Assembly (NCBI RefSeq): GCF_030028105.1
Contig: NC_092395.1
Location: 43,738,459 to 43,802,458 of the forward strand
Source: Mobula birostris
Taxonomy: Eukaryota
Direction of reading: 5' to 3'
DNA length: 64,000 bases
The notes below the pieces were generated by a model that was given only the letters and a program-made list of their open reading frames with translations, was not told the DNA's origin and did not search any database. The translations under genes and the position numbers were made by a program. Shown piece after piece: positions 1-64,000 of this stretch (within the stretch, counting starts at the first letter, position 1; each line of letters starts with the position of its first letter).

Positions 1-743
1 AGTGGCTCTGCAAATGGAGAGAGGATAAGGGTTCAGCCTAGGAAGCATTGGCGGAGTGGGTGGGGTTGGGAGGGGAAAGAAGGGAAGGCGATGGGTACTG
101 TTGAGAGAGTAATGGAAAGCAGATCCAGAACTAATCTGAACCAAATCCTGAGCTACATTGTCTCTGGACTCCTGCACCACAGGCCATCACTCAATAGATA
201 ATTGAGAAACAGAATTTAAACATCAATCCTTGTGACCCGGTCTTTACTTCAACCGTCTCAGATAACCAGACTGTCCAGTTTATGTCAGTATTGGTCATTT
301 CTGGCAAAAACTCATCAGCTCAGAAAGTAACTACAAATTATTCCTCTTTCCACCAATGCTGCCCTAGAAGCTGAATATTTCCAGCCACGTTTATGTTCAT
401 TTCCTTTACTAACCTTCCCAGAATCAGCTGTTTTGTTCACAATTTACATCATAGAGACAGAGAACCGTCAACCTACCACTCTGTCCCCGATCCTTTCCAG
501 TATCTCCGCAATGGAACTTTCTGTACCTCGTTGCTGATACTGTATTCGGTGTCCAAGGCTGCTGGAGAGATTTCCTAAACTTCACGAACCAGAGAGAGAT
601 GAGTCTCCTCTCTCTTCCCTCCTCCAACTCAGTATCAGAATAGGAAAAACATGAAAGAAGACAAAATGCACACACGGTCTTTATTGGTAGTTAGTCATCA
701 TTACGATTTGTTAGTCTGATACTGATAATCTATCACAATAATA

Positions 744-749
744 TTTATT
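744..749 (-). promoter_or_regulatory. Candidate polyadenylation signal (AATAAA) of the IgL C exon
   Basis: TTTATT on the + strand, ~280 nt downstream of the C-exon stop codon; a second TTTATT lies at 680-685. Confidence 0.4.
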
Positions 750-1030
750 AATTGTTCTAATTAAACCAAACACAATTTCAGAGAAAATTATTCACTGCCT
801 GAAATTTCCAGGAGCCAAGTAACTGTCAGTGTTACCACCGTGTAGCCTCTCAGTAAGAAAAAGAACAAAATCAGCCTCGGGTACAAATATTCCAACATCA
901 AAGTGGAAACTACAGAGAGCGGAACAGAAGGGAAGTACAGGGAAGAGCGAGTAAGAGCGGTAGAGGTGAAAGATACAAGGCCATGATCTCCCGTTAATCA
1001 AGAACAAACAAGGCCGAAGCCGCGCTCTGT

Positions 1031-1353
1031 TTAACAGCTGGATTGTGTGACTGTTGCGGATATTGTTGAGGCTGCTCCTTGTTGAACTGAGCAGGAGTAC
1101 CTCTTCCCACTGCTCCAGTCTGCGCTGGGCACCATCAGGTAGCTGCTGAGACTGAAGGTTTTGTCCGCTTTCTGAGTCAACCCGCTGGTTTGCACCTCAC
1201 TGCTCGTCGGACTGTCGTTCACTGTCCAGCTGATGACAGGGAAGCCGATCAACAATTTACTGACCAGGCAAACTGAGGTGCCCGTTCCTTTAGCTGAGAT
1301 CTCCACAGCTCACAGCCCAAGTAGTTTCACTGAAGGGTCCGTGAGTTGCCGAG
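1031..1353 (-). pseudogene. Immunoglobulin light-chain constant exon (C1-set; chondrichthyan sigma/sigma-cart-like), with premature stop
   Basis: A polypyrimidine tract and AG acceptor (ttcttttgttctcattcAG) lead into phase-1 xRQLTDPSVKLLGL*AVEISAKGTGTSVCLVSKL..ISWTVND..FSLSSYLMVPSADWSSGKRYSCSVQQG..TVTQSSC-TAA. Both Ig cysteines, the core Trp and the terminal interchain Cys are present. An in-frame TGA lies at 1310-1312. The isotype call rests on recalled similarity only. Confidence 0.85.
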
Positions 1354-1399
1354 CTGAATGAGAACAAAAGAAGATGTGTTTCAATACGCAAAATATCTC

Positions 1400-1760
1400 T
1401 CGTCATTCTTTTTACAAAATTATAAAAGTTTATTTACATCATATATACACAAAGTACAGACTTTCAATATTTACAAGACAGTAAGTATACTCAGATTAAA
1501 GTATGGTTACTACCGTCTATAAAACAGTCAATACCCTTTGGGGCCTATTGCCCCCATTCCTCCGTAGTTTGACAGAGCACAAGTAGAATGTTTTAGCTTC
1601 ATCGAGTGGGGCTGTTAGTCTCTCTGAAAGACAGCGCAGTGCCCATGGAGGACAGTGCATATTGCTTATACTGGAATACTGGAAATCTACTCCAATGGGT
1701 GAGGCTTTTTGGCGTTGATTCACCCCGGAATTGAGAGACGCACTGGCACCAAAGCGCCCC
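1400..1760 (-). mobile_element. Probable degraded L1/Tx1-like LINE 3' end
   Basis: T-rich end and composition resembling the reverse strand of Tx1 3' regions; no diagnostic ORF. Confidence 0.3.
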
Positions 1761-2262
1761 CAGAGTAATTAAGTCCCACTCTCTGTGCCATCAGTGACAC
1801 ATTCCTCCTCTTCCCTCCAACCCTCCCACCCGTCACTAATGGCTCCGTTGCTACAAACATCTCACAATCTGCTCAAATGAGCAGGTGGAGAGGATGCAAG
1901 GACTGGGCAGCGGGAGAGGGTCTTTTAATTGATGAGTACTGGAGGAGAGTTCCACCCTGATTGGGAGGACAGCAAGTCCAGTAAATGTCTGAAGGCTGTT
2001 TCGCGGGAATGTGCGAAACATAAGAAACTTGTTGTTCTGATGTATTGTCATAGACTGTCTTCAGCCGGCAATGTCCTGCCCTACTGTGTCCCTTCTCATT
2101 CGCTCCTATCAAAGCAAGATAAAAACTGACAAACTAACACTAGAACAGAAATAACACTAATGATCAGAAAGTGTTAAATCATAGTTTGTCCAAAAACGCA
2201 ACCGAAAAGAGAAATGTTTCATTAAGAGATGGTAACAATTCACTGAACACAACTGTCTCCCA

Positions 2263-3882
2263 TGTGACGGTGTCCTGAATTACCCTTATGAACTGTGCTT
2301 TTGAAAAGAGATAGAGGGAGGTATTTAACATCGACATGTCGTTTTGAAAAGAGAGAGAGAGACAAAGACTAACTTTTGGACTGTCACTTTAAGGCACGAG
2401 GAGGAACTGAGAATAACTTTTGGATTTCTGCTGAGCTGGAGAGAGAGAGAGCACCCAGCAGCTCGTAAGTCGCTATGCTGACCGAGGGTGGAGTTACTTG
2501 ATGGACAATTGATGTTATGATTTTTCGGCAGCGTATTTGTACTTCCCAAGGACATTTGCCTGCTTGTACATTTGTTACACAGACAAAGGAAGGAGGAGTT
2601 ATTTGAGAGACAGTTGGTACTCAGTACGGTGAGATAAATAGAAGGTCAGATGATAGACCTCAGGCACATGTTTTTGGACACTGAATGAGCTTTGTTGTAC
2701 CCACAGAAAAAGTGGGTTTTTGGAGGATCGATCAGGCGGATTGATCAGTGGCTCTTGCAGTGAGAAAAGGGATTGACCGGTGGGGAGTTGTCCATGTGTC
2801 CAGCCTTGCCTGGGTTGATGGCTCCACCACAGAAAAACAGTCCCCTTTGTTGTGGTCACAGTCAGTGACTTTTAAAGGATTTCAGAGGACAATGGGAAGA
2901 TCGACGGCGTCAGCTCACCTGAAGACTCAAATCTCTCCCTTTCTACTCAACTCAACTCAACACCGCGAATTGAACTGAACTTTACTCATTGTCATAAGAC
3001 TATCTATTTACCCCTGGACTTGAAGAAGCTTGGCTTTCATATATAAATTTTCCACACTGACTGATTTACTTACTTATGTATAAACATTGCGAACCTGTCT
3101 GATTGATCTACATTTATATTACTGTATTGCGTAGCTACTAAGGGAGGGAGGAGAAGATGGCGGCGCGACACAGTGTGCGCAGCCATTCCAAATGATATCG
3201 ATATGTGTAACTAGGGGTGCTGTGCACAATCCGGATTTGATGGAGACAGCCGTGAGAAGTGCAAAGGAACATCTGTAATAACTTCTGAAATGCCTGCTTC
3301 ACTGCTGTTGCTACTGTGCGATCGAGAATCTCCAGAGACGAAGGCCCCAAATCCTCGGCTTTGCATATCGCCTGTTGCTGGGGCCAGGGTCAAAGTGCTC
3401 GGCAGAGATGGTGCTCGGTGCTCGGTGTTGGGAGGTGGTTGGAGGCTCGGAGTTTTTCGGACAGACTCGGACTCGGACTGTGATCGAATGCTTCCAGAAT
3501 GCTGCACCGGCAAGTTGGCGGCACTGGAGGTTTACCGTCTGCATGAGATGATGGGACTTTCGAGAGTCTTTGAGACTTTTACTGTGCCATGGTCTGTTCT
3601 TATCAAATTATGGTATTGCTTTGCACTGTTGTAACTATATGTTATAATTATGTGGGTTTTTGTTAGTTTTTAAGTTGGGTTATCATGTGCTTTTGTGATA
3701 TCATTCTGGAAAAAACATTTTATCATTTCTTAATGCATGCATTATTAAATGACAATAAAAGGGGACTGCGTGTCCTCATAATCATAATCATCATGATAAA
3801 TATTATTAGTTAATAGCAATACTGGACTCCAAAGTGTTTTCCATTTCTGCTGGTTTGTTAACCCATCATGAGGTACGTGACA
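2263..3882 (+). repeat. 5' LTR (TG...CA), interrupted by a SINE-like insertion
   Basis: Matches 9292-9990 closely; ends GTGACA just before the PBS. Confidence 0.9.
3142..3795 (+). mobile_element. Non-autonomous retroposon (SINE-like or LINE 3' UTR), copy 1
   Basis: Starts gggagggag..aagatggcggcgcg and ends AATAAAA plus an (AATCAT)n tail; homologous to 33478-34107; interrupts the LTR. Confidence 0.75.
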
Positions 3883-3886
3883 AAAT

Positions 3887-3904
3887 TGGGGGCTCATCCG
3901 GGAT
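3887..3904 (+). promoter_or_regulatory. Primer-binding site, tRNA-Pro type
   Basis: TGGGGGCTCATCCGGGAT, one mismatch from the canonical tRNA-Pro PBS TGGGGGCTCGTCCGGGAT. Confidence 0.85.
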
Positions 3905-5676
3905 ATGAACAGATTGGTTGGGAGGCTTGTTTGAATTGATTGGGGAAAATCCCTTTTGATTTTCTTGTGTGGAAATACAGCAGAAATGGATGTTAGTGTT
4001 GAGAAGTTTATGCTGGAACCAACCCCAGAAGCGTTGGATGATGCTACGAGTGTTGTGCTGTTGGCAATTGCTCAAAAGTTAAGACTAAAGGTGACCACTA
4101 AGATAAGGAAAGCTCAGATGCAGACGGTAATAGCCCAGCATTAGATAGCTAAGGGAACGCTTGATGAGGAGGCGTTAGAGTTATTTGCTGAAGGTAAGGT
4201 ACTTACTGAGGCTGAGGTTCAGTTGCGATTGAAATTGAAACTAAAACAGCTCGAGGCTGATGAAGCAGAAAGGCAGAGGATCCATGAGGCTAGAGAGGCA
4301 GACAAACAGAGAGAAGAGGCAGAAAGACAGAGACAGTTTGAAAGGGAGATGAGGCAGCTGAGAAGTTTAGTGTCAGACCCTGATGATTTTTACAGCTCGG
4401 ATGTGATGAATTTAAAAGTTGTGTCCCTGATGATGTAAGGGCAAACCTAGGTTTGGAGGATGTTGCCACCCTGTGGGGGTCTGCTAAGAAAGCAGACGAA
4501 CATGTTATAACCCACGAGCTTGAGTTTACTCCAGATGAGAGTTTGCCAGAGAATAGCTGGGAGGTTAGGGGTGACCTTGAATTTGAAACTGGGACAAGTG
4601 ATGAAATCCCAGAAGAGGCAGTTGTCCTGATTGCCTATGTTCAGGTTGTTGAAGTACCTGTGAATTCACAGGGTTCTGAACCTTGTGTTGAAGCTCAGTT
4701 AAAGTCTGAGGTGTCTGATTTGGTTGGAAAGGAATGCAGTTTTTTTGTGTCAGATGATCTTGGTTCAGTGAATAAGGGGATAACCTTGGTACCGGTGGAA
4801 TGTGAGGGTTCTCAGACACTTGTATTAGACAGTGAGCTAAAAGTTAATGATGAGGTGAAAATTGATGAGGTAAGTTTTACTGAAAATAAGGGGAAAAGTG
4901 CTGTTCCTGGACTTTTGAGTAAAGTGCTGGGAAAGCTTGGATTTGTTGCACGACCTTTGACCCTGCTTGCAGAACAGAGGTCTGCTGAGGGAGGATGTGC
5001 TACTCTGTGGAATTTTGTTTGGACATTTGGATGTACACACCTGCAAGGTTATGATGTTGTGAAGAATCAAAATTGTTATGGTTTTGGGGTGGAAGTTGTT
5101 ATGGAAACAAGTCGAAGTGAAAGTCATAATCAGATGAACGGATTGTTTGGTCTATTCCACAATGTATACATGGTTCTTATAAGTCTGGTGATGGTGCTAA
5201 GTTTAGTAAACAATGGAGGAATTTTGAAACCTCTCCAAGATAAGGTCAATATAGCTGTTCAATTAATGAGCAAAGTTGCTGTTGAGAATTCACACAGAAA
5301 GACTGATATTTATCTCACATGTGCAGATAATCGAAGCATGTTTAGGAAGCCTGTAGGGGCCTATGATAGCAAAACCAGAGGTTTAAATTATGATGATGTG
5401 TCACAGACTTTTCTACCTTCCAGTTTTCCACAGGACTTAGAGGGTAGTAAAGCTGATGAGAGTAAAGTGTATGAGGAAGGTTTGTCTTTATTGAGGAAGG
5501 AATTTATAGAGGAACAGAAGGGAGATTCTGAAATGGTGGCTTTAAAGGAGATAGCCCTCACAGGAGAGGAGGTTCAGAGAGAGTCAGTTGGATATTATCT
5601 TAAAGATGGGGTGTTGATATGGAAGTGGAGACCAGCCACTGTGTGTACAAGTGAGAATTGGGTTATTGAACATTAA

Positions 5677-6309
5677 ATGGTGGTTTCGAAAGTTTACAGG
5701 GCTGAAATTTCAAGCATGGCTCACAGTATGTCTTTAGGTGGACCTCATGGAGTGAGAAAGACAGTGAACAGGGTTATGAAAGAATATTACTGGCCTAGTT
5801 TAAGGAAGGATGTTGTGAATTTTTACAGGACTTGCCATACTTGTCAAGTTGAGGGGAAATCTAAACAGGTTATTCAAGCCATACTACTTAAACCGATACC
5901 TGCTTTTGGTGAACCTTTTTCTGGGGTCATAGTGGATTGTGTAGGTCGATTGCTAAAGACTGCAGCTGGTTATCAGTATGTGTTAACAATTATGTGTGCT
6001 GTGTCTAGGTCCCCTGAAGCCATGTCTTTTGAAAACATCAAGGCCAAGATTGTGGTGAAGGCATTCAGTAAGTTTTTCACACTGGTAGGACTGCCCAAAG
6101 AAATTCAATTTGACCAGGGCAGTAACTTTACTTCAAGAACATTCCAGGGGATAGTTAGAGAATTGGAAGCTAGGTACATGGTGTCATCTGCATATCACAC
6201 AGAGCCCAATTATCACACAGAGTCCAAGGTAGCCTTGAAATGGTTCAGCTCCACTCTTAAGACCATGATTAAAACATATTGTGTGAAAAATGGGGAAAAA
6301 CTGGGATGA
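5677..6309 (+). pseudogene. Retrotransposon integrase (degenerate)
   Basis: AHSMSLGGPH..CHTC zinc finger and the first two catalytic Asp motifs are present. The catalytic Glu region is degraded, and an in-frame stop separates it from the 4453-5676 ORF. Confidence 0.88.
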
Positions 6310-6552
6310 GAGGGGTTCCCCTCCTCTTATTTATTATTGGAGATTCTGTTCAGAAGCCACTGGAGTGTAGTCTATTGGAACCTGTGTGCAGTTACAGGCC
6401 AAAAGAACCTTTGACCCTACTCAGAGAACTATGGTCTGATTTGGAAACATGTCAGTGTGCTTAATTCTGTTTTAAAATTCAAGAAGGGATTTAATAATAT
6501 TTGTGACCTTGCATAGGAAGGTTTCCAGAGTGTTCGAATTAAAATAAAGCAC

Positions 6553-9162
6553 TTGTTTATTAGAATGGCACCTGGGAGAATTGTTATGGAACAGAATGGA
6601 GTCATAAAGGCTGTGGAATCTGATAATGGAACGAAAAAACATGTTTACCCACTGAATCTAGTATCCACAAGATGTCAGAATTCCATTGTTTTGAAAAATA
6701 TTACTGATAAGGTCTATAAGTTGGACCCTACACCACAAAACCTAGTGAAAGAACTAATTAGCAAGCATGGAGATTTATCTTCTGACATTCTGAAAGGGTG
6801 CACAGGTGCAGTGCATCATGTCATTATAAATTCAGCACAACCCATGAAACAGCATCTTTACAGAGTGAACTTTGAGAAAAGTAAAACGGTTGAAGAAGAA
6901 ATTAGAAACAAGAAAGAACAAGGAAACAGAATGGATGACTGTATTGATAGAGTGGGGAAGGCTAAATACCTTATAAAGATTGACTTGTTAAAAGGATGCT
7001 GGGGTGTTCCTTTAACAGAGAGGGCTAAAGAGATATCAGCATTTGTGATACCGTCTAGACCAGCGGTCCCGAACTACCGGGCCGCAGAGCATGCTCTACC
7101 GGGCAACGATATGATTTGGTGATAGGAGTCAGCTGCACCTTTCCTCATTCCCTGTCACGCCCACTGTTGAGCCATTACGCATGCGAGTTCATTACCCGTA
7201 CGTCATCCATTTCAGCGCAGGAAGAAGATCAACCGCTCAATCTTGCAAATGACTGGGGGCTGAAAAGTATGTTTGACATAACAACTCCGCTGGCATTATG
7301 GATCAAAGTCAAGGCTAAATATCCTGAGATAGCCACGAAAGCACTGAAAACGTTGCCTCCATTTCCAACGTATCTCTGCAATGAATGTAACAAAATCTAA
7401 ATTGCGGAATAGACTCGACATTAGGAACCCCGTTCGAGTATCGCTGTCTCTCGTCACCCTTCGATAGGACCGTCTTGTTGCAGGAAAACAATCCCAGGGC
7501 TCCCACTGATTCAGCGATATTGGTGTGTTGCAACGATTTCATATGTTCATATGGGGAAAATAAGTGCTGCGTGTTTAATATCCAAACGATACTTAAAATG
7601 TCATGATGCTATTGACTTATATAACCATATAACAATTACGGCACGGAAACAGGCCATCTCTGCCCTTCTAGTCCGTGCTGAATGCTACTCTCACCTAGTC
7701 CCACCGACCTGCACTCAGCTCATAACCCTCCATTCCTTTCCTGTCCATATATCTATCCAATTTTTCTTTAAATGATAATATCGATCCGGCCTCCACCACT
7801 TCTACTGGATGTTCGTTCAACATTTACTTCAAGCTCCCCTGTCCTCCCCTGATAATTGACTTATCACTATAGCCATGAGAGGAAAATATGCGCTGTGCGT
7901 TTAATATTAAATTCGTTAGATAAACCGTTTTAGAAACAAAATTGAGTGTATTAGCTAATTATCATCTATATTCCGGTCGTGATTAACACCCCCCCCGAAC
8001 AAAATTGCCAAAAACGATTTGTAGAAAAAAAATCGTACACGCATGCTGAAGTTACGTATGCGCACTGGTGCCTGTGCAGGGCTTCACGGTCATTGTAGTC
8101 TTTCTCGGGGAAAACCCAGAGTATTTGACTGCTACTCTTGTCCGTTGACAACCCTACCCGCCCCCACCCCCCGGTCGGCCGGTCGGCAAGAATATTGTCA
8201 ATATGAAACTGGTCCGCAGTGCGAAAAAGGTTGGGGACCCCTGGTCTAGACTGTATGAATACCAGGTTTTACCCTTCGGGATGAAAAATGCTCCAGGGAC
8301 ATTTCAAAGAATGATCAATTCTGTGATTAGAGCTTTAGAAAACACAGGCGCTTATATTGATGGTTTAGTGGTCTGGAATAACATGTGGAAACAGCATATT
8401 AGAGCGGTAGAAAAACTGTTTGACAGACTTTCCAAGGCCAATCTTACTGTGAACCTCTTCTAAAAGTGAGTTTGGCCATGCCACAGTCACATACCTGGGT
8501 TATGTGGTGGGCCAAGGCCTACTGGCTCCTGTAGAGGCCAAGGTTCAAGCTATTGCTGAGGTTCCTGTTCCAACCGGCAATAAAACTTTGAGATGGTTTT
8601 TAGGAATGGTTGGGTATTATCGTAAGTTTTGTAAGAACCTTGCTGACATCACTGTCCCCCTAACAAAACTCTGAGGAAAGAGTGAAAGATTTGTATGGAA
8701 TGACCTTTGCCAGGGGGCATTTGAACGTCTGAAAACCATCCTGTGCTCAAAGCACCAGGTTTTTCCAAGCCATTTTCTATAGCAACAGACGCTAGTGATG
8801 AAGCTGCTGGGGCAGTACTGTTACAGAAGGGTGTGGATGACATTCAACACCCAGTAGCTTATTTCTCAAAGAAATTCAATGTGCACCAGAAAAATTATTC
8901 AACTGTTGAAAAGGAATTGTTAGCTCTTATTCTGGCTTTACAACATTTTGAGGTCTATGTTCAGAAACCTCAAAATTTTTCTGATGCCCAGAGACCTCTT
9001 GTGGTTTACACGGATCATAATCCGTTGGTGTTTCTAACTAAGATGAAGGATAAGAATAGAAGGTTGTTAAATTGGAGTCTGATATTGCAAGAATGTGACT
9101 TAGAAATCAAACATGTGAAAGGTACTGACAATATTATAGCTGATTGTTTACCCAGATGTTAA
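6553..9162 (+). pseudogene. Retrotransposon RT and RNase H remnants, split by a hAT insertion
   Basis: RT reads ..ISAFVIPS|RLYEYQVLPFGMKNAPGTFQR across the insertion; RNase H ORF at 8743-9162. Confidence 0.88.
7061..8243 (+). mobile_element. Charlie-group hAT DNA transposon, internally deleted
   Basis: Perfect 8-bp TSD GTCTAGAC (7053-7060, 8244-8251) and imperfect CAG(C/G)GGTCCC.. TIRs. It carries a C-terminal dimerisation-domain remnant (WIKVKAKYPEIATKALKTL.PFPT.YLC) and a CR1 3' fragment at ~7620-7790. Confidence 0.92.
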
Positions 9163-9291
9163 ATTGGAAATTGTACACATTTTTGGTCTGTCATCAGATT
9201 ATCATACATGTATTGTTTCAAACTCTGTAATTTACATTTAGACTAAAAGAAAATTTCGCCTTCATCAATTTTTTTTTCTGAATGAAGGGGG

Positions 9292-9990
9292 TGTGACGGG
9301 ATCCTCAATTACCCCTATGAAGTGTGCTTTTGAAGAGAGAGAGAGAGAGGTATTTAACACCGACATGTTGTTTTGAAAAGAGAGAGAGAGCGACAAAGAC
9401 TAACTTTTGGACTGTCACTTTAAGGCACGAGGAGGAACTGAGAATTACTTTTGGATTTCTGCTGAGTTGGAGAGAGAGAGACAGAGTACCGAGCAGCTCA
9501 TAAGTCGCTATGGTGATCGAGAGCGGAGTTAATTGATGGACAATTGATGTTATGATTTTTCAGCAGCGTGTTTATACCTCCCAAGGACATTTGCCTGCTT
9601 GTACATTTCTTACACAGACAAAGGAAGGAGGAGTTATTTGAGAGTCAGTTGGTACTCAGTACGGTGAGATAAATAAGTCAGATGATAGACCTCAGGCGTA
9701 TGTTTTTGGACACTGAATAGGCTTTGTTGTGCCAACTGAAAAAGTGGGTTTTTGGAGGATCGATCAGGCGGATTGATCAGTGGCTCTTGCAGTGAGAAAA
9801 GGGATTGACCGGTGAGGATTTGTCCATGTGTCCACCCTTGCCTGGGTTGATGACTCCACCACAGAAAAACAGTCCCCTTTGTTGTGGTCACAGTCAGTGA
9901 CTTTTAAAGGATTTTGGAGGACAATGGGAAGATTGATGGCGTCAGCTCACCTAAAGACTCAAATCTCTCCATCACTACTCAACTCAACAC
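9292..9990 (+). repeat. 3' LTR, truncated
   Basis: Homologous to 2263-~2970; homology stops near 9990. Confidence 0.88.
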
Positions 9991-10374
9991 CACGATCTGT
10001 TCATCAAGATCTGGGATGAGGAGAAGATTCCAGCTGAACTCAGGGACGTCCTGACTGTCACACTCTTCAAAACAGCTGAAAAAGATGATTGCAAAAATTA
10101 CAGAGCCATCTCCCACTTCTCTACAGCAGGAAAGTTACTCATTGAAATTTGTGTCACGAGCTTTCACCTCTGGCAGAAGAATTGAATTAAATTGAATTGA
10201 ATTGACTTTCTTTCTTAATCCTTCACATACATGAGGAGTAAAAATGTTTATATTGTGTCTCCATATAAATATGCAAAGTGTAATCTTAATAATTCAAAAT
10301 AATTTATAATAAATAGAACAGAACACGTAACATAGAAATACACTCAAATCAGTGTGAGTTAATCAGACTGATAG

Positions 10375-10820
10375 TGTCATGGTCCGGTCCATGATATCCG
10401 TATTCCGGTTCATGGTCCACTCCATCGACGCTTGCTCCAGGTTTTTCTGTCGACCCTGTTTCTGTTCTTGTTGAGCTCTAATTGAGGCAGCTGATGCTCG
10501 TTGGGGCAGGCTGCATAAGTACCTTCAGAGACCAGGGCGTGGCTGCTGGGTTGTTCTTGTCCATACTCCTTGTATCCCTTCCTCTGCCTTCTGCTTCCTC
10601 GCCTGAAGCCCTGCCTTGTCTTGCTGGCAACTCTTGCCTCATGTCGCCTGCAGTTTTCCCCTCGAGCCACCCTGTACCTTGCTCCCTTCCTGTCCCTTGC
10701 CTCCGCCCAGGTAAGCCAGGCCATCTTGCCGTTACCTGCAGTTGTTTCTGTCCCTTCCTAATCCTTGCCTCCATCGGGTAAGCCAGGCCGTATTGTTGTT
10801 ACCTATGGTTGGTTCTGTCC
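10375..10820 (+). repeat. Partial Gypsy-type LTR
   Basis: Begins TGTCATGGTCCGG, the reverse complement of the terminus of solo LTR 52054-53223; C/T-rich degenerate internal repeats. Confidence 0.65.
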
Positions 10821-10859
10821 CTTCCTGTATTCCACAACTAGCTCTTTTGTTATTGCGAC

Positions 10860-11945
10860 ATTGAAGGAGAGATTGTTTTCTTGACAGCACTGTGACAGAG
10901 AGATGATTTCTGCCCTGTTGTCCACCATGTTATTGTTTGAGCTTAGGCCAATCAATGTAGTGTCCTTGGCAAAATTAATTAGTAGATCAGAGCTCTGGGT
11001 GATGACACAGTGGTGAGTATACAGGGAGTAAAGGAGGGGACTTAGTACAGCCCTGAGGGACTCCTATGTTGAGAGTCAGAGGGGTGGAGGTAAGGGAGCC
11101 CACTCTTCCCACCGGCGGCGATCTGACAGGAAATCCAGGATCCAGCTGAAGAAGGCAGGATCAAGGCCGAGGGCCCTGAGCATAGAAAAATAGAGGGCGA
11201 TAGGTAAGCCTTGTAATTTCTAAGGTAGGGACATGTTCGGCACAATCTCGTGGGCCGAAGGGCCTGTTTTACGCTGTAGGTTTTTTTATTTTTCTATGTT
11301 TATATGTTTCCTGTCAGGTCAGGATGGAATTATGGTATTGAATGCAGAACTGTATTCCAACAAGAGCATTCTCACATAAACATCCTTCTTCTCCAGACGT
11401 GTAAGGGTGGTATGTAGAGCAGTGCCTATTGTGCCGTCTGTCAATCTGTTGTGTCGGTAGACAAACTGTAAGGGGTCGAGTCTGGGTGGTAGCATGCTGC
11501 AGATATAGTTCTTGACTAGCTTCTCAAAGCACTTGTGTATTATTGAGGTGAGCCCGACAGGATGCCAGACGTGCAGGCATGTTACTTTGGTCTTTTTTGG
11601 TACAGGGGCAATGGTGGATAATTTGAAGCAAGAGGGCATCCTACACTGGGAGAGGGAGAGATTAAAATGTTTGTAAACACACCTGCCAATTGTTCTGTGC
11701 ACATCTTGAGTACTCGCCTTGCGACTGTCAACCCATCGGAAACATCAGTGTACCTCAGCCTCAGAGCCGATGAAGCTGCAGGTTATAGTGGTGGCTTTCC
11801 TCGGGGGCTCAGAGTTAATGACATCGAACCGAGCAGAAAAGCAATTGAGCTCATCTGGGACAGAGGCCGCGATGTTGACGGCACCACTATGTTTGGTGCC
11901 TGTGTTTACTACCTCTTGCCTGAGCCTCAGTGCGGCTTCCGTCCA
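10860..11945 (-). mobile_element. Rex1/Babar-like LINE RT fragments, with a CR1 3' tail at ~11210-11310
   Basis: PSCFKLSTIAPVPKK..LDPLQFVYRHNR..YVRMLLLEYSSAFNTIIPS is a typical Rex1 RT segment. Confidence 0.8.
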
Positions 11946-13389
11946 CCCACAGGAGCATCTGAAATTATCTTTACAGCACGTCAATTATAAGATAAGGCCC
12001 AGGAACAGACTCACTGACTTAATATGGCCTTCACAGACCTTACAAAAGCATTTGACTCTGCAAATTGTCCTTTCCTTTTGCTGGTACTGTCCAACATTGG
12101 GTGCCCAGAAAAATACATCAAGAACCTACAGTTCTTTCAGTGATATGTGTGTAACAGTCATCAGCCACTACATCACTTTTCAAGGTGCGGCTGGGGTTAG
12201 ACAGGGCTGAATCAATGTCCCAACTCTGTTTGCTGTTTTCACTGCAACCATTCTTCACCTCACAGCCTAAAACCTCTTACAAGGACTCCAGATTCTCTTC
12301 AGGACAGATGGAGGATTCTTTAAACTTAACAGGTTCAAGGCAAGGAGCAAGGTGTCAACTATTTCTGTCATTGAGCTCCAATATGAAGACAACAACACCA
12401 GCATAGCTCTCTCTGAAGAGAATCTACAGGGCACATTAAATACTTTTTGCAGAGCATACAAACTCCAGGGACATGATCTAAACATCAGGAAAGCCCAAGT
12501 TGTGCACCAACCTGCTCCAGATCCAGCTCCTGAACCTCCAACCACCCAAGGTGACAACATCCCTCTGGATAACACTAAGCATTTCCTATATCTTGGCAGC
12601 CTTCTTTCTTCAGGTGCCAAAAATTGACCTGGAAATAGATCAAAGAATAGGCTGTGTGAGTGGAGCTTTTGCCAGGCTGAGAAAAAGTTTTTTTCAATGT
12701 TGGGTTATCAAGACCAGCACCAAGCTTCCAATCTCCAAAGCTATAGTCCTTCCCTCCTTTCTACATGGAGTAGAGTCATGGACAACATAGAGCAGGCATG
12801 GAAAATCCCTTGAAAAGAACCATCAAAGTTGCCTCAGAAAGATTCTGAGAGGTAGCTGGAAGAACAGGCACACTAACTCCAGCCTCCTGGAGAAAGGTAA
12901 CCTTATTTCCATAGCTACAATAGTGACTCAACACCATTTGCGATGGGTTGACCACATTATCTGCATGCCTGACTCTTGCCGACCTAAACATCTTCTGTTT
13001 GGCCAACGCAAGGATGCAAAGTGCAATCCTGGTGGGCAGAAAAAAGCAGTTCAATGTCAATATCAAGACCCAACTGAGAAAATGTCACATCAACCTGAAT
13101 GAATGAGGGAAATTGGCATAGGATTAGAAAATTGGAGAGGACTGTCTATAAGGGGATTGCAGGCTCAAAGAATACCTCCACCTTGCCGCTCAGTCTAAGC
13201 GGTTTCAATGTAAGGAGAAACTGGGAAAGGCCCGACCAGCTACATCCACCAGCACTTCAAGGACCTATACATCCCACATCATATAGTCTAAGTCCCAGTT
13301 CGGATCCCCATTTCCAGCTTCTGTTTCGTGTTTCCAGTACAGAATTTTCTCTGAATTGAAAGACCTACTGTACGGCCAACGACCACAAC

Positions 13390-14280
13390 TCCATCCATAC
13401 AAATCGCTCGAGAATGTGACAGAGTACCTGCTGTCCCTTGTTTCCCGCCAAACCTTGTCGGCAGTTAAACCCGGGGAACAAGCGGATCGGTTACGAGGTG
13501 GTTTGCCTTCTCATACTCTTCAACTTTCCTCCGTAGATATTCTTATTAATCGGTGCCTTTATTAGTGTATTGACATGCCTCAATTGGAGAAATGATTCAT
13601 CCCTGGGTCATTTTTCTTGATACTTACATTGTTATGCACCATTATTTTTACCCAATTCCTACTCCAGTTACTGTTAAAACCAACTTTTAACAACTATATA
13701 CGATCCAATATTCTTTACAGGTATTATTTCCAATCCCTTCGCCCCAATGGTTAGCCCATCATCTACCACACACTGCAGCTTCTTCTCTTATCTTTTAGTC
13801 TAAATGTATTCTCCCGGAGCCTTCAATATCCCTTCTTCCAGTCATCATCTTGTTCCTCTACTCGAACTCAGGGGTGGTCACAAGCTGGTGTGGGACAGCT
13901 CGGGCAACCGTGTCTGGTCTTCACCCCTCTTGCTCGAGCGAACTTCTATCTTTTCCAGCAAGCATCAGGGATGGGTTCCTTCAGAATCCCATATCGTAGG
14001 GATCCCATCCTCGTTCCCAAAATACTGTCAAAGAATTTCGTCACCTGATTGCTGTTTTACCCTATTTTACTGTAAGAAAATTTACCCTGTTATCAAACAG
14101 AATTAAAGACACAGACTTCGGTGCATGTTTAACCTTTTTTGCGAGATTACGACTCCGCCAATGTCAGGTTACACCTTAAAATTATTCAGTAAATTTTCGG
14201 CAACAGCCAACAGCTAAAGATAATTAGTCAGCGACTTCGAGAAGCTCTTTTAGGTATCAGCCAGTTTACAAATATTCCTG
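13390..14280 (-). mobile_element. Possible highly degraded LTR-retroelement or ERV internal relic
   Basis: Only weak gag/pro-like peptide traces; no intact motif. Confidence 0.25.
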
Positions 14281-14555
14281 CGCGATACATAAAATTGGTA
14301 GTGTACGTGTACAGTCAGTTCCTCTATTAGCTAGACAGTCTCGGACAAAGGTCAACAAACTGTTGATCACAACCACTGTTATGAATAATTTCCAGCTCTT
14401 ATTAGTGAGCACAAGCAGGGAGGCATCTGCATATCATCCTGTCACCTTCATCATCCAAATCTTAAGCAATACTGAGCTAGTCAAGCTGGACAACAACGTT
14501 TAATTTAACTTTTATTTTTTCTCTTAAGTTACTTCCACAGCCATTCATGGAGAAC

Positions 14556-17500
14556 GTTTCTTTTATATTACCACTAAGGTGAATAAAATGGCTTCTCTGT
14601 ACTGTTAACTGCTGAGACAGTGGTTCTCTATAGCAGTATGTTTGGATTATAATTAGTGATAACGGGACTTGTATTCATTAGTTAACCAATTGTGATAGCT
14701 GTTATTGTTTCTGTCTGTGTGAAAGCTGTTAATTTGCGAGGGCTTCGGGGGAGAATGGTGTGAAGAGGATGAAGAGAGAAGACGTAGCTTGAGGAGATGG
14801 TTGCCGGACCCATTGGGCCTGAGCTCGGGGAGGGGGCCCAGGGGTCGACGACGAGCGAAGGAGGATTAACGAAAGGGAATCTGTGAGCTCCAACGTTTGT
14901 GCACTGGACATGTTTATGAGATTATTGGCGCCTTTGATTTGTTTTCCTTTTCTTTTGTTTCTCTACTAACTCCTATACTTAAATATAAAATCTTAATTGT
15001 TTAACAGCACAGTGTGGACTGAGTGTTATTTTGCGGTACTTATGTTAGACGGGACGCAACACACAGCATCTACACAAACTTGATTACCCAGTTTGGCAGG
15101 GCCAAAGGCTGCTATCCCTAGACGGAAGGGAGCTGAGCGAGACTGAGGTTTACCAAGGGCTACATTGTGGTGGCTATCATCCAGGATGTGGATTTTTGTA
15201 GGGTGCTGTGTGATTGCCATTTTTAAATCAGTGCTGCTGTGTCTTTGTGGGATTGCTGTCAGTAATGTGTCTCCCTGTGGAATTACAGTTAGTATTGTGT
15301 ACCTCTGTGGGATTATGGTTAGTAACAGATTGAGTGGGGTGGATATTCGTACCTTGGATGAATTGTGAATTCGATTTTTCAGTGTGGTTAAAGCAGATGG
15401 TGAAGTTGAAACCGTAGCGCAAAAGTTTGATAAATTGGCGGGCTCAGACCTTGCTTCAGGCGGGCTAGCACTGACATCATGGAGGTGGGATTGCCAGTGT
15501 CTGTTGGTGCCCCGGTGGGGCGGGGCCAGGGGCTGTCAATACTGTCAGGAGGGAGGGGAAAGAGTGGTCTGAATGGTCCATCTATGGCCTGGTCTTTGGA
15601 ATAACATTCACCCCTAAAGGGGCGGAGGCGTGGGTGGAGCGGACTTCGCAGTTGTTAGATGAGTGGCAGTGCTCGGCTGAGGGAAAGTGACAGGGTTTGG
15701 TTGGAAGTTTGGATAGGTGGGCTGTTGACCTTGTCAGAACTGTCAGGTTCAATTATCCCGTAGCAACAGCTACCAGTTATATGTAAGCGGAGGAAAATGC
15801 ATTTGGTTCGACTGGAATTAAAATGCGGCACCTGGGGGTCTTACCATACCTGTGTCAAGAGATTGGGGAAAGGCTTTCAGTGTATCTTCTGTGGCTCGGA
15901 GGGCAGCTAAATTGCTTGCAGTGCCAGGGGGATCATTTAAAGGGGTCAGCCCCTCCCTCAGTTGTTCAGCTGATCAGAGAGGTGTCGGGAAACTTAGTGT
16001 AGGCCCAGTGGGGGAACGGCTTGGGGTCTCTGGGGGAACACCTTCCCAGCAATATACCAAGGAACTCGGGGTCAACAAGTTTAATGCGAGGGTCTTTTTT
16101 TGTAAAAGTGAAATGTATCCTCCATAATTTCAGAGGTCTGCAAATCGTTACGGAAAGCATTGCAGCCAGAGGTCTTTCCCTGCCCTTCAGTCGGCCAATG
16201 CGAAGCCACTGCAGTGCAAGAGGAAATGAAATGCTACCAAGCGGACCAATCACAGTTGTTGCGGTTTGCGTTGCTGCGACGCGCATTTACATTTTGGGAT
16301 GGGTGCACGTCAGGCTACGGCGTTGGGAGCCACGTTACACTGCGTAGGTTTCGCGGTTACGTCGAAACTACCGCACTGAGTTTACGCAGAAGTATAAATC
16401 AGCCTTTAAAGGGGTTACTCCCGTGTGTGTCGTTACGGATAGATGGAAGCTATGCTAAAGCCATCCTTAACACCGTGGTGCATGCCAATTTGCTGCACAG
16501 TTCGTTTTGCAACCGGTATTTGAAGCATTTGCTCTCGGCACCATTCAAGGCACTGGAAATTCGGAATATAAATGCTAGGGATTATTCAGAAAACGATTAT
16601 GGGTCAGTGAAACTGGAGTTCTTGGAAGCCAAGGTGAAGGTATCTCATATTCATGAATCGTTAGTGCTGATGTGTCTGGACACTGTTGAGACGCACAGCG
16701 TTTCGATTCTGGACAGGATCAAGACCCCGCTGATGAGGAGGCGCAAGGGGGCCTGCCAGGAGGCGGGTGAGAGCTGTTCGGGGGCGTTGTCTGTGCACCC
16801 AGTGTTTTGAGCTGCTTGTGAGGACGTGTGTAGCAGCATTGGGCCGGTACAGAATTTAAACGAGAGCCGATGGTGGTACGGCCTGGGGGAAGTATCTGCG
16901 GGTGAGACCCTCTTAGTGGATGCTCCGACGTACCACGTGGGGGGGGCGGGGAGTTGACCGCTGAAGACAGCTCGGTGAGAAAGAGGTTGCGGCGACTGGG
17001 CTCTGTAGCTGTGGAAGACGTAGTCAGCGTGTGTGTGCATTATAGGAGTCTGAACAGGCGCATTGTCGTTGACCAGAATACGGTCCTGAGGGCCGAAGAC
17101 GAGATGGTCTGTTTGTGTGGTGCGACGTGGTTTAATATGCTGGATCTGAGGAGTGGATGTTGCCAGATCCCGATGAGTGAGGCCAACAATGAGAAACCCG
17201 GCCGTTATAGGTCCCCTAGGATTCTTCTGGTCCGAAAAGATGCCGCAGGGCATATCTGGAGCCCCTGCAACCTTTCTGTGGGGCATGAGGAAGACCATGG
17301 GGGATGTGGAGGTGTTTGGAGCTTTGATGTATGTGGATGATCGCCTAGGGTTTGGATTCGCCTTGGAAGACTATGATGTGAGGCGAGTGCCGGAGCATGG
17401 GACAGCCATTGAAGAATTGGAGTTCACGCTCGGCAAAGTGGAGATGGGGAAACAGAAATCCAAGTAGAAATTGCGGTCATTTACCGATGAATTAATCCGG

Positions 17501-18874
17501 AGAGACGAAACAATGACCAGACTTTGAAAGGATCAGCGGAAACTCTAGAAATCGATCCAGACAGATTGGAAGAAGTTGGTGGGATAACTGCACACCAGGT
17601 GGAGATGGACACGGAGCGTGGGTCAGAACTGCTGAGACTGCGGCGAGAGTTGGAGGAGTCAGAGAAGAAGCTGACGTCTCGATTACAGGAGGCTGAAGAG
17701 GCTGCAGCGGCCGCCAAGGCTAAGTGCTTCAGTTTGGAGAAAATTAAACAGCAGCTACCGATCGAGGAAATGACGAAAAATACGGATTCGAAGGATGACG
17801 TGCGGGATGTGTGTACATGTTGCCCTTCGCTAACTTCCCCTTGATTGATGAAGCGACTTTTGGCCCTTCTCCCACTGAGTCAGGTGTAGTGGGGAGGGCT
17901 AGCTGTGGGCAGTCTGGGTTACTATAGGACCCTGAAGGAAAAGAAGTGGTGACCCGGACACGGGACAGGTGGTTCCGATTTGCAGTCGGGGCATGAGTGA
18001 GGGATTGAGAGAGGAGTTGTCAAGCAGACCCGAGGTATCTCCAGTTGAATCCGAGCCGGAAGGGTTTAGATGAGGGGTTATGGAGGTCTAGGAGGATTAG
18101 GAAACTCTCAGATATGTTGGCCCATGTAGCGCCTGGAGAACAGGGCGTAAGGTCTACTGTTTGGGTTTTTGTGTCTGCAGGGAGTGTTGGCGAGTTATTT
18201 AGAAGTCATAAGGACATGACTAAATTTGGTGGTAGGAGAGTGTAAGGGTACATTTTTTTATGTCACTGCTGAGGTGAATAAAATGGCTTATGTGTACTGT
18301 TAACTGCTGAGACATTGATTCGCTATAGCAGTATGTTTGGATTATAATTAGTGATAATGGGACTTGTAATCAGTTATTAACCAATTGGGATAGACGTTAT
18401 TCTTTCTGCCTGTGTGAAAACTGTTAGTTTGCACGGGCTTCGGGGGGGGGGGGGGGGGACAAGCTACGAAGAGGATGAAGAGAGAAGACATAGCTTGAGA
18501 AGACAGTTACAGGAACCGCTGGACCTGGGCTCAGGAAGGGAGTGCAGGGGTCAACGACGAGCGAAGGAGGATCAGCGAAAGGGAATCCGTGGGCTCCAAC
18601 ATTTGTGCACTGGTCATGTTTATGAGATTATTGGCACCTTTTATTTGTTTTCCTTTTCTTTGGTTTCTCTACTAGGCCCCCATACTTAAATATAAAATCT
18701 TAATCGTTTAACTGCGCATTGTGGACTGAATGTTATTTTGGGGTACTGGTGTTACACAGGGGATACAACATGCAGCATCCACACAAGCTTGATTACCCAG
18801 TTTGGCAGGGCCGAAAGCTGCTCGCCCTAGATGGAAGTGAGCTGAGTGAGCCTGAGGCTTACCAGGGGGCTACA
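14556..18874 (+). mobile_element. Non-autonomous Gypsy LTR element (PNMA-like gag) carrying a myosin-derived insert
   Basis: LTRs at ~14556-15164 and 18241-18874 (TGTAAG...CTACA). Degenerate PBS TGGTGGCTATCATCCAGGAT; PPT GGTGGTAGGAGAG. Gag/zinc-knuckle/protease remnants at 15500-16810. RT ([17 protein letters not shown]) is cut off just after the YxDD motif. Confidence 0.85.
17405..17766 (+). pseudogene. Captured sarcomeric myosin heavy-chain rod fragments (three pieces)
   Basis: Three gapless matches to recalled MYH7-type rod peptides. [39 protein letters not shown] ~ [73 protein letters not shown] ~ [66 protein letters not shown] ~ [33 protein letters not shown]. Confidence 0.88.
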
Positions 18875-20156
18875 GTGAGCACAAACAAGGAGGCATCTAC
18901 TTATCATCCTGTCACGCTCATCATCCAAATCTTGAGAAATACTGAGCTAGTCAAGCTGGACAACAACATCTAATTTAACTTTCAATTTTTCTCGTAATTT
19001 ACTTCCACAGCTATTCATGGAGAATGATTCAAAGTCAATAATGAGGAAACATCCATGGTTATTTGCTTTCCTGGAACATAGTTAGAGACCTACAACCTCT
19101 CCCAGCAAATTCTTAAAAGCTTCATCTCTCCACGGTTTAATCAAGGCGTACACCATGACTGCTCAAAGTATTTTAGAAATCTATTGGAAAGCTACATGAA
19201 GAAGAGAAGATGAGTAAAGGAATTCTCATACACTGAGACATTCAGGCAGTGAACTTCATAGAGAAGGTCGAGATGCAGAGAAAACATTAATAGAGATAAT
19301 GTTTGGTGGGACAATTGTGACTAGGGTTATTTGTCATAGTTGTTCTGAGGTTTCTTTAAAAAAAAGCTTTCACTGGCCTGTCACCATCTAACAACATTCA
19401 AAAAATGTGTCATTATTCAAGTGATCCGTGTATTTCAATGCTTACTACTGCAGTTAGTTTGATATCACAAGCTAAGCAACAGCACAAGATTGCCGAGACT
19501 CCAAATAAAGATACAAACAAAATATAAAGATAATACAGTGCACGTGGTACCATTTGAAATAATCGCTTCCAATGGAAAAGCAAAAAGGGAGACTGCAGCA
19601 ATTGGAACTAGTTACTTGCCATAAAATGATTTTGCAGTAGTTTTCAAGGGGTAAAATGTGTGACTCATCAAAATGTAGATCTGTGTCTGAGCTCATTAAC
19701 TACTTTTTTTTTTCACCAGAAAGGTGTTAACAGATATGATCATCGTTAAAGGGGAGTGTAGAAGTGTGTGGCAACAATCGTGAAATTGGCAAGTTCTGCA
19801 TGAAATCAGAATACATTACTGATGCGTTTATCAGTGCAATAGAAGAAGTTGGCAGTGATGCCGGAGTAAGTTTGGGATGAAGACTGTTCCATATAGCCAA
19901 CAACAAGACAGGCTTAGCTAGGCACATATAAGTACTTATGGTCTTGATATTCTTGAGTGTTGTTGAAGCTGTTCTCATCCAGACAACTGGAGAGCATTCC
20001 ATCGCATGACTGCCTTGAGCTTTGTAGTTGGTGGATTGGATTTGGTGAGTTCGGAGGTGACTTACTCGCTGCAACATTCCAACCTCTCATCTGCTTTTGT
20101 AGACATGTTGTGCATATGGTCGGACCAATGGTAGAAAATTGCATTTACATCCAGGT

Positions 20157-20253
20157 TAGTCCTGACAAAGGGTCTCGGCTTGAAACGTCGACTGCACCTC
20201 TTCCTAGAGATGCTGCCTGGCCTGCTGCATTCACCAGCAACTTTTATGTGTTG
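20157..20253 (+). mobile_element. 97-bp retroposon 3' end with a hammerhead-like motif (Penelope-like-derived)
   Basis: 13-bp TSD TTTACATCCAGGT (20144-20156, 20254-20266); absent from the paralogous site near 40810; sequence TAGTC-CTGACAA-..-GAAAC-GTC-GACTG. Confidence 0.8.
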
Positions 20254-21989
20254 TTTACATCCAGGTGATTGGAAAATATCAAAATATGGGAGATGACATT
20301 TTCTGAATGCATAAAGTTCACAGAGTCACACTACAGAGTAACAGCCTCCTTACACCAACTGGCCCATACCAAACAATATCTTTACCTACATCTCCATTGG
20401 GTCCTATTTGCCCATAACATTCTCAACATTTCTAATCCATTTTCCTGCCCAATTCTCTTTTAAAAGTTGCTACTGGGCATATTTCAGCGACTTCCTCTGG
20501 GTCTGGCTCCACATTTTACATAGATACCACGCTATTTCTGTAAAAAAGTTATTTGCATGACACCAGGCCTCAAGCTCTTCCAACTCGATCCCTTCTCATC
20601 CATCTCAGACCACAGGAGCTGTGCTGGATTTCGGCACCTGCACAGTTTTCAAGATTATGATCAGCTGTGAAATCTGTCATTCAGTAGTTTGCTACAGAAT
20701 GGGGTGGAATAAACCTGTTTGCATAACCTTCCCCACCCCAGATCGTCCAATTGTTATCCTGCAATTGATCAGATCACTGGTTTGGAGTGCAGCTGCTTTT
20801 GGCAAAACAGTGCAGAGTAAAGCTGAACTTAACAGTCCCAGGGCTGCACAGGTTCCCCCTTATTCCTATCTAGTTCCTTAAGAAACAGTGGGCCATTCAT
20901 TGGGAGGATAGGCTCAAAAATGCTTTGGTTACACGTGAGGCTTTTCTCTCGGTCTGATAACTCACAACTTCAGTGACCTGGATTTGATCCTGAGCTTGTC
21001 AATGTGATATCTGTATGTTCCGTCTGTGACTACTTGAGTTTCCCACTGATGCTCTATGTTCGTTGCACAGCACAGTTATGGTACTGAAATTTTTCCCTTG
21101 GAGCAATGAAGAAACAAAAGAATCAAAGGGAGCTTGAAGGCGTGTGTGAGGGGAGTGGAACTGGCATTAATGGGGTTGTTTTATCGGGATCTTATATAAA
21201 CCCAATAGGCTGAATAACCTGATTATGTGTTTTGCTAAATAACAATCCCTCAGTTTTCTTTGTAATATTTGATTATAAGAATTTATTCTATTACCACTTG
21301 AATAAATTGTCTTTACTCTCAGCACTGCAGCCTCAATTAAGAAACAGGTTCAATTGCAGAGTCAGCTTAGAGCAGAGAATGGGGTGTGTTTACTCAGAAT
21401 GGTCAACTGGTTTAGGTCCAGGTTTCAGGGAATTTCATAGGATACTGGTTGTGGACAAGGAAGAGTTAATTGTCAATCTAGGATTCAGTTTCAAAGATAG
21501 ACAAATTCTCCATCATAGTGAATGCAAGGTGAAAGTAGCACACTGTGCAGAAAAAAATAAAGTATGTACTCTGGTTGGTGTCTTAAAAGTTGGCGTTCTG
21601 TAGCAGTACAAACATACTGAATCAGATAGTTTTAAAATAGATTTGGCTTCTCAAAATTAGCACATGATGCAATGGAAATCCACAGCAGTAAAAATTTATA
21701 TTTCCACCACAATCTGAATCTTGTTATACAGCATATCGTCACTCCACCATTACAATTAAACAAAGCTGCTGACCCAGGTTCAGTGTGAAATATAGATGAG
21801 TACATGAGGGGAACAAATGATACCTAAAAAATGCCTAAAGTGACCAGACAGTGTGCATTCATCAGTTGAGCTGCCTATAGTTAACTGGCAGCCCTAAACC
21901 AATAGATCTGAACAAAGAGCTTCTGCCCTTTAAAGGCAAGAAAGAGAAAATTAATGGAGGATATGCAAACAACAGACTTGTTAAAACAA

Positions 21990-22111
21990 ATCTGTTACTA
22001 GCTCTTCCTGCAGTTAATCCTGATGTAAGGGTCTCGGCCTGAAACATCGACAGTACCTCTTCCTAGAGATGCTGCCTGCCCTGCTGCGTTCACCAGCAAC
22101 TTTGATGTGTG
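21990..22111 (+). mobile_element. 122-bp copy of the same retroposon
   Basis: 12-bp TSD TTGTTAAAACAA (21978-21989, 22112-22123); the paralogous site near 44590 is empty. Confidence 0.8.
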
Positions 22112-23126
22112 TTGTTAAAACAATGAGGTTTTTGTCAGTTGTCCCTGTGAACACATCACTATTCAAGGGTACAAAAAACACAATCCTGGAAGAATACAGC
22201 AGGTCAAACAGCACCTGTGAGGGCAAGAGGTCTATGTTGATGTTTTGAGCAGAGAACAAATATCATAATGGAGGAGGATCAGGAAATGCTACCAGTGTAT
22301 AGCAGTAAAAGGGAAGGTGGGACAAAGGCTATCAGATGATAAGTGGAGATACATGGATGATCAGATAACGGACAGACAGAAGTAAGCGAGAAAGCGGGAA
22401 GGAGATGTGGACATAATGAGAGGAAAACCAGTGTTATGGTTATCTGAATGTTATTATAGTTCAAAGTTCAATTGCAATGTCACTTGCAAGGTGTCTGAAT
22501 GCCCTCCCCATTGAATTCAAGTTTCATGGTTGAAGGTACATTTATTATCAAAGTATGTATGCAGTGTCGAACTCTGATTTTGTCTTTTCCAGACAGCTTT
22601 GAAACAAATAAAACCATGGAATCTGTTCAAAGAAGAGAAAGATGTCAAATTGAACTACAGTCCAATTCATAAATCTCTGGCCCAGGACTTCGCTACCATC
22701 CTCCGGCAGCATCGAAGAGAGAGTCCACTGGAACGCATGGGCCTTCTTCGGGATCAGTGAGGAAGAGACAGTCACATGCAGGCACCTTCTCCTGAATCAG
22801 CGAGTGAGAAGCTGCTAGATGGCACTGAACATTTGCTCGCCTCCAGGGTGCTCCAATTTCCTCCAAGTCTAAAGATGAACAGGTTCTAATCACTAAATCT
22901 GAACTTTGTACCTCTCTCGGCAACCGCAACCTTAAACTTGAACTTGACTTCCTCACTGGAAGACCACAGACTGCGCAGATCGCAGATAACATCTCCTCCT
23001 CACTGACAATCAACATAGGTGCAACTCGAAGATTAAGGCTTAGCACACTGATCTACTCTCTCTCTACACCCATGACTATATGGTTAGGCACAGCTCAAAT
23101 GCCATGTATATATTTGTTGATTACAT

Positions 23127-24020
23127 TGTTACGTACCCCGTAACTGGGTTGCCAAACCAGCAGAAACGGATCACTCAGTTGGAGTCTGGATTACTAGAAC
23201 TATGAAAGTTTTATTAAAGAAACAAGCAACACAGTACTCTAATCAAAAGGATAATAAATGCAACAGTTCAGCAATGATAAACACACATGTACACAGAATT
23301 AAGGTAACAGGATCAATCAAGCTCTATCGTTGTCTAGGGGTAAATGACCAGTTTCAAAGTGATGCAAAGTTCAGTTCAATTTAGTTCAGTTCAGTTCGCA
23401 GTAATCGCTGCCGTGGGAAATGGACAGTGGGGGGGGGGGGGAGAGAGAGAGCAAAACGAATGAATATTCAAAACAGCTTCCACACAGACCTTCGCAGTCA
23501 GCTTTCGTGCGAGCCCTTTGTGATGTCATCTGAGGTCACCAACCGTGACCCCTCCGTTTCCAGATAGGATCATTTCTCTGCGGTGAACCTGGCACCCAGG
23601 CAAGGGCGGACACACACCAGGTTCCCGCCGATCGTACCTTTCCACCTTGTGCGTCTATGGCTTGATCCCGCGTTCAGCCGTCCAAAACTTCCCACCGACT
23701 TGTGGGAGACGCACCGCTTCCAGGGTCTCGTTACCTCGGGGTGTCGTGTGTGTCTTGCCTTAGCGAACCTGTCCCTTTTTATCCCCCTGCTGGGGTATTG
23801 CCTGTCCATCACTTCAAACAGTTCAGGGTTCAAAGAGGGAGCCGACCTTGACAGCTCTCCTTCCGTTAAACTCTCCCGTCCCTTCATTAACATCTCCAAT
23901 GCTGCTCCATTGTTTTCCTTATCTCTCTCTCTCCTGAAGACAGGTGGCAGACCAACTGCTGATCCCACTGGTGCCAGCACAGGACAGCTAACATCTTTAT
24001 CTATGTGTATTCTCGTCACA
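23127..24020 (-). repeat. Solo LTR of the Gmr1-like family at 35926-39273
   Basis: TGTTACG...GTCACA termini, 4-bp TSD ACAT (23123-23126, 24021-24024), homologous to 38418-39273. Confidence 0.92.
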
Positions 24021-24436
24021 ACATAACTACTGTTTGCAGAATTTCAGAGAGTGACGGTAAGGGGAACACGAGGGAGATGGATCGGCTGGTTGAGTGGTCC
24101 TACAGCAACAACCTTGCACTCAGTGTCAGTAAGACCAGTGAATTGATTGCGGCCTTCAGGAAGGGGATGTCGGGGGAACATGCACGAGTTGTCAATTGCA
24201 GATCAGAAGTGTGAGCATCTCCGAGAATCTATCCTGGGCCCATCATATAGATTCAACTATAAAGTAGGCACGACGGCAGCTATATCTCATTGGGAGTTTG
24301 AGAAGAATTCATATTGTACCAAACACACTTGCAAATTTCTACAGATTGACCATTGGGAGCATTCTGATTGATTGCATTACTATCTAGTTTGGAGGGGCCA
24401 CTGCACAATATCGGAGAAAAACTGCAGAAAGTTAGT

Positions 24437-24862
24437 CATAGTCATAGTCATAGTCATGCTTTATTGATCCCAGGGGAAATTGGTTTTCTTTACAGTTGTG
24501 CCATAAATAATAAATAGTAATAAAACCATAAATAACTAAATATTATTATGTAAATTATGCCAGGAAATAAGTCCAGGACCAGCCTATTGGCTCAGGGTGT
24601 CTGATCCTCCAAGGGAGGAGTTCTAAATTTTGATGGCCACAGGCAGGAATGACTTCCTATGATGCTCTGTGTTGCATCTCAGAGGAATGAGTCTCTGGCT
24701 AAGTGTACTGCTGCGCCCACCCAGGATATTATGTAGTGGATGGGAAACATTGTCCAAGATGGCATGCAACTTGGACAGCGTGCTCTTTTCAGACACCACC
24801 GTCAGAGAGTCCAGTTCCATCCCCACAACATCACTGGCCTTATGAATGAGTTTCTTGATTCT
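24437..24862 (-). mobile_element. 5'-truncated Rex1-like LINE 3' end
   Basis: (CATAGT)n tail, short TSD GTTAGT, and C-terminal peptide KLHAILDNVSHPLH..SQRLIPLRCNTEHHRKSFLPVAIK. Confidence 0.75.
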
Positions 24863-25350
24863 GTTAGTAACTCAGCCAGCCTCATCATTAGCATGCATTA
24901 GAACAGCTTCAAAAGGTGATGCCTCAAAAAGGTGGTATCTCTTATTAATGACCTTTATCAACCAGGCCATGTCTTCTTAGCATTGCTACCATCAGGAGGA
25001 GGTCAGGAGCCTGACGACTCACAATCAATTTTGGAAGCTTTTTCCAATCTGCCGTCGGATTTCTGAATGTACAATGAACTCATCAGCATTTTTCATTCTT
25101 CTCTTTTTGCAGTACTCATTAATTTATTTTTCCATATGCACCTCATTATAATTTATAGCGTGTAAGACAATGTTTTGCAATGTATTGCCGTTACAAACAC
25201 AAGAACTTTCATGACATATGCAGGTGATATTAAACCTTACTCTGATTCTGGTTCTAATTGTGGTAACAGGTTAATTGGTCATTGCAAATTATTAGGTTAC
25301 AGCAAAATCAGGGGTCCTGGGCTCTGCGGATTAAAAGCTGGAAGGGCCTA

Positions 25351-26951
25351 CAGTGACATGCAAATGTTTGAGCACACCTGGTCAAAATTTCTGCTACTGC
25401 GAGTGAAAGATGACCTGATTTCCAAAAGGCATAAAGTTAAAGATGACACATTTCTTTAATATTTTAAGCAAGATTACTTTTTTATTTCCATCTTTTACAG
25501 TTTCAAAATAACAAATGGAAAAGGGCCCGAAGCAAAGGCTTGCACACCCTGCACGGTCAGTATTTAGTTACACCCATTTTAGTAAGTATCACAGCTTGTA
25601 AGTGTTTTCTGTAGCCAGCTAAGAGTATTTCAATGTTGGTTTGAGTTATCATCGCTAGTTCTTCCTTGCAAAAGGCTTCTAGTTCTGTGAGATTCTTGGG
25701 CCGTCTTGCATGCACTGCTCTTTTGAGGTCTATCCACAGATTTTCAATGATGTTTACATCAGGGGACTGTGAGGGCCATGGCAATACCGCCAGCTTGCTC
25801 TTGAGGTTGTCCATTGTGGATTTTGATGTGTGTTTAGGATCATTATCCTGTTGTAGAAACCATCCTCTTTTCATCTTCAGCTTTTTTACAGAGGGTGTAA
25901 TGTTCGCTTCCAGAATTTGCTGGTATTTAATTGAATTCATTCTTCCCTCTACCAATGAAATGATCACCGAGCCACTGGCTGCAAGACAAGCCCAAAGCAT
26001 GATCGATCCGCTCTCGTGCTTAACAGTTGGAGAGGTGTTCTTTTCATGAAATTCTGCACTCTTTTTTCTCAACATACCTTTGCTTATTGTGGCCAAAAAT
26101 TTCCGTTTTAAATTCACTAGTCAACAGGACTTGTTTCCAAAATGCACCAGGCTTGTTTAGATGTTCCTTTGCAAACTTCTGATGCTGAATATTGTGGTGA
26201 GGACGCAGGAAATATTTTCTTCTTATGACTCTTCCATGAAGGTCATATTTGTGCAGCTGTCGCTGCACAGAAAAACAGTGCACCACCACTGCAGAGTCTG
26301 CTAAAACTTTTTGAAGGTCTTTTGCAGTCAAATGGGGGTTTTTCTTTGCCTTTCTAGCAATGCTACGAGCAGCTTTCTCAGAAAATTTTCTTGGTCTGCC
26401 AGACCTCAACTTGAGCTCCACCATTCCTGTTAACTGACATTTCTTAATATTACGAACTGAGGAAACAGCTACCTGAAAACGTTTTGCTATCTACTTACAG
26501 CCTCCTCCTGCTTTGTGGGCATCATTTATTTTAATTTTCAGAGTGCTAGGCAGCTGCTTAGAGGAGCCCATGCCTGCTGATTGTTGGGACAAGGTCTGAG
26601 GAGTCAGGGTTTATATAAAGCTTTGAAACTTGCATCATCTGGCCTTTCCTAACGATGACTGTGAACAAGCCATAGCCATAACAAGCTAATTAATGTCTGA
26701 GAACTTCGCAAAAGTTATCTGAGAGCTCAAATCTCTTAGGGTGCCCAAACTTTTGCATTGTGCTCCTTTCTTTTTTTCCACTCTAAACTTATACAAAACA
26801 AAAATAATACATTAATCTTGCTTAACATGTTGAAAATGATGTTTCATCTTTAACTTTATGACTTTTGGAGATTAGTTTATCTTCTACTCACTTAACTATT
26901 CACAGTAACAGAAATTTTGACCAGGGGCGCCCAAATCTTCGCATGCAACTG
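25351..26951 (-). mobile_element. Tc1-like DNA transposon, full span, frameshifted transposase
   Basis: TA TSDs and TIRs CAGT.CATGC.AA..TTTG.GC..CCTGGTCAAAATTTCTG. HTH region at 26044-26424; DD34E region at 25557-26117 (QQDNDPKHTS, WPSQSPDVNIIENLW). Confidence 0.95.
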
Positions 26952-27000
26952 TATTCCGCGCAGTATCTCAAACGAAATACACTCCAGTCTACCTTGTTTA

Positions 27001-27002
<2 letters not shown>

Positions 27003-27062
<60 letters not shown>

Positions 27063-27074
27063 TGTGTGTGTGTG
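27003..27074. repeat. (TG)n microsatellite
   Basis: Directly visible; one interruption. Confidence 0.98.
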
Positions 27075-27319
27075 AGAGAGATGGTTCCATTTGCCTGTTT
27101 CCCTTTAACGTTCCTTTTCCCCTGATTATGCCCTAATTTCAATTATTAGATTTCCAATTGCTGCTAGTTTACCTAATTACAGTACACCTGGTTTTCATCA
27201 CAATCTGTGAAATAAGTATGATGGCTTCTCTTTCTCAGGTTGCCAGTTTGTTGGTTTAGTCTCTTGTGATACCTCATACTCTTGTCCGCTTAGAACCGTT
27301 AGTTCTAAGTTTAGTTCCA

Positions 27320-30300
27320 TTCCTTTTCAAATATTTGTATTGTTATATTATACAAAAGAAATAACACAAGTACATTAAAGTATAACACTTAAAATGTCTC
27401 AAAAATACATTATCTTAAAGATTGAAAAACATTTTTGTGATAACAAAAAAACCTACTAAGCAGAGAAAGTGAGAAAAAAAGAACCCATCAGGTGTACAAC
27501 CCTGGAGTCATGCGTCATACACAAAGTGTCCAAAAATAAACATCAAACCACCAGCAAGAAAAGAAAATATACTAAAAAAAAAAAAATTACAATTAGATCG
27601 TGGAAGAAAAAACTCTATCAATAAGTTCAAATGATAATAACAAGCGAATGAGCCCCATCTTTTCTCAAAATCAAATAAAGGTTCAAAGGTTCGACTTCTA
27701 ATTTTCTCCAAACTAAGACATAGCATCACTTGAGAGAACCATTGTGACAAAGTGGGAGCTGATCTATCTTTCCACCTCAACCAAATGACCCTCCTACCTA
27801 TCATTGTAACAAATGCAATAACATATTAGTCAGACACAGGAATACCATGACTATTTTGAGGAATTATTCCAAAAAGCACAGTTAATTTATTAGGTTGTAG
27901 AGTAATTTTAAGTGCTTGAGAAATTGTTGAAAAAAACGACTTCCAGAACTGTTTCAATATTAAACAAGACCAAAACACATGGGTCAGTGTGGCTATCTCA
28001 GTTGTACATCTATCACCATGACTATAAACATTAGAAAACTTTACAGAAAGTCTCTCATTCGTCAATTTATAACAATGTACAATTTTAAATTGAATCAATG
28101 AATGACTAGCACAAATTGAAGACGAGTTAACCAACTTCAAAATCCGCATCCAATCCTCTGTCATAAAAGTCAAATTGAGGTCCTTTTCTCAATCCAGTTT
28201 AATCTTGGATAAAGGACGCTTATCCAATTCTAATAATAAATTAAAAACTTTTCCAATAGAACCGTTGAAATAAGGATTCATACTCATAATAGTATCTAAC
28301 AGGTCAGCCTCCAATATGTGCGGAAAATTACTTAAATATTTTTGTAAAAAATGTCTAACTTGAAGGTATTGCAGAAAGTACGAAAGAGAAAATTTGTCAA
28401 TTAATTGTTCAAAAGACATCAATCTATCTTCTTAAATAAATCCAAAAAAGAATTAATACATTTATTTTTCCAAAGTAAAATAATTGGATCACTCAAAGAA
28501 GGCTTTAAAAAGTAATTTCAAAAAATTAAAATGCAAAGTTTAAATTTTTAAGGTTAAAAAAATTGCAGAACTGTAGCCAAATTTGTAAAAAAAATACATA
28601 ATCACAGGATATAGGTTTACATTAACAACTTTAGCTAATTGCATAGGTAAAGCAGCTCCCAGAAACAAGATTAAATAGAACTGTTTTACAACTTTCAGTT
28701 CCAGGTCTACCCAAATTGTCCGATCACTCTTATCAACCCAATATAACCAAAAATGACATGTTTCGCACATTAACAACCCAATAATACATTCTTAGATTAG
28801 GCAAAGCAAGACCTCCATCCTTTTTCTATTTTTGTAAGTGACATTTACTTATTCTTGGTCTTTTATTATTCCAAATAAAAGATAAAATAATTTAATTAAT
28901 CCGATGAAAAAACCTCTCAGTCAGAAAACAGGAATATTATGAAATAAATATAAACATTTTGGTAAAATCATAATCTTAACTATATGAATACGACCAACAA
29001 GTGAAAATGTAAGCGGACTCCATCTACTAAATGAACACTTAGAGTCTAATAAAGGAACAAAATTGGCTTTATAACGATCCTTATATTTTTTAGAAATTAT
29101 GATACACAAATATCTAAAAGAATCTGTGACTTTAAAAAGAGTATTATCATATATAGAGACAATCATTTAAATGAAACAATTCACTTTCAGTAAAATTTAT
29201 TTTATATCCTGAAAAACCTCCAAATTCATTAAATAATTTTAGCAAGGTAGGAATAGATTCATCAGGATTAGGTATATAAACCAATAAATCATCAGCGTAA
29301 AGAGAGATCTTATGCATGGTCTCATTCACAAAAATCCCATGGATATTTTTAGCCTCATGAAGAGCAATAGCAAGGGGATCTAATATTAAATTAAACAACA
29401 AAGGACTTAATGGACAGCCTTGCCTTGCCCCCCGTGACAGCTGAAAAAAAGAAGACATGCAACTGTTAGTGACAACACTAGCAATAGGGGCTTTATATAT
29501 CATTTTAATCCAATTATTAAAATCAGCACCAAAGCCAAATTTCTATAAAGCATCAAATAAATATTTCCATTTGACTCGATCGAACGCTTTTTCAGCATCC
29601 AAAGATACAACACATTGTGGAGTTTTAAAAGAGGATGAAAATATAATATTAAATAGTCTCCGAACATTTGAAAAATAAGACCGACCCTTTATAAAGCCTG
29701 TTTGATCTTTACAAATAATTTTACCCAAAATATTCTCCAACCGATTGGTCATGATGTTTGACAGAATCTTAGCGTCAACATTCAGTAATGAAATAGGTCT
29801 ATATGAAGCACAGTCAGTGGGATCTTTATCTTTTTTAAGAATTAAAGAAATAGAAGACTCATTAAAAAGTAGAGGGTATGTCACCTTTCACAAAAGAATC
29901 CTTAAACATTTCCAACATATATAGAAAAAGCAACTTTCCAAATTTTTAAATAAAATTCTACAGGATAGCCATCAAGTCCCGGGGACTTACCAGCTTGCAT
30001 TGAAAAAATAGCTTTATGAATTTCGGATTCAGTGATTTCAGCATCGAGTTTTTTGATCCTCAGCCGACATTCTAGGAAAAACAATATTTCGTAAAAAAAA
30101 AATCATTCAGTGGAATCTAACGGACACTGAGATTTATAAAGTTCAGCATAAAAATCTTGAGAAATCCTATTAATTCCTTCATATTCCTGAGCCAAGGTAC
30201 CTTCTTTCCTACGAATTTTCATGATTTGCCTTTTGGCTGCAGCCATTTTTAATTGAGATACGAGCAGTTTATTATTTTTATCTCCAAACATATAAAATTG

Positions 30301-33197
30301 GTTCTTTAACTTAAACAAATATCCTTCAATGGGATGCGTTGATAACAGGTTATATTGTGATTGAAGTTCCACCCGTTGTTTAAATAAATCAATATTGGGG
30401 GAAATTGCATAGATATAATCTAAATCTTTAACATGTTTTGAAATTCTATCTAATTTCGCTTTAGATTTTTTTTAAATTTAGCTGAATAAGAAATAATCTG
30501 ACCACGTAAAACTGTTTTAAATGTATCCCATATAATTAATTTAGACATACCACCTATATCATTAAAAAGAAAAAAAACCTTATCTGGGTTGCAGTGAAAT
30601 TGACGAAGTCAGAGTTTTGCGATAATGTCTGAGACATGCGCCAAGGTGGGTGGACAAAAATGACATAATCAAATTCAAAAGACAAACTCAGAGGCGCATG
30701 ATCAGATATAGCAACAGTGTCATATTTGCAAATTTTAACACGGCAAGAAGCGGGGATCGATTATAATGTAATCAATCCTCGATTATTTTTATAAACATGC
30801 GAGAAGAAAGAATATTCTCTATTATTGGGATGGAGATACCTCCACAAATCAATCAACCCAAAATCAATCAAAAAGGAATTAATGAATGACGTGGATCGAT
30901 TTTGAAGTCACTCATTGGTTGAGCTCTTATCAATCATAGGATTTAGGCAGCAGTTAAAATCCCCACCCATTGTCAGCATATATTCATTTTAATTAGGTAG
31001 TAAAGCAAATACCTCTTTAAAATAAAAGAAGGATCATCCAAGTTAGGAGCATACAAATTAACCAAAGCAACTTTTCTATTACAGATCGTTCCTTTATCAA
31101 TTAAAAATCTACCATTAGAATCTGATTCAATATTCTCTTGAATAAATAGATTAGGTTAAATAAAAATAGACACGCCTTTTGTTTTACTCTGAGAAGTAGA
31201 GTGGAATTGCAAACCATTCCACCATCCTAAAAATCTATTTTGATCTCTCGCCCTGATATGTGTCTCTTGAACATAAAGTATATAAGGTTGGAATCGGTTA
31301 CTAATTTTAAAAGTCTTTTTTCATTTAATAGGATGATTCCAAACAATTACATTCCAACTTATTATATTAATCCGTTTAAATACCATACTATAATTTTATT
31401 CTACTTTATATATGCGCAGAGCACATACCAATACGGGATGATCAAAGATGGCGGTGATGACGAATACAAACACATAAAAAACACGCATGCTCCGGAACCA
31501 CTCAAAGGGAAAAAAAAATCTCCTAACTCTAAACCCACCCACCCACCCACCCACACCCGGAAGCCCAAAAAAGGCAAGCGACCTGCTATAGAGTTCAAAG
31601 CCACTGACCGCTCTGTCTGTGTTTTCTTTTCCTCCCCCCAGTTAGTAAAGAAGTAAAGTGACCTTGTAAAAAAGACAATAAAGTCTCAGCAAAGAAAGGT
31701 ATTTACATTCCATCAACTAACAAACAAGAAAGAACCAAAATAATGTTATCTCTTAGAGAGAAAAGCAGCGCCATCTTTAAGTTAAATATTAATCCCCTGA
31801 AAAACATTACATTCAATTATAAAATGTTATAATAAAAGAGAAAAAAATAATAGTATATTTGACCTAGCTGAATTTTCAAAAAGACTGATTAATAAGTCAT
31901 AAGTAATTAAACCCTCCCAAATATATATAGCCCCATTACTAGAAAAACTACCAATTAGCTGATTAAAAAAAGAAATATACAAAATATTAAATTAAAGGAA
32001 CAAATCCCCTTATCTTCTTCTCTCAGTCGAATGTTCACGTGATTATTTAGACAGTCATACTTGAGCCGTAAATCTTCTTTCCAAAGTAATACCAACAATA
32101 TGCAAAAATGAACAACTCTCCTTGTCTTCTTTAATTAATTTCTCAATGAAATATGCAAATGACCTTCATAAATCTTCTTTCTAAAATGCGAATAATATAC
32201 AGATAGCCAAATAGCCTTTCACATAGTTCCTTCAGCAGCGACGTCGGTAACAACGGCTGGTATAGCCTGAACAAAGACCAGCGCAGCTTTCGGATCAAAA
32301 AAAAAGTCCGAGGAGGAGAATTAGCAGGAAAAACTTTAACTCTTGCCGGATACCTCAAAGAGAGAAAGAGATTTTTTTTTATCATATGCCTGTTTCATTA
32401 CCAGGGCAAATTTTGATCTTTGTTCCATAATCTCCCTTGGATAATCTTCGTAAAAGCGGAGCTCAGATTCCATAAATCTAAAAACTTTGTTTTCTTGCCT
32501 GTCGCATCATTTGATCTTTAATTTTAAAGGGATAAAAGCAAACCAGAACAGATCTTGGTTTACTAGAATCCTTCAGTTTTGAAATAAACGCCCTGTGTGC
32601 CCTTTCGATAGCGGGCAGCTTTGACAGAATGGTAGGAAATAAAGCGTGGAAAAGCGTACCGAAGTAAGCAGTTAAACCTCCATCTTCAGTTCCTTCTCGC
32701 AGTCCAACAATTCTTATATTCTTTCGGTGAGACCTAGTTTCCAGGTCTTTAATCTGATTTTGATATCTTTCCAAACGAGTTGTATCTTCAGACGACTTTT
32801 GCTTAGTTATCTTCAATTCCTCTTCATTTGTAATAACTTGAGTTTCCAGGTCTTTAAGTTTTCCCAGAACGGAGTTAATTTCATTACTAATCTTTCCCAG
32901 TTGGTCTTCCATTGATCCATTCTGATCTTTAACTGAATTCAGTGTCCGAACGATATCTTCAGCCCACGATGGCATTTCATCAGACCTTTCCTTTTGCACC
33001 TTTCCTGTCCCATTACTTTTATCACTAGGTTCAGCTAAATTCTTCCTATTTCCCGTAGACATAGACATATTGTTCCCCGTCAAGAATCAGTAAATAAAAA
33101 TTTTAAATTCAAAGTTTAAACAAGGGGGAGAGAAAGAAAACTAAGGCCAGCACAAAATTAGTGCTACTCCATTTGCAGATAGGGGCGGTCCTCCTAT
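27320..33197 (-). mobile_element. Full-span L1-clade LINE (degenerate ORF1 and ORF2)
   Basis: 11-bp TSD GTTTAGTTCCA (27309-27319, 33198-33208). ORF1 at 32478-33083 (RKNIRIVGLREG, IERAHR). ORF2 starts MVFKRINIISWNV at 31386, with RT motifs SLDAEKAFDRV, RGARQGCPLSP and SLYADD. Confidence 0.93.
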
Positions 33198-33477
33198 GTT
33201 TAGTTCCAAGTTCTGCTCTAGTTTCAAGATCGTAGCTGCAGATCCCGTCTCCTTGTCAAGAGTCCTCCGGTTTGCAATTCTACGTTCACGTCTGCGCCAG
33301 CATCCTAAATTCATTCGATGTGCCGGTGTCCTGCACTTGGGTTCTCCTCAGTCGCCCCGTGCAACAGAACGAACTGGCCAACTTGAACCCAGCGGACAGG
33401 AATCCTCTGCAGCGAGACCTCGCCAGCCAGGGTTTCCTACTGGGCTTGCACGATCGGCTGCTCCAGGAAGTCATGCA

Positions 33478-34107
33478 GGGAGGGAAAGATGGCGGCGCGA
33501 TGCAGCGCACGCGGCCGTTCCGAATGATATCGTTTGTGTTAACTAGTGGGCTGTGCACAATCCGGATTTGATGGAGACAGCAGTGAGAAGCATGGAGGAA
33601 CACCTGGAGAAACTACTGAAATGCCCGCTTCGCTGCCGCTGCACGAATCTCTGGAGCGGAAGGCCCCAAATCCTCGGCTTTGTCTATTACTTGTTGCCAG
33701 GACCGGGTCGAAGCGCTCGGCAGCGGTGGTGCTCGGTGCTCGGTGTCGGAGAGCTGGTCGGAGGCTCGGAGTTTTCGGACGGACTCGGAGTCGGACTGTG
33801 GTCAGATGCTTCCAGGATGCTGCATCAGCAAGTTTGCGGCGCTGGAGGTTTGCCGTCTGTGTGAGATGATGGGACTTTCGAGAGCCTTTGAGACTATCAC
33901 CGTGCCATGGTCTGTTCTTAACAAATTAACCGCATTGCTTTGCACTGTTGTGACTATATGTTATAATTATGTGGTTTTTGTCAGTTCCGTTTTTAAATCG
34001 GTTTCTCATGTGTTTCTGGAAAAAAAACATTGTATTATTTCTTAATGCATGCATTACTAAAAGAAAATAAAAGAGGACTGCGCGTCCTCATAATCTAATC
34101 TAATCTA
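33478..34107 (+). mobile_element. Non-autonomous retroposon (SINE-like), copy 2
   Basis: Homologous to 3142-3795; (AATCT)n tail; interrupts the sushi-like gag. Confidence 0.75.
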
Positions 34108-35869
34108 AAAACCTCCGTTCCCTGTCAGTAGACGTAAGAAAGGTCAGTGAAGAGGTCGACAGAGTATCCACCCATCTTACCCCGTCGACTCCGGGAACGC
34201 TGTCTGACCAGCCCAGACATCCTGTATTGGCGATGCCCGATGCGTCAACAACACGTCCGCTAAGAGAGCCGCACGTACCTGAACCAGAACCCTACGCCGG
34301 AGATCTGGGGAAGTGCCGGGCTTTTCTGCTGCAATTCTCCTTTGTGTTCGAGCAGCAGCCATCCACATACGCCGCAGACAGGTTTAAAATAGTTAACATT
34401 ATATGGTAGTTGAGAGGAAATGCCTTAGCGTCCGCCACCACCATTTGGGATAATCAGCCAGACACCTGCTCTTCCTTCATCTCAGAAATAAGGAAGATTT
34501 TTGACCATTCCGTCTGCGGTAAAGATGCCGCTAAGCGGCTACTCACCCTCCATCAGGGCTCACGTAGTATTGCCGAATACTCCGTGGAGTTCCGGCCACG
34601 AGCGGCCGAAGCGGGCTGGAATGATGAGGCACTCCAGGAGGTATTCCGGCAAGGCCTCTGTGACAAGGTAATGGACGAGTTGCCAGCTAGGGGATGACAC
34701 TAACAGCTTGGATTCATTGATCTCCCTAGCCACAAGGCTGGACAACCGACTCCCAGAACGTCAGAGAGAGAATCGGTCGTCCTACTCCTTTGGCTACCCC
34801 ACGACACGATTTACCATCTACTCCCAGCCCTAACCTCTCTGCTCCTCCTCCTCCTCGAATAGCATCCGGCCCGGCCGTTTCCACCAGCCCAGGAGAAGAA
34901 CCAATGCAGCTGGGACGGAGCCGTCTATCTCCCTCAGAGCGAATCTGGAGATTCAGAGCAGGGGATTGTTTCTATTGCTGTCAGTCTGGACGTTTTCGTA
35001 TTTCCTGTTCCCATCGGCCAAAAGGGAGGGCTCACCAGTAGAAAAGGGGACTCTGGTGAGTCAGACTACATTCCCTTCTGTCCCCCAATTCCGGATGCAG
35101 ATCCAAGCCACAACCAACAGTCCCTGTCCTTGTCTGCCTTGATAGACTCTGGTGCTGAGGGGAATCTGTTGGATGAAAACATAGCTTCTTAGGCCGGAAT
35201 TCCCCATGAGCCGTTGACTACCCCTCTGGAAGCCCGAGCACTGGACTGAAGACTTCTGGCCGAGTCACTCACTGTACCCCACCACTGTCTTTGATTCTCT
35301 CTGGGAACCATCGGGAACAGGTACAATTTAACTTGATCTCCTGTCCTCAAGCTCCAATGGTACTTAGGTACCCCTGGTTAAGCCGCCAGAATCATTACAT
35401 TGATTCATCCACCGGGAAGATAGCCAGCTGGAGTCCGTTTTGTCACGCCACTTGTCTACAGTCGGCCCTTTCCCCTGTAACAACTACCGCGACCTCATCT
35501 GCCGCTGAAACCCCTGACTTATCCAGGGCTCCAGCAGAGTACCACGATCTGGGGCAATTGTTTAGTAAACAATACACCCTTTCCCTGCCTCCACACCGAC
35601 CGTACGATTGTGCTATCGACCTTCTCCCCAGAGCTCCTCTACCCACCAGTCGATTGTATAACTTGTCCTGGCCAGAGAGGGAGGCAATGGAAGGTTACAT
35701 CAGTGAATCTCACGCGGCGGGCATTATCCGACCCTCTTCCTCCCCGGTGGGCGCAGCGTTCTTCTTTGTAGGTAAGAAGGATGGTTCTCTCCGTCCTTGC
35801 ATCGACTACCGAGGCATAAATCATATTACTGTAAAGAACAAGTACCCACTGCCTCCTCTCAGTTCTGCG

Positions 35870-37981
35870 TTAGAACCCCTTCACGGAGCTACCATCTTCT
35901 TGAAGTTGGACCTGCGAAGCGCCTACCATCAAACACACGGGTGCGAGTCGTTTAATTACTTCTTCTAAAGAGCCGCTTTGTTCGGGGATTAAGGGAGAGA
36001 CCTTATCAGTAGACCTGGCCAAAACAATAGCCTTCTCCCATCTGATCAATCCCATACTAATCTTTTCAAAATGTTTTTTTTCTCTTATCAGGGGGCCCCT
36101 AGCTTCATTGATTTCCACGCTAACACCGACTAGGTTTGTTAGCATATCAAAAGCCTGTGACCGTCTCAGTTCGCGTCGGTCATGATCAATAACATCCTTC
36201 CCCCTAGGCAGCCGGTAAACCTCTTTCATGATTCCACCAACTGTTTTCTCCAGCACCGCAAAATGTCCACCGGGGGGTACCTCGGGGGCCATGTTAAAAA
36301 TCTCATCCTCATAACTCTTTTGCACCACCCCCCATTCCTCATCTGCGGGTACGGTACTTGGTTTCCCTTCCTTCCTTAGCACTTCCTCCTCCACACAATA
36401 GCCTACTAGTTCCCTTGTTAAAGCTGTGTCAGTGAGAGCTCTCTCTGCCAAAATCATCAGCCGCTCGTCTCGCTCCTGCGTCTGCACAAATTCTTTCCTG
36501 GCTACTGCTACGTCTGTCCCAGCTCCCTCACTACCTCTTGTCTCACTACACTCCTTTTCATTTTCTACCCCCGTCTCGTACAAGACTGGCAGAAACGTCT
36601 CAGCTAAATTTACTACTGCGGTCCCGTGATGAACCTGTGAGTCCATGGACGGGGCCTCAATGCTGGCAGGCTGACCTGTCAATCTCACGACTGGGAACAC
36701 GATTCCCCCGGCGATGTCATTACCGAGCAAGACTTCCACGCCTTTCATCGGTAATTCGGACCTCACCCCGATCGTGACTAGTCCAGAGACCAGGTTGATT
36801 TGTAAGTGTATCTGGTGCAAAGGGACTGACTCTGTCCCTTCCCCAACACCTTTGACCTCTACCTCCCCAGACTGGGTCTCTGAGCTAAACTCTAATACAC
36901 TCTTCAGTATTAGTGACTGACACGCTCCCGTGTCTCTCCAGATCCGCACTGGAACTGGTTTTAACCCCTCCTTCACTGACACCAATCCGGCCGAGATAAA
37001 CCTCTCGCGCCCTTTCTGAACTTTGGCAGACCTGTCCTTCCCTAGCGGTTCGTTTACCAACTCGATACAGCCATTCAAAGTCACCGTTTTTCCTTTTCCC
37101 GTCTCCTTCTTTGGGGCAAAGCACCTGGACGCAAAGTGTCTGACTTTCCCGCAATTATAACAGACGACCCCAGGAGACTTCCTGCCAGACTGCTCCCGGT
37201 CTACCTTGTCCTTCTCACTAGTCCCCGGCTTACTTTCTGACTTTTCCGGCGGACTCTCCCCGCCGTCCTGACTACCCTTCTGGTAGCCTTTACTCGGGGA
37301 AAACTTCATTTTATGCGTCAACGCATACTCATCCGCTAACTTAGCAGTTGCGGCTAAGGTGACTGCCTCTTTCTCATCGAGGTAGGGTCTCATATCCTCA
37401 GGGACACAACCTTTAAACTGCTCAATCAGGATCAGCTGTAGCAGTCTGTCATAATCCTCCTCTACCTCCTTCGAGGCGCACCAACGCTCACAATATGTCT
37501 GCATCTCACGGGCAAACTCTAAATACGTGCGGTCCCGCTGCTTCCTCGCATTCCGGAACCTCTGCCGGTATGCCTCCGGGACCAACTCATAAATCCTGAG
37601 GATGGCCTCTTTCACCACCTCATACCTCTGGGCATCCTCCGTAGACAAAGCGGAGTAAGCTTCTTGGGCTTTCCCTTTCAGTACACTCTGAAGTAAAACA
37701 GCCCATTTATCCCTCGGCCAGTCCTGACTTATAGCCACTTTTTCGAAATGGAGGAAGTACCGATCCACGTCGGTATCGTCAAATGGGGGAACCAGCCTAA
37801 CCTCCTGGGTCGCCCGGAACCCTCCACCTTGGTTTGGCACGAGTCCCTGCTCTGCCCTTAACCTTAACTTCTCCAGCTTGAATTCCCTTTCCCTCTGTTT
37901 CTCCAACTGCTGCAACTGTCTCTCTCTCTCTTTCTCTTCTCTCTCCAACTGTCTTTCTCTCACTTTCTCTTCTCTTTCCAA
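35870..37981 (-). CDS. Retrotransposon gag-protease ORF (703 aa; N-terminus in shifted frame 37797-38318)
   Basis: The ORF track gives an uninterrupted 703-aa frame with gag core, CCHC-like knuckle, DTG protease and integrase zinc-finger remnant. The frameshift lies in the GA-rich repeat near 37900-38010. Confidence 0.8.
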
Positions 37982-39273
37982 CTGTCTCTCTCTCTCTCTC
38001 TCTCTCCTGCCTTTCTAACTGCTTCTCTTCGTGTTCTAACTGCCATACCCGGAACTCGTGCTCGAGTCTCAGTTTTTCAAGCTGTACCTGTACTGCGTCT
38101 CCAGAAGGTTTTTCAATAGACACCACCCCCAGCTCGCCTTGGGGAAACACACCCTTAGATACATAGTGCTCTACGATAGCTCTGTGTATCTCCTCTCTCC
38201 TCATTGTCGACTTCCCCTTAGCAAGATTCAACCGTTTGGCCACAGCTACCAATTCCGATTTCCTGGCATCCTCTAATGCCTCCAAGATCGGCGCCTTTAT
38301 AAATTCCTCAGCCTCCATTTCTGCTGTTTGTCTTTTCTTTCTTTCGGGAATTTTAACCCAATCAATTTACCCCGTCCCAAATTTAGCGTTCAAAATCGCG
38401 GACGAGAACCCCACTAATATTACGTACCCCGTAACTGGGTTGCCAAACCAGCAGAAGTGGATCACTCAGTTGGAGTCTGGATTACTAGAACTAAGAAAGT
38501 TTAATTAAAGAAACAAGCAACACAGTAATCGAAAGGATAATAAATGCAACAGTTCAGCAATGATAAACACACGTGCCCAGAATTAAGATAACAGCATCAA
38601 TCAAGCTCTATCGTTGTCTAGGGGTAAATGACCAATTTCAAAGTGACACAAAGTTCAGTCCAATTTAGTTCAGTTCGCAGTAATCGTTGCCATGGTGATG
38701 GACAACGTGGGGGGAGGGAGAGAGAGAACGAGAACGACTGATCATTCAGAACGGCTTCCACTCACAGACCGGCGATATTGCTCACAAGCAGCTTTCGGGC
38801 AGGTCCTTTGTGATGTCACCTGAGGTCACCGACTGTGACCCCTCCTCCAGATGCGGTCGATCCTCTGCAGTGAACCCGGCACCCAAGCGAGGGTGGACAC
38901 ACACCGGGTTCCCGCTGATCGTACCTTTCCACCCTGTGCGTTGTCCGGTACTTCCCACCGACTTGTGAGAGGTGCACCGCTTCCAGGGTCTCGTTACCTC
39001 GGGTGTCGTCGTGTGTCCTTCCTTAGCGAACCTGTCCCTTTCTATCCCCCTGCTGGGGTATCTCCTGTCCATCACTTCAAACAGTTCAGGGTTCAAAGGG
39101 GGAGCCGCTCTAGACAATACCCAGACTGATGGCTCCTTCATTAACATCTCCAAATGCTGCTTCATTGTTCCTTATCTCTCCTTCCCCTGAGGACAGGTGA
39201 CAGACCAACTGCTGATGCCACTGGTGCTAGCCCAGGCCAGCAAACATCTTAATTTATGTGTATTCTCGTCACA
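35926..39273 (-). mobile_element. Gmr1-like LTR retrotransposon (5' LTR, gag-pro, collapsed integrase), 3' end missing
   Basis: LTR at 38418-39273; tRNA-Pro-like PBS TGGGGTTCTCGTCCGCGAT (~38395-38413); gag with SCAN-like region, [14 protein letters not shown] knuckle, protease RDTG. Confidence 0.9.
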
Positions 39274-39469
39274 CCAGCATTCGCCAATGTGTCCTGCTAG
39301 GGGTTCACAATATCACAAGACATTCGCCCAACGAGTCTACTCCGGCACTCCACCATGAGCTAAACTGTTCCCCCATCTAGTTCTTATTTCCAGCTTTTCC
39401 CCATATCCCTCGATACCCTGACTAATTAGATACCTATCAATCTCCTCCTTAAACATACTCAATGATCGG

Positions 39470-40250
39470 GCCTCCGATCACGGTGTTCGCCGAACTACCG
39501 GGCAGTCAATTAATCTGCCATTCACGGAACAGCCCGCGGAGTCTTGTCGATGACTTTTATGTCAATGCTCCCGAATCTTTGAATTACAACCGCAAGGTTC
39601 TCCTCGGAGAGGAGTAAGGTGGCCCATATAATTTCCCTCTTCTTGGGCTGGGCCCTTTTATGGGCAGTGGCTTCATACGACGAATACGTTCCCGGGTATT
39701 CTGATATAAAGTTATTTCCGAGAACGATGAGGGTATACTTTCATCCTTCCTGGGGCGCAGAGTCAGCCAGCAGACTCCTCCAGATGCATCAGGCAGTGCG
39801 ATCTATGGCCGACTATTCCATTGCTTTCCGTACCCTAGTGGCAGAGAGCCGGTGGGAAAATGAAAATTTCATGGATCAGTTTTGACAGGGATTGCGTGGC
39901 CAATTTGAAGACGTTTTGGCAACGAGAGGCCAGGTGGATGATTTGGAGGAACTTGGGGATATCGCCATTAGAATTGACAACCATAATTCCGATGTCACCC
40001 GGAAGACCGGTTCTCAGACTATTGCCTACTTATCTATCGCATCAATCCGATATCCAAAGCAGATCCTCGCAGTCCCGTCCGGAAAAAAAAAAACAGATGC
40101 AACTTAGGAAAAACCCGGCTTTCCTCAACAGAGCGAGCGGGATGTATGACGTAGGGATGTATGACGTAGAGATGTTGCTTATACTGTGGTAAGGCTGTCC
40201 ACGTCTGAGCTACCTGCCCAGAGTTGTCTGGTAAACGTCCAGGACGGCCC
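39470..40250 (+). mobile_element. Degraded sushi-like Gypsy gag relic (duplicated at 49130-49931)
   Basis: HQAVRSMADYSIAFRTLVAESRW, LGDIAIRIDN and EQMQL motifs; paralogue has the same layout. Confidence 0.7.
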
Positions 40251-42699
40251 AGTGAATGCGACACTCTCAAGTCTGTTTCCTGTTCCGTCGAGTCCCAGAA
40301 TGGTTTATCATTGCTATAATTTTTGGGGAGACATCAACATTCTGTGAGAGCCTTGACAACCTCTGGTACGGCGGGAATGTTTTTGGACATAGGACTGTCA
40401 GAGATAAATCCAAATTCTTAAGGTACGGTAATACCAGCCGATCTCTGCTACAGCTGTATGATGGAGTTTCGTTGGAAGCTGGACAATTCCTTTATATTTC
40501 CGTTTCACTCAAGTTGCACATTGAAAGGCAACAGTTGTCACTTGTATATTCAAAATGCAATCATCATTCAGCAAATCTTGACCCCATCCATGTTTTTCAA
40601 TTGAACATACTGAACCACAGAGGCCCATACATTTGATGTCCCATCAAAGACATACTCAGCCAGCACTACTGACTCGAACTTTGTAGGCGGTGGACAGGAT
40701 TTGGTGAGCTTGGAAGTAAGTTACTCGCTACAGAGATTTCAAGCTCCGATCTGCTTTTGTAGCCATGTTGTGTACACGGTAAGACCCATAATAGAAAAAT
40801 TGCATTTGCATCGAGGCAATTAGAAATATCAAAATATAGGAGGCGGCCTATCCTGATTTCATAAAGTTCATAGAGTTAGTTTACACAGTAAGAGCCACTT
40901 TGCCCAAACTGATCCATATCAATCAAGATCTCCATCCAATTCTCCATTGGGTCCTATTTGTCATTGTTTGGCCCGTAACATTCTAAACATTTTCAATAAA
41001 TGTACCTGTAAAAGGTATCTTTTAAAAGTTATTATTGTACATATCTCAACCACTTCCTCTGGCACCTCATTTTACATAGATACTTCTCAGCCATGATGAT
41101 GCCAGCCAGGCTCAAAGAAGTAACCATGCTTGATTTCAGTACCTGCAATTTTCAATATTGTAATCAGCTGTGAAGTCTATCTTACAGCATTTTGCTAAAG
41201 AATGTGGTAGAAATAATTGGCTGTCAGTTGTCTCCCCCACTGACTCTCCAGTTGTTATCCCACAATTCCGCTGGTTTGGAGCGCAGCTGCTTTTGGCTAA
41301 ATGGAGCAGAGTAAATCAGAACTCACCCGTCCCAGGACTGCCTAGGTCCCTCCTTATGCCCATCTACTTTCTATAGAAGCGGTGGGCCATGCATTGGGTG
41401 GATAAGCAAAAGGATGGTCAGGTAGCATGTGAGGCATGTCTAGCAGTGCTGATATCTCACAGCTTCCTTGACCTGGATTTGATCCTGATCTTGTCCATGT
41501 GAACCATGTGACCACCTGTGACTACTTGAGTTTCTCAGTCATGTCTATTTTCCATGCAATGTGCAGATACCTGACTGTACGTTTCCCCTTCGTGCAATAA
41601 AGAAAGAAGAGAATCAAAGTGTGCTGGGTGGTATGTGTCAGGACACTGGAACTGGCGGGAACTTACATGGACCTAATGGGCTGAATAGCCTCATTATGTG
41701 TTTTGCAAAATAGCATTTCCACAATCTATGCTGTAACATTTGGTTACAGTTTTCAGTGTAAAACTACTACAAATGATAAATATTTTGTCCTGAAGAGGGC
41801 ACTGAGATGTCACTGACTGAGAAGAGGAAGGTGTGAGACTTTTCTGATTGTATTGTGGTTATTTGGTGATTTTTTTTCTTCCAAGAACCTCAGGATGCTG
41901 TGAGTAATCGAACGTGGGTATGACTCAATATGGTGAATAACAGAGCACTCAGAAAGGAAAACTCTTTCTGCTGGCGAGGATGCTGCTTCACCTGGAGTCG
42001 ATTTGACAGGTATTCAAACATCCACACAGATACTGACAATTCCACTGAACATAGAGTAATCTGAGTCACTTCGTTATGACGAGGAGATGGATTCTACGGG
42101 CTCCAGCCAATCAGATCTGAGCTGGGACTTAACTGCCAACTGAACAAATTGGGACAAAATGGTCCAAAGGCTTGCTGTGTGGACCTATTTTGAAGTGAGG
42201 TCCACTATTGATTAGTTAGGTGAGATCTTTTGGTCAGTGATGTGTCATGAATGGAAGTAAGTAGATTTCTTCATGATCATTGGTTTAGGAGATAAGTAGA
42301 ACACCCAGTCCTTTGAATCTGCTCCACCATTCAATAACATTTAGGATGATCTTCATGTCTTATTACTCCATGTTTCAGGTAACCTTTCACCTTCATCCTG
42401 ACATAAAAATATCAATTGATTCTGCTTCCACGTCCACTTGGAGAAAAGGAGTTCGAAAGCTTCATGGCTCTCTGAGAGAGAAACACACTTAGTTTCACAG
42501 CTGTCCTAAGTAGGCAGCTCCTGATTTTTAAAGACCAACACCTTGACAAAGCCATATTGCTGAGAACTATTTAGAATGAAGGTGCGATAAATTCCCTCTC
42601 AGTCTTCAAAACTGCAGTGTATTCAGACTTTACTTTCCCTTACAAAATGACCTACACATCAGAGCACTGAATTCAGTAAAAGGAGAGAGGAAGTAGGGC

Positions 42700-43560
42700 T
42701 CCTCCTTCAAGCTGGTAAAACTATTGGAGAGGAAACAGGGATTTGATTTTGTCAGATTTGGGAAAGCATGTGCTTATTTGTAATGGTCAGATGGCGATCC
42801 ATGGGATTCAGAGCTGGGCACTTTCTTTTTTATGATGTACAGAAAATGACTTGAATAAAACTAGAGAGTGGCTGATTTGCAGCTTTGCAGATGGTAAGAG
42901 GAATACAAAGTGGTATTTGGGGTACACGAATTATGATATTACCGGTGCTCCTTTCATCAGAAACACGGAATGCTGAATTTAGATAAGCTACCTGGATTGA
43001 CAGACAAGCCAACCAGACCAGATGGACTACACCCCAGGGTTCTGAAAGAGATAGCTGATAAGATTGTGGATGATTTAGTAGTTATCTTTCCAGAATAAGT
43101 AGATTCTGTAATGGTTATGGAGTACAGTACTGAAAATTGCAAATGTCAGACCACAATTTAAGATGAGTGGAATGTAAAAGACGGTTGGCAAAATGCTAGA
43201 GTCTATTCCTAAGGATGAACAACTATGGTATGTTTAATGTTTAATGCTTAAAGAATGCCTAATCTACAACGTATTTACAGTATGACTCAAATATCAGTGA
43301 AATATTAAATATACAACAAATAGGGTCAAAATTCAGTACATTTCCCAGGGTAGAAATATTAAATACTAGAGGACATGCATTGAAAGTGAGAGGAATAAAG
43401 TTTAATAGATATAAAAGGGGGAAATTTTTTTTTTACAGGAGTAGGTGACCAAGTGCAGTGAAGGATGCAGATTTGAAAGAAGATTTTAGATGGAAAATAT
43501 TATGCAAGAGTGGAAGGATATGGATCATACAAGAAGGAAAGATTTAGTTTCATTTGGTAT
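42700..43560 (+). mobile_element. Old CR1 relic (paralogue at ~62800-63500)
   Basis: Degenerate CR1 RT-type nucleotide motifs shared between units B and C. Confidence 0.5.
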
Positions 43561-45611
43561 GATGTTCAGCACAGATTTCTGTGACAAAGGACCTGTTTTG
43601 GTGCATTGCTCTGGTATTTCAGAGATTTTTAGATTAATGAGCTAACCATCCAACATTGTCATAAATAATCACATCCAAGATTCTTTCATTACCACTTGAA
43701 AGAATAGTCTTTTCTATCAGTGCTGCAGCCTCGGTTGAGATACAGGTTAAATAATTGGGTCCGCTTAGAGCAGAATATGGGGTTGTGTGTTTAATAGGAA
43801 CTGTCAAATGTTTAAGGCCTTGCTGTCAGGAAATTTCATGGGATGTTGGATGTAGACAAGGAAACCATCAATTATCAATCTAAGGTACAGTTTCAAAGAT
43901 GAAAAACAATGTCGTCATACTGAATGCAAGGTAAAAGCAGCACAGAGCAGAGAAAGAGCAAATATTGCTCTTTAGGTGGGGTTTTAAAAGTCCATCAGCA
44001 GAAGTGAATAAGTAACAACTCTTCAAAGTTGACTGAGCCCTGAACATCATAGTTACCAAGTAAGACATTAGAAATACACATGGAATCAGATCTTAACTCT
44101 CCTCAGATTAGCCAATCCACAAATACATTTCTTCAAGAGAGTAAATGGGTGGCAACATATGTGGACAAAGTCATAAATTAACGTCAAGGATTCCCTTTAT
44201 TTTGTTCTGTGGCAGCAACAGCATACAAAATTATATAGTTGCAAAATGGATCTCAGAAACAGCACATGTAGTATTGGATATCAGCAGAAGCACCTTTTAA
44301 TTCCACGTCAATTTGTATCCTCGTTACAGAGCATACCATCACTCCAGCAGTACAATCAAACAAAGCTGCTGACCCTGATTCAATGTGAAATATAGAAGAG
44401 TATATGAGCAGGACTTGTCATATCTAAAAAAAATTCTGGAATCCTGAGGTGACCGCCCTGAGTGCATCTAGCAGTTGAGACGCATAAAGTTAACCAGCAT
44501 GCCAAAATCTATTTATCTGAACACAGGGGTTAAGCCCATTAAAGGTAAGAAAGAGAAAATTAATAATGGAGTTGCAAATTATAGATTTGTGAAAACAATG
44601 ATGTGTTTGCCATTTGTCAGCGTGAACACAAAAAAAACATCATTATTCAATGGTAGTGAAAAAAACAATACTGAATGAACAAAGCAATGCAGACAGCACA
44701 CGTGGAGGCAAAATTTGTATATAGAATTTTTGTTGTACAGAGAAGAAATATCATGACTGAGAAGGAGGAGGATATATTACCCATGTACAGCAGTAGTGGG
44801 AAGGGAATGTGGACAAATGGAGAGGTAAATGAGTGTAGTGGTGATTTGAAAGCTATTACAGCTTGTGGCATTGAATGTCAGAGTTGCATTGCGATGTCAT
44901 CTGGAAGGAGTCTGTCTGTCCTCCCCATGGAATTCAAGTTTCAAGGTTCATGGTACATTTATTATCGAAGTATGTATGCAATATACTACTTTGTGACTCA
45001 CCTTCTCCAGACAGCCATGAAACAAAGAAAACCATACAAGCCATTCAGAGAAGAACACCCCCCCCCCCGTCCCCATGTACAAAATATAAACAAATCGTGC
45101 AAACATCAGGCAGCGAATTGTGCAAAGAGCACCAAGAACAACAAACCTCCCCAAAAGAGAAACAAATCATGTAAAATGTGCAAATGTAAGTTAGGCATTT
45201 GGCAGCAAGAACAACAACTCCCCACTACACCAACGTTATCACATACAAAATAAACCAAAAGAAATAGTGTAACCAGCAACAAAAAAGAATAGACAAAAAC
45301 ACGGAATATAACACACAGAAGTCGAAGAGTCCAGTTGAACTACAGCATAATCCATTAATCACCCACTCAGAACATCGATATTATCCTCCCACAGTTCAGA
45401 GGAGAGAGTCCATTCGAACACAGCGTCCTTCCCTTGGGAGCAGCGAGTGAGAGACCGTCACATGCAGACACCCTCTCCAGCAACAGCGAGCAAAAAGCTG
45501 CTAGATTCACTCACCTTCAGGTTCTTCCAATTTCCATCCAGTCTAAAGGTGTACAAGTTCTAATAAATCAGCCCCACATCCTGGGCCTCCTCACCTCACT
45601 CTGCAACTGGA

Positions 45612-47880
45612 TTAGAAAGATAGAATGCCGACAGAACAATAAAGCTCCTTTGTCGCACAAAGCTATGCCGAACATGTCCTTACTTGAGAAATCACCTTGG
45701 GTTACCCATAGCCCGCTATTTTTTCCAGGCTCCATGTACCTATCCAGGAGTCTCTTAGAAGACCCTGTCGTATCTGCCTCCACCACCATCACCAGCAGAC
45801 CATTCCACGCACTCAGCACTCTGCACAAAAAAACTTACCCCCAACATCTCCGCTGTACTTACTTCCAAACACGTTAAAACTGTGCCCTCTTGTGTTAGCC
45901 ACACAATCAATGCCTCTCATCATTTTATACACCCCTATCAGGTCACCTCTCATCTTCCATCGATTCAAGGAGAAAAGGCGGAGTTCACTCAACCTGTTCT
46001 TATAAGGCATTCTCCCCAGTCCAGGCAATCGCAATGTAAACTTCCTTTGCAGCTTCTCTATGGTTTCCACAGTCTTCCTGTAGTGAGGCGACCAGAAGTC
46101 AGCACAGTACTCTAAGTGGGGTCTGACCAGAATCCTCTATAGCTGCAACATTTCCTCTTATCTCCTAAACTCAATTCCATGATTGATGAAACTGAATGCC
46201 TTCTTAACCACAAAGTCAATCTGCGTAGCAGCTTTGAGGGTCTTATGGACTTGGACCCCAAGATCCCTCTGATCCTCCACACTGGCAAGATCTTACAATG
46301 AATACTATATTGTGTCATCATATTTGATCTCCGATGATGAACCACCTGACAGTTATTTGGGATGAACTCCATCAGCCACTTCTCAGCCCAGTTTTGTATT
46401 CTATCGATGTCCCGCTGTGACCTTTACAGCCCTCCACACCATCCAAAACACCCTCAAGCATTGTGTAATCAGCAAATTCACTAACCCATCCCTGCATTTA
46501 CAGACCCAGGTCATTTATAAAAGTCACGAAGAGTAAGGCTCCCAGAATAGGTCCCTGACGCACACCGGAGTTCAACGACCTGCATGGAGAATATGACCCA
46601 TCTACAACCAAACTTTGCCTTCTGTGGGCAAGCCAATTCTGGATCCACAAAGCCTTGGAACCTATGCCTCTATACTTTCTTAATAAGTGTTGCATGGGGT
46701 ACCTTACCAAATGCCTTGCTGAAATACATATACACTATATCTACTGCTCTATCTTCATCAATGTGTTTAGTCACATCTTCAAAAAAATCATTCAGGCTTG
46801 TAAGGCACGACCTGCCTTTGGCAAAGCCATGGTGACTATTCCTAATCATATTATGCCTCTCCAAATGTTCATAAATCCTTCCTCTCACGATCTTTTCCAT
46901 CAACTTACCAATATACTGAAACAACACTCACAGATCTGTAATTTCCTTGGCTATCTCGACTCCGTTTCTTGAATAAGAGAAAAAAAATCCATAACTCTGC
47001 AATCATCAGGAAGCTCTCCCGTCCCAATTGATGATGCAAAGATCATCGCCAGAGGCTTAACAATCTCCTCCTTCGCCTCCCACAGTAAGCCTGGGGTACA
47101 TCTCGTCCAGTCCCGGTGACTTATCCAACTTGATGTTTTCCAAATCTCCAGGACATCCTCTTCCTCAATATCTACATGCTCAAGCTTCTCAGTTCGCTGC
47201 AAGTCATCTCTACAATGACCAAGATCCTTTTCTGTACTGAATACTGAAGCAAAACATTCATAGAGTACCTCTGCTATCTCCTCCGGTTCCATACACACTT
47301 CTCCATTGTCATAATTGATTGGACCTATTCCCTCACAGTTTATCCTCTTGCTCTTCACAGAATTGTAGAATGCAATGGGGTTTTCCTTAGTGCTGTCCAC
47401 CAAGGCCTTCTCATGGCTCCTTCTGGCTCTCCTAATTTCATTCTTAAGCTCCTTCCTGCTAGCCTTATAATGCTCAAGATCTCTATCATTACCTAGTTAT
47501 TTTAACCATTCATAAGCGTTTCTTTTCCTCTTGACTAGTTTTACAACAGACTTTGTACACCATGATTCCTGTTCCCTACCGTCCTTTCCGTCTCTCATTG
47601 GAATGTATCTAGGCAAAACTCCACGCAAGTATCCCCTGAGCATTTGCCACATTTCTGTAGTACATTTCCCTGAGAATATCTGTTCTCATTTTATGCTTCA
47701 AAGTTCCTGCGTAATAGCCTCATATTTCCTCTTACTCCAATTAAATGCTTTGTTTGTTCTTGTCCCTCTCCAATGCTCTGGTAAAGGAGATAGGATTGTG
47801 ATCACTATCGCCAAAATGTTCACCCACTGAGAGATCTGACAGCTGACCGGGTTCATTTCCCAATGCCAGATCAAGTTGTA
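45612..47880 (-). mobile_element. CR1 LINE, 5'-truncated (~2.3 kb)
   Basis: KENPIAFYNSVKSKR, HHGFAKGRSCLTSL, DIVYMYFSKAFGKVPH and RGDLIGVYKMMRGID; inserted into the Rex1 relic of unit B. Confidence 0.9.
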
Positions 47881-49049
47881 CGCTTCTTGGCTTTCTCAAT
47901 AGGAGACCACTGTCTGTGCAGAGTAGAAATATGACCTCCTCCTCACTGACAATCAACACTTGTCCACCTCAAGGATGAGTTCTTAGCCACTGCCCTACTG
48001 TCTCTACACCCATTACTGTATGGCTAGGCACAGCTTAAATATCATGTATAAATTTGCGGATCACACATCTATTCTTGGCAGAAATTCAAACTGTTATGAT
48101 AAGGCATACCAGAGCGAGATTGGCTGGTTGAGTGGGATTGCATCAACAACCTTGTATTCAGTATCAGTAGGATCAAGGAATTGATTGCGGACTTCAGGGA
48201 GGGGAAGTCGAGGGATCACAAACCAGTCGTCATCGGGAGATCAAACGTGGAAAGTTTGGAGCAATTTGAAGTTCCTGTGTGTCAGCATCGCTGAGGATTT
48301 ATCCTCGGCTCATCACATTGATGGAATTTTAAAGAAGGCACGATAGTGGCTATAATTCATCTGAAGTTTGAGAAGAATTCGCATGTCACCAAACACACTC
48401 GCAAATTTCTACAGATGTAATGATGAGAGCTTTCCGTCTGGTTGCATTACTGTATGGTTTGGAGGGGCATTGCACAAGATCAGAAAAAAGCTACAGAAAT
48501 TTGTAAACACTGCTAACTTCATCATAGGCACAAGACTCCCCGGCATCACGACAGCTTCAAAAGACAGTGCCTCAAGAAGGTGGCATCGGTGATTAAGGAC
48601 CCCTATCACTCAATACATGTCCCCTTCTCAACGTTACCATTAAGGAGGTGGCAACAGTCTGAAGAAACCCTCAATTTTGAAAGCTTCTCCCCCTTTGCTA
48701 CCAGCCTTCTAAATGGACAATGAATCCATAAACACTTCCTCAGTATCTTTCTCTCTCCTCTACTTTTTGAAGTACTTTTAATTTATTTCCTTTTTATTTA
48801 TTCAACTCATGTAATTCATAGCTTTTATGTCAATATAGTGTAATGCACTGCTGCATTAACAGTAAGTTTCCCGACATATGCCGGTGATATTAGTCCTAAT
48901 TCTCATTCCGCTGGTAGCTTAATTGGTCAGAGTAAATTATCCCATGATTAAATCAAGGTTAATTCACAGGCTGCTGGGCTGTGCGGCTCGAGGAGCTGGA
49001 AGGGCTTTTTCTGCGCTGTCTCACTAAATACATGCAAATAAAATAGGTA

Positions 49050-49052
<3 letters not shown>

Positions 49053-49104
<52 letters not shown>
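49053..49104. repeat. (GT)n microsatellite
   Basis: Directly visible; positionally paralogous to 27003-27074. Confidence 0.98.
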
Positions 49105-49105
<1 letters not shown>

Positions 49106-49931
49106 CGTGTCTTTGTGATGAATTCTGCCGGCCAGCGAGGAACGTCGGATAGCGGAAATTGATTAACTTCTCACGGCACTGGCCTGCCTCGGATAGGCAG
49201 CTGGACTGCACGAGCAGCTTGTTCAGGAAACACTTGCCTCATTGCGGAAGGACTCTGGTTTCGAGCATTCGTCAATGTATCCAGCTACGTGTTCCCAGAA
49301 CTATCCTGGAAAGTCAACTAACCTACCGGCCCTGGTACAATGGAAACTTGTGTCTCAAGGCGGATTCTTAAGTGAGCGATCCCAAGTCTTTGAACCGCAA
49401 ACCGCAATGTCCTCCTCAGAGAAGTAAGGTAGCCTTTATAATTTTCCTCATCTCGGGCTCGACTGTTTCATGGGCAACGACTTTGTGGGAGAATGACGCT
49501 TCTGCTATTTCTAAGAATGAGGTGGAGAATATTCCTTCTTCCTGCTGGGGGCCCACAGCCAGCTAGCAGACTCCTAAGCTGCATCAGGGAGTGTGACTGA
49601 TGGCTGACTATTGCATTCATTTCGTTCGTCTAGTGGGAGAGTGCAGGTGGGACAAAAATGTTTTGATTGCTCTGTACACAGGGTGATTAAAGGACCACTT
49701 CAAAAACTTTCTTGAAACAAGGGAACAGGTGGAGGATTGAGGAAGTTATGGACTTGACCATAAGAGTTGACAGTCATAATTCCGATTTCACCCGGAAGGC
49801 CGGTCCTGAGAACCATTCAATCCAATAACCAACGTACAATTTGCTATATGTGCGGAACAACCCATGCAGCTTGGAAGAACCCTGTCTCTCCAGCAGAAGG
49901 AAAGGAATATATGAGTTAGATACGTTGCTTA

Positions 49932-50887
49932 TGTCAGGGGGTTTCTTCTCTTAGGCTCATTAAAATGGCTTCTTTGTTATGTTAAACCCTGAGAAAGTTT
50001 TTGCGCTCGCAGCTTGTTTTGGTTTACAGTGTGAAAAGAATATGCTACGAATCAATTGGGATAGTGGTTACGCTTTTGGTGTATTTGAAGATAATGTATG
50101 CGCGGGGTTTTGTGGCAGAAGGCGGGAGAGAGAGAAATAGGATGGACCAGGTGCTGTGATGTCCGCTAACGGGATCGGACCCCGAGGAGAGCGTTCGGCG
50201 AGGAGGCGGAGACGGACTTGTGTGGAGCGTCTGATCGACCACCGTTGTAGGTCCCAGGGGGCCGGTCGAGGTGGTCCGTGGGGTCGCAGGGTGAAGAAGA
50301 AGGGTCCTGAGCTCCAACTGTTTGTGCACGAACAGACAATACAGCATATACGATTAAATAATTACAATTTATAGATATTACTGGAACTATGTAATTAGTA
50401 GAGATACAATACAAAAGGAAAGTAAAAGGCGCCAAACTTATCAAAGTTCAACCTCTTCGTGCACAAGCAGTTTGAAGCTCTAGTAACGGGGTCGACTTTC
50501 CACCATTCGATCCCCTCCGACCTCCTCGACCCGCCGCCTGAGACCAACCACGGTGGTCGACCAGACGCTCCACACGAGTCTGTCTTCGTCTCCTCTACTC
50601 ACCGAAGACCCTAGACCTCAGACTCCAGCTCGAGGTCCGCCCCGTCGGCCAGCTCACAGCATCGCGTACACTCCCTCTCTCCCCCATCACGCTTTCTCCA
50701 CAAAAACCCGCGCATACAATAGCTTACAGACACACAAAAAAAAAGAATAACCAATTGGTTAGCAACTGAATACAACTCTCTATAACCCAAACAACCTGCT
50801 AGCGAGAGAACTTTCTAAGCAGTTAACATAACAGAGAAGCCATTTTTATCAGCCTGCGCAGTAACATAAAGGAAGAAATCCCTCACA
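49932..50887. mobile_element. Fold-back element made of two oppositely oriented LTR sequences
   Basis: Left end TGTCAGGGGGTTTCTTC; right end is the reverse complement of TGTGAGGGATTTCTTCC. Internal inverted homology between ~50170-50335 and ~50440-50610. Flanks are CTTA and CTCA. Confidence 0.75.
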
Positions 50888-51129
50888 CTCATAATCCTTG
50901 GATTAACTGGTCCTCTGGCAGCATTCACGGTTGGTCAAACCTGTGCCGAGATAAATGCCCGTGAGATACCGAGTTGCCTTCCTGAGTTTCTGAGACGCCT
51001 ACCCGAGTTTCCAGGAAGACTGCCCGATTTAATAAGTGACCTGCTATGAACCATCTCCAGTCGCCAGTGGCGTTGGTTCCTGATTCCTCAAGACCGGATG
51101 TGAACTCAGTTGAGCTGTCTGCAGTGCCT

Positions 51130-51850
51130 TCAGATTAAAGCATGTTCTCGTAAGACATATTTTAAAAGTTGCAAAATAACTTTCTAGAGTAAAATGTGCA
51201 CAACCATGTCTGAATTGTGTTCAAAGTTCATTCTTTCGAGTGATACACTCTTCCAAAAGTATGTGGATGTATGTTGATGGGACATCAAATGCATTGACCA
51301 CTGTGGTCCTGTGTGTACCATTGGAATGAATGGATGGTTTCAAAACTTGAAGAATGATAAATATATCATGAATGCAGAGCTGATAACTGCTTTGACCAAT
51401 ATGATTGTTTGGCTTGCATGGCTGTTAGCCAGGAACATAAATGAGAAGATTCTTGGTTTGCAGAAATGTTTAGCTGCTGTGAAAATGTTCAGCATTCTGA
51501 ATGAAGTTACGCTTTCTAAAACTGAATCTGTGTTCTCAAGGCTGTTTTTCGCAGTATTGCTGGTGATGAGCTCCAGCACTGTTTTGAAAGGTGTTTCCTC
51601 CCCCGTTAAACCTCTGCCTTTTTGTTCTTAATTCACAAAACTTGTAAAAAAAATGTTTGCAGTTGTTGAAAAGAATGCTCTGATTTCCTTCACCCTATGT
51701 ATGCCCTTCACGTCCGTATAAACCTCTATCTGATCACATCATAGTTCTAACCTGACTGATATCTGCCCATATCTTAGTCCCTCAAGTCTAGCACATGGTA
51801 AATCCTTTCTGCACTCCTTTCAGTGTAATGATATTCTCATTTTACTTCTC
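51130..51850. repeat. Local direct duplication, copy 1 (copy 2 = 53400-53471 plus 56751-57350)
   Basis: About 80% identical block followed by a shared CR1 fragment; copy 2 is split by the RTE insertion. Confidence 0.85.
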
Positions 51851-52053
51851 ATAAGCAAGAAGGGATCCACTATGAATTTCCACATTGGGACTATAATTAG
51901 AATGTCAATTTACTGTCGAGCAGGTATCCTTCCCTGGGAATGCCCGGTACATTGTCCGCTTCTGAGAGGCAACATATGGAGGATTATTCCAGTAGTTGTG
52001 GAGTTACTAATTTATGGTGGTGGCACTGTCTTCCCTCTCTGTGTCTGTATGAT

Positions 52054-53223
52054 TGTCATAAGGGGGGCGTTGGTGGCGAATCCAAATGCAAGACACAGAC
52101 ACTGAAATACTAGGAATAGGTCTAGGTTTGACAAGAAAGCAGGGAAAGTGCTGAAGAAAGGCTGCTGGACATTGACGCAGGCCCTGGGCGAGACTAGGAT
52201 GCAGGGCCTGGGATATGATATGGAAAAAAAAACACAGAACCCAGACAAAGAACAAGGAACAAGGAGCCTGATCTAGGGCTCCGAGCCATGACTGGACAGG
52301 GACCCGGAACTTGGGTCTTGCCTCGGGCTTGGACCCTAGATCTAGGCAAGGACGAGACGTGGCTACAGGACTGGACGTGGCTCAAGGACAGTACAAGGTA
52401 CACCAGCACAGGACAAGGTGCTTGGACGTGGCTTGGACAGGACAAGAGATTCCTGGACAGGACGAGGGAACTCCAGCAATGGACGAGGGATCACCAGCAC
52501 AGGGCTGGGCGAGGTACTCCTGGGCTGGGCGAGCCACATGGACAGGATGAGAACACGAAGCCTTGTCTTGGACTTGGGAGACAGCAACATGGAACAAAGA
52601 GGCGGGACCCCTCCTTGGGAGCAGGACGTAGGGCCAGGACTCGTACGCAGCACACAGAGTCAGGACCCCCTCCTTGGTAACAGGGCCAAGGGCCGGGGCT
52701 CTTTCTATACACGGTATACTGAACATGAAGAGACAGTTCTCTACTCAGGGTAGCGGTAATCAGCCAGACCTACCCAGCGGAGGCGAAGACACAGAAAGAC
52801 GGTTCCCAAAATAAGGTAGTGGCAAACGGCCAGACCTACCTAGTGAAGGCGAAGTCACAAAGAGACAATTCCAAACAACAACAGACTGTTCCTCATGTTG
52901 ATGCAGCAAGACCCCGGTCTTGCTCCGGTGGTTGAACTTGACAGTGTTACAGGCAAGGACACAGGCGAGGTTGCAGCAAGGCTTCAGCTGAGGCTTCAGG
53001 TGAAGGCTGCAGGTGAGGGTTCTGTTGGAAGGAGGAGGGAAGGGAACAGTTCAGCAAATGAAGTTCAACCAAGGAGCTATTTATGTCGCTAGCCCAAAAT
53101 GAGAAACTGGTGCCTCAATTGATGCACTCAACAGAACAAGGGAGAAAACAGGAAAACCCTGAACAAGGGTCGACGGATTGGACCATGGACTGGAATGCGG
53201 ACTTCACAGTCTGGACCATGACA
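52054..53223 (-). repeat. Solo Gypsy LTR
   Basis: TGTCATA...CATGACA termini with 5-bp TSD ATGAT (52049-52053, 53224-53228); related to 10375-10820. Confidence 0.9.
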
Positions 53224-53471
53224 ATGATAATTGTTTGAAAGATGATCTCAGCTTTTAAGTTTTCATGGAAATCATACAGAAAATTGAATGTTTGTTGCTT
53301 AGAAACCTTGATGTAAATGAAGCTTGAAAGCTTTAATTTATTGTAGAAAACAGAATTGAAAAGACATGGATGAGATTTCTGAAGTTATGATGTTGTCTTC
53401 CCATCCAGCTTTGGTAAAGCATGTACTTGTAAGAACTATTTTAGAAACTGCAAAATAAGTCTAGAAATAAT

Positions 53472-56400
53472 CATCATCATTCAGGTGCCTTGCCGTTCGA
53501 TGTGAGTGATCATGTCCCTCCATCCATCACGGTTCCTGACCCTCCGAATTGTAGTTGTTGCCTCCCCTGATTCTAACCATGATGTTATTCCATCTATCAT
53601 TTTCATTCTCTGTCTTCCTCTACTTCCTTTTCCTTCCAGCTTTCCAGTTGTAACTCAATGTTCTAATAGCTCTCTTCGCATGATGTGTCCAAAGAATTTT
53701 GATTGCTGTTTTCTGATTTTTTTTAAGTAATGTATGTTTTGCTTTCATTCTCTGTAGAACTCTTCGTTGGTTATCCTGTCCGTATATGATACACATAGCA
53801 TTCTTCTGAGGAACCACATCTCTGCTGCCTTGATCGTTTTTTCCATTGCATTTGTGATGGTCCATGTCTTCGCAGCCATATATCATTATAGGAAGAATGT
53901 AGCAGCTGAGAGTTCTAAGGCGGATTTCAATTGCTATTTTGTTGTTTGTTAGGATGTTTCTCATTTCTGTAAATGCTGTTTTTGTCATTGCTATTCTTAT
54001 CTGTTTCGCCTTTGCCATCAGATGTTACCCATAATCCAAAGTAATTGAAGTTCTGAACTTATTTCAGTATATCATTTCCCAATGCGGTCCTACAGTTTGG
54101 GATATCAGGTTTCTTTGATATTACCATTACTTCAGTTTTTTTTTTGTTTAAGGTTAGGCCAAGATTTTCGCTCTCTGTGTTGATGGTAGATACTAGTTTC
54201 TGTAAAGTCACTTCACTATTTGCTACTAGTACTGTATCATCCACATAGCGGAGGTTGTTGATATTGTATCCTCCTATACTTATTCCAGGTAGGTCTTGTA
54301 TGGTTCTCATGATGTTTTCACTGTACAGGGAGAACAGATCTGGTGGTAGAACACAACACTGTCTAACTCCTCGCTTTATTGGCTGATATTCACCAATCTC
54401 GTTCTTTATCCATATGGCTGCACTCTTTTGCCAGTAGAGATTCCTGATTATTCTTAGATCTTTTCCGTCGATATTAATATCTTTAAGCATTTTCATGATG
54501 ACTTGGTATTTCACCGTGTCAAAGGCTTTTGTGTAGTCAATGAAACAGAAGTATAGATCTTGTTCTACTTCTATTGACCTTTCGACAATGTTCCTGAGAA
54601 TATAATTTGTGTTTTACATTCTCTTGTCTTCTACAAAGCCGCACTGTTTTTCACTGATCTCTGGTTTAATTTTGTTTCTTATTCTGAGCATGACGATTCT
54701 AAGTAGAATTTTTGTGAGGTGGCTAATTAAGCTTACTGTTCTGTGTTGTCCACACGCTGTTGCATCTGGTTTCTTTGGCAGTGCAATGAATACTGTCTGT
54801 TAAATATCTTCTGGTACTTTGTCACTGTTGTGTATTCTATTCAATAAGATTGTTAATTTCTCTACACCAAAATCATCTAGCGCTTCATGCAGTTTAACCG
54901 GAATTTTATCTGGTCCTGATGATTTCCTCTTTCGCATTTTCTTCAGAGCATGCTCCACTTCTTCTTTCAGTATTGTTGGGCTCTTGTTGTTGTTGCCAAT
55001 CTCAAAGTTGTCCTCACGTTTTTCTTGTTGTATAGGTCTTTGATGTATCCTGACCATCTTTGCATTATTTTCCCTTTTTCCATAATTGTCGAGCTGTCTT
55101 TTGCTTTTATACATCCTGTTTTTGCCCCACTTTTCTTCCAATATGTGACCTCCTTGATCCCGTCATTCATACATTTGCTGTTGTTGGTCTTCTGCAATTG
55201 TTCTATTAACTCACATTTGTCCTTAAGCCACTTTTCTTTTGCTTCCTTGCACTTGGTTGTTACCTGTGCATGCATGCTTTTTCGTTTTCCTTACATTTTC
55301 TTTGTTCCATAAGATTCAGAATTTCTTCTGTCGTCCATTTCTTTTTAGCTTTTTTCTGTTGTTTGAGAATCACCTCTTGTACTGCTTGTGTTATACTGTC
55401 TCTGAGGTTTTCCCATTGCTGTTCTACAATAGTGACGTTTTGTAGAGCTTTGAATTTGTTCTTCACAGTTATTTGGAATTCATTTCTGATGTCACTGTTT
55501 TTCTTCTCAAAGGTCCCAAATTCAGCTTTGGCTGTACTTTTGGTCTATTAACCTTTCTGAGTCTCAGGTACATCACACTGATTATTGGTACGTGATCACT
55601 GTAGCAGTCTGCACCCAGATATGCTTTGCATGATTTCAGAGCATTTCTATATCTTCTCCTTATAAGCACCAAATCAATTTGGTTTCTGGTATTATCCCCT
55701 GTGCTCTTCCATGTGTATAGTTTTCTCGGGTGTTGCTTGAAGACAGTATTACCAATTATATAATCTTTTTCTGTGACCCATGTCGCTAGTCGTTCTCTTC
55801 CCTCATTTCCCTCACCATTGCCGTAATGCCCAATATTGTCCTCGTCCCTGGTCTTGACTACTTTTGCGTTGAAGTCACCTTGAATAATGGTATTTTCTGA
55901 GTTATTACAATGTCTTAATGCTGTTTCTAGTTCGTCATAAGATTGATTGATGCTTTCTTCACTGCTGTCTGCTGTTGGGGCATAAACTTCAATGATATCA
56001 ATGTCAAAAGGTTTTGCATGTGTTTTCCATCGAAACATTTGATCTGATATAGTCCAATAACCTTTTACTGATTTGCATGTTCTTCACCTAACATAATTCC
56101 AGCACCTTTTTGATGTATTTCTCCTCCTGAATAACTGATGGTATATCCCTCTGAGCTTGTTTTACCAGCTCCTTTCCACCTCATCTCGCACATTCCCAAG
56201 ATGTTGATTTCTAATCTTTCCATTTCCTGTTTGACGTTGTCTAGTTTATCAGGTTTGTTAAGAGTTCTTACATTCCAGGTTGCTAGCCTGATCTTTTTTG
56301 CTTTTAATCTGCCGACAGTTGCTGGGTAATTGTGAGGTTCACCTGTGGCTCATGAGATCCTCTACTGGATGAGGCTCCTTCAGTGAAGGCTCCATTCACA

Positions 56401-56750
56401 TCTTTGAGCTGAGAACATAGTTGATTTGAGTTCATGATTGTACAAGGGAGGAGTACTGAAGTGGTTTCCCGTTGCCCTTCAGTTGCAGTGTCCATTCTGG
56501 ACGGGTAACCCTGGCCATTGATCAGCAGATTCATCTGCCCAGCATTTTTAGTTTTACTACCATAAATTCCATTTGTAGAATCTGCTTGTAAAGACATCCA
56601 CCACATGCAAACCATGGCTTCACGTTGAACCTGATTGGGGGGCTAAAAAGATACTACACCATGCCCAAGGGTGACCTGTAGGCTATCGGACGGAAGGAGC
56701 GTCATACACCTCCTTTTGCTGAGCAATTGCACAGCACCGATACTGACAAA
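53472..56750 (-). mobile_element. Full-span RTE (BovB-like) LINE, frameshifted
   Basis: 12-bp TSD TCTAGAAATAAT (53460-53471, 56751-56762) and (GAT)n tail. APE motifs IEVYAPT, QGDFNAKV, NQIDLVL, SDH; RT motifs RGVRQCCVLPPDLF, NNLRYVDD. Confidence 0.93.
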
Positions 56751-58929
56751 TCTAGAAATAATTGATGTAGTCAAATCTTGATGACTGATGACTACATCGT
56801 GAATGCAGACTTGATAACGGTTTTGACCAATATAATTGATTGGCTGGCATGGTTATTAGCCAGTAACATAGAAAAGTGGATTATTGGTTTACTGAAATGT
56901 TTGGCTGCTGTGAAAATGTTCAGCATTTTGAATTGAGTTGCACTTTCCAAAATTGAACCTGTGTTCTCAAGGCTCATTTTTCCAGTATTGCTGGTGATGA
57001 GTTCCAGCACTGTTGTGAAAGGTGTTCCCTCTGACTTTAAACTCATGTCTTCTTGTTCTTAATTCACAAAATTTGTAAAAATGGCTGAATGCATCCACCC
57101 TATCTATGCCCTTCATGATCTGTATCTTTATCTCCATCTGATTACCTTTCAGTTCCAACCTGACTAACTTCTCCCGATAACACAGTTCCTCAAGTCCTGG
57201 CAACGTGTAAATCCTTTCTGCACTTTTTTCAGTTTCATCATATTTTCTTTTAGCAGGGCAACCAAATTTGTACTCAAGTATAATTACAGCAATATCCTGT
57301 AAAACTGCACCGAGGCCTCCCAACTTATATATTATAAGTCGTGTCAAATGAAATCCATAGTGCCAAAAATCGTCTTTGCCACCTAGTCTAACGGTGACTA
57401 TACTTTCAATTAACCTTGTACTTGCACTCCAAGGGAGTTCTGTTCCAAAACATTCACATTTATGTGAAAGATCTATCTAGATTTTCTCTTGAAAAATGGA
57501 ATACCTTGTACTTAGCCAAATTACACTTCATTTGACATCCTCCATCTCACTTCCCCAGCTGATCAAGCTGCCACTGTAAATCTGATTGATCTTCTTCATT
57601 GCCTACCATACCACCTATTTTACTGTCAACTGCAAACTTATTAATCATGCCTTGTATGGTCTTGTTCAAATTGTTTGACAGAGATGCCAAACATCAATGA
57701 GCCTAGCACCATCCCCCGAGGCACACGCTTAATCATAGGCTACCAGGTCGAGAGACAATCCTCCACTTTGTTGGCTACCATACAGTCAACTTACTGGCAC
57801 TTCACTGTTGCTAATGATGAATCAAATAAGAACATAAGAAATAGGAGCAGCTGTAGGCCATCTGGCCTGTTGAGCCGGCTCTCCCATTCAATAACATCAT
57901 ATCTGATTGACCATGAACTAATGTCCACCTGCCTTTTCCCCATAACTCGTAATTACCATACTAATTAAAATTTATCCAACCTTGTATTAAATATATTTAG
58001 TGAGGTAGCCCCCACTACTTCATTGGGCAGAAAACTACACTGATTCACCACTTTTTGGGAAAAGCAGTTCCTCATCTGCATCCTATGTCCCCTAGTTCTA
58101 GGCTTGCCTATCAGTGGAAATATTATCTCAACCAAGGCACCTAATTTCTTCTCCAGCCAGCCAGAGTGTTCTTGGAGATACCTGCTCAGACTCTGGGGAC
58201 TGTCAAACTCCACACATTTTTTTTAAAAATCCAGGAAAAAAATGGATCTTTGCAATTTTCTTCCATTGGAAGCTGAGCCAATGAAGAGATTCATGGCTGT
58301 GTGTAAAGTGAACTATAGTACAAACCCACGTCTGTGATAGGGTGCAGTTGAGGCCGAGATCATGTAACCATGACCTGTATAAATGATGGAGCAGGCTGGA
58401 GTGGCCGCATGAATGGGTCCTGTACCCATCTCCAGTGTCCCTATAATCAGAGAGACTGATGATTAGACTGAGGTTATGAGGACACAGTCTGTATGAGAGC
58501 AAGTTTTGTGCCCACATTTGTTTGCTAATATCATTGGACTTAGTTATAAACCTCAATGAACATGTGTTGGTCTCTCTCAACCTTTCAGATGATGTAGGTA
58601 TTTTTACAATGATGCTGATGAAGAAGCCTTGCAGTGAAACTCAGTCCCCTCTGATCTATAAGGGTACCAGCTATGCTGAGACACCATAGCCATATTGAAT
58701 TTCACCACCCGCACAATCCTCGGTGTTACAATCCGTTGGGAAATTTTGTTCTTCAGTATTTGGCTGGAGAGTGGTGTGCAATAAATTTGCTGTCATTCCT
58801 CTATCCCCATTGTCACTTCAATTGTTATCCCACAATTGATCAGCCCATGGGTTTGGAATGTAGCTGTTTTATCCAAAGTGTTGTAGAGTAAATGAGAACT
58901 TAGCAGTCCGAGGGCCTCCCAAGTTGTCA

Positions 58930-59860
58930 ATAGAAGGCAAAGGGTGATACTAGACCGGTCATAATCTGCATGGAGGTTGGTGACCAGTGGTGTGCCTCAG
59001 GGGTTGGTTCTGGGACCCCTACTCTTTGTGATTTTTATAAATGACCTGGGATGAGGAAGTGGAGGGATGGGTTTGTAAATTTGCTGGTGACAAAAAGGTT
59101 GGGGTTTTGAGGATAGTTTGGAGAACTGTCAAAGGTTACAGTGGGACATCGATAGAATGCAAAACTGGGCTGAGATGTGGCAGATGGAGTTCAACCCAGA
59201 TAAGTGTAAGGTGGTTCATTTTGGTTGGTCAAATATGATGGCAAGACTCTTGGCAGTGTGGAGGATCACAGAGATTTTGGGGTCCACGTCCATATGACAT
59301 TCAAAGCTGCTATGCAGGTTGACTCTGTGGTTAAGAAGGCATACAGTGCATTGGCTTTCATCAATCGTGGGATTTAGTGTGAGAGCCGAGAGGTAATGTT
59401 GCACCTATAAAGGACCCTGGTCAGATCCCACTTGGAGTACTGTGCTCAATTCTGGTCACCTCACTCAGTAAGGACGAGGAAACCATAGAAAGGGTGCAGA
59501 GGAGTTTTACCAGGGTATTGCCTGGATTGGGGAGCATGCCTTATGAGAATAGGTTGAGTGAATTCGGCCTTTTCCTCTAGGAGCAACGGAGGATGAGACG
59601 TGACCTGATGAAGATTTCAGGAGTAAGTTTTTTTTTTATGCAGAGAGTGGTGAGTACATGAAATAGGCTGCCGGCAGTGGTGGTGGAGGTGGAAACGGGA
59701 GGGTCTTTTAAGAGACTTCTGCATAGGTACGTGGAGCTTAGGATAATAGAGGGCTATGGGTAAGTCTATTTTGTTCTAAGGTAAGTACATGATTGGCACA
59801 GATTTTTGGGCTGAAAAGCCTGTATCGTGCTGTAGCTTTTCTATATTTCTATGTTTCTAA
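58930..59860 (+). mobile_element. CR1 LINE 3' fragment
   Basis: VTSGVPQGLVLGPLLFVIFINDL-type RT segment and (TTTCTAT) tail. Confidence 0.85.
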
Positions 59861-61599
59861 GGTACTGTAACTTGCCTCTCGATGTAAAGAAGCAGGAAAA
59901 GAATCAAAGGGCGTTTTAGGGAACGTGAGGGGAATGGATGTGACATTAATGTAGCTACTCTGTTGGGAGCTTATATAGACCCAGTGGGCTGAATAGCCTC
60001 TTTATGTGTTTTGCTAAATAACGACTGCTCAGTTTCTATTGTTTTCTTTGATTTACTGATTTTTTTTCAGTAATATTACCTCAAACTATATTTATTTCCT
60101 CCTGCCGTGAGCACTGATATATCACTAATTGGGAGGAGATTGGTGTGAGATTTCTCTGTGGGATTGGTAGGTCTTGACCATTGTCATATTTGTTGAATGT
60201 GTTTTCCTTCCCAGGAATCTTGGGCTGCAGTTCCAGTGTTGTGGGAAATCAAACCTGAGCTCCATATTAACACAGTGAATGAGGGAGAACACAGTAAAGA
60301 AAACGTTTCCTACATGCGAGCATGCTTTTTAATTTGTAGGTGCTGTTGCAGATATTTAAATACACACCCAGCTCCTGACAACACCGCTAAACATGGCTTA
60401 GTCTGAGTTTCTACTGTCTGTCAGGAACGGTTGCATTACAAACAAAGTCATCAGAGAGATATTGAAGCTTGTGTTTGTCGAAGTGTTTTATTGAATAAAA
60501 TGAGACACTTTTGGAGGAAGATGCCTGTTTGGCTCAATATTACACAACCTTTTATATTTTAAAGATCAAATCCGGCAGCAGGACAATTCTATAGTTACAA
60601 TGTATCTACAATGCTTCCTTCGAATTCCATATGATTTTCACACCTCCTTCTTTGCACCCACACTCCATGCACACAAAATGAATGTTGATCAGAATTGATT
60701 GGTTTTCAATTAACTGGTGTCCATAGCTCCAGAGAACTGCTGTCCAAGTCTACATTTAAAATTTAATCTCCAGTCCATGTTCAGGTCAAAGATTGGTTGT
60801 CAAAGTCAATACTTGCTATTTATCCTAACTCTAGAATATGCCCTAACAGTCCCTCCTCTTGGTCTTCCTGGACAAAAAAATAAATTTGTTCCAGGAAAGG
60901 CCAAGCCTTAAGGAGATTCTAATCAGATACGGCAACAAAAAAGTACTCTGTATTTTGAAACCCATTTCCCATGTACCTATATGCATCCACATTTACACTA
61001 TCATCCTTAATAAATACTTGCAAAACACGAAGCAGAGATTGTTCCAGAAATTTGACGGGCTGTATTTAAACTGCAGTTTCATCAAATGTATGGCGGTTGC
61101 CTTCTTCCATGCTGGCTTATTGCAGTCTAATCACAGTCTTTACTTTCCCCGATTTGTGTTCTGATAGGTAAAATTCAGCAGTGGCTATCATTGCTTACTC
61201 TTTGGTCAGGCCACCAGCAAGGAGAATGTATCAGGGTCATAAGTGTATCAGGATCACAGGCAAAAGTTCACATTCCATGTCATTGCAAATGATTGTCAGA
61301 ATCTTGATGACTAGTCTCCGGGACACTCTGATGGATGTACAGGAAAAGTTGGTGAGAGCAAATCTGAGAAAATCCTCTGCTTCTCTCCAGGTGTGAATGA
61401 CTTATGGTGGTCATAATCAAGGTGAATGGCTGGCTTGACCCTCAGAGATATCAACCTGACATTCGCTGACCTCAATCAATGCCACCCTGACAGATATAAC
61501 TGGGTATAATGTCTCCGTCAAATATCTCCACACCAATTCCCACACTACATATAATGTAAATGGTGGATAAGAATTAAACACTACATACTTAAAACATTT

Positions 61600-61913
61600 G
61601 ACTATACCCCTTGCCCATCCTCTGTTTTTTTTTTTCCCTCAACTCCGCCTTTTCCTTCTCCCTGGGCCTCCTGTCCCATGAACCTCTCATATCCCTTTTG
61701 CCAATCACCTGTCCAGCTCTTGGCTCCATCCCGCCCCCTCTTGTCTCCTCCTATCATTTTGGATCTCCCCCTCCCCTTTCCACTTTCAAATCTCTCACGA
61801 GCTCTTCCTTCAGTTAGTCCTGACGAAGGGTCTCGGCCCGAAACGTGCACTGTACCTCTTCCTAGAGATGCTGCCTGGCCTGCTGCGTTCACCAGCAACT
61901 TTGATGTGTGTTG
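61600..61913 (+). mobile_element. Longer copy of the hammerhead-motif retroposon (Penelope-like 3' region)
   Basis: Pyrimidine-rich run, then TAGTC-CTGACGA-AGGGTCTCGGCCC-GAAAC-GTG-CACTG and the common end ..caccagcaactttgatgtgtgttg. Confidence 0.78.
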
Positions 61914-63499
61914 CCAGTTCATCTCTCTGTCGTGTTGGTGATACCTTGTGATCCTGAGGCCACTGACTCATGTAGGTTCAAGTGTGTGCTAAGTTTAAAA
62001 ATGCTCACCAACTAGGACTGCTATATTTGCAATATACCTTACCTTCAGAATATGCCCTAACAGGAAGGAATATCCCACACGTACCTGCCAATGAGATCTG
62101 AACTGGCACTTGGCTACCAAAGGAACAATGGATAGATTGAGAGAGAATGGACAAAAGGGTTCTATCTGGAGCTTTTGAAGTGAAGTCCAATATTGCTCAG
62201 GGACGTGCAATCTTCCAGTCAGTGATCTGTCATGAATTCAAGTCGGTAGATTTCCACACAAACATTGATTTTGGAGAATTGGTAAATGACTTAGCCCTTC
62301 CATCATGCTCAGCCATTGATTCACATTATGGCTGATCATACTGTAACCTTAATGTCCCATTACTCCATGTTTCAGTAAACTTTCAACCTGTTCATTGTTT
62401 AAAAATATGAATTCATTTTTCTTCCACAGCCCCGTAAGAAAAATAGTTTCAAAAGATTATTTGCTCTCTCAGAGAAACAAACAGCTTTGCATCTGTCCTA
62501 AATAAACTGCTCCTGATTTTTAAACACTAACATTATGTTCTAGATGCTCTGATGAGACAAAACATCCTGTTCATAGTCTCCCTGCTGAGAACACTCTGGA
62601 GCTGATGATCCAACCAATTTCCCTCGCAGTTTTCAAAATTCCAGTGGGTACAGGCCTCCCATTACCTCACAACATGACATAAGTATCAGAGAACTGAATC
62701 CAATAAAAGGGAAGAAAGGAGACAGGAAGCAGTGTTCCTTCTTTCAACTAACAAAGATATTGAAGGGGACTATTAGGCATTGGATTTAGTCATATTTAGA
62801 TAAGCATGTTCTTATTAGTAATAGTCACCCATGGATTGGAGCAGGGCTGAACATGCATTACAAATTGATGGGGGTTTTGGGGAGATGACAAAAATAATTG
62901 ATGAAATTAGAGTTGTAGATGTTTTCTACATGAATTTTAGAACAGCATTTGACAAGCTTCTCAGGTAGCCTGTTTCAGAAAACTCATTCACTTTGTATCC
63001 ATGATAACATTTGACTAGATTTTAAATTGGTTGGGCATAGGAGACAGAAGATAGTACTGGATGGGGAATATCCACTTTGGAGGGCCATCGCTAGTGGTGT
63101 TCCATAGGAATCAGTACTTGGACCTCTGTTGCTTACGATTACAGAAAATGACGTGGATCAAATACAGAGTGGTTGATTCGTAGACTTGCCAGTGGAAACA
63201 TAAATACAGAGATTGCTTGCAGTTCCCCAATGTGATCTCACCAGGGCTTCTTTCAAAAGAAACACAGATAGGCTACCTAGACCTGATGACCACCCTGACC
63301 AGATGTACTGCAACCCAGGGTCGTGAAAGATGTATTTAAGAAGACTGTTGAGTTGAAGCATTAGTTGTGACCTTTCAAGAATCATTAGATTCTGGTATAG
63401 TTTCAGAGGAATGAAAAAAAAAATGAAAATATAACTCCATTCTTTAAGAAAGGAAGGAAATAAAAGGCAGGATAGTATATGCCACTAAGTCTGACTTCA

Positions 63500-64000
63500 G
63501 TGGCTTGCAAGATGTTAGATTTCATTTTTAAAAGTTAGATTTTTCAGTATTCGCAGACTCATGACAAAAGAGAGTTAAGTCAGTATGGTTTCCTAAAAGG
63601 GAAATCGAGCCTATAAGTTCTGTTTGAATTCTTTGAGTAAGTAACAGGCAGGATAAACAAAGGGGGGTAAGTGTAAGTTGTTTTAAATTAGATATTCAGA
63701 AGCTCTGACAAGAGGTCAATGTTATGACCACTTCTTTTCATGTTTTATGTCAATGATGTAGATGATGGAAGTAATAGCTTTATGGCCAAGTTTGTGGATA
63801 GGTGGAGAGCCATCAAGTGCTGAGGAAGTAGAGAGTATGCAGAAGGAATTGGAAAGATTCGGACAATGGGCATAAATGTAGCAGATAGAAGACAGTGAAA
63901 GGAAGTGTAAGGTCATGCTTGCTTCTAGACAATTTTCTTAACAGGGAACTATTCCAGAAATCAGAGATGCAAAGAGACTTGGGAGACCTAGTGCAGGATT
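63500..64000 (+). mobile_element. Old CR1 RT relic, running off the window
   Basis: Degenerate HGFLKG.S, LDIQKL.DK and AKFVD motifs. Confidence 0.6.

Follow-up and report, generated by a model that had tools for sequence, protein, structure and literature searches.

How muscle myosin sequence came to lie between two long terminal repeats (LTRs) is the question raised by this locus of Mobula birostris, which was analysed as a 64-kb window (64,000 nucleotides of contig NC_092395.1; all features given below lie on the forward strand). The reading we favour, to which we assign as a whole a probability of roughly 0.85, is a dead ~4.3-kb copy of a non-autonomous Ty3/Gypsy-type family of rays, in which myosin rod sequence captured from mRNA replaces the C-terminus of the reverse transcriptase (RT), RNase H and integrase.

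The element occupies positions 14558-18874 and is bounded by a 5′ LTR (14558-15159) and a 3′ LTR (18253-18874), which are direct repeats with 86.5% identity (K2P 0.151). Both LTRs terminate in CA (...GCTACA in the 5′ LTR, 18873-18874 in the 3′ LTR), and the TG start is intact only in the 3′ LTR (18261-18262), having mutated to TA in the 5′ LTR. The 5′ LTR shows high multi-copy depth in four genomes, and the 3′ LTR contains a poly-G expansion at ~18446-18463. A TGG lies 3 nt downstream of the 5′ LTR, where no primer binding site was recognised and no tRNA was matched to the site; Rfam and tRNA scans of the element returned nothing. The 5′ internal region at the expected position of gag (15160-16430) is without a recognisable domain: no gag was identified, and a Pfam search of its ORFs was empty. 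Within this region, the segment 15964-16357 has a much higher copy depth in the contig depth profile. It is followed by a putative degenerate aspartic protease (PR; 16430-16740), proposed from a motif and the family alignment; ORF 16160-16810 holds a retropepsin-like IDG...LNTVV stretch and has no match in Pfam. A purine-rich run just upstream of the 3′ LTR (18228-18249), read off the sequence, may represent the polypurine tract. Taken together, the element is an old two-LTR Ty3/Gypsy-type element.

The element is adjoined on the left by a 153-bp segment (14405-14557) that is duplicated on the right (18875-19027) in the manner of a long target-site duplication. The two copies match without gaps at 88.9% identity (K2P 0.121), which is close to the LTR-LTR distance. 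A duplication of 153 bp, compared with the 4-6 bp expected from integrase, counts against the main reading. Contigs cross both ends of the element, with zero mismatches from the left flank into the 5′ LTR (13600-14602) and with two mismatches from the end of the 3′ LTR into the right flank (18845-19208).

The RT (16950-17396) is of the Ty3/Gypsy type, contains frameshifts and is truncated to fingers and palm, with the motifs LDLRSGCCQIPM, GAPATF and MYVDD at ~17130-17345 (MYVDD at ~17331-17345). Its own ORF matches Pfam RVT_1 weakly (E 0.012), and the family members P0001 and P0013 match it with E-values of 1e-6 and 9e-6, respectively. Residues 1-259 of P0013 are collinear with positions 16613-17398 of the window, and P0001 also aligns over the RT region. 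Among solved structures, the best relative of P0013 is Ty3 RT (4OL8, E 2e-13), followed by Ty3 Gag-Pol (7Q5B, 1e-12) and a caulimovirus polyprotein (2.5e-3); no retroviral RT was found below E 1 among the P0013 matches in this search. A first-pass annotation, made from the sequence alone, had described a two-LTR Gypsy element, and the LTR identity and the Ty3-like family RT bear this out. It had also let the RT stop just after MYVDD; the truncation is confirmed, but the similarity extends ~17 codons beyond YVDD and ends at ~17396. As it had likewise proposed, RT C-terminus, RNase H and integrase are replaced: neither RNase H nor integrase was detected between 17400 and 18252 in translations or by Pfam, and the insert lies in sense orientation between the LTRs. 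With pol reduced to a putative PR and a truncated RT, and with RNase H and integrase missing, the element is a non-autonomous derivative. A search with the PR-RT part of P0013 for an autonomous partner gave family members alone, and no second related RT was found elsewhere in the 64-kb window.

Downstream of the RT, three pieces are collinear with the sarcomeric myosin heavy chain (MYH) rod and lie on the same strand as the RT. Piece 1 (17405-17560) corresponds to human MYH7 ~954-1004, perhaps slightly beyond, and contains three in-frame stops; piece 2 (17563-17658) corresponds to MYH7 ~1148-1181, the RLEEAGG...RRDLEE region (domain alignment MYH7 1143-1222); and piece 3 (17647-17766) corresponds to MYH7 ~1381-1424, the ELEEAKKKL...AKCSSLEKTK region. 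Pieces 2 and 3 form the stop-free ORF 17524-17844 (106 aa), as had been noted, and are joined inside a common ELEE (17647-17658) although ~200 residues separate them in myosin. Searched against all PDB sequences, this ORF matched striated MYH only (E 1.3e-7), once at MYH7 1143-1181 and again at 1372-1424. Piece 1, which is in another frame and was searched by phmmer with its stops as X, matched MYH4/MYH7 954-1004 (E 7e-4 to 5e-3), and all of its top 10 PDB matches are striated MYH at the identical position. Identities to myosin are ~18/51 for piece 1, 17/33 for piece 2 and more than 21/33 for piece 3, in agreement with the earlier counts.

Coiled coils cross-match weakly, and the Pfam search of the 106-aa ORF did not report Myosin_tail_1, returning only sub-threshold Fez1 and DUF matches, so that some generic or retroelement coiled coil resembling myosin by chance had to be considered. 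This explanation retains next to no probability and is refuted by significant PDB matches that are all to striated MYH, rather than to generic coiled-coil or retroelement proteins, by their collinearity and by the diagnostic motifs RLEEAGG..QIEM and AKC.SLEK. Moreover, a profile built from family members only matches striated myosin with E 5e-14, and none of the smooth or non-muscle class II myosins reaches E 0.01. A coiled-coil ORF elsewhere in the window (32478-33083) was considered as a second myosin fragment and rejected as an unrelated, L1-type ORF1-like sequence whose matches to Tropomyosin and ATG16 are below cut-offs.

Judged by sequence similarity, the donor is a sarcomeric (striated-muscle) class II MYH. 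The first-pass annotation had proposed a tree to name the paralogue. When the insert was scored against MYH7B-like, MYH6/7, MYH4 and a teleost MYH, the results were only a few bits apart, and because its identity to real MYH is only ~28-30% when long stretches are compared, the donor cannot be assigned to MYH7B, MYH16, fast or cardiac paralogues. Myosin-derived codons number 120 in the window copy and up to ~250 in other members. Only rod fragments with three stops and one frameshift are present, and motor domain, neck and complete rod are absent; the insert is thus not a functional myosin heavy chain gene, RefSeq names notwithstanding.

The insert is continuous at two MYH exon junctions, ENK|VKN in piece 1 (17471|17472) and EEAK|KKL in piece 3 (codon 17662-17664). 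At both sites the MYH gene L001 of Gymnothorax javanicus has a GT..AG intron, and the junctions were taken from that gene on the assumption that ray MYH genes share these positions. The former had already been named as an exon junction in the first-pass annotation. In longer members of the family, rod residues ~915-1113 are contiguous across further exon junctions. Since two MYH exon junctions are crossed without introns, the source was a spliced mRNA.

The joins visible in the window are not those of the original capture. Other copies hold ~45 extra codons at 17397-17402, consisting of further RT and then further myosin, and contigs end loosely at this point with RDPGRLGINE behind 17389/17396 and RLETECCNF before 17398, two peptides that are contiguous in P0008. 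The RT|myosin join of this copy is therefore a secondary deletion, located at a shared GGG codon (17400-17402), and the join between pieces 2 and 3 likewise falls on a short repeat, the ELEE at 17647-17658. Between pieces 1 and 2, a one-base deletion (17560-17561), private to this copy or lineage, shifts the frame: other contigs carry an extra A behind 17560, and P0001, P0005 and P0008 keep both pieces in one frame. The loss of that single base alone puts piece 1 out of frame in this copy. Some other copies, P0012 among them, continue into more myosin beyond 17767. We conclude that the RT|myosin and piece 1|piece 2 joins are secondary deletions in an older, longer insert and that the window copy, itself dead, derives from a longer form by such deletions; the original capture, judged from the longer members' sequences, spanned ~MYH7 915-1432, with two large internal gaps common to all members. 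The first-pass annotation was thus correct in proposing a captured myosin, with the qualification that these two joins postdate the capture.

The myosin pieces are followed by a family-specific non-myosin tail (17767-18227), which is probably retroelement 3′ sequence. It is conserved to ~17993 with P0001, P0023 and P0010, includes the highest contig depth of the stretch (17848-17895) and a basic RSRRIRK stretch (~18078-18100), and has no match in Pfam.

Only one copy of the element occurs within the 64-kb window, as would be expected of a one-off local rearrangement or an assembly artefact. However, an independent contig covers 17420-17631 with zero mismatches, and the same joins recur in hundreds of diverged contigs from five organisms and in 22 RefSeq models from four species, which refutes such an event and leaves it a vanishingly small probability. 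Dozens of distinct contigs per genome carry the same junctions, and contigs span both the RT|myosin and the myosin|tail joins. At ≥80% identity, each position of the insert is covered by 7-66 distinct contigs in organisms A, C, D and E and the flanks by 1-4, where summed depth is not equivalent to copy number. Family contigs also occur in runs of organisms A and C that were guessed to be RNA, although no run is recorded as such.

The 22 RefSeq models, from the myliobatiform rays Mobula hypostoma, M. birostris, Hypanus sabinus and Hemitrygon akajei, lie on at least 17 chromosome-size contigs and contain RT-myosin-tail or myosin-tail ORFs with the same joins. P0001, a single-exon ORF of 297 aa, has exactly the architecture of the window copy; P0013, P0022, P0024 and P0026 join RT, in part preceded by PR, to myosin, and RT and myosin share one frame in P0008, P0022 and P0026. 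Family ORFs are 127-432 aa long and lack Myosin_head. These other copies are known from proteins and contigs. Many of the models are named "myosin-like", and the names in the set include myosin heavy chain-like, myosin-16-like, MYH16, myosin-7B-like and an SDHAF3 isoform. A mobile non-autonomous family and spurious myosin-like gene models had both been predicted from the single window copy, and the recurrence of the joins and the RefSeq names support both predictions; the alternative of a single copy with retained introns does not agree with a multi-copy family that is intronless at two junctions. At least 22 models in four ray genomes thus derive from a repeat and may inflate myosin gene counts, and elasmobranch repeat libraries should therefore include the family.

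In the favoured reading, a piece of spliced MYH mRNA (~MYH7 915-1432) took the place of the RT C-terminus, RNase H and integrase in the family ancestor, in sense orientation. Capture would most likely have occurred while element RNA was being reverse-transcribed in a virus-like particle: the RT would have switched to an MYH mRNA and later returned to the element template, as in LTR-mediated retroposition and analogous to retroviral oncogene transduction. The chimera retained LTRs, 5′ leader and a polypurine-like tract and could therefore have been copied in trans by an autonomous partner. It then spread to many chromosomes, as the RefSeq models demonstrate, and during this spread coding blocks of the coiled coil were deleted at short repeats (RLEE, ELEE), giving rise to nested subfamilies recognised at the protein level. 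These nested deletions naturally document RT template jumps along a repetitive coding sequence. The window copy is a member of a short subfamily and decayed after insertion, acquiring three stops, a one-base deletion and ~14% LTR divergence.

In acutely transforming retroviruses, spliced host cDNA replaces replication genes, often as an in-frame fusion, and the resulting viruses are defective and helper-dependent. Similarly, read-through and splicing at an element that had landed within a MYH gene or ahead of it could have produced a hybrid element-MYH RNA, after which a single non-homologous recombination with the RNA of a normal element packaged alongside it would have restored the 3′ end. 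The order of 5′ LTR, PR, partial RT, spliced exons, short 3′ tail and LTR resembles that of such viruses, and the single RT-myosin frame in P0008, P0022 and P0026 is also compatible with this route. Nevertheless, the fusion lies inside RT coding sequence with no recognisable splice donor there, and the two internal gaps in all members fit several template jumps, which makes this origin unlikely, if still worth considering. Much less probable is a processed MYH pseudogene made by a LINE and nested into a Gypsy copy that then amplified. LINEs are plentiful in these genomes and an L1-like ORF1 is present within the window, but the fragment comes from within the rod and has neither mRNA 3′ end nor poly(A), pol is replaced rather than interrupted, with RNase H and integrase missing on either side, and the insert shares strand and frame with the RT. 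Such features have been used to tell LTR-mediated from LINE-mediated retrocopies (Tan et al., PMC5131818).

Most likely, the myosin sequence is carried along as a passenger and has no function. Rather improbable, in our view, is that active lineages keep a PR-RT-fragment-coiled-coil-tail frame under purifying selection and that the coiled coil aids the defective element, for example if the fusion protein multimerised, entered the particles of a partner or acted in cis on its own RNA. A selected coiled coil would explain the in-frame fusions and the long open frames in diverged copies, and a retrotransposon would have put a structural domain of its host to use in replicating itself.

LTR-mediated retroposition is on record for animals, plants and yeast, and the known cases include elements whose internal ORFs were replaced as well as further rounds of retroposition (Tan et al., 2016, Genome Res 26:1663; PMC5131818). 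The mechanism, including Bs1-like transduction, is already known, and the locus is therefore less novel than the first-pass annotation supposed, although the literature search, in keeping with that annotation, found no published description of a myosin-carrying ray family. As in the retrocopies of Tan et al., part of the internal ORFs has given way to an incomplete, intronless host mRNA that is sense-oriented between the two LTRs and able to be retroposed again. Those retrocopies are young, come from fly, mosquito, zebrafish, chicken and mammals, and mostly exist as one or a few copies; in contrast, the ray family is old, has dozens or more copies per genome in at least four ray species and comprises deletion subfamilies. 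The maize element Bs1 (Elrouby and Bureau, as cited in PMC5131818) is also described there as a non-autonomous LTR family with transduced host gene fragments, but in a plant, with pieces of three genes and at low copy number, whereas the ray family draws on one donor (the MYH rod), resides in a vertebrate and is present in more copies. Likewise, the HERV-K capture of human FAM8A1 (Jamain et al., 2001, as cited in PMC5131818) places a host mRNA inside a vertebrate LTR element; according to that account it is a single locus of the retroviral class, while the ray family is of the Ty3/Gypsy class and amplified. Retroviruses carrying v-onc genes are infectious and their cargo is selected for its effect on the cell, whereas the ray element is a germline, Metaviridae-type element with a structural rod fragment of no evident function. 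The family is a clear case, in a vertebrate, of an LTR retrotransposon taking up host mRNA and then thriving as a defective family across a whole ray order, and it shows that LTR-mediated retroposition can found long-lived repeat families beyond isolated retrocopies.

The element at 14558-18874 is bounded by direct repeats of ~600 bp (5′ LTR, 14558-15159; 3′ LTR, 18253-18874; 86.5% identity; K2P 0.151, or 0.113 without CpG), which are separated by 3.1 kb of internal sequence. The 3′ LTR has the termini TG ... CA and is directly preceded by a purine-rich run (18228-18249). Domain searches identified no recognizable domain in the first 1.3 kb of the internal region; a putative retropepsin-like stretch, based on motifs only, was located at ~16430-16740, with reverse transcriptase (RT) motifs downstream that end in MYVDD at ~17331-17345, and nothing like RNase H or integrase was found downstream of the RT. 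The best domain match of the element's own RT ORF is RVT_1, at an E-value of only 0.012. As better-preserved relatives from other rays align collinearly to 16613-17398, and one such family protein (P0013) matches Ty3 RT (4OL8; E 2e-13) and Ty3 Gag-Pol (1e-12) with no retroviral RT among the matches of the same search, the element is assigned to the Ty3/Gypsy type. The 3′ LTR also contains a run of ~18 G (18446-18463), a homopolymer expansion confined to this LTR; the 5′ LTR counterpart is GGGGGAGAATGG. Furthermore, the summed contig depth of segment 15964-16357 is 5-10x that of the rest of the element in four genomes (peak ~58,000 vs 1,000-10,000 elsewhere in the element). This segment includes CCAAT-box-like and TATAAA-like motifs, and probably either also occurs in a much more abundant repeat family or represents a nested insertion.

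Judged from sequence comparison, the myosin match of the insert is real and specific. In a search of all PDB chain sequences, the only matches to the stop-free ORF 17524-17844 were striated-muscle myosin heavy chains (MYH7, MYH4 and the striated myosins of insects and tarantula), with a best E of 1.3e-7 and two separate aligned blocks (MYH7 1143-1181 and 1372-1424). The upstream peptide at 17405-17560 (piece 1) lies in another frame and contains three stops; with these replaced by X, it aligns to MYH4/MYH7 954-1004 (E 7e-4 to 5e-3), and all of its top matches are striated myosins at the same position. In addition, a profile of 15 family sequences, with real myosins left out, retrieves striated MYH rods only (E 5e-14 to 5e-7), and no smooth or non-muscle myosin II below E 0.01. 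Piece 1, piece 2 (17563-17658) and piece 3 (17647-17766) are collinear with the myosin rod and lie on the sense strand of the element, followed by a non-myosin tail (17767-18227).

The exon structure was mapped by placing a lungfish MYH7B-like protein (P0017; numbering equals human MYH7 + 10) on a genomic MYH gene of the moray eel Gymnothorax javanicus. In this gene, an intron with a 5′ GT begins after ...ATENK and ends in AG ahead of an exon that opens with VKNL, and a further GT..AG intron interrupts the K codon of ...ELEEAK/KKLA. The window lacks an intron at both positions (between 17471 and 17472, and in codon 17662-17664), and longer family members also continue across the VDD/LEG and KLKK/KDFE junctions. 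The insert would thus derive from spliced MYH sequence, assuming that ray MYH genes share the intron positions of the moray eel. The first-pass annotation had proposed a two-LTR Gypsy element with a cut-off RT, lacking RNase H and integrase, that carries three sarcomeric myosin rod peptides, the first spanning the MYH exon junction ENK/VKN, and these results agree with it on each point.

Logan contigs of five organisms (A-E) were aligned to the locus at ≥80% identity. The unique flanks of the element are covered by 1-4 contigs per position, compared with 7-46 distinct contigs for piece 1, 8-24 for piece 2 and 44-66 for piece 3 in organism A, and similar insert counts in organisms C, D and E. 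Contigs bridge the join of RT and piece 1 in organisms B, C and E, and that of piece 3 and tail in organisms A, C and E. An assembly artefact is ruled out for the window's own sequence, since 17420-17631 is matched without a mismatch by a contig at single-copy depth. When 1.84 billion representatives were searched exhaustively with HMMER, 13 short proteins (46-77% identical to the window ORF) outranked every true myosin, and an added word-based search increased the family to 22 proteins. Each of the 22 is a RefSeq model from one of four rays (Mobula hypostoma, M. birostris, Hypanus sabinus and Hemitrygon akajei), and together they occupy at least 17 separate chromosome-size contigs; the names given to them include "myosin heavy chain, skeletal muscle-like", "myosin-16-like", "putative uncharacterized protein MYH16" and "myosin-7B-like". 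One of them (P0001), a 297-aa ORF in a single exon, has exactly the arrangement of the window: RT, pieces 1, 2 and 3, and tail. Both the multi-copy family and the spurious myosin-like gene models that had been anticipated were thereby recovered. Family sequence also turns up in two composite RefSeq models, Hypanus sabinus XP_059828575.1 and Hemitrygon akajei XP_072921390.1: under the name "succinate dehydrogenase assembly factor 3 isoform X1", a genuine SDHAF3 N-terminus is combined with ~130 residues of family myosin-plus-tail sequence, and in the Hemitrygon akajei model this sequence is mixed with protease-like and SDF2/MIR-like segments; these represent either exonization of the repeat or mis-modelled genes.

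Alignment of family members to the real myosin rod identified P0025 and P0023 as the least deleted, with MYH7-equivalent residues ~915-1113 contiguous, followed by ~1157-1189 and ~1386-1424; P0012 and one contig extend the myosin to ~1432 or further. Two gaps of ~42 and ~200 residues are common to every aligned member and are therefore ancestral. Exon skipping is ruled out as their cause, as the gap edges do not fall on exon borders, which points to deletions or extra template jumps. In P0008, the RT runs on via a GL.LN..KC-like stretch to ...SEKIC, fused in frame to myosin ...TAELNAQKCRLETECC..., and thus retains ~45 codons on the 5′ side that are absent from the window element. Contigs that track the window to 17389/17396 before diverging read RDPGRLGINE, and those joining it at 17398 carry RLETECCNF upstream. 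Because both stretches are contiguous in P0008, the RT-myosin join, though present as first annotated, is a secondary deletion and not the original capture point; a shared GGG (17400-17402) lies on its boundary. The join of pieces 1 and 2 (SIQN/RLEE), common to the window element, P0001, P0005 and P0008, is likewise a secondary deletion, between RLED and RVEE repeats. Piece 1 does carry three stops in a frame apart from pieces 2 and 3, as previously noted, but the frame change reflects a single base missing at 17560 that is present in other copies. With this loss and the three stops, the window copy is dead.

The insert shares ~28-30% identity with real MYH over long stretches, compared with 55-90% among family members, and lineage-specific subfamilies separate Hypanus/Hemitrygon from Mobula. 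The capture is therefore old and probably predates the split of these lineages. At a typical vertebrate neutral rate, which may not be that of elasmobranchs, the LTR divergence of the window copy (0.11-0.15) would correspond to tens of millions of years. The element is abutted on both sides by the copies of a gapless direct duplication of 153 bp (14405-14557 and 18875-19027; 88.9% identical), with both junctions backed by contigs. Integrase target-site duplications are expected at 4-6 bp. As its divergence (K2P 0.12) approximately equals that of the LTR pair, the duplication resembles a target-site duplication of abnormal length, which may have arisen through a staggered break or non-concerted end joining.

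The window contains further repeats. A second, younger LTR pair (2347-2944 and 9378-9976), which is 93-96% identical and spaced 7.0 kb apart, flanks integrase (Integrase_H2C2 and rve) and RT fragments (ORFs 5677-6309 and 6553-7122); with no tblastn match to the myosin-bearing family, this element is unrelated to it. A 703-aa open frame on the minus strand (35870-37981) encodes a SCAN domain (Pfam E 1.6e-14), adjoins an RT fragment on the opposite strand (35291-35968), and may be a Gmr30-like ORF, related to Gypsy gag, in a cartilaginous fish. In a 201-aa minus-strand ORF (32478-33083), a coiled coil precedes the motif RKNIRI.GL.E, which is typical of LINE-1-type ORF1; its only matches are sub-threshold (Tropomyosin and ATG16), and it was rejected as a relative of the myosin insert. 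A minus-strand ORF with a DDE_3 transposase domain (25557-26117; Pfam E 1.8e-12) is a DNA transposon remnant.

The element combines an intronless, partial and sense-oriented host cDNA, replaced pol sequence, bounding LTRs on both sides and dispersed copies, four hallmark features that argue for LTR-mediated retroposition by RT template switching; a read-through or oncogene-type capture route instead is considered less likely. LTR-mediated retroposition would have begun with capture of MYH cDNA in a virus-like particle, followed by mobilization in trans by a putative autonomous Gypsy element, while internal deletions could have arisen by copy-choice at the short repeats of the rod. Retroposition of this kind is on record for hosts ranging from yeast to mammals, and the resulting LTR chimeras can act as non-autonomous elements and undergo further rounds of retroposition (PMC5131818). 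The type of event is thus already known; the family itself is undescribed in the literature found, in which no paper reports an RT-myosin family of rays, and it is distinguished by how many copies it has, by its age and taxonomic range, and by its effect on annotation.
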